The notes below the pieces were generated by a model. That model was not told the DNA's origin, did no database searches, and saw only the letters and a program-made list of their open reading frames with translations. The translations under genes were made by a program, and so were the position numbers. Positions 1-64,000 of a stretch of DNA of 64,000 nucleotides are shown here, piece by piece (within the stretch, counting starts at the first letter, position 1; every line of letters begins with the position of its first letter). The DNA is from Halorientalis sp. (GTDB lineage Archaea > Halobacteriota > Halobacteria > Halobacteriales > Haloarculaceae): positions 17,321 through 81,320 of the forward strand of contig NZ_JAQCNH010000001.1 in NCBI RefSeq assembly GCF_028275115.1. Direction: 5' to 3'.

Positions 1-428
1 CCGAGACTCCTTCATATTCGTTCCCTTTGAAAGACGAACGCGGTCGTACTCGGTATCCAAATTAAATCCCTTGTTCTTCCATGTCACCGTTGAGCGTGGG
101 TGTTCGTCGCCGCTTTTAGGATAGCCGGGCGGGTTCGCGTTAGAACCGTTTTGTTCGTACCACGAGATGAACGCTTCACCGAGTTCTTGGAGCACTCGTT
201 GACTGGACTGTGAGTGCAAGTCCGCATAGCGGTCGTGATTCTTGAGGTACGAACAGATTTCATCGGCGTCTGGAGTATGGCCGATACATCCCAAACACGG
301 GATATCGTCCATCGACCGATGTTCCACAGTTTGCTGGCGGCGAAGCCATGCGAATCGAGATCATCGTGGACCTGCGAGTGATTGGTGAGACTCGCTTTCA
401 GTGTCCGAGTGATGGCCTGATTCGACAC
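1..428 (-). pseudogene. tnpB: IS200/IS605-family (IS1341-type) TnpB, 5' part, frameshifted; continues beyond the window start
   Basis: Start GTG at 428 gives VSNQAITRT...DSHGFAASKLWN. After a 1-nt frameshift near 285-290 the reading continues IGHTPDADEICSYLKNHDRYADLHSQSSQRVLQELGEAFISWY...PPGY...HPRSTVTWKNKGF, the typical haloarchaeal TnpB N-terminus. Confidence 0.88.
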
Positions 429-566
429 ACGTAAGCATATTACATACATAATTATTCGTATTAATACCCGTGGTGGAATATCCAGCCGTAGCTGCGAGTG
501 TGGTTTGACGCCAAGTTGTCAGATTCAACCCCGCCCTAAATGGCGAGGCTTTCTCCTCGTTCTTCC
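1..566 (-). mobile_element. Left end of an IS200/IS605-family element lacking tnpA
   Basis: AT-richer than the flanks. Imperfect subterminal hairpin ccccgccctaaatggcgaggctttc at about 528-553. On the minus strand the element begins right after TTAC (plus-strand gtaa, 567-570), a typical IS605-family target tetranucleotide. Confidence 0.7.
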
Positions 567-594
567 GTAAAAACGCGCCGTCCGCTCTTCCGCG

Positions 595-1041
595 TCAGGT
601 CACCAGCGAGAGCATCTCACAGGACAGCACCGTGTCGTCGTCCTGTGTGACCACGGCGATGTCGTACCGGACGACGCCGGTCGCGACGGGGTGCTCTCGG
701 GGTTCTTTCTCGAGCACCTCGATTTCGACGTGAATCGTGTCGCCGATGAGCGTCGGCCCGACGAACCGCACCTCGTCGATGCCGTAGAACGCGACGACGG
801 CGTCACGCTCTTTTTGAGACCGGGACTGCCAGAGCAGGCCCGTCGCTATCGAGAACACCAGCATTCCGTGGGCGATCCGCTCGCCGAAGGCCGAGTCGGC
901 CATCGACTCGGCGTCGGTGTGCAGGTGGTTGAAGTCGCCGCTGACGCCGGCGAAGTTGACCACGTCCGTCTCCGTGACCGTCCGGGCCTGGGTCTCGCGC
1001 TGTTCGCCGATCTCGACCGTCTCGAAGTAGCTCTCTGTCAT
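595..1041 (-). CDS. MaoC/PhaJ-like (R)-specific enoyl-CoA hydratase, hot-dog fold
   Basis: MTESYFETVEIG...FAGVSGDFNHLHTD...FGERIAHGML hydratase-2 motif; ATGA overlap with the upstream gene. Confidence 0.9.
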   Translation of the reverse strand: MTESYFETVEIGEQRETQARTVTETDVVNFAGVSGDFNHLHTDAESMADSAFGERIAHGMLVFSIATGLLWQSRSQKERDAVVAFYGIDEVRFVGPTLIGDTIHVEIEVLEKEPREHPVATGVVRYDIAVVTQDDDTVLSCEMLSLVT

Positions 1042-1520
1042 AGTGAACTGTCCGTAAAGAGTCGGTAGGTCGTCGCGCCGATGGCGACGACCTTGCGTTC
1101 GCCGTCGTCCGTCTCGCCGGTGACGGTGACCCGGGTGACGCCGGTCGAGGTACCCGAGCGGATGACTTCCGCCTCGACCTCGATATCGGAGGTCGCCGGC
1201 CGAACGTACTTCACGTCCAGGTCCGTCGTCGCCAGCGTCGTCTCCATCGGATCGTCCATGGTCGTCCGGAGCGCGAACGCACTGCAGGTGTCGATCAGCG
1301 TGGCGGTCACGCCGCCATGAATCGTGCCCGTCACCCAGTTTGCGAGTTTCTCCTGGTAGGGCAGATGCATGACCGCACGGCCCACCTCCAGGTCCGCGAC
1401 CGTGATGTTCAGCCACGAGAGATAGCCGTGGTTTTCGAGGACGTACGCGGCCACCTCCGCGCTGGGAGCGTCCGGATCGATGTCGACCGGGGTCGACCGG
1501 CTCTCGTCGTCCTCGTCCAT
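1038..1520 (-). CDS. PaaI-family acyl-CoA thioesterase
   Basis: GTIHGGVTATLIDTCSAFA and TTDLDVKYVRPA motifs. Confidence 0.9.
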   Translation of the reverse strand: MDEDDESRSTPVDIDPDAPSAEVAAYVLENHGYLSWLNITVADLEVGRAVMHLPYQEKLANWVTGTIHGGVTATLIDTCSAFALRTTMDDPMETTLATTDLDVKYVRPATSDIEVEAEVIRSGTSTGVTRVTVTGETDDGERKVVAIGATTYRLFTDSSL

Positions 1521-3479
1521 CTATTTGCCCTCGAACTCGGGGTCGCGGTCCTCGGCGAACGCCGAGGTGCCCTCGAGGACGTCCTCGGTGCTCATCAGGA
1601 GGCCGAAGCTCTGACTCTCCATCGTCAGTGCGGCTTCGAGGCTCGCGTCTTCGCCGCGGTTCATAATCTTCTTCGCGTAGTCCAGCGCGACGGGCGGGCC
1701 CTCGACGATGTCGTCGACGAACTCCGCACAGACGTCGTCGAACTCCTCGGGGTCGACGGCTCGGTTGATCAGCCCCCAGTTTTCGGCCTTCTCGGCGGAG
1801 ATGCGCTCGCCGCGGAAGACGAGTTCTTTCGCACGCGCCTCGCCGATCATCCGCATCGTGCGCTGGGTGCCACCGCCGCCGGGGAGCAGTCCGAGGTTGA
1901 TTTCGGGGAAGCCGAACTGCGAGTCCTCGGTCGCGATCCGGAGGTCACAGGCCAGCGCGAGTTCGTGACCGCCACCCAGACAGAAGCCATCGATCTTGGC
2001 GATTGTGGGCCTGGGGAAGTCGTTCACCGTCTCGAACATCGAGGTTATCGTACCGCCTTCCCAGGGTTCGGTGCTGGCGAAGCCACCGATGTCCGCGCCG
2101 GCACAGAACGCGCGGTCGCCCGCACCCTCGAACGTAACACAGCGAACTGTCTCCAGATCGGCGTTGTTCAGGACGTGCTCGATCTCGTCCATCAGGTCCT
2201 CGTTGAGCGCGTTCATCCGCTCGGGGCGGTCGAGTTCGACGGCCAGCACCTCGCCCGCCTCGAGGACGTTCAGCGTGCGGTACTCACGGTCGCCGCCCGA
2301 CTCGCCGTACTCGTAGAAGCCGCGGTTGGCGTCCTCACCGGTGTGGCCGTCGGTGACGAGTTCGACCAGATAGTCTGCGGGCCGGTACCGCTCGGCCTCG
2401 GTCTGCTCGTGTAGCGTCTCCAGTTTGTCCAGCACCGCGTCCAGTCCGAGTTTGTCCGCGCGGCGACAGGGGCCCTCGGGGAAGCCGGCACCCAGGCGCA
2501 TTCCGGTGTCGATGGCGTCGGGCGTGGCGACGTCCGACCCGATGAGTTTGGCGGCCTCGTTGACCATCCGGGCCTCGATACGGAGCCAGTCGAACTCCTC
2601 CGACGCGTCTTCGTGGCCGTAATCGGCCCCGTCACCGTCCTCGTAGTCGTAGTAACCCTTGCCGGTCTTCTGGCCGAGTTCCTCGGCCTCGACTTTCTCC
2701 TCGACGATTGGCGGAACCGGCTTGCCCGCCTCCTTCCGGACGTGGTAGCCGATGTCGATACCGGTCAGATCGCCCAGCTCGAATGGGCCCATCGGATAGC
2801 CGCGCTCGTGGACCATCGTGGCGTCGACCTCGCGGACGGTGGCTTCGTCGGCACTGACCATCCAGCCGGCCTCGTCGCCGAACGGACCCAGCACCGAGTT
2901 GACGACGAAACCGTTCACGTCTTTCCGGACGTAGATCGGCGTCTTGCCGATAGACTCGACGAACTCGTAGGCCGTTTCGGCAGTCTCGTCTGTCGTCTGC
3001 TCGCCGTAGATGACCTCGACGAGGTCCATCTTGACTGGCGGATTGAAAAAGTGCATTCCGACGACCGCGTCGGGTTTGTCGGTGGCCGTCGCGATTTCCG
3101 TGATCGACAGCGAAGAGGTGTTCGACGCGAGAACGGTGTCCGCCGGCGTGAACTCAGTGAGGTCGCCGTAGATTTCCTTCTTGAGGTCCATCTGCTCGGG
3201 CGCGGCCTCGATCACGAGGTCTACGTCCTCGACGGCGGCTTCCAGGTCGACCGCGGTCTCGATCCGGCTCATCACGTCTTCGGGTTCCTCGTCGACGATG
3301 CCCTTCTCGGCGAGCTTCTCGAGGCTCCACTCGATATCCTCGTAACCTTCGTCGACGATCTCCCGTTCGATATCCCGCATCACGACGTCGTAGCCGGCGA
3401 TGGCGACGACCTCTGTGATACCGTGACCCATGCTCCCGGCGCCGAGTACCGCGACGCGCTCGATGTCGTCAACTGACAT
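1521..3479 (-). CDS. Bifunctional 3-hydroxyacyl-CoA dehydrogenase / enoyl-CoA hydratase
   Basis: VAVLGAGSMGHG, ASNTSSL, GMHFFNPP in the N-terminal part; C-terminal crotonase motifs FCAGADI and GGGHELALACD, PEINLG. Confidence 0.95.
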   Translation of the reverse strand: MSVDDIERVAVLGAGSMGHGITEVVAIAGYDVVMRDIEREIVDEGYEDIEWSLEKLAEKGIVDEEPEDVMSRIETAVDLEAAVEDVDLVIEAAPEQMDLKKEIYGDLTEFTPADTVLASNTSSLSITEIATATDKPDAVVGMHFFNPPVKMDLVEVIYGEQTTDETAETAYEFVESIGKTPIYVRKDVNGFVVNSVLGPFGDEAGWMVSADEATVREVDATMVHERGYPMGPFELGDLTGIDIGYHVRKEAGKPVPPIVEEKVEAEELGQKTGKGYYDYEDGDGADYGHEDASEEFDWLRIEARMVNEAAKLIGSDVATPDAIDTGMRLGAGFPEGPCRRADKLGLDAVLDKLETLHEQTEAERYRPADYLVELVTDGHTGEDANRGFYEYGESGGDREYRTLNVLEAGEVLAVELDRPERMNALNEDLMDEIEHVLNNADLETVRCVTFEGAGDRAFCAGADIGGFASTEPWEGGTITSMFETVNDFPRPTIAKIDGFCLGGGHELALACDLRIATEDSQFGFPEINLGLLPGGGGTQRTMRMIGEARAKELVFRGERISAEKAENWGLINRAVDPEEFDDVCAEFVDDIVEGPPVALDYAKKIMNRGEDASLEAALTMESQSFGLLMSTEDVLEGTSAFAEDRDPEFEGK

Positions 3480-3758
3480 GCGGGGTAGCTGTACCCCCAC
3501 CGGTATAACTCCACCGGAGCAGTGGAACGCTGTAAACCCTGTTTCGATGTATCTTGTCAGTTGTAAACCAGAGAGGGGTGAGCAGGTGGTTCGTGTTAAG
3601 ACCTGCCTGGTACACCGGATACAGGTCGCAACCCGTCGTGAATTTCCAACTTTTTACATGTATGTTTTTCGTCTTCCATCGGAAGGGATTGTTACCAGGC
3701 TCTCGTGGAGCGTTAATAATACGAACACAGAATTCGGAAGCGTTCCGGTCGTCGAGAG

Positions 3759-4637
3759 GTGGTCCGGGTGGTCGTGATCGACGGACACGGCGGCTACGTC
3801 CCGCTGTATCGCGTCGACAGAAGCGAAGTGGCCGCCCAGCAGGGCGGTCGGGGCCGTGGCGAGAGCGCCGTGCCGGCCCGCGACGAGAACCATATCACGA
3901 TGGCCTGTGAGGCGGCCGGCAACGCTCTCACCCGTGCCAGCGTGGCTGGTGACGACCTCGGTGCAGTTCTCACCGCGAGCGTGAGCGGTCCCTTCGCCGA
4001 ACACGGGGTCGCGCCACACGCCGCCTACCGCCTCGGCGCTACCGGAGCCGTTCGGACGACCGACCTGTGCGGGAGTCGGCGTCGACGTCCTCCCCGCTGA
4101 CCCGAGTCCGACGACGTGGCCGAAGCCGGTGCTGGCGCGGGTGCGGTCGTCCTCCGCTCCGAAGCCGACAGTCCCGCCGCTGAACTCCTCGGCACAGCAC
4201 ACGAGACGACCGGGTTCGTCGAACACCACCGCCGCCACGGCGAACCCGGAGAGAGCGGCGACTCCAAGTTCGAGAGCCGACACGGTGTCGAGGATGCCGT
4301 CCCAGCGGCCACGGAGCGGGCGCTCGACGGGACGGAACCGGCGAACGCCGCGGCCGTGGCACCCAGCGGCCGACTCGCCGGGGCCGCCGCCGACGCGGCC
4401 GCCGCGTTGCTCGACTTGGCGCGCCTGCCGGAGACCGCAGACGCCGGCGAGACGGTGCTACTCGTCGCCTACGGCGCTGGCGGTGCCGGTGCAGTCGCTC
4501 TGCAGACGGGTGATGGCGTCGGGACGGCCGGTGCCAAGTCGGTCGCCACGTATCTCGACGCCAGCGAGGAGACCAGTTATGCCAAACACCAGGAGTGCCG
4601 CGAGTCCGTCGAGTACGAGGGGGTGAAGACCACATGA
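3759..4637 (+). pseudogene. HMG-CoA-synthase-like (thiolase-fold) protein, in-frame TGA at 4098-4100 plus internal deletions
   Basis: GGYVPLYRVDR...AVPARDENHITMACEAA N-terminus and AGAGAVVL, LLVAYGAGG motifs lie in the same frame on both sides of a stop; only about 290 codons. Confidence 0.75.
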
Positions 4638-5035
4638 GCAGGCCACGATACGAACGAAGCAAACACCGGAATCGACACTCGGCCGGCTTCGGGTGCCAGG
4701 CCTGCGGCTGGGTGTCGCTCCCGGAGGAGAAACGCACCTGCAAACGGTGTGGGGACGGCCCAGCCGAGATAGCGAAGATGCAACTGCAGGAACACGGCGA
4801 GATTCAAACGTTCGTCGTCCAGCAGTACCTCCCCGAGGACATCGAGACGCCGCAACCCGTGGCCGTCGTCGACCTGCCACAGGTCGGTGACGGCGAACCG
4901 GTTCGGGCATACGGCCTGTTGGCCGAGATCGATGTGGGTACCGAGGTGGTCGCCCGCTTCCGTGAACTGTTCAGCGACGGCGAGCGGCCGATCAACTCGT
5001 TCAAATTCAGCGTTCCCCGGAACGAGAAAACACGA
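4634..5035 (+). CDS. DUF35-type Zn-ribbon / OB-fold acyl-CoA-binding protein; native stop apparently lost (3' end approximate)
   Basis: CQAC...CKRC zinc ribbon followed by GEIQTFVV...P.P.AVVDL OB fold. ATGA overlap with the previous gene. The ORF runs on to 5395 out of frame over the thiolase. Confidence 0.7.
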
Positions 5036-5090
5036 GTCAGCCCAGAGCGAAACACTGGTTTGGCCACACTCGACACCGGCGGTGGCTCGC

Positions 5091-6002
5091 GTGACGGACC
5101 CACACGTCGTCGGCGCAGGGATAATCGACTTCGGCGAACTGTACGAGCAGTCCTTCGACGACCTGCTCGAATCGGTGTCCCTCTCGCCAATCGAAGGCGT
5201 CGACAAGGGCGTCGACCCGGGCGACATCAACGCTGCCTGGTACGGCACCATCGACATCGCCAGCGAGGGGGCGTCGGGGTCGGCCGTCGCTCATGCTACC
5301 GGTCTGTTCGAGCGGCCGATCACCCGAATCGAGAACGTCTGTGCGACCGGGAGCGACGCCTTCCGGAACGCCGTTCAGGCCGTCAAAGCGGGTGACGTCG
5401 AGGTCGCGCTGGTCATCGGCACCGAGAAGATGACCGACTCCACCGAAGGGGTAATGTGGCTTACGCGCTTCCTCCCACCCCTGGAGGGGTGGGCTTCCGC
5501 GCTGTTACCGCTGTGAACTACCCAACCCTACTCAGCCGCTGACGCGGCTTCCTTGAGGGTGGGGCTTCCTGTTTCTATGACGCGCTTTACATCTAATTTC
5601 CCGGCGACCCGGCAGGCCTCCACGCAGGCCTACGAACGCGCCGGACTCGGCCCCGACGGCATCGACGTGGCCGAGGTCCACGACTGTTTCTCGATTACGG
5701 AACTAATCACCTACGAGGACCTGGGGTTCTGTGACGAGGGAGCGGGCGGCCAGTTCCTCGACGACGGTCACCCCCATCTCGACGGCGACAAGTCCGTCGA
5801 CCCTTCTGGCGGCCTGCTGTCGAAGGACCATCCCATCGGGGCGACCGGCGGAGCCCAAATCGCCGAGATATTCGAACAGCTCCGGCGTGAGGCCGGCGAC
5901 GTGCAGGTGGACGGGCCGGAGGTCGGACTCCAGCACGACATCGGCATCGGTCGCAACGCGACCGGCGCAGTGTCCTGCGTGAACGTTCTGGAGCGACCCT
6001 GA
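5091..6002 (+). pseudogene. Thiolase (SCP2-type/archaeal acetyl-CoA acetyltransferase), split by an IS-end insert with loss of the central region
   Basis: N-part: ENVCATGSDAFRNA...GTEKMTD (5091-5450). C-part: FPATRQA...DVAEVHDCFSITE...SGGLLSKDHPIGATG (about 5595-6002). Only about 256 codons remain; the middle domain is missing. Confidence 0.88.
5451..5594 (-). mobile_element. IS200/IS605-family end remnants: a right-end-like segment abutting a left-end-like segment
   Basis: Perfect hairpin CCCACCCCT-GG-AGGGGTGGG (5474-5493). A second compound hairpin, CCCAACCCT...AGCCGC-TGAC-GCGGCT...AGGGTGGGG (5521-5564), ends on the minus strand in GGGTAGTTCAC. The segment has no thiolase coding character. 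Confidence 0.7.
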
Positions 6003-6015
6003 GACCGCCGCCGTC

Positions 6016-6735
6016 TCAGCCGTCCGACTGCAGGCGTGTGGGCACCGTCGGAACCGTCTCGTTGTACCCGGAGAACCACGTTACCATCGTTGCGCGCCCG
6101 ATTTCACCACGGTTCCGGAATTTGAGCGTCATCTCGACCCGCTGGATGCGGTGGGTGGTCCGGTTCAGGAAGACGTCGTAGGAGCGGTCAAGTACCGTCA
6201 CCGGCGCGGCCCGGTCGATACCGTTGCCGGGTTGTTCGACCAGAATCGCCGCGAGCGTGTTGTTTCTCGGCGCCAGTTCGAGGTGGTAGGTCGGTTGCCC
6301 GTCTGTCCGTGCGCGCTGGAAGTCGGCCACCTGTGAGTCGTTCAGCAACGCCATCTGTTCGCGCGCAGGGTCGTTCCTCCCGTCGAAACCGCCGGGAACC
6401 GTCTGCCAGCCGTCACTGGTGTTGCGGTAGGCCTGGCCACCGACGCGGTGGGTGGTGTCGTTGCCGTCGGTACTGTAGACGCTCGTGGCCACCGTGGATC
6501 GGTTGACCAGCGTCGTCTCGTTGGTGAACGTGCGGTTGGCTCCGGTCGACACGTCCAGGTTCGTGACCGTCCGATAGCTATCGACCGATCCCATCGCGTC
6601 GATCGCGTCTGACTGCAGCGAAACCGCCTGCCCACCGACCGACGTGGCCCCTGTTATGGGGACGAGGCCGGCACCGCTAACGAGGACGACAAACGTCAGC
6701 GCGGCTATCAGTGTCGCGTGGTGGAGGGACGCCAT
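6016..6735 (-). CDS. Secreted protein, LppX/LolA-like beta fold, multiple N-glycosylation sequons
   Basis: N-terminal hydrophobic signal; DAIDAMGSVDSYR...TYHLEL...YDVFLNRTTHRIQRVE...FSGYNE pattern; nine N-x-S/T sites. Confidence 0.6.
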   Translation of the reverse strand: MASLHHATLIAALTFVVLVSGAGLVPITGATSVGGQAVSLQSDAIDAMGSVDSYRTVTNLDVSTGANRTFTNETTLVNRSTVATSVYSTDGNDTTHRVGGQAYRNTSDGWQTVPGGFDGRNDPAREQMALLNDSQVADFQRARTDGQPTYHLELAPRNNTLAAILVEQPGNGIDRAAPVTVLDRSYDVFLNRTTHRIQRVEMTLKFRNRGEIGRATMVTWFSGYNETVPTVPTRLQSDG

Positions 6736-6868
6736 GTCGTTCGGTACAACCGCTCCCGGGATTCATCAAGCCATTGGTCCTCGGACAGACCGGCCGGGTC
6801 AGGGCGCTCTCGGCGGCCAGGCGTGTAACTCGATACCTGTATCGTCCGTGCGGGCCGCAGTCACCGGC

Positions 6869-7147
6869 TTAGAGTTTGCTCTCGGCGTCCTCGGCGAGTT
6901 CCTTCATCCGTTTGCCGATACGGCCGGCGTCGGAGAACTCGTCTTCACTCATGGCGGTGGCCAGCGCGTTCCCGAGGACGAAAACGGCGTGTTTGTGTTC
7001 GCTCTTGGATTTGTGCACGTCGTTTGGCGTCACGTCGAGTTCTTCGTACGGGTCGAACAGTCCCGAGTTTACATCCTCCAGACTCGAAAAGTAGTCTTTG
7101 ATCTGCACCATGTGGTCGTGCAGTTCAAGCAGTTCGTCTTTGTGCAT
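6869..7147 (-). CDS. UPF0058 family protein
   Basis: MHKDELLELH...VHKSKSEHKHAVFVLG. Confidence 0.85.
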   Translation of the reverse strand: MHKDELLELHDHMVQIKDYFSSLEDVNSGLFDPYEELDVTPNDVHKSKSEHKHAVFVLGNALATAMSEDEFSDAGRIGKRMKELAEDAESKL

Positions 7148-7171
7148 CTCTACGACGATATACGCAAATGC

Positions 7172-7190
7172 GCCGTTTAAGGGTTTTCGA
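7172..7190 (-). promoter_or_regulatory. BRE/TATA promoter of the UPF0058 gene (leaderless)
   Basis: Minus strand GAAAACCCTTAAA about 27-30 nt upstream of the ATG at 7147. Confidence 0.55.
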
Positions 7191-7316
7191 CAACTCACGT
7201 CACAGGCTCACATAGCTGTGTCGGTACGGACCGGACGAACGTGGCGACTACTTTCGACCGACGGCGACGTAACCCAGTCTGTGGGTGGGCACCGGCGTCT
7301 GGCGGTCGGCGGACTG

Positions 7317-7532
7317 TCAGAAGACGTACTCGTCGTCGTGGCCCATCATCCCGTCGTCTTCGAATCCAGCCTCGTCGTCTTCGTCGACCGGACCGCTGGT
7401 CTTGTACGCCTTGATACCGGTCGAGAGGAGGTCTTCGATGGCTTCTTCGCGGTTTAGGAACTCCCCCTTCTCGACGAGCTGGGCGATTCGCATCTCGAGG
7501 TGCTCGGGGATTGTTATCTCTGCCTTCGACAT
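7317..7532 (-). CDS. Ribbon-helix-helix (CopG-like) DNA-binding protein with acidic tail
   Basis: EITIPEHLEMRIAQLVEKGEFLNREEAIEDLL: beta strand plus two helices, G-x-F-x-N/S-R-x-E motif. Confidence 0.8.
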   Translation of the reverse strand: MSKAEITIPEHLEMRIAQLVEKGEFLNREEAIEDLLSTGIKAYKTSGPVDEDDEAGFEDDGMMGHDDEYVF

Positions 7533-7758
7533 TTGGACAGTGAAAGTTTCGACTGAGGGGTACTTAACTCTGACGGGGATTCTTCGGTTCGAGTAAAATT
7601 CTTTATCAGCAATCGCAAACTAGACTTTCCAGATACGAGTACTATATTTCCGGATTCCATCACTCGGGTTCCGCTATCGGCAAGCAGTCCCACAGACGAC
7701 AGGTCCGTCCAAAGTCGGCACGCATAGGTGGCTGTAACCCGTTCGTTCGACCGTACCC

Positions 7759-8349
7759 GTGACCGACGTTACGGACCTCTACGAGGAGTTCGGCGACGAG
7801 CGGCTGCCGCCCGGCCAGCACGAGACGAGCGACTTCCCAGTCCTCTCGAAGGGAAACACGCCGGCGTGGGACCCCGAAACGTGGACCTTCCGGGTCAGCG
7901 GAGCCGTCGACGAAGAACTGGAACTGTCGTGGGCGGAGTTCACCGCGCTCCCCAGCGTCACCCAGCGACAGGACTTCCACTGCGTCACCGGCTGGAGTCG
8001 GTTTGACTGCGAGTTCACCGGCGTCTCGTTCCCCGAACTGGCCGAGCGCGCCGGCGTTCACGACGACGCCTGTCACGTGATGTTTACCGCGCTCGACGAC
8101 TACACGACGGACCTGCCACTCGAAGCCTGTATGCGCGAGGAGGTACTGTTCACCTACGGGTTCGACGGGGAGGACCTCCCCGCCGACCACGGCGGCCCCC
8201 TTCGGGTCGTGACGCCGCACAAGTACGCGTACAAGGGCGCAAAGTGGGTGTGTGGTGTCGAGTTCCTGACCGAACCGGAGCGCGGGTTCTGGGAACAGCG
8301 GGGCTACTCTGTGACGGCCGACCCGTGGGCGGAAGACCGGTACAGCTGA
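7759..8349 (+). CDS. Sulfite-oxidase-like molybdopterin oxidoreductase (cytoplasmic)
   Basis: LPPGQ, DFHCVTGWS (Moco Cys), HGGPLRVVTP, YKGAKWV, GFWEQRGY. Confidence 0.9.
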   Translation: MTDVTDLYEEFGDERLPPGQHETSDFPVLSKGNTPAWDPETWTFRVSGAVDEELELSWAEFTALPSVTQRQDFHCVTGWSRFDCEFTGVSFPELAERAGVHDDACHVMFTALDDYTTDLPLEACMREEVLFTYGFDGEDLPADHGGPLRVVTPHKYAYKGAKWVCGVEFLTEPERGFWEQRGYSVTADPWAEDRYS

Positions 8350-8438
8350 TTGGCAGGCGACGTGTCCGGTGAAAACGGGCAATTTCTACCGCGCCGGAAG
8401 GACAGTCTCAAGAGGGACCGACCCTGAGAATCAGTGGA

Positions 8439-9782
8439 ATGGAACCGGCCCAACGCGAGGAGAGAGTGGGTCCACGCGCGGGTGCGGTGCTTGTCAGTCG
8501 TACCTGCGAGGTACCGGACGTGTCCTACCGGGCGTTCCTGGCGAGCCATCCGACCCCGCGGCTCCACTGGGCCGCGCCGGATGGTCTCGAGATGGTCGGT
8601 AGCGGTGCCGCAGTGACACTGACCGCTCGTGGACCGGACCGGTTCACTCGACTCCGCGAAGCGGCTGCGGCGGTCTTCGGCGACGTGGACCGCACTGGGC
8701 CGACGGAGACGCGACCGCGATTCCTCGGAGGGCTGGCGTTCAACGAGAACCACGACCCAGCGCCGCCCTGGACCGGGTTCCCGGCGGCGGCGTTTTTGCT
8801 CCCCGAGACGCAGCTAACGCGGGCGGACGGCACCACCTGGCTGACCGTCAGGGACTACGGACAGAACGTGTCCCCCGACGACGTGGCCGCCAGACTGGAG
8901 CGCACCCGAGAGAATCTAGAGATACTTCCCTCGATGTGTCCGAGCGGCGGTCCGCCGGGCGTCGAGCACACCGAGGTCACGCCCACGAAAGTCCGGTGGA
9001 CCACGCAGGTCGACGAGGCCATCGACCGAATCGCCGACGGTAATCTCCGGAAAGTCGTCCTCGCAACGGCGCTGTCGGTCGACCTCGCGGACGAACTCGA
9101 CGTGCCGAACGTGCTCGAACGGCTCCGTCGAACCTACCCGAACTGCTACCGGTTCCTCGTCCAGCCGACCGACGAGGCCGCTTTCTTTGGCCCGCCGCCG
9201 GAACGGCTGGTGAAACTGGCCGACGGCCGGGTCCAGACCGAGGCGCTGGCCGGGTCGGTTCCGCGGGGCGAGACGCCGGAGGAAGACGCCGACCACGCAC
9301 AGTCGCTACTCGAGAGCGAGAAGCTCCAGCACGAGCAGCGACTCGTCGTCGACGCGATTATGGACCAGTTGGCACCGCTGGGCGAGGTTTCGGAGGGCGA
9401 GCAGGACGTCCGAAAGCTCACGAACATCCAGCACCTCCAGACGCCGATCACGACGACGCTATCGGACGACGAACACGTCCTCACCATCGTCGAGGCGCTC
9501 CACCCGACGCCGGCCGTCGGTGGTCTCCCGCCGGAGCGTGCCTGGCAGGTCATCCGCGACACCGAGACCTTCGAGCGCGGCTGGTATGCCGCGCCAGTCG
9601 GCTGGTTCGACAGTGACGGGGACGGCGAGTTCGCCGTCGGCATCCGGTCGGGCGTCGCTGGTGGTCGAACGGCGACGCTATTCGCCGGCAGCGGCGTCGT
9701 CACCGATTCCGATCCCGACGAGGAGTGGGACGAGGTCGAGCACAAGTACCGCCCGATCCTCGACGAACTCGAACGCAGATGA
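8439..9782 (+). CDS. menF: Isochorismate synthase
   Basis: KVVLA, PERLV, ALAGS, HEQRLVV, LHPTPAVGG, RGWYAAPVGW, FAVGIRS chorismate-binding motifs; overlaps menD. Confidence 0.92.
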   Translation: MEPAQREERVGPRAGAVLVSRTCEVPDVSYRAFLASHPTPRLHWAAPDGLEMVGSGAAVTLTARGPDRFTRLREAAAAVFGDVDRTGPTETRPRFLGGLAFNENHDPAPPWTGFPAAAFLLPETQLTRADGTTWLTVRDYGQNVSPDDVAARLERTRENLEILPSMCPSGGPPGVEHTEVTPTKVRWTTQVDEAIDRIADGNLRKVVLATALSVDLADELDVPNVLERLRRTYPNCYRFLVQPTDEAAFFGPPPERLVKLADGRVQTEALAGSVPRGETPEEDADHAQSLLESEKLQHEQRLVVDAIMDQLAPLGEVSEGEQDVRKLTNIQHLQTPITTTLSDDEHVLTIVEALHPTPAVGGLPPERAWQVIRDTETFERGWYAAPVGWFDSDGDGEFAVGIRSGVAGGRTATLFAGSGVVTDSDPDEEWDEVEHKYRPILDELERR

Positions 9783-11557
9783 CCGCGCCCAACCGCAACA
9801 CGCTGTGGGGCCGAGTCATCGCCGACGAACTCGCCGCGGCCGGCGTGTCGGGTGCCGTGCTGGCCCCGGGCAGTCGCTCGACGCCACTGACCGTCGCTAT
9901 CGCCGACCACAGCGAGTTCGAGACGTTCTCCGTGCTCGACGAACGCTCGGCGGCGTTTTTCGCGCTGGGCCGGGCACGTAGGACCGGCGACCCCACCGCG
10001 GTCGTCTGTACCTCCGGGACCGCCGCTGCGAACTTTCACCCGGCAGTGATCGAAGCCAGCCAGTCGCGGGTCCCGCTCCTGCTGCTGACCGCCGACCGCC
10101 CGCCCGAACTCGCCGACAGCGGTGCCAACCAGACCGTCGACCAGGAGAAACTGTACGGGGATTCGGTCCGCTGGTACCGCAGCCTCCCGGAACCGGAGCC
10201 GACGGACCGGAAACTCCGCTCGCTTCGGACCACGATAGACCGGGCCGTCGGCGCGACGACTGCCACTCCAGCCGGTCCGGTCCATCTCAACTGCCCGTTC
10301 CGAAAGCCGCTCGAACCGGTCGACGTGGACGGCGATGTGCCCGGGGGCCTGGCCGACCGCGCTCCTCTCGCAGTCGAGGGCCGTGACGGTCCGTACGTCG
10401 AACGAACCGCGGGACGGCCGGAACTGACCGAGACGGAGGTCGACGACGTGGCAGCGGCTCTGCGGAACGGCGACCGCGGGCTGCTCGTCGCTGGACCGGC
10501 CGACGCACCCGGCCTCGGCCCGGAAGCGGTGGCCGACCTCGCTGCGGCGACGGGGTTCCCGGTCCTCGCCGACCCCCTCTCCGGGTTGCGATTCGGCGAC
10601 CACCTCGACCGAGCAGGCGTGACCGTCTGTGGCGGGTACGACTCCTATCTCGACGGAGCAGGCGACTGGCCCGACCCGACGGTCGTGATGCGATTCGGCG
10701 CCTCCCCGACGTCGAAGGTCCTCCGGCAGTATCTTCGGGACCGGGCCGACCGGCAGTTCGTCGTCGACCCGGCCGGTGGCTGGCGGGAGGCCGAGTTCAC
10801 CGCCACCGATCACCTGGTCGCGGACCCCTCGCGGTTGGCGCGGGCGCTGGCGGAACGATTCGACGACGGGGTGACCGACACGGGTGACAGCGGGTACCGC
10901 GAGCGATTTGCCAGTGCTGAGCGCGACTACTGGGACCTGGTCGACGACGCGCGCGCCGACGAACCCTTCGAGGGACAGGTGCTGGCGACGGTCACCGAAC
11001 GCGTCCCAGACCCCGCGACACTCTTCGTCTCTAACAGTATGCCGGTCCGTGACCTGGACCGGTTCGGCCGGCCGCGGGCCACCGACTTGACGGTACTCGG
11101 CAACCGAGGCGCCAGCGGCATCGACGGGATCACGAGCACGGCGTTAGGTGCCGGGAGCGCGACCGGTGACCCGCTGGTGCTGGTCACCGGCGACCTCGCG
11201 TACTACCACGACACGAACGGTCTGCTCTCTCTGGCTCGCTGTGGCGTCGACGCGACCATCGTCCTCGTGAACAACGACGGCGGCGGTATCTTCCACATCC
11301 TCCCCATCGAGGACTTCGACCCGCCGTTTACCGAGCAGTTCCGAACACCCCACGGGTTGGACTTCGAACCGACCGCCGACCTCTACGGCCTGGCGTTCCA
11401 GCGTGTGCGACCCGACGAGTTCGCCGAGGCGTTCGAGGAGGCACAGGAGATGGACGGCACGCAGGTCGTCGAAGTGGTCTTCAACGCCGAGGCGAGCCAC
11501 CGGACGCGGGAGGCGATACACCGGCGCGTGGTTGAGCAGGCCGAATCGGACCGTTGA
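9779..11557 (+). CDS. menD: SEPHCHC synthase (ThDP-dependent)
   Basis: APGSRSTPL, LDERSAAFFALG, CTSGTAAAN, SNSMPVRDLD, GNRGASGIDG, GDLAYYHD. Confidence 0.95.
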   Translation: MTAPNRNTLWGRVIADELAAAGVSGAVLAPGSRSTPLTVAIADHSEFETFSVLDERSAAFFALGRARRTGDPTAVVCTSGTAAANFHPAVIEASQSRVPLLLLTADRPPELADSGANQTVDQEKLYGDSVRWYRSLPEPEPTDRKLRSLRTTIDRAVGATTATPAGPVHLNCPFRKPLEPVDVDGDVPGGLADRAPLAVEGRDGPYVERTAGRPELTETEVDDVAAALRNGDRGLLVAGPADAPGLGPEAVADLAAATGFPVLADPLSGLRFGDHLDRAGVTVCGGYDSYLDGAGDWPDPTVVMRFGASPTSKVLRQYLRDRADRQFVVDPAGGWREAEFTATDHLVADPSRLARALAERFDDGVTDTGDSGYRERFASAERDYWDLVDDARADEPFEGQVLATVTERVPDPATLFVSNSMPVRDLDRFGRPRATDLTVLGNRGASGIDGITSTALGAGSATGDPLVLVTGDLAYYHDTNGLLSLARCGVDATIVLVNNDGGGIFHILPIEDFDPPFTEQFRTPHGLDFEPTADLYGLAFQRVRPDEFAEAFEEAQEMDGTQVVEVVFNAEASHRTREAIHRRVVEQAESDR

Positions 11558-11599
11558 GCGAGTGAGACGGGCAATCCAGTCCGTCCACGAAAGCCAGCG

Positions 11600-11629
11600 T
11601 TCAAGTACGACCCGGTTGGACAACCGGGT
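11600..11629 (+). promoter_or_regulatory. TATA-like TTCAAG followed by a perfect 9-bp inverted repeat (candidate operator) just before the thiamine ABC operon start
   Basis: ACCCGGTTG-GA-CAACCGGGT at 11610-11629; ATG at 11631. Confidence 0.6.
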
Positions 11630-11630
11630 A

Positions 11631-12689
11631 ATGCAACGACGCAACTTTCTCTCACGGACCGGGCTCGCAGCGGCAGGGCTCGCGGCGACGGCAGGGTGTA
11701 TCGGTGACTCGTCGGACACAGGAACTGGGACGCTTACCATCGCGACCTACTCCTCGTTCACGGGGGAGGACACGGCGGGCAACTGGCTCAAGTCGGCGTT
11801 CGAGGAGGAGCGTTCGGACGCGACAATCGAGTTTCAGACGCCGGAGAACGGGGTCAACCGGTTCGTCCAACGCAAGTCCGAGGGCGCACAGGTCGACGCC
11901 GACCTGTTCGTCGGCCTGAACACCGGCGAACTCGTCCGGGCCGACGAGCAACTCGACGAGCGACTGTTCGCGACGGTCGAGGGCGACGTCGAGGGGGCTG
12001 ACGCGGTGGACCCGTCGCTGTCGTTCGACCCGGATGGACGCGTCATCCCCTACGATACGGGGTTCATCAGTCTTGTCTACGACGAGGGCGAGGTCGACGG
12101 ACCGGGGACGTTCGACGCGTTGCTGGAACCGGCCTACGAGGACGCGCTGATCGTCCAGAACGCCCAGCAGTCCGACCCCGGCCGGGCGTTCCTGCTGTGG
12201 ACTATCGACGCGAAGGGGCCAGAGGGCTACCTCGATTACTGGGAGGGGTTGGCCGACAACGGCGTCCAGGTGCTCTCGGACTGGGAGCCGGCCTATCAGG
12301 CGTACACGGACGGGGAGGCCCCGATGGTCGTCTCGTACTCCACGGACCAGGTGTACTACAACGGCGAGGGCGTCGATATGTCGCGCCACCAGGTCGGGTT
12401 CCTGAACGACCAAGGCTACGCGAACCCCGAAGGAATGGCGCAGTTCGCCGACGCCGACGACCCCGAACTGGCCCGGGAGTTCATGTCGTTCGTCCTCTCC
12501 GAGGCGGCACAAAAGGAGATCGCAGTACGGAACGTGCAGTTCCCGGCGGTCGAGGGGGTCGAACCGGGTGGTGACTTCGGCGAGTTCGCGCTCAGACCGC
12601 CCGAGGCGGTAACGTTCGGCTACGACGAACTCGCCGGCGATGTCGACGGCTGGATCGAGGCGTGGGCGCGCCAAATTGCGGGCGGGTAA
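11631..12689 (+). CDS. thiB: Thiamine ABC transporter substrate-binding lipoprotein (Tat)
   Basis: MQRRNFL Tat signal with AGC lipobox; TYSSF, ADLFVGL, SDPGRAFL, DWEPAY, VVSYSTD, YANPEG motifs. Confidence 0.88.
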   Translation: MQRRNFLSRTGLAAAGLAATAGCIGDSSDTGTGTLTIATYSSFTGEDTAGNWLKSAFEEERSDATIEFQTPENGVNRFVQRKSEGAQVDADLFVGLNTGELVRADEQLDERLFATVEGDVEGADAVDPSLSFDPDGRVIPYDTGFISLVYDEGEVDGPGTFDALLEPAYEDALIVQNAQQSDPGRAFLLWTIDAKGPEGYLDYWEGLADNGVQVLSDWEPAYQAYTDGEAPMVVSYSTDQVYYNGEGVDMSRHQVGFLNDQGYANPEGMAQFADADDPELAREFMSFVLSEAAQKEIAVRNVQFPAVEGVEPGGDFGEFALRPPEAVTFGYDELAGDVDGWIEAWARQIAGG

Positions 12690-12691
12690 CC

Positions 12692-14473
12692 ATGGCCACC
12701 CGGGACGGCTGGTCGCTGTGGGTCGGCGTCGCCGCGACGGTCACGACACTCGTCGTCGTCTTCTACTACCCTGTGGCCAGCGTCTTCGCCGACGCGTTCA
12801 GCGTCGACGGACGGTTCGCACTCGCTCCGGTCCGCTCGGTGCTGGGCGACCCCTTCTACACGGGCGCGGCACACACGCTCGTCACCGACCCCGCCGCAGT
12901 TCCAGCGGGGGTCGCGGCGTGGCTCGCGGCCGGCGCACCGGCCGTCGAGTTCGGCCTGTTCGGATTCACCGCCTACCAGGCGCTGCTCTCGACGGTGGTC
13001 AGTGTTGTCGTCGGCCTCCCCGGTGCGTACGTTCTCGCCCGCTTCGAGTTCCCCGGTCGGCGATTCCTCCGGTCGGTTACCATCCTTCCGTTCGTCCTGC
13101 CCTCGATTCTCGTCGCGGTCGGCTTCCTGGCGATGTTCGGCCGGACCGGACTGTTCAACGACATACTCGGAGTCGCCGGGCTCGGCCCCGTTGGACTGAC
13201 GTTCACCGTAGAAATCGTCGTCCTCGCTCACGCGTTCTACAACGCGCCGCTGGTGACGCGGCTCGTGACCGCGGCCTGGGAGTCCGTCGACGCCGACCGT
13301 GTCGAGAGCGCCCGGACGCTCGGGGCGTCGCCCGTGCGGGCCTTCCGCGACGTGACGCTCCCACAACTGTTGCCCGCGCTGGCGACGGCCGCAGTGTTGA
13401 CGTTCGTGTTCACCTTCATGTCGTTCCCCATCGTCCTCGCACTCGGTGGGCTGGAACTGGCCACCGTCGAGGTGTGGCTGTTCGCACGCGTCCAGAGCCT
13501 CGACCTGGCCGAGGCGGCGACACTGGGGGCCATCGAGACCGCACTCTCGCTTGGACTGCTGTACGTCTATCTGCAGTACGAGGCGAGACGGACCGGGTCG
13601 AGCAGGGCGGAGCGGGGCCTCTCCCGACGGCCGCTCGTCGATGGAGTGCGCTCGCTCACCGACCCCCTGCGGCTCGCCCTGCTCGGGTACGGCTGTGTCG
13701 TCCTCCTGTTGTTCGCGGGACCGCTGGTGAGTCTCGTCGTCGAGAGTGTCACGACGCCAGCCGGAGGGCCGACGCTTGACTACTACGCGTTTCTGCTCGC
13801 CAGACAGGCCTCGACGGCCGCGGGGACGGTCCGGCCGTTCCCGGCCGTAGTCAACTCGCTGCTGTTCGGTGTGGGGACGCTCCTCGTGGCGATTCCGATG
13901 GGGGTAGTGGTCGCCATCGTCGCCACGCGCGGGGGCCGTGGCTCTCGCGCCGCCGAGGCACTGCTGACGGCTCCACTGGCGGTCAGCGGAATTGTACTTG
14001 GCCTCGGGCTGCTCCAGACGCTCGTGTTCGGGACGACCGTGTTCGGCCGCCGCCTCACCGTCACCGGTCCAGTCGCCATCGTCGCCGCTCACGCGGTCGC
14101 GGCGTACCCGTTCGTGTCCCGGAGCGTCACCCCGGCCCTCCGCTCGGTCGACGACCGGCTCGGGGAGGCCGCGCGCTCGCTCGGAGCCGACCGGACGGCC
14201 GTCCTGACGGACGTCGAACTGCCACTGGTCGCGCCGGCGCTCGTGGCCGGCGCGGCCTTTGCCTTCGCCATCAGCGTCGGCGAATTCGACTCGACCGTCC
14301 TGCTCTCGACGGGGGTCGACACTGCGACGATGCCGGTCGCGCTCGAACGGTACGTCGGCGCCCGCTCGCTGGGCCCGAACCTCGGCCCGGCGACGGCGAT
14401 GGGCACGGTCCTGTTGGCGGTGACGACCGTCAGTTTCGTCTTGATCGACCGCGTTGGCGGGAGGTGGCAGTGA
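12692..14473 (+). CDS. thiP: Thiamine ABC transporter permease (two fused BPD_transp_1 domains)
   Basis: LAHAFYNAPLVTR...ESARTLGA and EAARSLGA EAA motifs; many transmembrane helices. Confidence 0.88.
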   Translation: MATRDGWSLWVGVAATVTTLVVVFYYPVASVFADAFSVDGRFALAPVRSVLGDPFYTGAAHTLVTDPAAVPAGVAAWLAAGAPAVEFGLFGFTAYQALLSTVVSVVVGLPGAYVLARFEFPGRRFLRSVTILPFVLPSILVAVGFLAMFGRTGLFNDILGVAGLGPVGLTFTVEIVVLAHAFYNAPLVTRLVTAAWESVDADRVESARTLGASPVRAFRDVTLPQLLPALATAAVLTFVFTFMSFPIVLALGGLELATVEVWLFARVQSLDLAEAATLGAIETALSLGLLYVYLQYEARRTGSSRAERGLSRRPLVDGVRSLTDPLRLALLGYGCVVLLLFAGPLVSLVVESVTTPAGGPTLDYYAFLLARQASTAAGTVRPFPAVVNSLLFGVGTLLVAIPMGVVVAIVATRGGRGSRAAEALLTAPLAVSGIVLGLGLLQTLVFGTTVFGRRLTVTGPVAIVAAHAVAAYPFVSRSVTPALRSVDDRLGEAARSLGADRTAVLTDVELPLVAPALVAGAAFAFAISVGEFDSTVLLSTGVDTATMPVALERYVGARSLGPNLGPATAMGTVLLAVTTVSFVLIDRVGGRWQ

Positions 14474-15606
14474 TGTCGGGACCGGACGGCGGCGTCGGCG
14501 TCGAGGGCCTGACGGTCTCGTTCGGCGACGTCCGGGCGCTCTCGGACGTGTCGCTGTCGATTGCCGACGGTGAGTTCTTTACGCTCGTCGGCCCGTCAGG
14601 CTGTGGCAAGACGACGCTGTTGCGCGCGGTCGCCGGCCTCGAGACGCCGACTGCGGGCCGAGTGCGGATCGAAGGGCGCGACGCGACGGAGGAACCACCA
14701 GAGGAGCGCAGGGTCGGCGTCGTCTTCCAGAACTACGCACTCTTTCCTCACATGAGCGCCCGGGAGAACGTCGCCTACGGGTTGCAGTTCCACGACCTCC
14801 CCGAACCCGACGACGAGCGGGTGGCGGAGCTGCTCGACCTGGTCGACTTGGGGAGCGTCGCGCACCGAGCGCCCGACCAACTCTCGGGCGGCCAGCGCCA
14901 GCGGATCGCGCTGGCCCGTGCCCTGGCCCCGAAACCCGACGTCCTCCTGCTCGACGAGCCGCTGTCGGCGCTGGACGCCCGACTTCGGAAACGGCTCAGA
15001 GTGCAGATTCGGTCGATCCAGCGCGACCTCGGAATCACCACCGTCTATGTCACCCACGACCAGGCCGAGGCGCTGGCGATCAGCGACCGCGTCGCCGTCG
15101 TGCGCGACGGTCGAATCGAGCAACTCGGGACGCCGGAGGGGGTGTACCGCGAGCCAGCTACTCGCTTCGTCGCGGAGTTCGTCGGCGACAACAACGTCTT
15201 CGACGGCGTCGTCGGCGAGGCCGGCGACGAGATTTCAGTCGGCGGGGCCGCGAGACTCCCACTCCCGGAGCGGACCGACACGGCGGCGGGGAAGCCGGCG
15301 ACAGTCTCGGTCCGACCGGAAGCGGTTTCGCTACAGGAACTGGCCGACCCGGCGACCGGCAGGGACGGACCGACGACTGGGGCGTCCGGGTCCGAGGGCG
15401 CGACGTGGCAGCGCGCGACCGTCGAAACCGTGGAGTACCTCGGGGACGCATACCGGGTTCACTGTCGGTGGAACGGGCGGCCGGTCATCGTCAAGACCGG
15501 AGGCACGAGCGCACCGGCGGGGGCCGTCTCGCTCCGGTTCGATGCAAAGGACGTTCACGTCCTCTCGACCGGAGCAGACGTGGACGCGACCGAGGTGAAC
15601 CGATGA
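14473..15606 (+). CDS. thiQ: Thiamine ABC transporter ATP-binding subunit with TOBE domain
   Basis: GPSGCGKT, LSGGQRQR, LLLDEP, YVTHDQ. Confidence 0.85.
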   Translation: MSGPDGGVGVEGLTVSFGDVRALSDVSLSIADGEFFTLVGPSGCGKTTLLRAVAGLETPTAGRVRIEGRDATEEPPEERRVGVVFQNYALFPHMSARENVAYGLQFHDLPEPDDERVAELLDLVDLGSVAHRAPDQLSGGQRQRIALARALAPKPDVLLLDEPLSALDARLRKRLRVQIRSIQRDLGITTVYVTHDQAEALAISDRVAVVRDGRIEQLGTPEGVYREPATRFVAEFVGDNNVFDGVVGEAGDEISVGGAARLPLPERTDTAAGKPATVSVRPEAVSLQELADPATGRDGPTTGASGSEGATWQRATVETVEYLGDAYRVHCRWNGRPVIVKTGGTSAPAGAVSLRFDAKDVHVLSTGADVDATEVNR

Positions 15607-16604
15607 CCGGCCTTGGAAAGATCGACGACGAGACGTTCCGAGACGTAATCTACCCGTCGCTGGGGGCGAGCCGAGACGACGTGACGCTGGGGCCACAGCA
15701 CGGAATCGACTTTGGGGTGCTGGAGGTGGGTGGTCGTGCGGTCGCCATCGCGGCCGACCCGATTTCACTGTTACCCGACCTCGGGTTCGAGCGGGCGGGT
15801 CGCCTCGCGCTGGAGGTCGTTCTGACCGACGTGGCCGTCTCCGGCATCGCGCCGACACACCTGGCGATCAGCCTGACGCTTCCACCGACCTGGAGCGACG
15901 AGGAACTGGCCGCGGCGTGGGCCGGACTCGCGAGTCACGCCGAACGGCTCGGCGTGGCCATCGTCACGGGACACACGGGACGGTATGCCGGTGTCGACAG
16001 TTCCTGGGTCGGCGGCGCGACGGTCCTGGGCGTCGGCGACCCCGAAGATCTGGTTCGGCCCGACGGCGCTACCCCAGGCGACGAGATCGTGATGACCACG
16101 GGCCCGGCGGCGGAGATGACCGGGCTGCTCGCGACGCTGTTCCCGGAGCAGTTGGGCCTCGACGCCGGAACCGTGGCGACCGCACAGGAGCGGGTCGACG
16201 ACATCGCGGCCGTCGCAGACGCCAATGTCGCTTTCGAGGCCGGCGACGTCACCGCCATGCACGACGCGACGGAAGGTGGTGTCGCCGGCGGACTCACCGA
16301 GATGGCTCGCGGCGCGGGGGTCCGGTTCGAGGTCGACGCCGACCGAGTGCCGGTCGGGCCGGGCGTCGAAGCCGTCTGCGACGCCGTTGATGTCGACCCG
16401 TGGACGGTGACCAGCGCCGGGACGCTCCTGATCGCCGTCGGATCGGGTGACGGGCACACGGTGGCCGAGGCAGTGCGACGGCGCGGGACACCTGCGGCCG
16501 TGGTCGGGTCGGTGACCGACGGTGAGGGTGTCGTCGTCGACGGCGACGCGCTCGAGTCGCCGGACAGTGACCCTGCATGGGACGTCTTCGACCGACTCTC
16601 GTGA
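15603..16604 (+). CDS. AIR-synthase-family (PurM/HypE/ThiL-like) protein
   Basis: GIDFGVL, DPIS, TDVAVSG, TGHT, MHDATEGG; ATGA overlap with thiQ. Confidence 0.85.
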   Translation: MTGLGKIDDETFRDVIYPSLGASRDDVTLGPQHGIDFGVLEVGGRAVAIAADPISLLPDLGFERAGRLALEVVLTDVAVSGIAPTHLAISLTLPPTWSDEELAAAWAGLASHAERLGVAIVTGHTGRYAGVDSSWVGGATVLGVGDPEDLVRPDGATPGDEIVMTTGPAAEMTGLLATLFPEQLGLDAGTVATAQERVDDIAAVADANVAFEAGDVTAMHDATEGGVAGGLTEMARGAGVRFEVDADRVPVGPGVEAVCDAVDVDPWTVTSAGTLLIAVGSGDGHTVAEAVRRRGTPAAVVGSVTDGEGVVVDGDALESPDSDPAWDVFDRLS

Positions 16605-16626
16605 CGACGGTCGCGTTGGGCCCCGG

Positions 16627-17481
16627 TCAGGTCCGGAGGGCGGCCCGAGTCAGCACCGAGAGCCCGAACGGGACCCAGCAGGCGGTCAGCGCGACGACGC
16701 CGACCAGCGAGACGATGCCGATGTCGGGCAGGGCGATCAGGACGGCTGGCGCCAGCACGCCCCAGCCGCCGAATACGGCGATGCCCACCTCCGGAATCGA
16801 GAGCAGATAGGCGACCACGAACAGCGTACAGAGTCCGACGACGATGTTGACTGCCGCCGGAAACAGTGGGAACAGCGAGGCGAACAGAAACACGGGATAG
16901 AGCGCGAACATCGTCCCGACCTGAATGAGCGACTGGGGTGTCAGCGGGACCCGAACGCGGTCGAACGACTGTTCTTTGTACTCGGTGCGTGTGGCGTAAC
17001 CGGCCGTGGTCGCGCTCGCACCGCCACGCTGGCTCCCCGTCTGTTGCCACTCTGTCGCGTCGGCACTTCCCTGCGCTGCGGCGTCGCCTGTCCCGGTCGT
17101 CCGTTCGGAGCGCCCCGGATCAGCGTCCTCTCGTCCCGCGGAGTGGGTACCGTCGGCCGCCCGGTCAGCGGACCGGTCGGTGTCGTGTCGACCCGTCGTG
17201 CCGTCGGATTGCGGCCCGCTGTGGGACCGGTCCGCGTCGGCCGCTCCCGTGTCGTCGACGTACCGACGGTGGCCCAGCCGGTCGTATCGCGCCCGTTCGT
17301 CCGGGTCCGTTAGCACCTCTCTGGCCCGAGTAACGCGTTTGAACCGCTGTTCCGCGTCGGAACGGTCGCTCACGTCGGGATGGGTCTCCTTGACCTTCTC
17401 GCGGTAGGCAGCCTGGATAGCGCTGCGGGACGCGTCGGGCGACACGTCGAGCACGTCGTAGAACGTGGATTGGGCGTGCAT
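16627..17481 (-). CDS. J-domain protein with disordered linker and three to four C-terminal TM helices
   Basis: FYDVLDV...AYREKVKETHPDV (HPD intact)...VLTDPDERARYD; hydrophobic C-terminus. Confidence 0.88.
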   Translation of the reverse strand: MHAQSTFYDVLDVSPDASRSAIQAAYREKVKETHPDVSDRSDAEQRFKRVTRAREVLTDPDERARYDRLGHRRYVDDTGAADADRSHSGPQSDGTTGRHDTDRSADRAADGTHSAGREDADPGRSERTTGTGDAAAQGSADATEWQQTGSQRGGASATTAGYATRTEYKEQSFDRVRVPLTPQSLIQVGTMFALYPVFLFASLFPLFPAAVNIVVGLCTLFVVAYLLSIPEVGIAVFGGWGVLAPAVLIALPDIGIVSLVGVVALTACWVPFGLSVLTRAALRT

Positions 17482-17652
17482 CGGGTAGGGGGGCGAGGGT
17501 GGGGTAGTTATCGGGCGACACTGAGCGGTCGAACCGCTTGGATTCGTCTACCTATCTATACGAGAGAACGCTGATAAATCTCCCCCGTACTCTCGGCGCT
17601 GAAACCGGTCGCGACCGGGAACCTATTTGACGACACCGGACCGAGTCAAAGT

Positions 17653-18528
17653 ATGGTTTCCGCACTTTTCCAGGAGAACCGCTGGGAAGCCGTCGCGGAG
17701 TTCGATTTCGAGGATATAACGTATCACCGCGCGACCGACACCGGCGCGGTCCGTATCGCGTTCGACCGGCCGGCCGTCCGCAACGCCTTTCGCCCGCCGA
17801 CGGTGGACGAACTATACGTCGCATTGGACCACGCCAAACGCCAGACCGACGTGGGGTGTGTCCTCCTGACTGGCAACGGCCCGTCACCCAGAGACGACGG
17901 CTGGGCGTTCTGTTCCGGCGGGGACCAGACCGTGCGGGGGCCGGACGGCTACCAGTACGATGGAGAGGGGAAGACCGGCCGCCTGCACATCCTCGAAGTC
18001 CAGCGACTCATCCGGTTCATGCCCAAACCCGTCATTTGCGTTGTTCCAGGGTGGGCCGTCGGTGGCGGCCACTCGCTACACGTCGTCTGTGACATGACGC
18101 TGGCCAGCGAAGAACACGCGAAGTTCCTCCAGACCGACCCCGACGTGGCTTCCTTCGACGCCGGCTTCGGCTCCGCGCTGCTCGCCCAGCAGATCGGCCA
18201 GAAGAAGGCCCGTGAGGTGTTCTTTCTCGGGAAAACCTACGACGCGTCCGAAGCCGAAGAGATGGGTATGGTCAACGAGGTCGTACCTCACGAGGAACTG
18301 GAGGCGGTTGCGCTGGCCTGGGCCGAAGCGATCAACACGAAGTCCCCCACCGCGATCCGGATGCTCAAGTACGCGTTCAACCTCGCCGACGACGGGCTGG
18401 TCGGCCAGCAAATCTTCGCCGGCGAGGCGACCCGGCTCGGTTACATGACCGAGGAAGCTCAGGAAGGCCGGGACGCCTTCGTCGAGGGTCGGGATCCGGA
18501 CTTCTCGCAGTTCCCCTGGCACTACTGA
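17653..18528 (+). CDS. menB: 1,4-dihydroxy-2-naphthoyl-CoA synthase
   Basis: RNAFRP, AFCSGGDQ, GGGHSLHVVCD, VASFDAGFGS, GRDAFVEGRDPDF. Confidence 0.95.
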   Translation: MVSALFQENRWEAVAEFDFEDITYHRATDTGAVRIAFDRPAVRNAFRPPTVDELYVALDHAKRQTDVGCVLLTGNGPSPRDDGWAFCSGGDQTVRGPDGYQYDGEGKTGRLHILEVQRLIRFMPKPVICVVPGWAVGGGHSLHVVCDMTLASEEHAKFLQTDPDVASFDAGFGSALLAQQIGQKKAREVFFLGKTYDASEAEEMGMVNEVVPHEELEAVALAWAEAINTKSPTAIRMLKYAFNLADDGLVGQQIFAGEATRLGYMTEEAQEGRDAFVEGRDPDFSQFPWHY

Positions 18529-18571
18529 ACGGTCCGATTAGTTATTACCGATTGCGTGACTATCCCGTCTT

Positions 18572-20674
18572 GTGACAGGTATCGCACGGACCGGGATGGT
18601 CGCGGCTCTCGCCGTGGTGGCGGTCGTGGCCCTCACGGGTGCCGGCACCGCGACCGGTCAGTCCGCGGCCGCCCCCACTGACAACGGGAGCCTCTGGTCG
18701 GAGAGCTACTTCACCAACTTCGGTGAGACAGACGATCAGCGGCTCTACGGCGTCGCGCGGACACGGGATGGACTCCTGCTGGTCGGGACCGGCTGGGACG
18801 AGTTCGACGGCGACGAGGTAGTCGCCTACGCCGCGGAGGCGAACCGAGACGGTCGACAGACCTGGGGACGGTCGTACATGCACGCGGCGACACACACTCG
18901 CGTCCTCCACGACGGGCTGAAACTCAACGACGGTCGCTACGTCCTCGCGGGGACGACGAACGCGCCGTCGATGACCGGCGTTGGCGAGTCCCTCCTGTTC
19001 GACAACACCCGCGACATTCACACCTGGCGGTACGCACGGGGCGACGGTGCCTTCTACGACGTCCTGCCGCTGAACGAGACCCACGTCGTCGCCGTCGGCT
19101 CCGGGCAGGTCTGGGCTGTCGAGGCCGCCCGTGGCGACGGCGACCGCACGTGGACCAACAGCCCACCACAGGGCGTCACCCTCCGGGCCGGGACGGCAAC
19201 CGACGACGGCGTTCTGGTCGCCGGGACCAGAGAGACGGGCGACGGAGAGGCGAGCGGCTACGTGGCCGAACTCGATGGCGAGGGTGACCGCCGGTGGAGC
19301 CGAAGGGTCGGTGAGCAGTCGGTCCAGTTGCGGGCGCTCTCGACGGTTGGCGACGACGTCGTCGTCGGTGGCACCGGCGGAGAGAGCGGCTGGTTAGCCC
19401 GACTCGACGACGAAGGGAGTCCGGTGTGGACCCGACAGCCCTTCCCGGGCGGTGGCCAGGTCAACGCTGTGGCCCGCGGCCCGGACGGGACGGTACTCGC
19501 CGCAGGCGAGACGGGGAACGGGACCGGTATCGTGGCCCGGTTCGGCGCTAGCGGCCAGGCGCTGTGGCGGGGCGTCCACGGGACCGAGGTCAACGGACTG
19601 CTCCCGGCACGAAACGGGACGACCGTCGCCGTCGGTGCGCGGACGAGCGGCGAGGACCTGGACGCTTACGCGACCCGGATCGACTTCGTGGGGCCGACGG
19701 CCGCAATCGCGGTCGGCAGTGAGCGAGCAGCGGTCGGGAACACGACCGTCACGCTCTCCGCGAACGGGTCGACCGACAACTTCGGCGTCGCGCGGTACCA
19801 CTGGGACACCGACGGCGACGGCACGACTGAACGCACAACCACGACGCCGGTCCTGCGGTACGTGCCGGCGACGGTCGGCACCGTTCGGCCTCGCATCACG
19901 GTCGAAGACGGCGGGGGACGAACCGACACCGCGAAGGCGACCACGGCTATCAGGGTGACGGATACCACGCCACCGTCGGCGGTGATCTCTCGGCCGTCGT
20001 CAGGACTGGTGGCCGCCGGAGAACCGACGACGCTGTCGGCCGCGGACAGCCGTGATAACGGGGCCATCGACCGGTACCGTTGGGACTTCGACGGCGACGG
20101 CCAACCGGATGTGACGACGGCGAACGCGACGGCCGTCCACACGTTCGCCGGACGAAACCGCAGTTACGAGGTCGGCCTGACGGTCGTGGACGGTGCGGGA
20201 CAGACCGATACCACCTCGCGGGCGGTCGAGACCCGTCGGAACGACCCGCCTGACCTCGCGCTGTCGGTCAAACACGTCTCGTCACAGCCGTACGGCGACG
20301 GCTACGAGACCCGTCTCCTGGCGAACGTGACGAACGACGTCGGGAACACGACGGTCCGCTGGCGGCTCCCGAACGGCACCGTCCTGACCGGCCGGGCGGT
20401 CGAGTTTGGGTTCGAGGAACGCGGCGGTTTCGTTGAGGCGAGCCTCACCGACGAGTACGGTGGGTCCGACTACGAGTCCGTCGAGCTATCACGGAATCGG
20501 GAGGGCGAGAGAGTAGACCGGAACACCGGAGACCTCCCGACGGCCGAGACCGACGAGGACGAGGCCGAACCCGACTCCGCGAGTACACGAACGGCAGCCG
20601 CTGGCTCCGGGTTCGGTCCAGTGGTCGCCGCCGTCGCGTTGGCACTCGTGGCCGTTCGCCTCGGGCGAGACTGA
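18572..20674 (+). CDS. Secreted surface protein: beta-propeller-like N-half, PKD domains, PGF-CTERM-like anchor
   Basis: Signal peptide; repeated xxWx(R/S)x motifs; SxDN...YxWDxDGDG PKD repeats; C-terminal GSGFG-TM-RLGRD. Confidence 0.8.
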   Translation: MTGIARTGMVAALAVVAVVALTGAGTATGQSAAAPTDNGSLWSESYFTNFGETDDQRLYGVARTRDGLLLVGTGWDEFDGDEVVAYAAEANRDGRQTWGRSYMHAATHTRVLHDGLKLNDGRYVLAGTTNAPSMTGVGESLLFDNTRDIHTWRYARGDGAFYDVLPLNETHVVAVGSGQVWAVEAARGDGDRTWTNSPPQGVTLRAGTATDDGVLVAGTRETGDGEASGYVAELDGEGDRRWSRRVGEQSVQLRALSTVGDDVVVGGTGGESGWLARLDDEGSPVWTRQPFPGGGQVNAVARGPDGTVLAAGETGNGTGIVARFGASGQALWRGVHGTEVNGLLPARNGTTVAVGARTSGEDLDAYATRIDFVGPTAAIAVGSERAAVGNTTVTLSANGSTDNFGVARYHWDTDGDGTTERTTTTPVLRYVPATVGTVRPRITVEDGGGRTDTAKATTAIRVTDTTPPSAVISRPSSGLVAAGEPTTLSAADSRDNGAIDRYRWDFDGDGQPDVTTANATAVHTFAGRNRSYEVGLTVVDGAGQTDTTSRAVETRRNDPPDLALSVKHVSSQPYGDGYETRLLANVTNDVGNTTVRWRLPNGTVLTGRAVEFGFEERGGFVEASLTDEYGGSDYESVELSRNREGERVDRNTGDLPTAETDEDEAEPDSASTRTAAAGSGFGPVVAAVALALVAVRLGRD

Positions 20675-20778
20675 TTCACAGGCACATCGGGCGACCGCCT
20701 CGCAATGCAGTGTCTACTGCTCACAACGCACATACGAATTGGCAACCTTCACACGGCTGGACCACCAACTGTGCGGTA

Positions 20779-21729
20779 ATGGCAACGGCAGAGGCCGAGG
20801 TGTCGCGAACGAGAGCTTGGCTGATGGCCGCACGGCCACAGACCCTGCCCGCCGGGGCCGCGCCGGTCGTCGTTGGGGCGGGTCTGGCGCTCCACGATGG
20901 GGTGTTCGCGCCGGCCGCGGCGACAGCGGCGCTGCTCGGAGCGCTCCTCCTGCAGGTGGGAACCAACTTCGCCAACGACTACTACGACGCGGTCAAGGGG
21001 ACCGACTCGGCCGACCGCGAGGGGTTCACGCGGGTAACCGCCGGCGGACTGATCGAGCCCACGCGCGTCAAGCAGGCGATGGCCGCCACATACGCGCTCG
21101 CAGTCGTCGTCGGCCTCTATCTCGTGTACATCGGCGGCCTCCCTATCCTGGTGGTTGGGCTCTCCAGCATCGGTGCCGGCATCGCTTACACCGGTGGTCC
21201 CTACCCGTACGGCTACCGCGGGCTCGGCGACCTGTTCGTCTTTCTGTACTTCGGCGTAATCGCCGTCGTCGGGACCTACTACGTGCAGGCAGCGGCCGTC
21301 CTGCCGGCCGTCGAGCCGCTCGCGATAGGGATTCCGGCGGGCACCGTAACCGCGGCCGCGCTGGTGGCCAGCCTCCCGGCGGCCGGGCTCTCGACCGCAA
21401 TCCTGATCGCGAACAACGTTCGGGACCGTGAGGAGGACGCCACGGCCGGAAAGCGGACGCTCGCGGTGCTGCTTGGCTACACGTTCAGCCGGGTCGAGTG
21501 GCTGGCGATGGTCGGGATGGCCTACGTCGTCCCCGTCCTGTTCGCACTGGACCCGGCCTTCGGCCTCCCGGCGCTGTTGCCACTGGCGACGTTGCCGCTG
21601 GCGGCCAGAGTAGGGGCGACAGTCATGGAACGCACCGACGGCGCGGCACTCAATCCGGCGCTGGAACGCACTGGCCAGCTACTGGCGGCGCACTCGGCGC
21701 TGTTCGCGACCGGACTGGCACTGACATGA
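20779..21729 (+). CDS. menA: 1,4-dihydroxy-2-naphthoate polyprenyltransferase
   Basis: AARPQTL, NFANDYYDAVKGTD, NNVRDREED, GKRTLAV. Confidence 0.95.
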   Translation: MATAEAEVSRTRAWLMAARPQTLPAGAAPVVVGAGLALHDGVFAPAAATAALLGALLLQVGTNFANDYYDAVKGTDSADREGFTRVTAGGLIEPTRVKQAMAATYALAVVVGLYLVYIGGLPILVVGLSSIGAGIAYTGGPYPYGYRGLGDLFVFLYFGVIAVVGTYYVQAAAVLPAVEPLAIGIPAGTVTAAALVASLPAAGLSTAILIANNVRDREEDATAGKRTLAVLLGYTFSRVEWLAMVGMAYVVPVLFALDPAFGLPALLPLATLPLAARVGATVMERTDGAALNPALERTGQLLAAHSALFATGLALT

Positions 21730-22760
21730 TCGACATCGAATCTTACCAGTTGGACCTGGCACGGCCGCTCTCGACCGCTCGCGGAACCATCGAGAAGCGT
21801 ACGGGCTTCCTCGTCAGAGTCGAATACGCCGACCGGATGGGTGTCGGCGAAGCCGCACCGCTCCCGGGTTGGACGGAATCGCTCGACGCCTGCCGGGACG
21901 CCCTGGACTGGGCACCGGAACTGGCCGGCGACGAGGACTGGGGCGTCGCCCTCGGGGAGACGTCCGAGCCGGCGGCCCGTCACGCGCTGGCGCTGGCGCT
22001 AGCCGACGCCCGAGCGAGACTCGACAACACGCCGCTGTACCGCTACCTCGGCAACGAACGACTCGTCCGTCGGGTGCCGGTAAACGCCACCGTGGGCGAC
22101 GCCGACTGCGAGACGACCGCGAGAGCGGTCACGAGGGCCGCCGAGAACGGCTTCGACTGCGTGAAAATCAAGGTCGGCGCGCGAAGCGTCGACGAGGACG
22201 CCGACCGCTTCCGGCGGGTGAGGGAAGTCGTCGGCGACGACGTGGCGCTGCGGGCCGACGCCAACGGCGCGTGGGACCGTGCGCAGGCCGAGCGCGCGAT
22301 GGATGCGCTGGAACCGTTCGACTTGGAGTACGTCGAGCAACCTATGCCCGCCGACGAGGTGGCGGCTCACGCTGGCCTCCGGAACGGGGGCAACGAGGTC
22401 CCTCTCGCGCTCGACGAGTCGGTAGCTGGCCGAGCCGTGACGGAACTGCTTGCCGCCGAGGCCGCGGACTATCTCGTTCTCAAGCCGATGGCGCTTGGCG
22501 GCCCCGACAGGGCCAGAAGCGTCGCGCGGCAGGCCAGACAGGCCGGCGTGACGCCGGTCGTCTCGACGACGATCGACAGCGTCGTCGCCCGGACCGCCGC
22601 GGTCCACGTCGCCGCCGCCATCCCCGAGGTTCCGGCCTGTGGCCTGGCGACGGCCGACTGGCTCGCTGACGACCTCGCTCCCGACCCCGCACCGGTCGCC
22701 GACGGGCAGATCGAAGTGCCGCAGGCGAAGGGGCTGGGAGTCGACCTCGGAGACGAGTGA
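21726..22760 (+). CDS. menC: o-succinylbenzoate synthase (enolase superfamily)
   Basis: GEAAPLPGWTE, VKIKVG, LRADANGAW, EYVEQP, ALDES, VLKPM; within the men cluster. Confidence 0.9.
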   Translation: MIDIESYQLDLARPLSTARGTIEKRTGFLVRVEYADRMGVGEAAPLPGWTESLDACRDALDWAPELAGDEDWGVALGETSEPAARHALALALADARARLDNTPLYRYLGNERLVRRVPVNATVGDADCETTARAVTRAAENGFDCVKIKVGARSVDEDADRFRRVREVVGDDVALRADANGAWDRAQAERAMDALEPFDLEYVEQPMPADEVAAHAGLRNGGNEVPLALDESVAGRAVTELLAAEAADYLVLKPMALGGPDRARSVARQARQAGVTPVVSTTIDSVVARTAAVHVAAAIPEVPACGLATADWLADDLAPDPAPVADGQIEVPQAKGLGVDLGDE

Positions 22761-24259
22761 TGGACTGGCCCGTCGAGGACCTCGTCGCCGCCCGCGCTGC
22801 CGCGACGCCGGACCGGACCGCACTGGTCGACGCCGACCGCGACGACACACAGAGCTATCGCGAGTACGACGCCGCAGTCGGTCGGTGGGCAACGGCGCTC
22901 GCCGCGCTGTCGGACGGCGACGAACCCGGCCGGGTCGCCGTCCTGATCGACACTCGACCGGCCGTCGCAGAACTGTTCTTCGCAGCCGAGCGACTGGGCT
23001 CGTCGGTCGTTTCGCTGAACGTCCGGCTGACGCCCGCCGAGTTGACCGAGCAGGTCGAGCGGACTGCACCGGATGTGCTGGTCTGTGAGCGCGACACGGA
23101 GAGAGTGGCTCTCGAAATCTTCGACGGCCCTGTGGCGTCCGTCGACGCGCCGGAGCGTGAGCGCGCCCGAGCACTCGATACGCTCGACGGCGGTCCCGTC
23201 GAGCCGGCCACGCTGAGCCCCGGCACGGAACAACTGGTCGTGTTCACCTCCGGAACCACGGGCCAGCCCAAGGGCGTCCGGCTGACCGTCGGCAATCTAC
23301 TGGCGAGCGCGACGGCGTCGGCCTTCCGGCTGGGCGTCTCGCCCGGTGACCGGTGGTTGTGCTGTCTCCCGACCTACCACATGGGTGGACTCGCACCGGT
23401 CGTCCGGTCCGCACTGTACGGCTCGACGGCCGTGATTCAGCGGGCGTTCGACGCCGAGTCGACGGCGGCGGTTCTCGACGAGTTCGGAATTACGGGCGTC
23501 TCGCTCGTCCCAACCATGCTCACGCGACTGCTGGATACGGGGTGGGAACCGTCCGAGCAGTTGCGGTTCGTCCTGCTCGGCGGCGCACCCGCCCCGGCGG
23601 AACTGCTGGTTCGCTGTCGGGACCGCGGCGTTCCGGCCTACCCGACATACGGCATGACCGAGACGGCCTCACAGATCGCCACAGCGACACCGGAGCAGGT
23701 AAATGCTCACGAAGGAACCGTTGGACAGCCGCTGGTGAACACCACTGTCACGCTCGTCGACGAGGACGGCGACCCGGCACCAGCGGGCGGGCGGGGCGAG
23801 GTCGTCGTCTCAGGGCCAACGGTGACGCCGGGCTATCTCGAACCCGACGTCACCGACGACGCGTTCGGTCCGGACGGCCTGCACACCGGCGACATCGGCT
23901 CCCGGGACGAGGACGGGCGGCTGTGGGTCCACAACCGCAAGGACGACCGGATCGTCACCGGGGGGGAGAACGTCGACCCCGGCGAGGTCGTAGCGGTCCT
24001 GCGGGACCACCCAGACATCCGGACGGCCGCTGTCGTGGGACTGGACGACAGCGAGTGGGGTGAACGGGTCGCGGCGCTGGTGGTGCCGGTAGACGAGGTG
24101 TCACTCTCGGTCGAGAACGTCGAGTCTCACTGTCGGGAGCGGCTGGCGGGGTTCAAATGTCCACGGACGGTCAGATTCGTCGACGAACTGCCGCGGACGG
24201 CTTCGGGGACCGTCGACCGGGCGCGGGTGCTAGAGCGGCTTCGAGAGGGAGGAGAATAA
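22757..24259 (+). CDS. menE: o-succinylbenzoate-CoA ligase
   Basis: [32 protein letters not shown]; overlaps menC. Confidence 0.9.
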
Positions 24260-24318
24260 GCCTGGCGCGACCGCACATCTACCGACAGTTTAAGCGGACA
24301 CGGTGGTTATGCAGATTC

Positions 24319-25059
24319 GTGTGCACACTCGTTCTCGCCTGGCAGGTGTTCGCCGACACGCCCGTCGCCGTCGCGGCCAACCGTGACGAGATGGTCGACC
24401 GCCCCTCTGAGCCGCCCAAGCGGCTCGACGATGCGCCTGCGGTGGTCGCGCCGCGTGACAGCGAAGCCGGCGGCACCTGGATCGGACACAACGAACACGG
24501 ACTGTTCGTCGGCATCACGAACCGCTGGACCGACGTCGAGTTGGCGGGCGAGCGGTCGCGCGGCCTGCTAACGCGGGACGCCCTTCGGAAGGAGAGCGCA
24601 GAGGAAGCCGCTCGCTTCGTCGAGAACGAGGTCCGAGATCACGAGTTCGACGGGTTCAATCTCGCCCTGGCCGACGAGACCGCCGCTCTCCTGCTGGAGT
24701 GGGACGGCCAACTCGCGGTTCGGAACTTTCAGCCCGGCGTCCAGGTCGTCGTCAACGTCGGTGCGAGCGACGACGTGCGGATTCCCGGGGAACGGACCGA
24801 GGACGGCCGTCAGCAGGCCGGCAATGCCGCCGCGGTCCGCACGGAGCTCCAGCCCGAACCCGGCGAGCAGGCCGGCGCGTGGGTCGAACGCGCCGGAGAC
24901 GTAATCGCAGACCACGAGTACGGCGTCTGTATCCACCGGGATCGATTCGGGACGCGCTCGTCGTCGTTGTTGACCATCGGTCCAAAGGGGAGTCACTACC
25001 GCTTCGCCGACGGACCACCCTGTGAGACCGACTACCGCCGCGTCGAAAGTCAGTTTTAA
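24319..25059 (+). CDS. NRDE/TANGO2-family protein (Ntn-hydrolase-like, N-terminal Cys)
   Basis: GTG start gives MCTL...AANRDE, GGTWIG, SRGLL, FDGFNL, GTRSSS. TTTAAG at 24289-24294 supports this start. Confidence 0.9.
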   Translation: MCTLVLAWQVFADTPVAVAANRDEMVDRPSEPPKRLDDAPAVVAPRDSEAGGTWIGHNEHGLFVGITNRWTDVELAGERSRGLLTRDALRKESAEEAARFVENEVRDHEFDGFNLALADETAALLLEWDGQLAVRNFQPGVQVVVNVGASDDVRIPGERTEDGRQQAGNAAAVRTELQPEPGEQAGAWVERAGDVIADHEYGVCIHRDRFGTRSSSLLTIGPKGSHYRFADGPPCETDYRRVESQF

Positions 25060-25083
25060 ACCGCAGACAGTCCCAGAGTGGGT

Positions 25084-25428
25084 ATGGTTATGCCCGAATC
25101 CGAACTTACCGAGGACGAGCGCGGCGGTCTCGAACTCGTCCGGGAGACCGGTGGCATCCACCAGAGCGAATTCTGGAAGGAACTCGACGTCTCCTCTCGG
25201 AAGGGGAGCCGCATCGTCGAGTCGCTCGCCGACAAAGGTCTCATTCAGCGCGAGGAGACTGTCTACGAGGGCCACAACACCTATCACCTCACACCTGCCC
25301 CCCGCGACCTGAACTTCTCGTTGCTGATGGCCAGCGACATGCTCTCGCCGTTCATCGGCGACGAGGAGGTCGACCCTCACTCCGACGCGTTCTCACAGTG
25401 GGTGATGAACCTCGCCTACGAAGAGTAA
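25084..25428 (+). CDS. Winged-helix (MarR-like) protein
   Basis: GGIHQSEFWKELDVSSRKGSRIVESL...GHNTY; TTTTAA at 25054-25059, about 27 nt upstream. Confidence 0.8.
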   Translation: MVMPESELTEDERGGLELVRETGGIHQSEFWKELDVSSRKGSRIVESLADKGLIQREETVYEGHNTYHLTPAPRDLNFSLLMASDMLSPFIGDEEVDPHSDAFSQWVMNLAYEE

Positions 25429-25873
25429 CTGTCATCGGGAGGCAGGGGAACCCGGACAGTCGCCCATGGCTGGTCCCCCTCCGCACGGACGCGAGTGAGC
25501 CTCTATCCGCTCGTCGACCCTGTCACGGTCTCACTGTTTGATTTCGGCCAGTCGCAACACCAGTACCGCGCCGACGAGGGAACCGTCGCTCGGCGGCGAA
25601 CTGTAGATTGCCTGCCTCATTGTGTCTGTATCGTAGAACCGTTCGCCAGCCCCCGTGTGAGTCGATGGCGTGAGCCGTGTCAGGGCGAGAGGTTACACCG
25701 ATCTGTGCTGTGTCGACCTCGGTGGCCACGAACTTCGCGACGTGCCCGGCGGCTGAAGCGACGACTTGGAACACGGCGAACGTCCGGTGGCCCTCTCGGG
25801 TTCGGTGGCCTATTTCGACCAGCGAGAACGGGGCGCGGGGGAACGAGGACGCTCCGTGGAGCAATCGGGACCC

Positions 25874-27154
25874 TCAGGCCAGCGCACTCCCGGCCCGGAT
25901 GATATCCACCTCACCGAACGCCGGCCCGACGAACTGCATCCCGACGGGGAGGCCGTCGTCGGTCTCGCCCGCAGGCACGGAGATGGCCGGCAGGTTCGCG
26001 AGGTTGACGGGTGTCGTGTTGGCGTCGGCCAGGTACATCGTGAGCGGGTCGTCGAGGCTCTCGCCCATCTGCATGGGCGGGACGGGCATGGTCGGCGAGG
26101 CCAGCACGTCCGCCTCGGTCAGGGCCTCGTCGAAGTCCGCTTTCACCCAGGCGCGGGCGTCCTGTGCTTTCTTGTAGTACTTGTCGTGATAGCCCGCCGA
26201 GAGGGCGTAGGTGCCCAGCAGGACGCGGCGCTTGACCTCCTCCCCGAAGCCCTCCTCACGGACGCCTGCGAACTCCTCGTTCCAGTTGCCCTCGTAGTCG
26301 GGGCTCGGCCCGTAACGGACGCCGTCGAACCGCGCCAGGTTCGAGGAGGCCTCTGACATGGCGATGACGTAGTAGGCCTCGACGGCGTGTTCGGCCGAGG
26401 GCAGGTCGACCTCGTGGTAGCTGGCACCCTGTGCTTCGAGGTCGTCGATGGCGTCCCAGAAGGTCTCGACGACCGCCTCGTCGGCACCCTCGACCAGTTC
26501 CGTCGGGATGCCGATTTTCATGCCCGTGACGTCGTCGTCGGCAGCAGCGGCGTAGTCGGTGTCCGCGCCCTCCTCGCTGGCATCACGGGTGGTCGCGTCG
26601 TGGTCGTCGGGGCCGGCGATGACCTCCAGCAGTTCGGCCGCCTCCGCGACCGAGGGCGCGATGGGGCCGATCTGTTCCAGGGAGTTCGCGTAGGCGATGA
26701 GGCCGTACCGTGAGACGAGACCGTATGTGGGCTTGATACCGACGACGCCACAGAACGCGGCGGGACAGCGGACGGAGCCGCCGGTGTCGGTGCCCAGGGC
26801 GAGGTCGGCGTCACCGGACGCGACGGCCGCCGCCGAGCCCCCGGAGGAACCACCGGGAACGTGTCCCGGTGCGGCAGGGTTCTCGGTGGGACCGAACGCG
26901 GAGGTTTCGGTGGTTGTACCCATCCCGAACTCGTCCATATTTGTCTTGCCGGTGATGGTCGCGCCGGCGGCCGTGAGGCGCTCGACGACCGTCGCGTCGT
27001 AGGGCGGGACGTACTCTTCGAGCATCGCCGAGCCACAGGTCGTCCGGACCCCCTCGGTGGAGATGTTGTCCTTGACCGCGACGGTCCGGTCTGCCAGCGG
27101 GCCGCCGTCGTCCGCCTCGATTCGTTCGTCGGTGATGTAGGCGTTGTGCGACAT
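25874..27154 (-). CDS. gatA: Asp-tRNA(Asn)/Glu-tRNA(Gln) amidotransferase subunit A
   Basis: VAVKDN, GKTNMDEFGMG, GGSSGGSAAA, DTGGSVRCPA amidase signature. Confidence 0.96.
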   Translation of the reverse strand: MSHNAYITDERIEADDGGPLADRTVAVKDNISTEGVRTTCGSAMLEEYVPPYDATVVERLTAAGATITGKTNMDEFGMGTTTETSAFGPTENPAAPGHVPGGSSGGSAAAVASGDADLALGTDTGGSVRCPAAFCGVVGIKPTYGLVSRYGLIAYANSLEQIGPIAPSVAEAAELLEVIAGPDDHDATTRDASEEGADTDYAAAADDDVTGMKIGIPTELVEGADEAVVETFWDAIDDLEAQGASYHEVDLPSAEHAVEAYYVIAMSEASSNLARFDGVRYGPSPDYEGNWNEEFAGVREEGFGEEVKRRVLLGTYALSAGYHDKYYKKAQDARAWVKADFDEALTEADVLASPTMPVPPMQMGESLDDPLTMYLADANTTPVNLANLPAISVPAGETDDGLPVGMQFVGPAFGEVDIIRAGSALA

Positions 27155-27432
27155 TAGGAAACCTTCGGACCCTTGAAAAAGCCGTCCTCGTCCTCGGGGG
27201 CGTTCCGTAGCGCTTCGTCCTGGTCGAGAGAGTCACGGACCTCGTCGGCCCGCATCACGTTCGCGAGGTCCGTCTCGGAGTCGACTTCCGGAACCTCGTC
27301 CAGCGTCTCGAAGTAATCGAGGATGTCCGCGAACTGCTCGACGAACCGGTCGACCTCCTCGTCGTCGAGGTCGACGCGGGCCAGCGAGGCGACGTGGCGC
27401 ACGTCCTCGGGTTCGACGGCCGAATCGCTCAT
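27154..27432 (-). CDS. gatC: Amidotransferase subunit C
   Basis: VRHVASLARV...ILDYFETL...MRADE...GFFKGPKV; coupled to gatA. Confidence 0.95.
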   Translation of the reverse strand: MSDSAVEPEDVRHVASLARVDLDDEEVDRFVEQFADILDYFETLDEVPEVDSETDLANVMRADEVRDSLDQDEALRNAPEDEDGFFKGPKVS

Positions 27433-27569
27433 ACTCGCGGCCAGGCCCGGACCGGCGGTAAGGGTTTCGGTACATTGGCTTTCGGTCGTAGATTCGGTCG
27501 CTCGCGGGCGCGCCCGCGCAGGGAGAGGCCCTGAACGGCCAAAATCGGTGCGCAGGGCCCGTCAGAATG

Positions 27570-27585
27570 CCGGAACCTTTAAGTT
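27570..27585 (+). promoter_or_regulatory. Probable TATA box of tfb
   Basis: GGAACCTTTAAG with TTTAAG at 27578-27583. Confidence 0.45.
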
Positions 27586-27651
27586 GGCGCACCCACAATA
27601 TGAGATTGCTTCAGAGAGTTTCTCGGGCATCAGCGCCCGCCGATTTAACCA

Positions 27652-28638
27652 ATGACCGACACCACCATCAGAGAGTATTCGGGCGAGCGCGAGCGCACGC
27701 GCGAAGATTCGACGGAATCGAACGAGCGGGAAAACGAAGAACAGGTCGTCTGTCCGGAGTGCGGCGGTTCGCTAGCAACCGACTCCGAACGCGGCGAGAC
27801 AGTCTGTGAGGACTGTGGGCTGGTCGTTTCCGAAGACGAGGTCGACCCTGGGCCGGAGTGGCGTGCGTTCGACGCCAAGGAGAAAGACGAGAAGTCACGT
27901 GTCGGCGCCCCGACCACGAACATGATGCACGACAAGGGGCTGTCGACGAACATCGGCTGGCAGGACAAGGACGCGTACGGCAACTCCCTGTCCTCACGCC
28001 AGCGTGAGAAGATGCAGCGCCTGCGTACCTGGAACGAACGGTTCCGAACTCGGGACTCGAAAGAGCGTAACCTCAAGCAGGCGCTGGGCGAGATCGACCG
28101 CATGGCCTCCGCGCTGGGTCTTCCCGAGAACGTCCGCGAGACCGCCAGCGTCATCTACCGACGCGCGCTGGACGAGGACCTGCTGCCGGGCCGATCCATC
28201 GAGGGCGTCGCGACGGCTTCGTTGTACGCCGCCGCACGCCAGGCCGGAACACCGCGCAGTCTCGACGAGATCGACAGCGTCTCCCGTGTCGACAAAGACG
28301 AGATCGCCCGGACGTACCGCTACGTCGTCCGAGAGCTGAGCCTCGAGATTCAGCCGGCAGACCCCGAGAGCTACGTGCCCCGCTTTGCCTCCGACCTCGA
28401 CCTCTCGGAGGAAGTTGAGCGACGGGCCCGGGAACTGCTGAGTTCCGCCAAGGAGAAAGGCGTCCACTCCGGGAAGTCTCCCGTCGGGCTGGCAGCGGCG
28501 TCCGTCTACGCCGCCTCCCTGCTGGCCAACGAGAAGGTGACCCAGTCGGAGGTTTCAGAAGTCGCCAGTATCTCCGAAGTTACCATCCGCAACCGCTACC
28601 ACGAACTGCTGGAAGCCGAAGACACGGTCGCGAAGTAA
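27652..28638 (+). CDS. tfb: Transcription initiation factor IIB
   Basis: CPECGG...CEDCG Zn ribbon, GPEWRAF, SRVGAP, HDKGLST, two cyclin repeats ending VTIRNRY. Confidence 0.96.
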   Translation: MTDTTIREYSGERERTREDSTESNERENEEQVVCPECGGSLATDSERGETVCEDCGLVVSEDEVDPGPEWRAFDAKEKDEKSRVGAPTTNMMHDKGLSTNIGWQDKDAYGNSLSSRQREKMQRLRTWNERFRTRDSKERNLKQALGEIDRMASALGLPENVRETASVIYRRALDEDLLPGRSIEGVATASLYAAARQAGTPRSLDEIDSVSRVDKDEIARTYRYVVRELSLEIQPADPESYVPRFASDLDLSEEVERRARELLSSAKEKGVHSGKSPVGLAAASVYAASLLANEKVTQSEVSEVASISEVTIRNRYHELLEAEDTVAK

Positions 28639-28680
28639 CGCCTGCGACGCTTTTTCCCGAGCACCGGTCGCCGGTGACGG

Positions 28681-29814
28681 CTACGCGACCAGCGACTGGA
28701 CGTACTTCCTGACGTGTTCGCCCATCCGGCGTTTGTAGCCGGCCTGCCGGGCCAGCCGATCCAGTTCTCGAGCGATCAGACTGCCGTACTGAACGGCTTT
28801 CTTCTCTCGCCGAAGGACGTTCTCGGGGAGCCACGGAGCTGCCGCCCGCCGGAGCGCGACTTTCCGCTCGCAGTCACTCCGTTCCTCGTTCGGGCCGGGT
28901 TCGGCCACGAGCAGACGCCCGGATAACGGGAGCGCGGCTGCGACGACCCGGTCGTGTAACAGCGGCGCGACAGGTTCGACGCCCGCAGCCCGCAACGCCA
29001 GTACGTCCCGCTCCAGCTGGTCCGGTAGTGTCGTGACGGTTTCGCGGCGGGCACCCCGGACCGTCTCGGCGGTGAGGCGGGTGTCGTCGGAGGCGCCGGC
29101 GACCTTGGCGTAGCCGCCGAACAGTTCGTCGGCACCCTGTCCAACCGCCACGCGGTCGTAGCCGTCGGCGGCGACGCGTTCGGCCACGAGATAGAGTCCA
29201 AGCGATATCTGGACGTCCATGACGTTGGTTCGTCCAGTGGCACGGACGAGGTCGGGGACGGCGCGTTCGAGGTCCTCGTGGGTGAGTTCAACGACGGTGA
29301 GGTCCCGATCCATCGCCGCGGCGGCCGAACGGGCGGCTGCCACGTCGTGGCTGTCCGGAAAGCCGGCGACGTACAGCGGTGCGTCCAGTCTGGCGGCCAG
29401 AATGGCCGAGTCGACGCCGCCGGAGAAGGCCACCGCGAGTCCGTCCTCGGCTACGGCTGCGGTACTCACGTCGACGGCCTGCCGGACCCTGTCGACGGCC
29501 GCGGCGTCGTCGTCTGTCGCGGGTGGCTCCGGGAGCGTCCAGACGTGTTCGTCGCCGTCGACGGTGCGGACGTGTCCCGGGGGTACCGGTTCTGGGTCGG
29601 TCAACCCGGTCGGGTCGGCACTCCAGGTGGTCGGGTCGTCGGCATCGGAGAAACACGGGTATCGGCCGAGCACGTCCCGGACTAACGGGGACCGGGGGGC
29701 GGTCGCGTCGGCGTCCGGGTCGTCGAGTCGGCCCGCGAACCCTCGGGTTCCGGGCAGCGGGTCGGCACTGTCGAGCGCGGCACGAACGGTCGCCGGGTCG
29801 GTGCCGTCGATCAT
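28681..29814 (-). CDS. Asparagine-synthase-like protein (PP-loop domain, truncated glutaminase domain)
   Basis: AFSGGVDSA, GQGADELFGGY, KKAVQYGS; no N-terminal Cys. Confidence 0.85.
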   Translation of the reverse strand: MIDGTDPATVRAALDSADPLPGTRGFAGRLDDPDADATAPRSPLVRDVLGRYPCFSDADDPTTWSADPTGLTDPEPVPPGHVRTVDGDEHVWTLPEPPATDDDAAAVDRVRQAVDVSTAAVAEDGLAVAFSGGVDSAILAARLDAPLYVAGFPDSHDVAAARSAAAAMDRDLTVVELTHEDLERAVPDLVRATGRTNVMDVQISLGLYLVAERVAADGYDRVAVGQGADELFGGYAKVAGASDDTRLTAETVRGARRETVTTLPDQLERDVLALRAAGVEPVAPLLHDRVVAAALPLSGRLLVAEPGPNEERSDCERKVALRRAAAPWLPENVLRREKKAVQYGSLIARELDRLARQAGYKRRMGEHVRKYVQSLVA

Positions 29815-30494
29815 CGGAGGTCGGACAGTCGGCGCTCGACACGACGCTTCACGCCCCCGGCGGCCTGCCGAAAGCTAATCCGCCAGGGCGTTCGCTTGCC
29901 CTCGACGGTCGTGCGACCCTGGCGGATGGCGTCGAGGATTGCGTCGACGCTGCGCTCGGCCGCGTCGATGCGGGTGACGGCCTGCCCGATCATCTCGCTG
30001 ATATGTGCGTCGCTGCCAGCGGTCATCGGCATGCCGTTGCGGCGAGCGAACCGTTCGGCCTGACGGTTCGAGCGTCCCGTCAGCAGTCGTGAGTTGTACA
30101 CTTCGATGGCGTCGGCGGCTGTCAGCGTCTCTTGGGAGACGTTCGCGAGGACGCCGCTCCGAGACTCCTGAAACGGGTGTGGGACGACTGCGATACCGCC
30201 GAGCGTGCGAATGCGGTCGAGCGTCTCCCCGAACGACAGGCCGGGCGGGATCACCTCGCGAACCCCGAGTGCGAGGACGTGGCCGGCGGCCGTCGAGACC
30301 TCCATACCGGGGATGCCGACGAGACCGTACTCCTCGGCCTTTTCGACGGCCGATAGACTGGCCTCGATCTCGTCGTGATCGGTGATAGCCAACGCGTCCA
30401 GATCGATGGCCTGTGCCTGTCCCAGAAGCAGTTCGATGGGGTCACGGCCGTCGTGAGATAACGACGAGTGAGAGTGCAACTCGACGGCGAACAC
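29811..30494 (-). CDS. PHP-domain metallo-phosphoesterase
   Basis: ELHSHS, ITDHD, PGMEVST, GHVLAL, VPHPF, GSDAH. Confidence 0.9.
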   Translation of the reverse strand: MFAVELHSHSSLSHDGRDPIELLLGQAQAIDLDALAITDHDEIEASLSAVEKAEEYGLVGIPGMEVSTAAGHVLALGVREVIPPGLSFGETLDRIRTLGGIAVVPHPFQESRSGVLANVSQETLTAADAIEVYNSRLLTGRSNRQAERFARRNGMPMTAGSDAHISEMIGQAVTRIDAAERSVDAILDAIRQGRTTVEGKRTPWRISFRQAAGGVKRRVERRLSDLR

Positions 30495-30723
30495 GCACCC
30501 TTATTGACCCGGCCCTGTTAAAAGGGAACCGGTCCGTCAGTCACGCGTTCATCGACACACAGGCGGGCGACGGGGTGTCTTCTTTTGTATTCATAAGTAC
30601 TGGCCGCCACGTTACGTGGGTCGAACGCGTTCGCCGAACGAGCGGCCAAACCCGGACACACGGCCGCTACCGACGCTCGTGTGTCGGAGCGAGTATAACT
30701 GTCACCAATCGTGGTGGCGATAC

Positions 30724-31300
30724 AGGGTCCGAGACCCGTTCGCGGACGAGGACCGGTCCGGTCTACGGGGCGTGCTCGACGCGCTGGACGACCCGAAACG
30801 TCGAGCCATCGCCTGGAGCCTCGATGAACCCATGACGGCCGAAAAGTATCGGCGGCCTGTGACGTCCCGCTGTCGACCACCTACCGGAAACTGGACCTGC
30901 TGACCAAAGCGTCGCTGTTATTCGAGGGGGTGGAGATTCGACCCGACGGCCACACGCCGGCCAGTATCGGGTGAACTTCGGGGAGGTCGTCGTGGCCCCC
31001 GACGAGGACCGGGCGGTCAAAGCCGGCCTCAGTCGGACCGCCCGGACCGCAGACGAACGACTGCGGGGCCGCTGGTCGGAGGTGCGGGTAATCAATTACT
31101 TCTCGTACAGGACCGTTCGTCGAACCGGCGCGAAGCCACCTGGGTTCCTCGCGCGGGGGCTTGCAGTCGGAACCCCCGGGAGTACCCTGGCCAGCGTATT
31201 CGACCTCGTTCTGTCGCTCACCCGGGAGGGCACTATTATCGCCGAGAGCGCCCTCACGACACGAGGCGTTGCCGTCATCGTCTATTGGCTGTACGCACGG
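30724..31300 (+). pseudogene. Fused remnants of an ArsR-like winged-helix regulator and a downstream small membrane protein
   Basis: (AGG)VRDPFADED...VLDALDDP...CDVPLSTTYRKLDLL...EIRPDG spread over three frames, then YFSYR..RRTG...ESALTT..AVIVYWLY; start codon lost and an internal deletion joins the two genes. Confidence 0.65.
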
Positions 31301-31330
31301 TGGCTGGGCCGTCGACGACTGAAACCCTGT

Positions 31331-32119
31331 TCAGGCCGTCCTGAGCCGGTCCATCGCGTCGGGCAACTCGGCGGCGGCCGTCGAAGTCGCTCCGCTTCCG
31401 TGCCAGAACCGTTCGACGTAACCCTCGGCGTTGACCAGCAGAATCAGCGACCGGTGTGTGAACATATATTCCTCGTCAGTCCCCGTCGGTGTCCCGGCCG
31501 GGGTCGCAGCCGATGACGTCGATGGTCCGGCACCGGAGTCGGCTGCTGTCGTCTCGGCGTCCGTCCCTCCCGAACCGGGTTCTGTCTTCTCGAAGTAGAC
31601 GCCGAACTGGTTCTGCACGACTGTCTTCGCCCGCGCCTCCGTCTCGGGGCGGAGGAAGGTCCAGTTGCCGACCTCGAGCGAGATGCCGCGCTCCCGTGCG
31701 TACGTTCGGAGGCGGTCGGGCGTGTCCCGCACCGGGTCGAAGGTGATTTCGGCGAAGTCGACGGCGTCAGCCCAGCCCTCCTCGAGGGCCTTGCCCTGTG
31801 CCGACACGAGCGCCTGCGTCAACAGTGGACAGGCCGTCATGCAGTTACTGAAAATGAACGTCAACGCGAGGGGCCCGTCGAAGCCAGTCGTCGTCGCCTC
31901 ACCCCCGCCCAGCGCGTCCGGGAGTGTCGCCGACGGAATCTGCTGTCCCCACGCCGGAAATCGAACGTCCTCGGCGTCGAAGGACATCTCCTGTTTTGAG
32001 AGCTTCACGTTCGGGTGCCGGTCGGACGGACCGTCCTCGTCACCGCCGAGACAGCCGGCGACGGCGACCGTCCCGGCTGTTGCGCCGAGCGCGGCCCGAA
32101 TGTACTGTCGTCTGTCCAT
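31331..32119 (-). CDS. Sco1/SenC copper-chaperone lipoprotein (Tat)
   Basis: MDRRQY...AGC lipobox; CMTAC (CxxxC); ITFDPVRDTP; FTHRSLILL (His ligand). Confidence 0.88.
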   Translation of the reverse strand: MDRRQYIRAALGATAGTVAVAGCLGGDEDGPSDRHPNVKLSKQEMSFDAEDVRFPAWGQQIPSATLPDALGGGEATTTGFDGPLALTFIFSNCMTACPLLTQALVSAQGKALEEGWADAVDFAEITFDPVRDTPDRLRTYARERGISLEVGNWTFLRPETEARAKTVVQNQFGVYFEKTEPGSGGTDAETTAADSGAGPSTSSAATPAGTPTGTDEEYMFTHRSLILLVNAEGYVERFWHGSGATSTAAAELPDAMDRLRTA

Positions 32120-32254
32120 TACGCACCGATAGCGGTTGGACGGGCTAAAGTCGTGTGTTCCGGTCCGGTCGTGCCCAGTCGGCACACGACCGGCGATTCC
32201 CGGGGACCAGGACTCACGGCGGAGATTAATTGGGGTGAGAGCCAAGCACGAACG

Positions 32255-32680
32255 ATGACAGACCACGTGTTGGTGCCCATCGACGCGTCGCCGCTGTCCG
32301 AGTAGGCCGTGACGTTCGCGTTGGAGGAGTCCGACGACGACGCGGCGGTCACCGCATTGCACGTTCTGGACGTCATCGAAGCGGGCTACGGCGCGCCGAT
32401 GGAAGCGTCGCTCCCGGGCCGCTGGGAGAACTGGCACGAGAGCGAGAAGGAGAACGCCGAACAGTTGTTCGCCGACGGGCATGGCGTCACGCTGGAGGCG
32501 GCGACGACGCGCGGCCGCCCCGCCCGGAGCATCGTCGAGTACGCCGACACCGAAGCGGTCGACCGCGTCGTCAGGCGGAGCCGCGGCCGGTCGGGCGTCT
32601 CGCGGATTCTGCTGGGCAGCGTCGCCGAGGCGGTTCTCAGACGGGCACCCTGTCCCGTCACTATCGTCCGCCGGGTCACT
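32255..32680 (+). pseudogene. Universal stress protein; premature TAG at 32303-32305 and lost stop
   Basis: MTDHVLVPIDASPLSE*AVTFAL...GRPARSIVEYA...GVSRILLGSVAEAVLRRAPCPV. Confidence 0.82.
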
Positions 32681-32770
32681 CGGCTGGACTCGACGAAGTG
32701 GTGTGGAATGGATTCGCAACCACTGTTACGTTTAGTCGGGCTTATACTGGACGGTGAAAAATCGAGGCAT

Positions 32771-33451
32771 ATGGAGACAGAACGTTCGAACGAATCCGAC
32801 GGGGCGGCCAGTCGTCGCGGCTTTCTGCGGACGGCAGCGACGGCTGGAGCGGCCGCGGGCGTCGCGGCAGGTGCGACCGGCACGGCGACGGCACAGGACG
32901 GAACGGAGATGGGGTCGAACGGACCGAGTTTCGACGGGTGGCTGGCCGACACGACCAACTACGACGGTGAGGTCGTCGACATGACGGGACAGGACGCTGT
33001 GACCATCGCCGTCGGGGGCGACGGTCTGGTGTTCGACCCGCCCGCAGTCCAGGTCGACCCCGGAACGACCATCACCTGGGAGTGGCAGGGTGGCCGACAC
33101 AACGTCGTCGGTGAGAACCGCGACTTCGACAGCGGCGACCCGGTCAGCGAGACCGGCGCGACGTTCGAGCAGACCCTCGAGGAGGACGGCGTCGTGAAGT
33201 ACCTGTGTGAACCCCACCAGGGCGTGATGCAGGGCGTCGTCGTCGTCGGCGACGCGGCCCTCGGTGGCGAGGAAGAAGGCGGCGAAATCGTCCTGACCGA
33301 CGGCCTGCTGGCTATTGGAGCGGCGATCGTGCTGGGTGTCCTCTCGCCGATGCTGTTCGCGGTCTATCTGGCGCTCAACGGCGAGGAAGTCGGCGGCGAT
33401 GACGACGACAGCAGTTCCGGCGACAGCGACCTCAAACGGATCGACCCCTGA
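32771..33451 (+). CDS. Halocyanin-like blue copper protein, Tat signal, C-terminal membrane anchor
   Basis: SRRGFL; FDPPAVQVDPGTTITWEW; RHNVV; YLCEPHQGVM; TM helix GLLAIGAAIVLGVLSPMLF. Confidence 0.85.
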   Translation: METERSNESDGAASRRGFLRTAATAGAAAGVAAGATGTATAQDGTEMGSNGPSFDGWLADTTNYDGEVVDMTGQDAVTIAVGGDGLVFDPPAVQVDPGTTITWEWQGGRHNVVGENRDFDSGDPVSETGATFEQTLEEDGVVKYLCEPHQGVMQGVVVVGDAALGGEEEGGEIVLTDGLLAIGAAIVLGVLSPMLFAVYLALNGEEVGGDDDDSSSGDSDLKRIDP

Positions 33452-33656
33452 ACGGCTACGGGGTCGAACCCCGAGACACTCGCCTGTCCCGCGTACCAGA
33501 AACCGCTCCTCTGAGACCTCGAACCCACGCAGAGTTCGGCCGACCGCACCGATTCCGACCCTCTGACTTTCGGTTCCCCTATCTGACATCTATTTTTCTC
33601 GACTTGTGCAACACATTTATGTTAGGACAGCCGGATAGTGGTGTAAATCAAGAGGT

Positions 33657-36600
33657 ATGGATTGGTCGTGGGGTTGCGGTCTCGGTGGGACGGGATCCGT
33701 GGCGAACGGTACGTATCGTGATGAAAGCCGCGCGGGAGTAACTGTTCGGGCGTTGCTCGGGCAGTTAGTCGTCGTTGGCCTGTTACTGTCGCTCGTGGTG
33801 GCGCCAGTGGTCGGTCTGACAGTCGGGGGCCCGTCGAACGTGGCCAGCGGCGTGGTGGGACAGCAGCAGGACGAACCGCTCGAAGGTGGCGGTGGGGGCG
33901 GCGGAACGAGCGGGACACCGACGGAAACTGACACCCCGACGCCGACGGAAACTGACACCCCGACGCCGACGGAAACTGACACCCCGACGTCGACACCGGG
34001 AGATGGACCGAACGACACCGACGGCTCTGGCGAGTCCGACGACGGTGGCAACGGCTCCACAGGTGGAGGCGATACCGGCGACGAGAGCGCGACCGACCTC
34101 CGTTCGATCGACGTGGGCGAGACTCGCAGCGGCGAAATCGACGCTGATGATCCGAGGGTGTCCGCGTACGACGGGTACCACGAGCCGGTTACCTTCCAGG
34201 GGACGGCCGGCGACACCGTGACCGTCGAGATGCGCTCCGGCGGGGACAGCTACCTCTACCTCGTCGGGCCCGACGGGACTGTCCTTGCCGAGAACGACGA
34301 CGGAGGAGTTGGCCTGAACGCGACGATCGGTCGGGAGACCCTCCCCGAAACCGGCCAGTACCGAATCATCGCGGCCAGTTTCTTCACCGACGACACGCTC
34401 TCGTACGAACTGAGCCTGACCGAGACCCAACCGGGCACCGACCTCGACTCGATTGCCTTCGGCGAAACGAAGACCGGCGAGGTAGACTCCGGAGACGAGA
34501 CGGGATTCTCCGAAGTAACGGAGACCGTTACCTTCGAGGGGACACAGGGTGACCGTGTCCGGGCGACCGTCGAGACGGACGTGGACAATCTGGAGATAGC
34601 GGGAATCGAGACGACAGCGGGCGTGTCCCTCGAACCGGTACGGGACGAGGGGAGCCTGGCGTACGAGACTGTCCTCCCGAGTGACGGCAGCTACACCGTT
34701 TCAGTAGCCACACCACAGACGGACCTACCGGCGTCGTACGACCTGACGCTTCGAAATCCCGGCGAGGTGGGACCAGCGGACGGTGACCTCCGCTCCATCG
34801 CCCTCGGCGAGACGAAAACCGGACTCGTCGACTCCACAGACCCACAGACGGCTCAGGTAGCGTTCTACGAGCCCGTCGAGTTCGAGGGGACCGACGGCCA
34901 GACGGTCCAGATCACACTGGACGCGCGAGTCGCGGACGCGTTCCCGAGGTTCGAGGTGCGCAGTCCCGACGGGAACCAACTCGAGACGACGGACCTGTCG
35001 GAGGACGGGGGTACGGTCACCGGGACCGTCGAGTTGCCGAGCGATGGGACCTACACCGTTAGGCCGAGCCTCGGCGAGGGCGAGTTGGGGGCGTACGACC
35101 TGACCGTTGCGCTGGCGGACGGGTCCACGGGCGCGCCACCGACGGCCTCGGTCGACGCGTTCACCATCGGTGACACGGCGTTCCTCGACGCCACTGCGAG
35201 CGACGCGACCGGTTCGGTGAGCTACGAGTGGGCCTTCGGTGATGGGACGACCGCGACCGGCCAGGCCGTCACCCACGCGTACGACGCGGACGGTTCGTAC
35301 GACGTCGAACTGACCGTCAGCAACGGGTCCGGCACGGATACGACATCGGCCAGTGTAGACGTGGCCGCAGGCGAACCTGCGTCGGTGTGTCAGAACGCCG
35401 AGAACCGCCCGCCGGGCCTGTTCGAACCGTTCGAGAAGTCCACGGTCGTGGCGGCCTGTAGCGGGCTCCCGACCGTAATCGCGCCGGCGCCGACCGCGGA
35501 GGGCCGGTCGCTCGTCATCGGAAACACCACGTTCCTCGACGGGAGTGTGTCGACGGCGACCGGGGAGGTGAGCTACGAGTGGGCATTCGGCGACGGGACG
35601 ACCGCGACCGGGAAATCCGTCAGCCACACGTACGATTCGGACGGCACCTACCAGGTCCTGCTGACCGTCAGCAACGAAACCGGCACCGACACGGCGACGA
35701 CAGTCGTCAACGTCGCGCGGGCGGACGTGAGCCCGGTGTGTGACGATGCAACACGACTGACGACCGGTATCTTGGACGCGTTCAGCGAGGGGTCCGTCAG
35801 AACCGCCTGTGCCGACGCTCGGGCTGCGGCCGACCAGCGACTCGTTCCCGACTTCGAGCTGTCGAGCGACCCGGTCGTCGGGGAGTCGGTCGAGTTCGAC
35901 GCTGGCCCGACGACTGCGGAGGGGACGGTTCGGAGCTACGAGTGGGCGCTCGGGAACGGCGAATCTGCGACCGGCGAGACGGCGACGGTCACCTACGAGG
36001 AGGCGGGGTCGTACACCGTCGAACTGACCGTCACGGACGAGCAGGGCAACAGTGATACCATCACTCGGTCCGTCGTAGTAGGGGCCTCGGCCGGGCGTAT
36101 CGTCGTCGACGACGACGGCGGCCCGGACGCGGCCTTCCGTCGACTCCTCCCGGCATTGCAGGCCGTCAGCGACGACGGGACCGTCGTCGTCAGACCGGGG
36201 ACGTACAATGGGACCGGAACCGTTGAGACGAGCGTCGGGGAAATCGAGTCGGGGCCGGGTGTGCTGCTGAACGGGAACGTCACGGTCGCCGCGCCAGACG
36301 GCGCAACACTGACGAGCGAGGGGACCAGCGGTATCGCGGACGACGGCTTCAGGGTCGCAGCGAGCAACGCCGAACCGACCATCGTCGGGTTCACTGTCCG
36401 TGGCTTCGACGACGGAATCGACGCTCGGGACGGGTCCGACCTGACCGTCTCTGGGGTCACCGTCGAGAACGCCGAGGTGGGCGTGAACCTATTGCGGTCC
36501 GACGGTTCGGTCTCGCTGTCGGACGTCACTGTTCGTGACCCGAGTGAGACGGGTGTGCGTGCTGACGGGTTCGCCGGCGACCTCGAACTCGTGGACGTGA

Positions 36601-39600
36601 CCGTCGACGGCGCGGGTGGTGCTGGCGTGCGTGCGACCCAGTTGGCGGCGACGGGCACACTCACGGCGACCGGCCTGCGAATCAGCGACAGCGGCGGTGA
36701 CGGAGTGACGCTCGCCGGCGCGGTGGGGTCGTGGGAACTGGACGGTGCGCGGGTCGAAGGCGCCGGCGACGCCGGTGTCGACGCGGCAGCGACGACCGGC
36801 GACTGGGAGATTCGCGGGAGTACGTTCACCGGGAACGACGTAGTGGACGTGAACGCACTCGATGCCGACGGCGTCTGGCGAATCCACCGGACGGAGTTCG
36901 AGGACGCTGCCGGCATCGACGCCCGTGGTGCGTCGCCCGGAGGGACCGCCCGCCGGAACTGGTGGGGGACTCCCGACGGTCCCGCAGATGGGACGTGTTC
37001 GGGGGCTGTACTCTGTGGAAACCCGCTAGGTGAACCGGTCAGCCCGGCCGCGACCGGACTCACGGCGACCGTCTCTGACGGGGACGAGGCGACGCCCTTC
37101 CCGGGGACGACAGTGTACCTCTACCAGAAACAACCGCTCTCGGTCGAAGATCGGAGTATCACGACTGCCGACGCGCTGGCCTCGGAAGCCGGGCGTGAGT
37201 ACTACGACGACTCCGACGGGGAGATTACCCTCCCGTTCGACGGCGTCGAAGTCTCACAGACTGCGGACCGGGTGGTCAGGACCGGACCCGAAGGCATCGT
37301 CCGGTACACCGGACTCGAGGCCGGCGAGTACTGTCTGCTGGTCGCGCCACCGAACCGGAGTCCGCGGGACGTGAAGACCCAGTGTATCGCGGTCGAGTCC
37401 GGCGACGTGACGTCGACGACGGTGACACACACCGACACGACGCGGTTCGACCACATGACCGACGAGGTGTCTGCGTTCCGGTTCGCCTCCCGAAACCGCC
37501 GGACTGACGCGTTGCGTCGGGCATACAACGCACACATACAGACCGGGACCGTCCTGGAGGAAGGCGACCCGGTTCCCGGCGTCGACAGTTTGGCGAACAC
37601 GTTCCTGGACTCGGTGATCGCGGGGGTCGCCGCGGATCCGAAGAAGGGAGGAGGCACCAAGAGCCCGCGACAGGCCGCGAAAAGCGTGTTCACGGAGTTC
37701 GCGACGTCGGTGGCGAAATCGAGTGCGACCACGGTCACTGCCAACCAGATCAAAGAGCGGTACGGCGCGCTGGTCGCTGGCGCCGTCACCAACGACGACG
37801 CCGAGGAGTACAAGACCTACACACAGCAGTTCGAGAACAACGAGTGGCTCACCTCGTTCCCGTACGGCGACGTCCAGAAGGCGGGCGACGAGTACCGGGA
37901 CCTCTCGACGGCCGTCGAGGCCGAGCGGTTGATCGGGGAGACGAGCGACCGGTTCGCGGAGTTGCGGTCACGGAACGTCGACGTGTGTTCGCTCCCGAAC
38001 CCGCCCAGGGGGTGTGTGTTCAGGGACGCACTGACCAGCGAGGACGACGGGCAATCGCTACCCGGCGGCGGGTCAGGTCCGAACTACGATCCAGCGGCGA
38101 TGGAGGACGTGCTGGAGACCCAACGGGATGCGATCGCGGGTGAGTGGGTCGCGAACGGTCTCGTCGTGACGCCGGACGGAGCTGTCTATACGGTCAATCA
38201 GAGCGCCGGGGCGCGGGCGTCTCATCGGCGCGCGTATCAGAACTTCCAGGGGTCACAGGGTGCGAAGAAACTGTCCTCGTTCGTCAGCCGCATCGGTGGG
38301 ACCATCACCGACGTGAGTGTCGCCACCAAGAACCCGTACGGATTCGCCGTCGGGACCGGGGTCGAGGCGGTCGGAACCACGGGCAAAGTGCTGTACACGA
38401 TCGAACGCGAGAAAGCGCGCTTCGCGACGGTCCAGCGGTTCTTCAAGACCCACCTGTACGCGATGCACGACGTCGACAACGTCGGGAACGTCAACGGGGA
38501 CGTGAGACAGTGGCTGTCCTCGGAGTACCGGGACCCGTCGGTCGGTGGCGTCGACGGACGTATCGAGACGGCGCCGACGTTCTCCGAGGACGAGAACGGA
38601 GTGCAGGTTGTCGACGCGAACCGACCCCTCGAAGAAAACACAAACGTGGACATCAAGACGCGGTACGTTGACGAACGCCGGATCAGTGTCCGCAACACCG
38701 GGACCGAACCCGCTCCGGTGCGGGTGGTGAGCGTCGCGACGTACCGTTCCGACCGGAGCGACTTCAGCACCTACGGACAGGCGACGACGGTCCCGGCATC
38801 CAGCGAATCGGCCGCAACGCTGGACCCCGGAGAGACACTCACGGAGGACACGACTCTGACGCTGTCGGAGCCGATTGGCGACCCGTTCCGCGTCTACTTC
38901 CAGCACACGCTCCTGTTGATGGAGGGGAAGGTCGTCGACACCGCAACCGATCACACGTTCTTCGACATCCGGGACCTCGACTGTGAACGTGGCGGTCGAC
39001 AGGGCAACGTCGACTGCGCCGACCCGGACGGGCGGACCGGGTACGGGCGTGACGAAGCCGATAGCCCCGACCCCGTGCCCCCGGAGACAGCCGCGTCCGG
39101 CACGCTCAGGGTCCGTCGGCCCAACGTGGCACTGACAACCGCCTCGACGGAATCCGGACTGGCGATGGCCCAGGAGTCGTTCACCGACGACCGGCCCGAG
39201 GTCCGGCAACTGTTCGACACCAACCTCACGGCCGAGGACGGGCGCGTCACGGAGTCGCTGTCGACCGGTCCGGAGACACACAGCCTCAGCGTCCTCGTTG
39301 TGTCCCCGACGGGTGCCGAGACGTCGCTTCAGCTGACCGACGCGGCTGGCCGGACCGCTGGGCGTGACCCGGTGACTGGAACCGTAACCACCGACATCCC
39401 GAACGCGACCGTCTCCGGGACCGGCGAGATGGTCCAGTCGGTGCGAATCGAGAACGTGAGCCGTCGCGACATCGGAGTTACCGTGGCCGGGAACGCGACG
39501 GGTCAGGACTCGGCCCCGGTCGAAGTACTCGCGGTGACGACACCCGACCGACCGGCCGTGATGGGGCTCGTCCCGTCGGCGGTCGACATCGAGGCCACGC

Positions 39601-40574
39601 CGGGAGCGGACCGGCGCGGGTCGATCCGGGTCGTCGAGAGCGGCGGACAGGAGTCGCTCGGCGCTGTCGAGGCCACCGCCGGAGAACTCACGAACAACGC
39701 GGGGACGGCGCTGCCGGGAACGGTCGCCGCCGTCGGTCCCGACGGGACCGTCGGCGTCGGCGGGGCCGCGAGTGTGAACCTGACCGTGTCCGTTCCGGTG
39801 GACGCGGCGGTCCCGGAGGGCGAGCCGACCCGGTTCACCGGTCCGGTCACGGTCGAGTCGGAGAACGGCGGGTCACTCGACGGTCGCGCGTCGGTCATCG
39901 TTCTCGATTCGGACGTGTCCGGCGCACGTCTCGTCAGCGCGTCCCGCGGTGTCACCGGCGTCCGGCTCGACAACGCGACGGCTGACGGCACCGTCGACGG
40001 CGACGGGCGTCCGGTGGCCGCGTTCGACGTGTTCGTCCGCGGCGAAGGGAACGTGACGCTGCGGCTCCCGACCGACGCTTCGTCCGGCCCGTTGAACGCC
40101 TTCACGGCGGCCGAGGGCGATACGCCCCGGTACGACGTCGACTCCAGCAGTGTGAACGCAACGGTGACCCTCTCCGACGGCGAGCACCGACTCGTGTTCA
40201 CTCGGCCGCCGGACAGTCCCGGCACCTCCGGCGCCACTGGGGACTCAGACTCCGCCGGCGACTCCAGTTCCGCCGGCGACTCGGACGCCGCCGGGGACGT
40301 CGGGACCGTGACCGGGGAGTCGGACGGCACCGACGGTCCGGCGACGGCCACGAGGGCAACGGACACGACCACGGCCACGGTGCCCCCGACGACGGAGGCG
40401 AGTGGAGAGCAGACCACGGCCGCGAACGAGTCCGTCCCGACAGTCACGGCAGAGACGCCCGCCCGCCCGGCAGCAGACATCGAGACGACCGCAGACGGTC
40501 CCGGGTTCGGGCTGTCCGTGGCCGTCTTTGCGGCGCTAGCCGCGGCGCTCCTGTGCTACCGGCGGCGGGCTTGA
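33657..40574 (+). CDS. Giant (2305 aa) cell-surface protein: PT repeat, 3 PPC-like domains, 3 PKD domains, right-handed beta-helix, Cna-B-like domain, unknown helical domain, Ig-like domains, PGF-CTERM
   Basis: Uninterrupted acidic ORF; signal peptide; YEWAFGDG PKD motifs; beta-helix repeats ending NWWG; C-terminal T-rich linker and GPGFG-TM-RRRA. True start could be a few codons downstream. Confidence 0.88.
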   Translation: MDWSWGCGLGGTGSVANGTYRDESRAGVTVRALLGQLVVVGLLLSLVVAPVVGLTVGGPSNVASGVVGQQQDEPLEGGGGGGGTSGTPTETDTPTPTETDTPTPTETDTPTSTPGDGPNDTDGSGESDDGGNGSTGGGDTGDESATDLRSIDVGETRSGEIDADDPRVSAYDGYHEPVTFQGTAGDTVTVEMRSGGDSYLYLVGPDGTVLAENDDGGVGLNATIGRETLPETGQYRIIAASFFTDDTLSYELSLTETQPGTDLDSIAFGETKTGEVDSGDETGFSEVTETVTFEGTQGDRVRATVETDVDNLEIAGIETTAGVSLEPVRDEGSLAYETVLPSDGSYTVSVATPQTDLPASYDLTLRNPGEVGPADGDLRSIALGETKTGLVDSTDPQTAQVAFYEPVEFEGTDGQTVQITLDARVADAFPRFEVRSPDGNQLETTDLSEDGGTVTGTVELPSDGTYTVRPSLGEGELGAYDLTVALADGSTGAPPTASVDAFTIGDTAFLDATASDATGSVSYEWAFGDGTTATGQAVTHAYDADGSYDVELTVSNGSGTDTTSASVDVAAGEPASVCQNAENRPPGLFEPFEKSTVVAACSGLPTVIAPAPTAEGRSLVIGNTTFLDGSVSTATGEVSYEWAFGDGTTATGKSVSHTYDSDGTYQVLLTVSNETGTDTATTVVNVARADVSPVCDDATRLTTGILDAFSEGSVRTACADARAAADQRLVPDFELSSDPVVGESVEFDAGPTTAEGTVRSYEWALGNGESATGETATVTYEEAGSYTVELTVTDEQGNSDTITRSVVVGASAGRIVVDDDGGPDAAFRRLLPALQAVSDDGTVVVRPGTYNGTGTVETSVGEIESGPGVLLNGNVTVAAPDGATLTSEGTSGIADDGFRVAASNAEPTIVGFTVRGFDDGIDARDGSDLTVSGVTVENAEVGVNLLRSDGSVSLSDVTVRDPSETGVRADGFAGDLELVDVTVDGAGGAGVRATQLAATGTLTATGLRISDSGGDGVTLAGAVGSWELDGARVEGAGDAGVDAAATTGDWEIRGSTFTGNDVVDVNALDADGVWRIHRTEFEDAAGIDARGASPGGTARRNWWGTPDGPADGTCSGAVLCGNPLGEPVSPAATGLTATVSDGDEATPFPGTTVYLYQKQPLSVEDRSITTADALASEAGREYYDDSDGEITLPFDGVEVSQTADRVVRTGPEGIVRYTGLEAGEYCLLVAPPNRSPRDVKTQCIAVESGDVTSTTVTHTDTTRFDHMTDEVSAFRFASRNRRTDALRRAYNAHIQTGTVLEEGDPVPGVDSLANTFLDSVIAGVAADPKKGGGTKSPRQAAKSVFTEFATSVAKSSATTVTANQIKERYGALVAGAVTNDDAEEYKTYTQQFENNEWLTSFPYGDVQKAGDEYRDLSTAVEAERLIGETSDRFAELRSRNVDVCSLPNPPRGCVFRDALTSEDDGQSLPGGGSGPNYDPAAMEDVLETQRDAIAGEWVANGLVVTPDGAVYTVNQSAGARASHRRAYQNFQGSQGAKKLSSFVSRIGGTITDVSVATKNPYGFAVGTGVEAVGTTGKVLYTIEREKARFATVQRFFKTHLYAMHDVDNVGNVNGDVRQWLSSEYRDPSVGGVDGRIETAPTFSEDENGVQVVDANRPLEENTNVDIKTRYVDERRISVRNTGTEPAPVRVVSVATYRSDRSDFSTYGQATTVPASSESAATLDPGETLTEDTTLTLSEPIGDPFRVYFQHTLLLMEGKVVDTATDHTFFDIRDLDCERGGRQGNVDCADPDGRTGYGRDEADSPDPVPPETAASGTLRVRRPNVALTTASTESGLAMAQESFTDDRPEVRQLFDTNLTAEDGRVTESLSTGPETHSLSVLVVSPTGAETSLQLTDAAGRTAGRDPVTGTVTTDIPNATVSGTGEMVQSVRIENVSRRDIGVTVAGNATGQDSAPVEVLAVTTPDRPAVMGLVPSAVDIEATPGADRRGSIRVVESGGQESLGAVEATAGELTNNAGTALPGTVAAVGPDGTVGVGGAASVNLTVSVPVDAAVPEGEPTRFTGPVTVESENGGSLDGRASVIVLDSDVSGARLVSASRGVTGVRLDNATADGTVDGDGRPVAAFDVFVRGEGNVTLRLPTDASSGPLNAFTAAEGDTPRYDVDSSSVNATVTLSDGEHRLVFTRPPDSPGTSGATGDSDSAGDSSSAGDSDAAGDVGTVTGESDGTDGPATATRATDTTTATVPPTTEASGEQTTAANESVPTVTAETPARPAADIETTADGPGFGLSVAVFAALAAALLCYRRRA
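33918..33989 (+). repeat. Three perfect 24-bp tandem repeats encoding (PTETDTPT)x3
   Basis: Unit CCGACGGAAACTGACACCCCGACG at 33918, 33942 and 33966. Confidence 0.95.
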
Positions 40575-40745
40575 CACTACGACTCGCTACCCGAGCGTCG
40601 CCCCGGCCGGTGCGGACCGCACGGACGAACGAGAGCCGACCGGAAGTCACGTTCACAACGCCGCACACACGCACGTCGGACCGCTCTCACGCCGTGGGAA
40701 CGAATCCATCTACTTACCAGTGTGCACCTCCGATATCGTGATGAG

Positions 40746-41234
40746 ATGACCAGCGATATGCAGAGACGTCGGTTCGTGCGTGGAATTGGAGCGGTGGCAC
40801 TGGCCGGCGCGTTGGCGGGCTGTAGTGGCGGTGGCGACGGCGCCGCTACGGGCGGCGGCGACGGCGGGGACAGTGCCAGCGTTCCCGGCGAGATCGACAG
40901 CTACCTGAACGACAACGACGCCAACCAGTACGGCGGCAATGCAGCGGATATGACGGGACAGGACAGCGTCGATATCAGTGTCGGGGCTGGAAACCAGGGG
41001 TACGCGTTCGACCCTGCTGCGGTCGTCGTCTCGGCCGGAACCGAAGTGAACTGGGTCTGGACTGGCAATGGTGGCCAGCACAACATCGTCGCGGACGACG
41101 GGACGTTCGAGAGCGAGCGTATGAGTTCGGCAGGCTCGAGCTTCTCGCACACCTTCGAGGACGCGGGCAACTACGGATACAAATGCGTGCCCCACCAAGC
41201 GCTCGGAATGTACGGCGCGGTCGTCGTCGAGTAA
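40746..41234 (+). CDS. Halocyanin (Tat lipoprotein)
   Basis: QRRRF...LAGC; AFDPAAVVVSAGTEVNWVW; QHNIV; YKCVPHQALGM. Confidence 0.92.
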   Translation: MTSDMQRRRFVRGIGAVALAGALAGCSGGGDGAATGGGDGGDSASVPGEIDSYLNDNDANQYGGNAADMTGQDSVDISVGAGNQGYAFDPAAVVVSAGTEVNWVWTGNGGQHNIVADDGTFESERMSSAGSSFSHTFEDAGNYGYKCVPHQALGMYGAVVVE

Positions 41235-41280
41235 CGGCGTCGAACGTCCGCCTTTTTACCCGGGAGCGGCTAGCACCGGC

Positions 41281-41367
41281 TCAACTGACCACCAGCACGA
41301 ATCCGGTGACGAACATCATGATTGCGATTCCGGCCAAGACGAGAAAGAGCAGGTCTTTTTCGCTCAT
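41281..41367 (-). CDS. 28-aa single-pass membrane microprotein
   Basis: MSEKDLLFLVLAGIAIMMFVTGFVLVVS; TAATTA box 27 nt upstream. Confidence 0.6.
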   Translation of the reverse strand: MSEKDLLFLVLAGIAIMMFVTGFVLVVS

Positions 41368-41389
41368 TGGCCTCACGTACGAAGTGAAA

Positions 41390-41402
41390 CGGCTAATTAC
41401 CT
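41390..41402. promoter_or_regulatory. Shared palindromic TATA box serving two divergent leaderless genes
   Basis: TAATTA at 41394-41399, roughly equidistant from the ATGs at 41367 (-) and 41422 (+). Confidence 0.55.
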
Positions 41403-41421
41403 TCGCCTCTAATTCAAGCCA

Positions 41422-41700
41422 ATGGCAGATACGGCCACCCGGTCCCCGGCGAGTCGTTCGGGCAATCGCGTCGTCCTGTTCATCTACCTCGTAATCGTCG
41501 CCATCGCCGGCGTGATGGGGTTCATTCTCGGTAACGCTCGCCCGGAAGATCTTGACCCGGAGCTGTTCGGGTTCATCCAGTTGCCACCGACGGCCATCGG
41601 GACCGCACTCTACGGCATGCTCACGGTCGGCTTCGGGCTCGGTATCCTGCTGGGGCTCGTGATCTACGTCTCCAACGAGTACGCCGACGGTGACGGCTGA
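41422..41700 (+). CDS. Small two-TM haloarchaeal membrane protein (cox-cluster-type)
   Basis: VVLFIYLVIVAIAGVMGFILG...QLPPT...LYGMLTV...LVIYVS. Confidence 0.7.
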   Translation: MADTATRSPASRSGNRVVLFIYLVIVAIAGVMGFILGNARPEDLDPELFGFIQLPPTAIGTALYGMLTVGFGLGILLGLVIYVSNEYADGDG

Positions 41701-41707
41701 GAGCGGC

Positions 41708-43327
41708 TCAGCCCTGTCCGACCATACTGTCCTCGTCGTCCCACTCGCGCTCGCGGAGTTCGTACTTCTGAACCTTGCCGGTGGCCGTCGTCGGGAGTTC
41801 CGCGACGAACTCGAACCGCCGAACGAGTTTGTAACCGGCCAGCTGTGACTCACAGAACTGCTTGAGCTCTGCTGTCGAGACCGGCGGGTTCTCCGGGTCG
41901 TCGTTGGCCGGAACGACGAACGCCTTTGGCGTCTCGCCCCACTGCTCGCTGGGCGCCGGAATGACTGCGACCTGGCTCACCGCGTCGTGTTCGTAGAGCG
42001 TGTCTTCCAGTTCGATGCTGGAGATGTTCTCCCCACCCGAGATGATGATGTCTTTCTTCCGGTCCTGGATGGCGATCATCCCGTTGTCGTCGACTACGGC
42101 GAGGTCGCCGGTGTGATAGTAGCCCTCGATTCGGTCGGTGAAGGCCTCCTCGGTGGCGTCGGGTTTGTTCCAGTAGCGGTCCATCACCTGGTTGCCCCGG
42201 ACCACGACTTCTCCGATGGTTTCGTCGTCCCGTGGGACCGTCTCGCCGTCCTCGTCGACGACGCGCACGTCCGTCCCGAGGTAGCCCAGTCCCTGGCGTT
42301 TCTTCACTTTGAACCGGGCGTCGCTCTCGTCGTCGAACAGTCGGCGGGCGTCGGAGGTGGTGATGAGCGGACCGGTCTCGGTCGCGCCGTAGACGTGTTT
42401 GAGATGCCAGCCGAACTCGTCTTCCACCGTGCGGATCGTGGCTTCCGGCGGCGCGCTCCCGGCGGTGGCGATCCGGACCGCGTTCGCCCCGGCGGTCGCC
42501 ATGTCGCCGTCTTCGCTCGCGTAGTAGTCCGAGAGCATGTTCAGCACCGTCGGCGCGCCACACATGTAGGAGACGTCCTCGTCGACGACGGTGTCGAAGA
42601 TCCACTCGGCGTCGACACCGCGGGTGCAGACGTGGGTCGCGCCCATCCCGGTGACGGCGTAGATGTGGCCCCAGCCGTTGACGTGGAACATCGGCAGGGT
42701 CCAGAGATACACGTCGTCGTCGCGGAGTTCCTGGTGGACGGAGACGAGGTAGGCGTGTATCGTCTCGGTCCGGTGGGTCCGGACGACGCCTTTCGGGTCG
42801 CCGGTCGTCCCCGATGTGTAGTTGATCGTGATGTCGTCGTCTTCGTCCATCTCCGGCCGGTCGTAGCCGGTACCGGCAGCCTCGATCACTTCGTCGAAGG
42901 CGTCCCAGTCGCCGTCGACCGCGTCGGCGTCGTTCGTGACGAACGTCTCGGTCGGCACGTCGTCGCGGACGGCCTCGATGCGGTCGGCGTACTCGTGGTC
43001 GGCGTAGATGGCGTCGACCGCCGCGTCCGAGAGGATGTACTCGAAGTCGTCGGGGACTAGCCGGTAGTTCAGCGGTGTGTGGACCGCGCCGACCTGCATG
43101 CTCCCGAAGGCCGCTTCGAGGTGGTAGTGAGTGTTGGGGTCCAGTACCGCCACACGGTCGCCTTTCTCGACGCCGTGGTTCTGCAGGAAGGCAGCGAACC
43201 CGTCGGCTCGCGCGCCCAGTTCGTCGTAGCTGTACCGCTCCCCGGTCGTCGCAACGACGGCCTCCTGCTCGCCGAAGTGGCGTCGTGCTCGGTCCAGGAA
43301 GTCCGTAACCAGCAGTGGTTTTTCCAT
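41708..43327 (-). CDS. Long-chain fatty-acid--CoA ligase
   Basis: YTSGTTGDPKG, YGATET, YHTGDLA, ISGGENISS, TATGKVQK. Confidence 0.92.
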   Translation of the reverse strand: MEKPLLVTDFLDRARRHFGEQEAVVATTGERYSYDELGARADGFAAFLQNHGVEKGDRVAVLDPNTHYHLEAAFGSMQVGAVHTPLNYRLVPDDFEYILSDAAVDAIYADHEYADRIEAVRDDVPTETFVTNDADAVDGDWDAFDEVIEAAGTGYDRPEMDEDDDITINYTSGTTGDPKGVVRTHRTETIHAYLVSVHQELRDDDVYLWTLPMFHVNGWGHIYAVTGMGATHVCTRGVDAEWIFDTVVDEDVSYMCGAPTVLNMLSDYYASEDGDMATAGANAVRIATAGSAPPEATIRTVEDEFGWHLKHVYGATETGPLITTSDARRLFDDESDARFKVKKRQGLGYLGTDVRVVDEDGETVPRDDETIGEVVVRGNQVMDRYWNKPDATEEAFTDRIEGYYHTGDLAVVDDNGMIAIQDRKKDIIISGGENISSIELEDTLYEHDAVSQVAVIPAPSEQWGETPKAFVVPANDDPENPPVSTAELKQFCESQLAGYKLVRRFEFVAELPTTATGKVQKYELREREWDDEDSMVGQG

Positions 43328-43402
43328 CGCGACTCGCAAAACGGGCGAAAACCTAATAGAAGTTTGCGACGACTCCGTGGCGTGGGAACGGCCGTTCGGG
43401 TC

Positions 43403-45748
43403 TCAGCGGTCCGCGGTCGCGCCGAGGGTAACGGGTAGCGACATCGCGACGACCGACCCGTCGGGGCCGGCTTCGGGGACCGAGATCGAGCCGCCAGCCG
43501 CGGTGACAGCCCAGTTGGCCAGCCACAGGCCGAGACCGCTCCCGTGGTCCAGTGGCGTCTCGGAGCTCCCCTCCAGCACGGCACGGTCCTGGTCGGGGAG
43601 GCCCGGGCCCTCGTCTGCGATCCGGACCGTCACGGTGTCGCCGTCGCTCTCGACGTCAACCTCGACGGTCGGTTCGGCGTTGGTAGCGTGTTTGATTGCG
43701 TTCTCGAGCAACTCACGGATAGCCACGTCGAGCGTCGGTTCGACGGCCGCCACGGTGTCGGCGTCGCCCCGGACCGTAATCGTCGCGTCGGGGTGTTCGC
43801 CGGACAGCGACTCGTTCACGCGGTCGAGCAGCGAGCCGACCTGGACGCTGTCGGCGTCGGGGTCGCGCACGTCAAGCTGGCCGAACGTCCGTGCCTTCTC
43901 ACCCAGTTCGGTCAGCCCGCGAGCCGTATCGAGAATGCGCGCGAGGTGGGCCCGCTCGTCGCCGGAGGTCAGGGAGTCCTCGATCATCGAGGCCCGGCCG
44001 ATGATGACGTTCATATCGTTGCGGATGTTGTGGCGGAGGACGCGGTTGAACACACTCAGAGCCTGTTCACGATGTTTGCGGTCCTGCACGTCGCGAACGC
44101 TCGCCAGGACGTGGTCGGTGCCGTCGAGTTCGAGTTCGGCGGCCGACACCTCGACCGGAATGCGGCTGCCATCGCGGTGGCGCATGAGCAGTTCGTCTGC
44201 CCGCGCCCGGCCGGTGGACAGTGTCGACGCGACCAGCCTTCGGAAGGCGTCGAGGTCATCCCGACAGAGCGTCGACGGGGCCGTCGTTCGTAGGGTCGCC
44301 CGGTCGTAGCCGAGCAGTTCACACGCCCGGTCGTTGCAGTTCACGACGGTGTCGGCATCGGGGTCGACCAGCAACAGGCCGTCACTGGCCGACTCGAACA
44401 TCCGACTGAACCGCTTGCGTGCGGTCCGGAGCTGGTCGATCCGGTCGGTCCGTTCGAGGGCGGCCACGACGTTCGAGCCGAGCATCCCGGCCATCGATTG
44501 GTCGATCTCGTCGAAGGTCGCCGCCGTGCTGGAGCCGGCGACCAGCACACCCTTGGTGTCCAGCGGAACGACGAGCAGACTCCGTATCGGTTCGGCGAAG
44601 CCGGTCCCGTCCAGGCCGTCGGTGTCGTCGTACTCCGAGGGGGTCCCGTCGTCCAGCGTCTCCCAGAGACGGGCCCCCGCCCCGTCGGCTCTGCCGAGCG
44701 GGTCGGGGTCGGCCGGGCACCCGTGGCTCGCGGCCGCCCGGAGCCTCGTCTCGGGGCCGTCGCCCACGAGCCACACGCGTGTCCGGGGTGCATTGAGGGC
44801 GGCCACGGCGACTCTGGCGGCCGTCTCACAGACCGAGTCGGCCGTCGTCGCTCGCATCAGGTCGGCGGCGCCGTCGTGGAGCGCGTCCAGCGCCGCCCTT
44901 CGGCGCGTCCGTTCGAGTTCGTGGCTCAGCCAGCGGGCGGCGAGACTGACGAACGCTCGCTCCGCCTCGCTGAACGGGCCGTGGGGTGACCGGTCCATGA
45001 AACAGACCGTGCCGTACAGCGATCCGCCGACCGTGATACGCGCCCCGAGGTAACACTCGATGTCGTTTTCCTCGTAGGCCGGGTCGCCGTCCCAGCCCTG
45101 TTCGGCGGCGTGGTTGAACGCCAACACGTCGTCGGACTCGATGGTCCGCCGGCAGAACGTCGTCGGGAGGTCCATCAACTCCTCGGGTTCGAAGGACAAC
45201 TCGCCGACGCTCGTCACTATCTCGTACCGTTCGGGGCCGCGGTCGATCGTCGAGAGGTGGGCGTTCTCGACACCCAGCCTGTCGCGGCCGATTCCGAGGA
45301 TTCGGTCGGCTTTCTCTTGGAAGGAAAGCGTCGCGTTCGTCGCCACGTCGTAGAGGTCACGCAGGTACCGCTCGTCGGTGTCGGGCGCTGGCGACCCGTC
45401 CCGGGTCTGCAGGCCCTGTACGACGCCGCGCACACGGTTTGCCAGCGCCGCGAATCGGTTCCCCTCGCAGACCACCAGGTCGGTCGCCTCGGCCGCGGTC
45501 GCCCGGGAGCGGACGCTCGACGCGTCGGCCGGCGTCGCGAGGACGACCAACGGCACGTCGCCCCGGTCGCCGAGCGCGTCCCAGTCCCGGTCCGAAAGCG
45601 GCGCGACGGCGACGACACAGTCCGGCACCGCCCCGTCGGCGTCAACGAGGACGACGTCGTCGTAGACGGTTTCGAGAGCTCGTAGAACGTCGCCGCGGTC
45701 CCCCTTGGTATCGGTGACGATTCGGGTCGTGAGTCGCGCGGTCATCAC
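43403..45748 (-). CDS. Orphan sensor histidine kinase (degenerate receiver, GAF, GAF, PAS, HisKA, HATPase)
   Basis: TFCRRTIE GAF; FESASDG...NDRACELLGY PAS; RHNIRNDMN H-box; ELLENAIKH, DEGPG, GSGLGLW. Confidence 0.9.
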   Translation of the reverse strand: MMTARLTTRIVTDTKGDRGDVLRALETVYDDVVLVDADGAVPDCVVAVAPLSDRDWDALGDRGDVPLVVLATPADASSVRSRATAAEATDLVVCEGNRFAALANRVRGVVQGLQTRDGSPAPDTDERYLRDLYDVATNATLSFQEKADRILGIGRDRLGVENAHLSTIDRGPERYEIVTSVGELSFEPEELMDLPTTFCRRTIESDDVLAFNHAAEQGWDGDPAYEENDIECYLGARITVGGSLYGTVCFMDRSPHGPFSEAERAFVSLAARWLSHELERTRRRAALDALHDGAADLMRATTADSVCETAARVAVAALNAPRTRVWLVGDGPETRLRAAASHGCPADPDPLGRADGAGARLWETLDDGTPSEYDDTDGLDGTGFAEPIRSLLVVPLDTKGVLVAGSSTAATFDEIDQSMAGMLGSNVVAALERTDRIDQLRTARKRFSRMFESASDGLLLVDPDADTVVNCNDRACELLGYDRATLRTTAPSTLCRDDLDAFRRLVASTLSTGRARADELLMRHRDGSRIPVEVSAAELELDGTDHVLASVRDVQDRKHREQALSVFNRVLRHNIRNDMNVIIGRASMIEDSLTSGDERAHLARILDTARGLTELGEKARTFGQLDVRDPDADSVQVGSLLDRVNESLSGEHPDATITVRGDADTVAAVEPTLDVAIRELLENAIKHATNAEPTVEVDVESDGDTVTVRIADEGPGLPDQDRAVLEGSSETPLDHGSGLGLWLANWAVTAAGGSISVPEAGPDGSVVAMSLPVTLGATADR

Positions 45749-45885
45749 TGAACCGGAGTCCGAGGGCAGGCACGGCCGGAAGTGTCTGCAGAGCGAGTAG
45801 AGAGAGGCGTTCGGATAGTCATATTACCTCAAACGGACGGAGAGAGCTTCAAAGTACGGGACGGTTCACGACTGGTGACGCGCAC

Positions 45886-47586
45886 TCAGGCCAGTCCGAC
45901 GGTCTCCTGGTAGGAGCCGTAATGGTCCTCGAAGACGCCCATAATCTCGCCCATGGTCGCGTACGCTTTCACTGCGTCGACGATGGCGGGCATGACGTTC
46001 TCGTCGTTCGCAATCGCCGCCCGGACGTCCGTCAGCGCGTCGTCGACCGTTCCGTCGTCGCGTTCGGCTTTCACCGTCGCCAGGCGTTCGCGCTGGCGGT
46101 CGCCCGTTGCCTCGTCGACGCGTAACAGGTCCGGCGATGTGTCCTCGGCGATGGTGTACTCGTTGACGCCGACGACGACTTCCTCGCCCTCGTCGACGCG
46201 CTCCTGGTACTCGTACGCCGAGTCCTGAATCTCGCGGTGGAAATACCCGTTCTCGATGCCCGTCAGCACGCCGTCCCGGACCGATCCATCGCCCATCCCC
46301 CTGAGCTCCTCGAGGTAGGCCATCGTCTCGGCCTCGACCTCGTCGGTCAGTGTCTCGATGGCGTAGCTCCCGCCGAGCGGGTCGACGATGTCGGCCGCGC
46401 CGGATTCCTCGGCGATAATCTGCTGGGTCCGCAGGGCGACCCGCACTGCCTCCTCACTGGGCAGGGCCAGTGCCTCGTCGAAGCTGTTGGTGTGGAGACT
46501 CTGGGTGCCACCCAGCACGCCCGCGAGCGCCTGAATCGTCACGCGAACCACGTTGTTGAGCGGTTGCTGAGCGGTCAGCGACTGCCCCGCGGTCTGGGTG
46601 TGGAACTTCATCTGTTTCGAGGCGTCGCTCTCCGCGCCGTACCACTCGTCCATCAGCCGGGCGTAAATTCGCCGACCCGCCCGGAACTTCGCCACCTCCT
46701 CGAAGATGGAGTTGTGGGAATTGAAAAAGAAAGACAGCTGTGGACCGAAGGCATCCACGTCGAGCCCGCGGTCGAGACAGTCCTCGACGTAGGCGAAGCC
46801 GTCGGCGAGGGTGAATGCCAACTCCTGGACGGCGGTCGAGCCAGCCTCGCGGATGTGGTAGCCGGACACCGAAACGGGTTTGAATTTCGGCGTCTCTTCG
46901 ACGGCGAACTCGACCACGTCCGTCACGACGTCGAGTGAGGCCGCCGGGGGAACGACCCACTCTTTTTGCGCGATGAACTCTTTGAGCATGTCGTTCTGGA
47001 GCGTGCCCCGGATCTCCTCGCGTGGCACCCCCTGCCGGTCCGCGAGCGCCAGGTACATAGCGTAGACCACCGGCGCGCTCGGATTGATCGTGAACGACGT
47101 CGAGACCGCACCCAGGTCGATCCCGTCGAAGAGAATCTCCATGTCCCGGAGCGTGTCGACGGCGACACCCTCCTTACCCACCTCGCCCTGGCTCATCCGG
47201 TCGTCGCTGTCCAGTCCCATCAGGCTCGGCATGTCGAACGCGACGGAGAGGCCGGTCTGTCCCTTGTCGGTCAGGTAGTGAAATCGCTCGTTGGTCTCCT
47301 CTGCCGTCCCGAAGCCGGCAAACTGCCGCATCGTCCAGGTCCGGCCGCGGTACATCGTGGGGTAGACGCCGCGTGTGTACGGTTCCTCGCCCGGGAAGCC
47401 GATGTCCGCGTCGTAGTCGCGGTCGGCCACGTCTTCGGGGGTGTACAGCCGGTCGACCTCGTGGTTCGATACGGTCGCGAACCGGTCCTGACGCTCGCCG
47501 TGGCGCTCCAGTACCGGGTCGAGTGTCTCGCGCTCCCACTCCTCGCGGTCCGCCTGGATGGCCGCGAGGTCGTCCTCGTCGTACAT
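45886..47586 (-). CDS. Coenzyme-B12-dependent acyl-CoA mutase, large (substrate-binding) subunit; isobutyryl-CoA-mutase-like specificity residues
   Basis: FPGEEPYTRG, WTMRQFAGFG, SVAFDMP, GTLQNDMLKEFIAQKEW, GYHIREAG, SLHTNSFDEA. Confidence 0.92.
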   Translation of the reverse strand: MYDEDDLAAIQADREEWERETLDPVLERHGERQDRFATVSNHEVDRLYTPEDVADRDYDADIGFPGEEPYTRGVYPTMYRGRTWTMRQFAGFGTAEETNERFHYLTDKGQTGLSVAFDMPSLMGLDSDDRMSQGEVGKEGVAVDTLRDMEILFDGIDLGAVSTSFTINPSAPVVYAMYLALADRQGVPREEIRGTLQNDMLKEFIAQKEWVVPPAASLDVVTDVVEFAVEETPKFKPVSVSGYHIREAGSTAVQELAFTLADGFAYVEDCLDRGLDVDAFGPQLSFFFNSHNSIFEEVAKFRAGRRIYARLMDEWYGAESDASKQMKFHTQTAGQSLTAQQPLNNVVRVTIQALAGVLGGTQSLHTNSFDEALALPSEEAVRVALRTQQIIAEESGAADIVDPLGGSYAIETLTDEVEAETMAYLEELRGMGDGSVRDGVLTGIENGYFHREIQDSAYEYQERVDEGEEVVVGVNEYTIAEDTSPDLLRVDEATGDRQRERLATVKAERDDGTVDDALTDVRAAIANDENVMPAIVDAVKAYATMGEIMGVFEDHYGSYQETVGLA

Positions 47587-47848
47587 GCCAGCCAGTTACA
47601 CACGGGGTTCGTTTAACAGTTCGGCCGGAGTGGTGGGGGGTCACCTGGTCGGGCCGGAGTCGTCCACGACTGCCTCACCGTGGCGACCCTCGCTGCCAGC
47701 GAAGCACGGCCACGTCGTAGCTCGTCGACAGCGACAGTCCGGCCTCGTCGGACACCGTCACGCGGTCCGTCAGAGCAGTCCGCTGTGGGAACTCGGGGGC
47801 GGTCCCGGCCGGCTCACAGGCCGTGTCGAACTGCCGGGGCGGGGCGGC

Positions 47849-48655
47849 TCAAGCGTCGTCTTCCTGCAGTCGCTTGGTCGTCTTGACCAGTGGGTGGTGG
47901 GCGTACTCGACTTCCTCGATGTCTCCGATCGACGCCAGACTCTCTTTCCGTGCGGTCTCGGCCATCCCGAGTTCGACGCGCTCGTCGATGACGATGACGT
48001 AGGCGTCCATCTCATCGATACCGAGGCTGTCGGCGGCTTTTACACGGTGGTGGCCGTCGGCCAGCAGGAACGCGCCATCGTTGTCGATGACGACGAGCGG
48101 TTCGGCCAGCCCTCGTTCCAGTTCGTACCGCCGTCCCTCCAGTTCGTCGGCGTAAACCCGGCTCTGCGTCGGCGTGAGCCGTTCGAGGGACACTTTACGG
48201 CGGTCCTCACGGGTCTCGATGTCGTGAATCGTCTCCAGAGTTCGCTGGAGTTTCTCGACCTTGCCGGGTGTGGCGCGTTCGATCTGGCTGCGGATCACGT
48301 CGGCGTTGCTGATGATTCCGACGAGGTTGCCGGCGTCGTCGACGACGGGGAGCCGCTGGATACCCGACCGGAGGATGACGCGACCGGCGTCGTCGAGTTT
48401 CATGTCCGGATGAGCGACCAGCAGGTCCTGAGTCATGACTTTGAAAATGGGTTCGTGGTCCGCCGCGAGCAGGAGGTCACGGGCGCTGACGAACCCCTCG
48501 ACGTGACGGCCGTCACAGACCGGGAACCCACTGTGGGTGTCGTCGCTCTCTGCGATCCGGCGAGCGACGGCTTCGACCGTGTCGTCGGGCGAGACGGTGG
48601 CCACGTCCCGGGTCATGTAGTCTTCGACGCGTGGCTTCTCGTCGTCGGAATCCAT
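47849..48655 (-). CDS. CBS-pair plus ParB/Sulfiredoxin-like domain protein
   Basis: EDYMTRDV...HSGFPV...IQRLPVVD CBS pair; LTPTQ...EPLVV...LADGHHRVKA ParB/Srx motif. Confidence 0.88.
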   Translation of the reverse strand: MDSDDEKPRVEDYMTRDVATVSPDDTVEAVARRIAESDDTHSGFPVCDGRHVEGFVSARDLLLAADHEPIFKVMTQDLLVAHPDMKLDDAGRVILRSGIQRLPVVDDAGNLVGIISNADVIRSQIERATPGKVEKLQRTLETIHDIETREDRRKVSLERLTPTQSRVYADELEGRRYELERGLAEPLVVIDNDGAFLLADGHHRVKAADSLGIDEMDAYVIVIDERVELGMAETARKESLASIGDIEEVEYAHHPLVKTTKRLQEDDA

Positions 48656-48746
48656 CACCTGGGATATCTCCCCGCGTCGTAAAAACCCCTTCGGCAGGCG
48701 ATTCTCGACCGTCACCGCCGACGCGGAACTCGCAGGACGGATTCGC

Positions 48747-50258
48747 TCACCGGTCGTTCGCGAACGGGCCACCCGGCATCAGTCCCGTCCGCTCGCCCCG
48801 TGGGCGTTCCTGTAGCGCCTCGAAGAACCGCTCTGCCACGAACGCCTCTGCGTCGCCGGTGAGGTCGACAGTATCGTCGGTGTCGGTACTCTCGTCCTCG
48901 CGGTCCTCGGTCGTCCCCTCGGCCGTCGCTGGGTCGAGTGCGGTGTCGACGACGGGAATCTGTGCGCCCGCCATATCGGCGTGGCCACCGGCACTCCCGA
49001 TCTGGTCGAACGCCGACCGGAGCGTCTCGCCCATATCGAGGTCGGTCCCCCTGGCGCGACCGGAGACGTAGACCACACCGTCGATGTTCCCGTAGACGAC
49101 GGTCGCCTGAACGTCCTCCAGGTTCAGCAGTCGATCCGCCGCCTGCGCGAGCGCGTCACGGCCGCTCAACTCACCGACACAACTGGTCAGGACCGGCCCC
49201 CGGCGTTCGCGGTTGGCGATGGCTCGTGCGATCGTCTCGAGCGTGTCGCCGCTGATCGACGGGGACTCGACCCGGTCGAGCGCGTCCATGTCCGCGGCCT
49301 CGACGACGGTCCCGGCTGCCTCGAAGTCGGCCGTCGAGACTTCCCGCGTGAAGTCGTCTGTATCGACCCGGATGCCAAAGAGCAGTCCGGTCGCGACTGT
49401 CTCCTCGATGGTGATGCCGAACTGGTCGAGATACTGCACCAGCAGGGTGCTCGTCGCGCCGACGTTGCTACGGAGGTCGACGAACCCCGCTTCCGCCGGG
49501 GCACGGGGCGGGTGGTGGTCGATGACGATGTCGACTGGTGTGTTCTTCGGTAACTGGTCGTTGACTCCCGGTCGGGAGTGATCGACCAGCGCGAATCCGC
49601 CGAATCGACCGAGGTCGGCGTCGGGTTCGAGCCGAGTGAGGTCGAACTCGAGGAGGTTGACGAACGCACGATTCTCTTGATGAGAGATACGCCCGTAGTA
49701 ACACACCTCGGCCTCGAGGCCCAGCACCGCCGCGAGTCGCTGGAGCGCCACCGCGCTCGCGATGGCGTCCGGGTCCGGGTTGTTGTGAGTGACGATAGCC
49801 AGCGGTTCGTCGACCGCCCAGAACGCCCGCCGAAGTTTCCGAGCCTGGAGCCCCTCGTCTCCAACTCGACGGTGTAGGAAGTCGCCAGTCACGGCACCGG
49901 GTTCGACGAGCGTGTCGGTCAGTGACCGCAGTTCCGAGAGGATGGTCTCGTCGGGTTCGAGGCCGGCGAAGGCGAACAGCATCGCGTCGGGGATGGCTTC
50001 GCTGGCGACTGTCGCCCGGCGGTAGTTCTCTCGGGGGTCGTCGCCCGCGACCACGACCGTGTCGACACCGTCGGCGTGGGTTTCGAGCGTCGCGACGTCG
50101 AGACAGTCAACGTGCGTCGCGGCCACACCTTCCTCGCGCAACCGCTTGACGCGGCGTTCGTTCTCGTCGAGAACCGATACCACGCCCGGCCTGTCGACGA
50201 GCGCAGAGACGAGGTCGTGGCCGACCGACCCACACCCCACGACCAGCCGGGTTTGCAT
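48747..50258 (-). CDS. TrkA-N/RCK domain fused to a DHH/DHHA1 phosphoesterase
   Basis: VVGCGSVG Rossmann motif; HNNPDPDAIAS, LVDHS, IDHHP, GIRVDT, GSAGGH. Confidence 0.9.
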   Translation of the reverse strand: MQTRLVVGCGSVGHDLVSALVDRPGVVSVLDENERRVKRLREEGVAATHVDCLDVATLETHADGVDTVVVAGDDPRENYRRATVASEAIPDAMLFAFAGLEPDETILSELRSLTDTLVEPGAVTGDFLHRRVGDEGLQARKLRRAFWAVDEPLAIVTHNNPDPDAIASAVALQRLAAVLGLEAEVCYYGRISHQENRAFVNLLEFDLTRLEPDADLGRFGGFALVDHSRPGVNDQLPKNTPVDIVIDHHPPRAPAEAGFVDLRSNVGATSTLLVQYLDQFGITIEETVATGLLFGIRVDTDDFTREVSTADFEAAGTVVEAADMDALDRVESPSISGDTLETIARAIANRERRGPVLTSCVGELSGRDALAQAADRLLNLEDVQATVVYGNIDGVVYVSGRARGTDLDMGETLRSAFDQIGSAGGHADMAGAQIPVVDTALDPATAEGTTEDREDESTDTDDTVDLTGDAEAFVAERFFEALQERPRGERTGLMPGGPFANDR

Positions 50259-50325
50259 ATACCTCCATGACGGACGAACGCCGATAAACCTTTGATTTCG
50301 GCCGGGTCGCACCCACCGAGGCGCG

Positions 50326-50754
50326 TTACTTCAGCCGTTCCTGGAGAAAGGAAGGGTGCGCGGCCGCGACGCCGTCGCGGGCGACGATTTCCTCGTTGAT
50401 GACGTCACCCATCGCGTCGCCGTCGGAGGCGTGCACCTCTGCCATCAGTGTGTGGTCGCCGCTTGAGGTGTAGAGGGAGTCGACAGCATCGATCTTTTTG
50501 AGTTCCCGGGTCACCTCGACGTAGCGTTCGCTTTCCACGTCGATTCCGACCAGTGCGATGGACTTGGAGGCGAGTTTCTTCGGGTCCACGTCCGCGGAGT
50601 AGCCCACGATCACACCCTCTTCCTCGAGTTGCTGGATGTACTTACGTACTGTCGGCTTGGACACGTCGGCCCGCTCGGCGATCTCTGCGTAAGAGGCCTG
50701 CGCGTCCTCTTCGAGGACGGACAGGATGCGCTCTTCCGTGGACTCTGCAGCCAT
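50326..50754 (-). CDS. lrpA1: Lrp/AsnC-family regulator (LrpA1-like, next to porB)
   Basis: ILSVLEEDAQASYAEIAERADVSKPTVRKYIQQLEEEGVI; YTSSGDH RAM domain. The symbol rests on recalled adjacency to porAB in Halobacterium. Confidence 0.8.
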   Translation of the reverse strand: MAAESTEERILSVLEEDAQASYAEIAERADVSKPTVRKYIQQLEEEGVIVGYSADVDPKKLASKSIALVGIDVESERYVEVTRELKKIDAVDSLYTSSGDHTLMAEVHASDGDAMGDVINEEIVARDGVAAAHPSFLQERLK

Positions 50755-50837
50755 ATCTAAACTTTTGCGTCCGGTAAAAAATATCTTCCGAAGCCGAAAA
50801 CGGGACGCCGCTCGCGCCAACCGAGAGTGGCGCGACG

Positions 50838-51773
50838 TCAGCGGTGATGATGGAGCAGGTCCGCCGAGCGCTCCCACTCGCTGTCCTCGCTGAGGTACCG
50901 CTCCGCGAGGGGGTCGGCGGGCATCTCGTCGGTGGCCCGCTTCTCCGCCCCGTAGGACGGTCGGTCGCTGTCGACGTAGAACCGGCCCGTGAGGACTTCG
51001 CCCTCGTGGAGGCGTGACTCGGCGTCGTACATCGCCTCGGCGGCCTCGCGTCGGTCAGTCACGTCGAAGTCGAAGTCCTCGGCGTCCTGTACGTCCGTGT
51101 AGGGGACGTACTGTTTGGCGTCCTTGTTCCAGGTGGGACACTGGGTGAGGAAATCGACGTGCGCGAACCCGTCGTGTTCCATGGCCTCGATTAGGATCTC
51201 TTTGGCCTGGTTGGGGTTGACCGCCGCCGTCCGGGCGACGTACGACGAGCCCGATGCCAGCGAGAGCGACATGGGCCGCACGGGGTCCTTGGCGCTCCCG
51301 TGGGGCTGGGTCTTGGACTTGTGACCCTTCGGACTGGTGGGTGACGTCTGGCCCTTCGTCAGCCCGAAGATTTCGTTGTTGAACACGATGTAGGTCATGT
51401 CGTGGTTCTCCCGGGCAGTGTGCATGAAGTGGTTGCCGCCGATGCCGTAGCCGTCGCCGTCGCCACCGGCCGCGATCACTTCCAGTCCCGGGTTGGCCAG
51501 TTTGGCGGCCCGCGCCACGGGCAACGAGCGCCCGTGGATGCTGTGGAAGCCGTAGCTCTCGAAGTACGAGGAGAGCTTGCCCGAACAGCCGATACCCGTG
51601 ACGAGCAGAGTCTCGTCGGGCGTGCGGCCTACTTCGGGCATGGCCTGTTTCAGCGCCTTCAGGACGCCGAAGTCGCCACAGCCTGGACACCAGGTCGCTT
51701 GTGGCTCGATGCCGGGTGTGAACTCGTCGCGGTCGATCTCGCGGTCCTCGCCGATTGCGCTGAATACACTCAT
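50838..51773 (-). CDS. porB: Pyruvate:ferredoxin oxidoreductase beta subunit
   Basis: WCPGCGDFG, GIGCSGK, GGDGDGYGIGGNH, FGLTKGQTSPT. Confidence 0.9.
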   Translation of the reverse strand: MSVFSAIGEDREIDRDEFTPGIEPQATWCPGCGDFGVLKALKQAMPEVGRTPDETLLVTGIGCSGKLSSYFESYGFHSIHGRSLPVARAAKLANPGLEVIAAGGDGDGYGIGGNHFMHTARENHDMTYIVFNNEIFGLTKGQTSPTSPKGHKSKTQPHGSAKDPVRPMSLSLASGSSYVARTAAVNPNQAKEILIEAMEHDGFAHVDFLTQCPTWNKDAKQYVPYTDVQDAEDFDFDVTDRREAAEAMYDAESRLHEGEVLTGRFYVDSDRPSYGAEKRATDEMPADPLAERYLSEDSEWERSADLLHHHR

Positions 51774-51775
51774 TG

Positions 51776-53680
51776 TTAGTCACCTGCTGCTGGGACGAAT
51801 TTGGTTCCGTCCGGGACGGGGGCGTCCCGGGTGACGATACGCTCGAAGCCCTCGACGATCTCGGAGGGCTCGAATGCCTCACCGTTGTACTTCAGGAGGC
51901 TGTTGAGCTTCGGCCCGAACCGGCCGAGTTCCTTCTGGGTCAGCCCCCGAAACTGCGCCGAGGCGTTCATCTCGGCGACCAGGCAGGCCTCCACCGACTC
52001 CAGGAAGTCCGCCACCTCCCGCTCGGGATAAGGCATCAGATCGCTGACGCCCAGCGCCATCACGGACGCTCCGGCCTCGTTCAACTGGTCGACGGCCTCG
52101 AAGACGGTGTCTTGCTGACTGCCCCACGCCAGCAGGCCGTAGTCGGCGTTCTCGGGACCGTAGCGTGTCTGGTGGGACGCCTCGCCGTCGTTCAGTTCCT
52201 CCCGGATGGCGTCGAGTTTCGACATCCGGCGGTCCATCTGTGCGACGCGGTTGGTCGGGCTCTCGCTGATGTGGCCCTCTGGCGTGTGTTCGTTGCCCGA
52301 TGCGAGGAAGCGGCCATCTTTCTGTCCGGGAACCGACCGCGGACTGACGCCGTTCTCGGCGTCGTGCTGGTAGCGCTCGAACTTCCCCGACTCGTGGTGG
52401 GCCGCCTCACGTATTTCGTCCTCGGTGAGGACGCTTCCGGGGTCGTCGTTGGGCTCCCGGTCGAAGAAGGACTCGTCGACGTTGCGCATCTCGCCGGAGA
52501 GCTTCTGGTCGATGACGACGATAGCCGGAAGCTGGTACTCGTAGGCCACCCGAAAGGCCGCACGGGTCTGCTCGTAACACTCACCGACGTTGGCTGGCGC
52601 GAACACGACCCGGCAGGAGTCTCCCTGACTCGTGTAGAGGACATGTTCGAGGTCGGCCTGTTCGGGTTTGGTTGGCATCCCCGTCGAGGGGCCGGCCCGC
52701 ATCGCCTCGATCAGGACCACCGGCGTCTCTGTCATCTCCGCCAGCCCGAGGGGTTCGGACATCAGGGCGAACCCGCCACCGGAGGACCCGGACATCGCCT
52801 TGACACCGGCGTGGGAAGCCCCGACTGCGAGGGAAGCGGCGGCGATTTCGTCTTCGACCTGTTCGGCGATACCGCCGAACTTCGGGAGGTGCTGGGAGAG
52901 AATCGTGAATACGTCCGTCCAGGGGGTCATCGGGTACCCCGAAATGAACCGACAGCCCTCGTCGATAGCCCCGTAGGCGACGGCGCTGCTCCCGGACATC
53001 AGTACCTGCTGTTCGCCGTGGTCACCGGTGGGCACGCGGAGGTCGTGGGTGATCGTGTACTCCTCGCGCACCGAGTCGTAGGCGCGTTCGAGGATGTCGA
53101 GATTGGCTGCCAGCACGTCGCCGGTCATGGCGTCTTCCATCAGGTCCTCGATGTGGTCCACGTCCATGTCGAGCAGTGCGGCGGTCGCACCGACACCGGC
53201 GGTGTTTCGCATCACTTCCCGTCCGTGTTCGCGGGCGAGGGCTCGCAGGTCGAGGGGGTAGACGTGCCAGTCGTTCTCCTCGGCCCGGGCCTCCAGATCC
53301 AGGCCGGCACGCTCCAGCGTGTCCTGGTCGAGCAGTCCCTCGTCGTAAACGACCACGCCGCCCTCGTTGAGGTCGTCGAGGTTCTCCGAGAGGGGCTTGA
53401 TCTCCTCGTTGCCGTAAACAGTGTCGGCACCGTCCTGTGGGTTGCGGGCGAAGCTATCGCCCAGTGCCAGCAGGAAGTTGAAGCCGTCTCCCCGCGACCG
53501 GACGGGGTCTGCGTCGGCCCGTACCTCGACGTAGGTGTGGCCGCCCCGAATCCGTGAGGGGTAGTGTCGGTGTGTGAATACGTCCAGTCCCGCGCGCATC
53601 AGTGCCTTGGCGAAATTCTGGCTCGTGGAATCAATTCCGTCACCGGAGCCACCAGCGATGCGCCACATTAGTTCTGTCAT
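51776..53680 (-). CDS. porA: Pyruvate:ferredoxin oxidoreductase alpha subunit (gamma-alpha fusion)
   Basis: WRIAGGSGDGIDSTSQNFAKALMR...YPSRIRGGHT (Por rather than Kor type), GYPMTPW, EDEIAA, RAGPSTGMPT. Confidence 0.9.
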   Translation of the reverse strand: MTELMWRIAGGSGDGIDSTSQNFAKALMRAGLDVFTHRHYPSRIRGGHTYVEVRADADPVRSRGDGFNFLLALGDSFARNPQDGADTVYGNEEIKPLSENLDDLNEGGVVVYDEGLLDQDTLERAGLDLEARAEENDWHVYPLDLRALAREHGREVMRNTAGVGATAALLDMDVDHIEDLMEDAMTGDVLAANLDILERAYDSVREEYTITHDLRVPTGDHGEQQVLMSGSSAVAYGAIDEGCRFISGYPMTPWTDVFTILSQHLPKFGGIAEQVEDEIAAASLAVGASHAGVKAMSGSSGGGFALMSEPLGLAEMTETPVVLIEAMRAGPSTGMPTKPEQADLEHVLYTSQGDSCRVVFAPANVGECYEQTRAAFRVAYEYQLPAIVVIDQKLSGEMRNVDESFFDREPNDDPGSVLTEDEIREAAHHESGKFERYQHDAENGVSPRSVPGQKDGRFLASGNEHTPEGHISESPTNRVAQMDRRMSKLDAIREELNDGEASHQTRYGPENADYGLLAWGSQQDTVFEAVDQLNEAGASVMALGVSDLMPYPEREVADFLESVEACLVAEMNASAQFRGLTQKELGRFGPKLNSLLKYNGEAFEPSEIVEGFERIVTRDAPVPDGTKFVPAAGD

Positions 53681-53920
53681 GATAAATCAGTGGCCGAATC
53701 GGCCGCCCTAGTTGAGAAACGGCGCGCCGAGACAAAAGAGTTTGCTACGCGTTACCACAGATTAATCATGACAGTTCGGATGGGTTCACAGGGTCGGCCC
53801 GGCGCCTCGGAACCGACCGATTCTGGGAGTCGGCCAGCGCTTGGGTTCTTCAGAGGTCAGTCGGTGCGGGAACGTCTCGCAAACGATTTATGGACCGAAA
53901 ACATCGGTCCCACAAATCAG

Positions 53921-54640
53921 ATGTCTCTTTCGGAACTTATTGCCGGTGTCGAAGAACACGAGAAGACGCTGACGGTTTTTAATTCGGACGCAGGTGTCGT
54001 CGCGGCGTTTCGTGAGCGGTTCGCCGACCGGAACGTGACGGTCAGAACGGAGTCGACACCGAGCGGGAGGCCGGGCGAGTTCGCCACCCTCAGCGAGGAC
54101 GGCGAGGTACTGACGGCCACGAGTGTTACGGACCTCCAGCGAATGATCGAGGAGTCGGACGTGGCGCTTGGCCTGTCCGACAGCCCGTATCAACCGCTGC
54201 TCAACCACATGGACGAGACTATGTTCACCTCCTGGAGCATCGACCAGATGGTCGCGGCCTCTAAAGAGATCGAGGACCGTGCGTGGCGGGTCGGCGAGGG
54301 GTCGCTCCACGCCGGCTTCCAGTACCTCTCGACGCTCCGTGGCGAACTCCCGGTCTACGAACGGCTTGGCTCGAAGGATCTCGACGTTCACGCGTACGCA
54401 GTCCCGGACGAGGACCCGCCCGACCACGAGGAGTTTACCCTCCACATCGAGCGCGCAGAGGAGATCGAGAAGTCCTGGTTCGTGGTCTTCGACGGCAACG
54501 GCCTCGACGAGAACAAATGCGCCCTGCTGGGCGAAGAACGCGGGCCGCGAGAGTTCTACGGTTTCTGGACCTACGGCGCCGACACTGTCGACTGGATTAT
54601 CGACCACCTCGACTCCACGTACGGGGTTCTCGAACAGTGA
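53921..54640 (+). CDS. Stand-alone DICT sensory-domain protein
   Basis: EKTLTVFN...SKEIEDRAWRVGEGSLHAGFQ...WFVVFDG...FYGFWTY. Confidence 0.82.
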   Translation: MSLSELIAGVEEHEKTLTVFNSDAGVVAAFRERFADRNVTVRTESTPSGRPGEFATLSEDGEVLTATSVTDLQRMIEESDVALGLSDSPYQPLLNHMDETMFTSWSIDQMVAASKEIEDRAWRVGEGSLHAGFQYLSTLRGELPVYERLGSKDLDVHAYAVPDEDPPDHEEFTLHIERAEEIEKSWFVVFDGNGLDENKCALLGEERGPREFYGFWTYGADTVDWIIDHLDSTYGVLEQ

Positions 54641-54978
54641 TCCGTTTCCGCGGCTGAACCGAGTGGGACCCGTCCGACGTCCGTAGGTGACACAGCCACG
54701 GTTCGTCGTATCTCTCCTGTCTGTCGTCCCGGCGGCGTCCGCTCTGGCGTGCCGACGTGCGCTGGCACTCTCAGTCCGGCGAACCGACTCGGGTTCGCCA
54801 TCGCCGCCACCGACGGCGGCGCAGCCGTGACACTGGGCCTGCAGATGGCCCGAGCACTGGACCGGAACGCAAACCTGCTCCCCTGTGTCAGGACCTCCAT
54901 GGACGGCCCCCTGTCCATCGACGCCCCTCCACGCACAGCAACGGTGAGCGAACCCGACGTGTCGGGGGTGACCTGACC

Positions 54979-55910
54979 GTGGCAACCGTCGAGACACGCG
55001 GGCTGACGAAGTCGTTCGGCGATGTCGACGCCGTCCTCGACCTCGACCTCGCCGTCGACGAGGGGGAAGTGTTCGGCTTCCTCGGCCCGAACGGCGCGGG
55101 AAAGTCGACGATTATCAATCTCCTGCTCGACTACATCCGGCCGACCAGCGGGAGCGTCGAGGTGTTCGGGATGGACGCACAGGAACACCCGGCGAAGATC
55201 CGCGAGCGTGTCGGTGTCCTTCCGGAAGGGTACGGCTTCGACGATCCGCTCACGGGCCGGGAGTACCTCGAGTGGGCGATTCGCACGAAAGACGCCGACG
55301 ACGACCCGGCGAAGTTGCTCGACCTGGTGAGTTTGACCGACGACGCCGCCCGGATGGCCGCCGACTACTCAAAGGGGATGCAACAACGACTCGCGTTCGC
55401 GATGGCGCTGGTCGACGACCCCGACCTGTTGCTCCTCGACGAACCCTCGACCGGACTCGACCCGAACGGTATCCGGACGATGCGTGAGGTCGTCGCCGAC
55501 GTGGCCGCCGACGGAACGACGTGTTTTTTTCCAGCCACCACCTCACCGAGGTCGAGGCGGTCTGTGATCGGGTCGGCGTAATGAACGAGGGCGAACTGGT
55601 CGCAGTCGACAGCATCGACGGTCTCCGCGACAGCGTGGGCGGGCACGCGACTCTCGAACTACGGTGTGCGACCCCGCCGACCGACCTCGGCGTCGCGGCA
55701 GTCGACGGCGTCGTCGACACGGCCGTCGAGGACCACACCCTGACGGTCACCTGTGGCGAGCCGACGGTGAAAGTCGACGCGATCACGTACGCCGCCGAGC
55801 GCGCCGACATCGTCGACATCCGCTCGACGACGGTGTCGCTGGAGACGCTGTTCAACGAGTTGACCGAGGGCGGCCACGAGGGAGAGACACCCGCGGAGGC
55901 ACCACAGTGA
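54979..55910 (+). pseudogene. ABC-2 exporter ATP-binding protein, 1-nt frameshift at about 55520
   Basis: GPNGAGKST, YSKGMQQR, LLLDEPSTG, then ACG-ACG-TGT-TTT-TTT; the FFSSHHLTEV H-loop is in another frame. Confidence 0.85.
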
Positions 55911-56434
55911 GCATCGAGAGCGTCCTCTCGAAGGACTTCACGAGCGTCCAGCGGTCCGGCGCGCTCTGGGCGACCGGGGTCTGTCTGGCGCTGGTCGCGT
56001 ACGTGAACCTCGGCCCCGGCGCCCCGCCGGTCAGGGAGGCACAGAACGCGTACGGACTCCTGGTCGGACTGGTCGGCGTACTGGTGCCAATTGTCGCCAT
56101 CGTCGCCAGCTACATGGCGATTACGGGGGAGCGTGCCAGCGGCGGCATCAAGTTCCTGCTGGCGTTCCCGAACAGCCGACGGGACGTGTTCGTCGGCAAG
56201 CTCGTCAGCAGGCTGGCCGTGGTCGGCGCCGTCGTGCTGTTCATGTTCGTCGCGGGCGACGAACCCGGCCAACCGTCACAGGAGCAGGGCGGAGAGCCCG
56301 CGCGGTACAACGTCGTTCGGACCAGATTTGGGCAACCACCGCTGACGGACCCGGGGAATCTGCTCCGTCTCGTCTCGGTGCTAGCGGGCGTCGTCGTGCT
56401 CGGCGGCGGTGGCTACCTCCGGTCGAGACCGTAG
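55907..56434 (+). pseudogene. ABC-2 permease, internally deleted
   Basis: KDFTSV...SYMAITGERASGGIKFLLAFPNSRRDVFVGKL, then jumps to a C-terminal remnant; only about 175 codons. Confidence 0.7.
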
Positions 56435-56480
56435 AGGGCGGCGCGACGCTGCGCCGTCCGTGGTGTCGTCGGTAGCGCGT

Positions 56481-57629
56481 TTACCACTGCCCGTAGATCA
56501 GGTTGCGCTGAATCTCGTTTGCGCCTTCGTAGATGACGGGAATGCGAACGTCGCGGTAGACCCGCGAGATGCGGTTCTCGGTGAGGACCGAGCGACCGCC
56601 GTGGAGTTGCATGCCACGTTCGGCACACATCGTCGCCGTCTCGGTGGACTTCACCTTCGCCTGTGCGGCCCAGAGCCCGGAGTTGTCGTTGTTCGCGACC
56701 TTGTCCGCGGCCCGCCAGTTGAGTGACCGGGCGGCCTCGAACTCCGTCCGCATGTCCGCGAGGATGTGCTGGACCTTCTGGAACTCGCTCACGTCACGCC
56801 CGAACGCCTGGCGACCGTGAACGAAGTCGTGGGCCTCCTCGATGGCCGCTGCCGCGAGGCCGAGCGCGTGTCCGCCGACTACCACGCGCCCGTGGTTGAA
56901 GAAGTCTGCGAGCATGTAGAAGCCCGTGCCCTCGGTTCCGATGACGTGGTCCTCTGGAATCCGGGCGTCGTTCAGGTAGACGTGGGCCTGTTTGGAGGCT
57001 CGGAAGCCCATCTTCTCGGGGATGTGTTCGGCATCGTAGCCGTCGGTGTCGGTAGGGACGATGAACATCGAGAAGTTACCGTAGCGGTCGTCCTCGTCGT
57101 GGCCGGTCCGGGCGTACAGCGTCACCCAGTCGGCCTCGACACCGTTACCGATCCAGTACTTCTCACCGTTCAGGACCCACTCGTCGCCGTCCTTCTCGGC
57201 AGTGGTCTCCATCCCGGCGAGGTCGCTGCCGGTCTCGGGTTCGGACACTGCCAGACCGGTAATCTGTTCGTTGTTCGCGACCGGGCGGAGGAACTCCTCT
57301 TTCTGCCAGTCCGAGCCGTACTCTTCGAGCATCTCCGCGCCGAAACTGGCCAGTTGCAGCGTCAGGCCGATCCCGGCGTCGGCCTTGTAGAACTCCTCGG
57401 CCATGGCGAACATCTGATGCATGTCGAGTCCACGACCGCCGTACTCCTCGCTGATGTCCTGGCCGACCAGATTGGCCTCCATGCCCGCCTCGAGCACTTC
57501 CCAGGGGTACTCAGCGGACTCGTAGTAGTCTGCCGCGACCGGCTCGATATGCTCCGCTGCGAACTCCCGAGCCTCCTGTTTCACGTCGTGCGCGCGCTCT
57601 GGCACCACATCTTCCGTTAGCAACTCCAT
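56481..57629 (-). CDS. Acyl-CoA dehydrogenase
   Basis: AVSEPETGSD, LNGEKYWIGNG, KMGFRAS, QLHGG, IYEGANEIQR. Confidence 0.93.
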   Translation of the reverse strand: MELLTEDVVPERAHDVKQEAREFAAEHIEPVAADYYESAEYPWEVLEAGMEANLVGQDISEEYGGRGLDMHQMFAMAEEFYKADAGIGLTLQLASFGAEMLEEYGSDWQKEEFLRPVANNEQITGLAVSEPETGSDLAGMETTAEKDGDEWVLNGEKYWIGNGVEADWVTLYARTGHDEDDRYGNFSMFIVPTDTDGYDAEHIPEKMGFRASKQAHVYLNDARIPEDHVIGTEGTGFYMLADFFNHGRVVVGGHALGLAAAAIEEAHDFVHGRQAFGRDVSEFQKVQHILADMRTEFEAARSLNWRAADKVANNDNSGLWAAQAKVKSTETATMCAERGMQLHGGRSVLTENRISRVYRDVRIPVIYEGANEIQRNLIYGQW

Positions 57630-57808
57630 GCGTGAGCGTTAACATGGGCTGCACGGACAAAAACGGCTTGGAACATTGTAAGTTATGAACGGAGTTCGAG
57701 TTTTTTTTATCGACAATGTGGCCCGAATCGGCCGCGGTGTTGTCATTCGGACTAGACGAGTGTCGACATTCCTATCAGGAGCCGGGCAGTTATCCGACGA
57801 CGAGTGCT

Positions 57809-58626
57809 GTGCCGCTCGACGAGACTGTCTGTATCGTAGCTGGCGGCGGTCGGGCCTCGGTGAGGCGACAGCCGAGCACCTGGCGGCCGAGGGCGCGACG
57901 GTCGTCGTAAACGACCTCGGGACCTTCCTGCAGGGCGACGGCGAGAGCGCGGAACCGGCGGACGAGACCGTAGCGTCGATCCGTACCGCCGGCGGGACCG
58001 CGATGTCCCACCTCGGTGACGTGACCGACATCGATTACACCGAGAAATCGGTCGCCGGGTACGGCCGTGTCGACGCCGCCGTCAACTTCGCCGGCGTCCT
58101 GCGGGACGCCTCCCTCACGGAGATGGCCGGCGACGACTGGGACACCGTGGTCGACGTCCACCTGCGAGGCCACTTCGCTCTGCTCCGGACCCTCGCGCGC
58201 CACTGGGACGAGACCGCGGACGACGCCGACCGCGAGCGTGCGTTCGTCGGCGTCACCAGTCCCTCCGCGCTGGGTGCCGCCGGCCAGGCCAACTGCGCGG
58301 CCGTCAAAGCCGGTGTGCTGGGGCTGGTCCGCACCGCGTCGGCGGAGTCACCGCGCTACGACGCCCGAGCTAGCGCGCTCATGCCCGTCGCGTACACCCG
58401 CACAATCGAGGACATCCCCGAAGCGAAACGCCATTTCGGCGAGGACAACACGCCGCCCGAGAAGGTCGCCCCGGTCGTCGGCTCCCTCGTCAGCGAGGCC
58501 GCCGAGGGTGTCCGCGGCGAAACCGTGCGTGCCCAGGGCGACATGGTGTCACTGGTCACCGGCCCCGAGGACGAATCTTCGATGGTCGACGGGTTGAGCG
58601 GGCGGTTCGGCGAGCTACTCGACTAG
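57809..58626 (+). pseudogene. Short-chain dehydrogenase (FabG/MFE-2-like); frameshift in the GxxxGxG loop and catalytic Tyr replaced by Cys
   Basis: VPLDETVCIVAGGGR / GLGEATA in different frames; VNFAGVLRD; GQANCAAVKAG instead of YxxxK. Confidence 0.8.
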
Positions 58627-58961
58627 AGCCACCCGTCGGGCAGTTCCCCCTTGTGGTCGTGAATCAGTTCGAGGACCGGTGCCACCTGGCCCCACTCCGG
58701 GCCAGTGCTGATCTCGCCGGTCTCTCGGTCCCAGTTGACGATCTCCATGGCGTCGAGTTTCGGCAGGTGGTCGTGTACCAACTGAGACTGCAACACGGTC
58801 GACTCCCGCTCGGTCTCGGCGACGATATCGAGTGGATCGAGGTCCGTATCGTCCTGCGGATTGTGTTCGAGGAGGGCGACGAGCAACTGTCGACGATACG
58901 GGTCCGATAGCGCCGCGAAGAGTTTCTCCCAGGAGTCCGGGTTCACGATACATGTTATCAT
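58623..58961 (-). CDS. Small haloarchaeal winged-helix (ArsR-like) protein
   Basis: LFAALSDPYRRQLLVALL...LVHDHLPKLDAMEIVNWD...GPEW. Confidence 0.78.
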   Translation of the reverse strand: MITCIVNPDSWEKLFAALSDPYRRQLLVALLEHNPQDDTDLDPLDIVAETERESTVLQSQLVHDHLPKLDAMEIVNWDRETGEISTGPEWGQVAPVLELIHDHKGELPDGWL

Positions 58962-59083
58962 AACCCATCGGTAAGCCGTCTTGGCTTGGTGTACCAAGCT
59001 ACGCGTAATCGGTCAGGTTCGGCGGGTTCGGAAGAACAGGTGAGTTCGCTCCGGCCGGCAGTCGTCACAGCGTTACGGCGCGG

Positions 59084-60742
59084 TCACTGGCTCTCGGGCG
59101 CGGCGTCTTCGGGGACCTGCCCTTCGACGAGGTCCTCGTCGGCGTACTCCTCGCGCAGGTCTTTCTTCGAGAACTTCCCGGTCGCGGTCTTGGGGACCTC
59201 GTCGATCTGGATGAAGTCGTCCGGAAGCCACCACTTGGGGTAATCCTCGGCGATCTCCTCGCGCAGGTCCTCTGCCACGGCGTCGGGGTCGGCCTCCTCG
59301 ACCGGGACGATGAACGCAACGGGGCGTTCCTGCCAGCGTTCGTGGGGAACGCCGACGACGGCGGCCTCGGCCACGCCGTTGTTTGCCATGATGGCGTTCT
59401 CCAGTTCGACCGAGGAGATCCACTCCCCGCCGGATTTGATCACGTCCTTGGCGCGGTCGACAATCTTGATGTAACCGTCGTCGTCGACGGTCACCACGTC
59501 GCCGGTCTTGAGCCAGTCGCCCTCGAAGTCGTTCTCGTTGGCTTCCGGGCGCTCGAAGTACTCCTGGGTGACCCAGGGGCCGCGAACGTACAGTTCGCCG
59601 AAGTCCTCACCGTTCCACGGAATCTCGTTGCCGTCGTCGTCGATGACTTTGAACTCCAGGCCGGGAACGACCAGACCCTGCTTGGCCCGGCGGTCGAGCT
59701 GTTCGTCGTAGGAGAGTTCCTCGGCCAGCCCGGATTTGAGGTGGGCGACCGACCCGATGGGCGACATCTCCGTCATTCCCCAGGCGTGGGTGACGGACAC
59801 GTCGTACTGGTCGAACCACTCGATCATGGCCTTCGGCGCCGCCGAACCGCCGATAATTACGGTTTCGAGTTCCGAGAGGTCGACCTCGTTGCCGGCCTGC
59901 ATGTACTCCTGCAGGCCGAGCCAGACGGTCGGGACGCCGGCGGTAATGGTGACGCCCTCTTCCTCGAGCAACTGTGCGATGTCGGCAGGCTCGGGCGACG
60001 GACCGGGATAGACGTGTTTCGCGCCGGCGGCGGTCGTCGAGAACGGCATCCCCCAGGCGTTGACGTGGAACATCGGGACGACTGGCATCACCACGTCGTC
60101 GTCCTCGACACCCAGCCCCTGGGGCGTCATTGTCGCCATCGTGTGCCCCCAAAGCATCTGCTGGGTGTACTCGACGCCTTTGGGTTTGCCCGTGGTGCCG
60201 GAGGTGTAACACATCCCGGCGGGTTGGTCCTGGTCGACGACCGGCCAGTCGTATTCGGTCTCGTGGCCCTCGATGAACGACTCGTAGTCGACGGCGTCGT
60301 AGGGCAGGTCCGGAACCGAGTCACCCATGACGACGATTTGCTCGACGCTGTCGAACGAGTCGGCGTCGTAGGCGCTCCCGAGCTTCTCCGCGAGCGAGGG
60401 GTCGACGAAAATCGCCTTGTCGGCGGCGTTCTCGACGATGAACTGGATGTGTTCGTCGGGAAGCAGGGGGTTGATAGTGTGGAGTTGCGCGCCCAGCGTC
60501 GGAATACCGAAGTAGGTCTCGAAGTGGCGGTGATGGTTCCAGCAGAACGTCGCGATGCGGTCGCCCTCACCCATACCGGCGTCGGTCAGGGCGTGGGCCA
60601 GTTGTGCTGTACGGTTGCTGTACTCCTCGTATGTGTAGCGTTCGATTCCCTGGTGGGTCCGTGAGACGATCTCTGTGTCGGGATAGAGATTTTCCGCACG
60701 CCACAGGAACGGCCGTAGTGTCTGGTCAGTGCCTCCTGGCAT
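59084..60742 (-). CDS. Medium/long-chain fatty-acid--CoA ligase (AlkK-like)
   Basis: [43 protein letters not shown]. Confidence 0.92.
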
Positions 60743-60808
60743 GGAATATACCAGCGGCGCACATCATATCATACTTCCCCTCAGGTGTGGCGGAGAATCG
60801 TCAGATGG

Positions 60809-61414
60809 TCAAACTTCGAGCCGCTGCATCAGGCCGACCAACTCCTCGAGTTGCGGGAAGGTGTAGACTTTGACGTTGATGTCTTCGTTCTGTGCGTGGA
60901 CGCGGGAGTCGAACATGAGCGCCATATCGCTGTCGCGGTCGCCGATAATTTCGTCGACGGTCCCGCTACCTGGCCCGAACGTGAAGTTCGGCGTCGACAT
61001 GTCGATGGTCGTCTCCAGCACGTTGGCCCAGCCGTCGATGAAGCCGCTGGTCATGATGTTCCCGATTTCCTGGATCGCACTCTTTTCCATCTCGGTGAAC
61101 CCGTCGGCGTCGGGGTCGGTTCCACCCATATCTCCGAGCATACCGGCGGCGAGGCGCTTCGCGCTGTCGGCGTTGAACAGAAAGAGGACGTGACCGTGTG
61201 GCGGCTCCTGCATCTCGATGTAGATACCGATCTGCTCGGCGTCACCGACGTGTGTCTTGATGTCCGGGATATCGATGAAGTTGATCTTCGTAATCTCCAT
61301 CTCGGTGTTCATACCAGTCATCTGGCTCATGTGGTTGGCGACCGTGTTCCCACCCTCCTTGGCCATCTTGTTGAAAATACTCAACTTCCGAATGTCTATC
61401 ATCAACTCGCTCAT
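60809..61414 (-). CDS. cheC: Orphan single-domain CheC chemotaxis phosphatase
   Basis: MIDIRKL...SAIQEIGNIMTSGFIDGWANVL (SxxxExxN). Confidence 0.85.
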   Translation of the reverse strand: MSELMIDIRKLSIFNKMAKEGGNTVANHMSQMTGMNTEMEITKINFIDIPDIKTHVGDAEQIGIYIEMQEPPHGHVLFLFNADSAKRLAAGMLGDMGGTDPDADGFTEMEKSAIQEIGNIMTSGFIDGWANVLETTIDMSTPNFTFGPGSGTVDEIIGDRDSDMALMFDSRVHAQNEDINVKVYTFPQLEELVGLMQRLEV

Positions 61415-61517
61415 GTGAAACCCGGGGTACTCCGACCTTCCCTGTCGGCGTATATAACTGACACCCAGCGAATATCAAATGCTGTAACGTCTGCGCGGCG
61501 GAACACCGCGCTGCCCG

Positions 61518-62186
61518 TCAGTCCACGCGGTGGCTTACCGCGATACCCTCGCCGACCGGTATCAGTGCCGTCTCGAACGCCGGGTCCTCGCCGACTCGTT
61601 CGAGGTAGGCCGCGACGCCTGCAGTGTGGTCGTCCACCGTGCCGGGGTTCCCGCCGCGGACTAGCGCCGACAGCGCCTCGACGTCCATGGGGCCGGCCGT
61701 CACGGCGTTGTCCGCGATGACGACCCCGCCCGCAGCGACCGTCGGCCGGACAGCCTCGAATGCCTCGCGGTAGCGGTGTTTCTCGTTGTCGATGAGGACC
61801 ACGTCGAAGGGGCCGTCGTACTCGTCGACAGTCTCGATGGCGTCGCCGAGTTCGTAGGTGGCCAGACCGTCGAAGCCGCCGCGGGCCATGTACTCGCGGG
61901 CCTGGTCGAGTTCGCCCTCGTCGACCTCGGTGAGGACGACCTCCCCGTCCTCGGGGAGCGCTCGGGCGAACCAGTACGCCGAGTAACCGAAGCCGGAGCC
62001 GAACTCGAAGACCCGGTTCGCCTGGACCATGCGGGCGAGCAACTGGAGCCACCCGCCCACCGTGGGCCCGACAGTCGGGAAGCCGTCGTTCTCGGCCCGT
62101 GCGTCCATCTCCGCGATAACCGCGTCGGGGTCGGGGCCGATAGCACGTGCGAACTCGGTGGTGGCGGCGGACAGAATCTCGGACAT
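61518..62186 (-). CDS. Class I SAM-dependent O-methyltransferase
   Basis: FPTVGP, VFEFGSGFGYS, FDVVLIDNEK, VIADN. Confidence 0.88.
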   Translation of the reverse strand: MSEILSAATTEFARAIGPDPDAVIAEMDARAENDGFPTVGPTVGGWLQLLARMVQANRVFEFGSGFGYSAYWFARALPEDGEVVLTEVDEGELDQAREYMARGGFDGLATYELGDAIETVDEYDGPFDVVLIDNEKHRYREAFEAVRPTVAAGGVVIADNAVTAGPMDVEALSALVRGGNPGTVDDHTAGVAAYLERVGEDPAFETALIPVGEGIAVSHRVD

Positions 62187-62255
62187 GTATCGGTATCGGG
62201 GTTCGACCCGGGTCTGCATAACGCTGACTCTGAGGAGGGGTCGACGGGGAACCGC

Positions 62256-63077
62256 TCAGCCGTCGGGTGTCGCGGCCACGACATCGGCCACCCGCTCGGG
62301 GTCGACGGGATTCGTCGTCTCCCCGTCTTGTTTGAATGCCGTCCCGACGATGGCACCGTCGGCCACCGACAGCAGGTCCGCGACCGAGTCGGCAGTGACG
62401 CCGCTGCCGACGAACACCGGCACGTCGGGGTCGGTGTCGTCCCGGACGGCCGCCACCGTTCGCAGGTCCTCGGCGTCGGTCACTGCCCCCGTGGCCGGTC
62501 CGGAGACGACGAGGCCGTCCGCCCGGCCGCGGTCGATCGCGTCCGCGACCGCGGGCCCGAGGTCCCGTTCGCCGAGCGATACGGAGTGTTTGACCGCGAC
62601 GTCCGCCAGTACGGCCACGTCGGTGTCGATCCGGTCGCGCAGGCGTACCGTCTCGGCGGCCCGGCCTTCGATCACTCCCTGGTCGGTCACCCGTGCGCCG
62701 GTGTGGACGTTCACCCGGACGAAGGCCGCGCCCACGGCCGCCGCGACCGAGAGCGCCGCCGCCGCGTCGTTCCGGAGGACGTTGATCCCGACGGGACAGT
62801 CGACGGTCTCACAGACTGCCGTTGCTACGCGGGTCATTTCGGCGACCACGTGTTTCGGCACGTCCTCGGCGTGAAACGGTGCGTCCCCGTAGTTCTCGAC
62901 AATCACCCCGTCAACGCTACCGTCCGCGAGCGTATGGGCGTCGGCGAGCGCCCGCTCTAAGACGGCCTCACGGCCCCGGTCCGGGTCGTACCCGGGTGCT
63001 CCCGGCAGTGGCGGGAGGTGAATCATCCCGACGACCGGACGGGTCGTTCCGAAGGTCGCAGTGAGATCGAGCGGCAT
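62256..63077 (-). CDS. BtpA/SgcQ-family TIM-barrel protein
   Basis: VGMIHLPPLPG, ENYGDAPF, GINVLRND, ADVAVKH, VFVGSG, GTAFK. Confidence 0.9.
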   Translation of the reverse strand: MPLDLTATFGTTRPVVGMIHLPPLPGAPGYDPDRGREAVLERALADAHTLADGSVDGVIVENYGDAPFHAEDVPKHVVAEMTRVATAVCETVDCPVGINVLRNDAAAALSVAAAVGAAFVRVNVHTGARVTDQGVIEGRAAETVRLRDRIDTDVAVLADVAVKHSVSLGERDLGPAVADAIDRGRADGLVVSGPATGAVTDAEDLRTVAAVRDDTDPDVPVFVGSGVTADSVADLLSVADGAIVGTAFKQDGETTNPVDPERVADVVAATPDG

Positions 63078-63271
63078 GTGACAGGATTCAGCGACGGCCC
63101 GCATAACCGCTTTGACCCCGTGGCGAATCGAGAGCGTGCTCCCGACGCGTTCGGATCGGGAACGTGCAGCGACGAACGACCGCGCCGGCAGTCCCGTCAC
63201 GCACACGACCGGTGCTGGTTCGCCCCCGCGTGTCGTCCCGAATCGGCCGAACAACGACTACACTGTCGCGC

Positions 63272-63838
63272 TCACTCGTCGGTCCACTTGATCGAACAGC
63301 CCCGAGATGGTCTGAACTCGTCGTCGATCTCCTCGCCGGACAGCAGACGGTCGACGATGTCGCGCATCTCCATCACCGTCGGTTCGTCGTCGGGATTCGG
63401 GGCATCGTCGATGCGACCGTGGTAGGCGAGTTCGAAGCCGCTCTCGCCCCCCGCAAACAGGAACGGGTCGGGCGTACAGACCGCGCCGTACTCGCGGGCG
63501 ACTGCCTGACTCTCGTCGCGGAGGTAAGCGTCGTACTGGATCGTCCCGTCGTCGACGAGTTCCTGCATCCGCTCGAACGAGTCGTCGGGGTACTCCGCGG
63601 CGTCGTTGGGGTTGATTCCGACCACGGCGAGGTCGCCGTACTCGCCGGCGAGGTGATTCAGTTCGTCGAACTTTGCTTGTGCGTACGGGCAGTGGTTACA
63701 GGTGAACACGACCAGTAGCGCCTCGTAGTCGTCGAAGTCCGATAGCGAGTGTGTCTCGTCGTCCACGCCGGGCAACTCGAAGTCGGGCGCCGACTCGCCG
63801 CGCTGGATGGCGTCGTCTTCGGAATCGAGTGCGACCAT
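63272..63838 (-). CDS. Thioredoxin-like (AhpC/TSA) protein
   Basis: FTCNHCPYA, YGAVCTPD, GRIDD, GCSIKW. Confidence 0.9.
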   Translation of the reverse strand: MVALDSEDDAIQRGESAPDFELPGVDDETHSLSDFDDYEALLVVFTCNHCPYAQAKFDELNHLAGEYGDLAVVGINPNDAAEYPDDSFERMQELVDDGTIQYDAYLRDESQAVAREYGAVCTPDPFLFAGGESGFELAYHGRIDDAPNPDDEPTVMEMRDIVDRLLSGEEIDDEFRPSRGCSIKWTDE

Positions 63839-63923
63839 AGCGGACGTAGTGGTGTGGCCGGCAAAAGTGTTGAGTCGCCGTCCAGACGACAGACGGATTG
63901 GCGCGGCACTCCTACCGACCGGT

Positions 63924-64000
63924 ATGAACGCACCGTCATTACTCGAGATGCGTTGGGCGGATGTCCTCTTCGCACACTGGGGCGTCCAGCCGGCGGTCGT
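63924..64000 (+). CDS. Start of a YqjF/DUF2071-like protein (partial)
   Basis: MNAPSLLEMRWADVLFAHW; runs off the window end. Confidence 0.6.
   Translation, partial: MNAPSLLEMRWADVLFAHWGVQPAV

Follow-up and report, generated by a model that had tools for sequence, protein, structure and literature searches.

A 64,000-nucleotide stretch of a Halorientalis sp. genome, hereafter the window, carries a gene for a B12-dependent acyl-CoA mutase of the kind usually filed as methylmalonyl-CoA mutase (MCM). Two of its residues, a Phe and a Gln, had led a preliminary description to propose that it is instead related to isobutyryl-CoA mutase (ICM), and the question raised by this locus is which of the two enzymes it resembles in the features that set substrate specificity. 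We consider it likely that the gene encodes the large subunit of a split AdoCbl-dependent acyl-CoA mutase of the ICM type, probably a butyryl-CoA/isobutyryl-CoA mutase. The enzyme type is well known, and the result is a correction of an annotation. The gene begins with ATG, and its 566 residues were read from the open reading frame at 45886-47586 on the minus strand, in which residue 84 is the first of the motif WTMRQFAGF and residue 201 the first of LKEFIAQKEW. Translation of this frame places the proposed Phe and Gln codons exactly, to the base. The sites considered here are as follows.

45886..47586, minus strand: acyl-CoA mutase large subunit (the substrate-binding TIM barrel), predicted ICM type, 566 aa (TIGR00641, PDB matches, AlphaFold model, tree)
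47320..47322, minus strand: codon TTT of Phe89, aligned opposite Tyr89 of MCM and Ile90 of HcmA
47239..47241, minus strand: codon of Ala116, opposite Asp117 of HcmA (GLSVAFDMP versus GISTDFDMP)
47221..47223, minus strand: codon of Leu122, a third class-correlated site (column comparison)
46966..46968, minus strand: codon CAA of Gln207, aligned opposite Arg207 of MCM

The two residues also occupy the positions in the enzyme that had been claimed for them, as alignment to the P. shermanii and human MCM structures puts them at MCM positions 89 and 207. In HMMER alignments to solved structures (1req/5req, 2xij, and 6oxc for MCM; 4r3u for HcmA), Phe89 faces the RQYAGF tyrosine of the human and M. 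tuberculosis MCMs, and residue 89 of P. shermanii MutB aligns with it as well (PDB 5req is the Y89F mutant). Gln207 faces the Arg of FMVRNT in MCMs and a Gln in HcmA. ICM and IcmF have Phe and Gln at both specificity sites. The corresponding residues of MCM are Tyr and Arg, as stated in PMC7238569, which cites Jost et al. 2015. With these carboxylate holders replaced by Phe and Gln, the window protein cannot bind methylmalonyl-CoA or succinyl-CoA in the manner of MCM. Swapping Tyr89 and Arg207 in an MCM is not known to be sufficient by itself for ICM activity, and two or three residues are for this reason indicators of function rather than proof of it. The mutase barrel is full-length, and the residues that are invariant across all aligned relatives are retained.

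Comparison of alignment columns between clades found three positions only that separate all Phe/Gln-type from all Tyr/Arg-type sequences: 89 (F/Y), 122 (L/Q), and 207 (Q/R). The remaining columns that are conserved across the aligned mutases are common to both types. MCM thus has Tyr89, Arg207, and Gln122 (His at 122 in P. shermanii and human MCM), whereas the window protein has Phe, Gln, and Leu. At positions 89/116/122/207 the residues of the enzymes compared are as follows.

Window protein: F/A/L/Q
Split MCMs: Y/A/Q/R
HcmA (M. petroleiphilum PM1; Xanthobacter Xaut_5021): I/D/L/Q
PcmA, the characterised pivalyl-CoA mutase (Xaut_5043): L/L/F/N

The same four sites were read in 76 loci from named genomes of many phyla, with representatives of Thermus, Armatimonadota, Chloroflexota, Acidobacteriota, Actinomycetota, Gemmatimonadota, Bathyarchaeota, Aenigmatarchaeota, and Thermoplasmatota. 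The combination F-A-L/I-Q was present in 57 and Y-A-Q-R in 19, and none was mixed. Site 122 is Ile in 2 of the 57 Phe/Gln loci and Leu in the others; Leu is also found here in HCM-type enzymes. The occurrence of these loci in so many phyla indicates that the Phe/Gln split mutase is very widespread. Its database labels are generic, as are those of the 50%-identity cluster representatives that were looked up. Matches on Streptomyces plasmids that were checked were all of the Tyr/Arg type.

Among the closest homologs, the Phe motif is fixed and the Gln motif nearly so. WTMRQFAG occurs in 120 of the 120 closest homologs and LKEFIAQKE is matched in 119 of them (81-100% identity), the set being drawn from Halorientalis, Halorubrum, Halorussus, Halostella, Halosimplex, Halalkalicoccus, and other genera; the closest named homologs, from Halorientalis regularis, H. 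pallida, and H. persicus, are 93-94% identical. A mutase homolog is present in 141 of 151 sampled Halobacteria genomes. By an estimate from the best E-value per genome, an ortholog of at least 70% identity is found in about 121 of the 151 (about 80%), usually together with a second paralog that is about 60% identical.

Database entries label the gene as methylmalonyl-CoA mutase or as a protein of that family, as had been anticipated, and these older annotations would make it a second MCM isozyme. The protein does match TIGR00641, the model of the acyl-CoA mutase N-terminal domain and MCM family, strongly (715.6 bits over residues 36-561), and PF01642 is assigned to it in precomputed annotation. 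It resembles MutB, human MMUT, and the MCM-like paralog of its own genome in fold and family-invariant residues, and it probably shares its small subunit and MeaB with that paralog. The distribution could also be read as that of an additional isozyme, as the gene co-occurs with a Tyr/Arg paralog and the Phe/Gln type was found without the Tyr/Arg type in none of the genomes listed; 18 genomes have one match only, in every case with a score in the Tyr/Arg range. Neither carboxylate-binding residue is present in the window protein, however, and with 578 bits it falls beneath the 876-bit cut-off of the MCM equivalog model NF006944. It shares 37-42% identity with fused MCMs and 59% with the split MCM of its own genome. 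The latter is the following gene.

G000:C100:133152-134816 (L002:1501-3180): Tyr/Arg paralog with the motifs RQYAGM and IARNTY

This 559-aa paralog reaches 675 bits with NF006944, against 578 for the window protein, and it is this paralog, not the window gene, that lies near a methylmalonyl-CoA epimerase gene, about 1 kb upstream of it (136 bits versus a curated cut-off of 115). It is the genuine MCM of the genome, so that a canonical MCM is already in place. A second MCM isozyme in the window is accordingly a very improbable reading.

Phylogeny separates the two types in the same way. In the final tree of 60 rows, which includes named HcmA sequences and no characterised IcmA, all Tyr/Arg rows form a single clade with support of 99/99, and the window protein lies on the other side of that branch, with the Phe/Gln-type and HCM-type sequences. 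This clade takes in the fused MCM representatives, the haloarchaeal Tyr/Arg paralogs, and two split MCMs, from Brevibacillus and Ilyobacter, whose genes sit beside epimerase and carboxyltransferase genes. The difference between Gln207 and Arg207 is accounted for by one change on this tree. The window protein falls within a haloarchaeal Phe/Gln clade (100/100), the sister of which (99/99) consists of Phe/Gln paralogs from two other families of Halobacteriota that also carry Tyr/Arg copies of their own. The alignment, the Tyr/Arg paralog beside the epimerase gene, the tree, and the mismatch with the HCM and PCM signatures described below together support the earlier proposal that the gene would be of the ICM type and not an MCM.

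An independent origin of the Phe/Gln type from haloarchaeal MCM was also considered. FastTree and a quick IQ-TREE run suggested it by placing the haloarchaeal Tyr/Arg paralogs as sister of the archaeal Phe/Gln clade. In an AU test, keeping all Phe/Gln-type rows in one group improved on the quick tree by 43.7 log-likelihood units, and two careful IQ-TREE searches (LG+C20 PMSF) recovered that arrangement. Because of these two results, we reject the quick-tree topology as an artefact of the search.

If the protein is not an MCM, its nearest characterised relative has to be considered. The AlphaFold model, built from an alignment of 42 sequences, has a pLDDT of 90.2, and in a Foldseek comparison it superposes best on HcmA (TM 0.96, 48-49% identity). 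HcmA also ranks first, with 580 bits, among the solved and Swiss-Prot structures and is the nearest characterised enzyme in the comparison; the other structure matches are MCMs (37-42% identity), PCM (38%), IcmF (33-37%), and ethylmalonyl-CoA mutase (34-36%). Like HcmA (Aquincola tertiaricarbonis, 4r3u; M. petroleiphilum PM1; Xaut_5021), the window protein is a split enzyme with Gln207 and Leu122 and a link to an acid-CoA ligase. It differs in having Phe89 and Ala116 where HcmA has Ile90 and Asp117, and with Ala116 opposite Asp117, the hydroxyl-binding Asp of HCM is missing. The gene organization differs as well: HCM operons hold the small subunit, ligase, MeaB, and large subunit side by side, whereas no small-subunit or MeaB gene is adjacent to the window gene. 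Fused IcmF (Cupriavidus metallidurans, 4xc6) and PcmA (Xaut_5043) belong to the same family and act on uncharged acyl-CoAs. IcmF, at about 1,100 aa, is fused to MeaB and B12 domains, whereas the window protein is the barrel only; the two are distant (285 bits), and the score of the window protein with the fused IcmF model NF045497 is 351 bits against a cut-off of 1500. PcmA, with L/L/F/N at these sites, shares about 40% identity with the window protein (38% by Foldseek). In sequence terms, the window protein thus lacks a tested defining feature of each of the MCM, HCM, PCM, and fused IcmF groups. Long Phe/Gln representatives were considered as IcmF-like and rejected, the best PDB match of P0173 being HcmA.

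These comparisons bear on whether the enzyme could be a member of the ICM/HCM/PCM radiation with another main substrate, such as isovaleryl-CoA or pivalyl-CoA, a hydroxyacyl-CoA, or an undescribed acyl-CoA. Identity to any characterised enzyme is at most 48-49%, and named HcmA, together with a representative of the I/D/Q type, adjoins the archaeal Phe/Gln clade with weaker support of 72/97. In addition, M119, S121, Y175, A228, and G356 are fixed in the haloarchaeal clade, unlike in bacterial Phe/Gln and Tyr/Arg sequences, an insertion at 433-437 in archaeal Phe/Gln sequences is missing from the bacterial ones, and the family contains dozens of uncharacterised residue triplets. Against such a substrate, the window protein lacks both Ile90 and Asp117 of HcmA and shares none of the four compared residues with PcmA, its three class-discriminating sites are identical to those of the widespread Phe/Gln type, and it keeps near-invariant columns such as Q197, Y243, H244, S285-F288, H329, Q331, and Q362-H365. 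We regard a different main substrate as unlikely, and n-butyryl-CoA/isobutyryl-CoA as the substrate pair that the residues favor.

The closest functional analogue of the window enzyme is IcmA/IcmB of Streptomyces cinnamonensis (EC 5.4.99.13), with which it was compared by literature description; split IcmA was absent among the Swiss-Prot structure matches in the fold search with the AlphaFold model. The likeness lies in a split organization, in which the large subunit has about 566 aa and the B12-binding small subunit, with about 140 aa, comes from a separate locus, in Phe and Gln at the specificity sites, and in dependence on AdoCbl and a MeaB-type chaperone. The host of the window protein differs in being archaeal and halophilic, and its small subunit and MeaB are apparently shared with MCM. 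The sequence features of an ICM-type enzyme that were examined are all present: the barrel, Phe and Gln at both sites, and a separate small subunit with a DxHxxG motif plus MeaB. A 2010 review stated that knowledge of ICM was then confined to bacteria (PMC2847961), and an "isobutyryl-CoA mutase subunit B" is annotated in an archaeal genome (PMC7285479). In the literature searched, we found no paper that treats a haloarchaeal isobutyryl-CoA mutase in substance and no characterisation of an archaeal ICM.

The small subunit had been noted as absent from the window, and the sole mutase-type B12-binding small-subunit gene of the genome is indeed on another contig (G000:C15). It encodes 139 aa, matches TIGR00640, and has the DxHxxG motif as DGHDRG. 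The single MeaB GTPase gene follows it on contig C15. Since the Halorientalis assembly is just 92% complete, the count was repeated in five relatives whose assemblies are 99% complete and comprise 1-5 contigs. All five encode two large subunits but only a single TIGR00640 small subunit, which indicates that the ratio of one small to two large subunits is a real feature of these genomes. There are no dedicated copies of the small subunit or of MeaB, with one copy for two large subunits, and we infer that both are common to the window large subunit and the MCM large subunit. A small subunit and a chaperone that are single while the large subunits are two would make a natural system for studying how a cobalamin module is allocated between enzymes.

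The solitary position of the gene could suggest a different fate, namely that of a paralog in decay or without catalytic function, such as a remnant with a regulatory or scaffolding role. No small-subunit or MeaB gene adjoins it, and its neighbours differ between genera. However, its orthologs are 70-95% identical across the class, with the open frame intact in all matches listed, the family-invariant residues are kept, and the predicted fold is a confident one. We give almost no credence to loss of catalysis and return to an active mutase of the ICM type.

Of the genes around the mutase, one is conserved and has a plausible role in its reaction.

41708..43339, minus strand: AMP-forming acyl-CoA synthetase (Pfam AMP-binding and AMP-binding_C), the conserved downstream neighbour of the mutase

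Halorientalis regularis, Halalkalicoccus, and Halorussus each have a synthetase ortholog, with 74-93% identity, a short way downstream of their mutase gene. By hand comparison of match coordinates, about 31 sampled genomes, which belong to 13 genera and 6 families, have an ortholog no more than 10 kb from the mutase. HCM operons likewise contain an acid-CoA ligase gene. The synthetase is a probable supplier of the CoA-ester substrate, and its conservation near the mutase agrees with a pathway whose starting compound is a free short-chain acid.

We propose that the window large subunit would pair with the single B12-binding small subunit of the genome and that a 5'-deoxyadenosyl radical would drive the interconversion of n-butyryl-CoA and isobutyryl-CoA, with isovaleryl-CoA/pivalyl-CoA as a possible side reaction. 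A free short-chain acid could be activated by the conserved neighbouring synthetase, and carbon from valine or isobutyrate could in this way be passed to butyryl-CoA and on to β-oxidation or to precursors of polyhydroxyalkanoate (PHA). In five haloarchaeal genomes, the model for 3-hydroxyisobutyrate dehydrogenase gave zero matches and that for methylmalonate-semialdehyde dehydrogenase gave matches under the cut-off only, a result to be read with the caveat that detection of archaeal orthologs by these models may be incomplete. Both absences recur in one genome that lacks the Phe/Gln gene. If the absences are true, conversion of isobutyryl-CoA to butyryl-CoA would be a sensible route for valine carbon, for which they are weak support. 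It is tentatively suggested that in most Halobacteria one small subunit and one MeaB serve both MCM and the ICM-type enzyme, and that the latter, with the syntenic synthetase, is the main route from valine or isobutyrate into butyryl-CoA. The failure to detect the dehydrogenases in five genomes would fit this reading, which as a whole we consider possible but doubtful.

Haloarchaeal metabolic reconstructions count both large subunits as methylmalonyl-CoA mutase, and this double counting bears on how the metabolism of propionate, valine, and PHBV precursors is modelled. If the ICM-type assignment is true, branched and straight C4 acyl-CoAs would be connected in about four-fifths of the sampled Halobacteria by a B12-dependent step that such models leave out.

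The preliminary description had also called on the many acyl-CoA genes of the window as support. This argument stands for the conserved synthetase at 41708-43339 and is mostly weak for the rest, because several of the genes make menaquinone and the others are far from the mutase. The genes concerned are as follows.

17653-18528: MenB, a menaquinone gene of the enoyl-CoA-hydratase family
22757-24259: MenE, a ligase, menaquinone gene
1521-3500: FadB-like gene, a real fatty-acid gene
56481-57629: acyl-CoA dehydrogenase, a real fatty-acid gene
59084-60742: ligase, a real fatty-acid gene

MenB and MenE are accompanied by MenA, MenC, and genes resembling MenF and MenD; as menaquinone genes, MenB, MenE, MenA, and MenC were rejected as contextual support for the function of the mutase. 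The FadB-like gene, the acyl-CoA dehydrogenase, and the ligase are 9-45 kb distant from it. Gene context is a loose guide to function here: in Halorubrum lacusprofundi, acyl-CoA genes are absent from the flanks of the ortholog. Upstream of the mutase, a DHH/TrkA-N gene and a CBS gene are syntenic too, with no evident functional link.

Representatives of the mutase family were compared at residues 89, 116 and 207 (numbering of the window protein). About one-third of the 150 cluster representatives (P0121-P0270) carry triplets unlike those of any characterised enzyme, among them VVV, IVL, LTS, QDH, VVR and VVG. Much of the specificity of the acyl-CoA mutase family is still unexplored.

The small genomes G177, G187 and G196, all from family f16 of the Halobacteriota, have four mutase large-subunit paralogs apiece, some of them in tandem (three matches in 7 kb on G196:C44) and sharing only 36-47% identity with the window protein. 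Copies with 76-82% overall sequence identity to the window protein are found on megaplasmids of Natrinema, Haloterrigena, Natribaculum, Natronorubrum and others (records H1-H19), and some of these plasmid records hold a mutase copy at two places.

Around the mutase in the window lie the following genes:

43403-45748, GAF-GAF-PAS histidine kinase (781 aa), an insertion that separates the mutase from the conserved acyl-CoA synthetase
47849-50312, CBS-domain gene and TrkA-N/DHH/DHHA1 gene, upstream of the mutase
50838-53680, 2-oxoacid:ferredoxin oxidoreductase in two genes (POR/POR_N/PFOR_II and TPP-binding subunit)

Halorientalis regularis, Halalkalicoccus, Halorussus and Halosimplex all have the CBS and TrkA-N/DHH/DHHA1 pair at this position too, apparently a case of conserved synteny with no obvious functional tie to the mutase. 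The oxidoreductase could yield acyl-CoAs as products. In H. regularis, its genes are followed by an AsnC-type regulator. The histidine kinase insertion occurs in Halorientalis, H. regularis among them, and is absent from Halalkalicoccus and Halorussus.

On the contig that carries the B12-binding small subunit and MeaB (G000:C15), an IS605 OrfB-type transposase gene (L007:8498-9529) lies directly downstream of that pair, with a thiolase gene ~3.5 kb beyond it.

Elsewhere in the window, a menaquinone biosynthesis cluster spans 8439-24259, with MenF and MenD assigned by resemblance:

8439-9782, MenF-like gene
9725-11557, MenD-like gene
17653-18528, MenB
20710-21729, MenA
21498-22760, MenC
22757-24259, MenE

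Scattered among these are transporter, AIR-synthase-like, DnaJ and PKD-domain genes.
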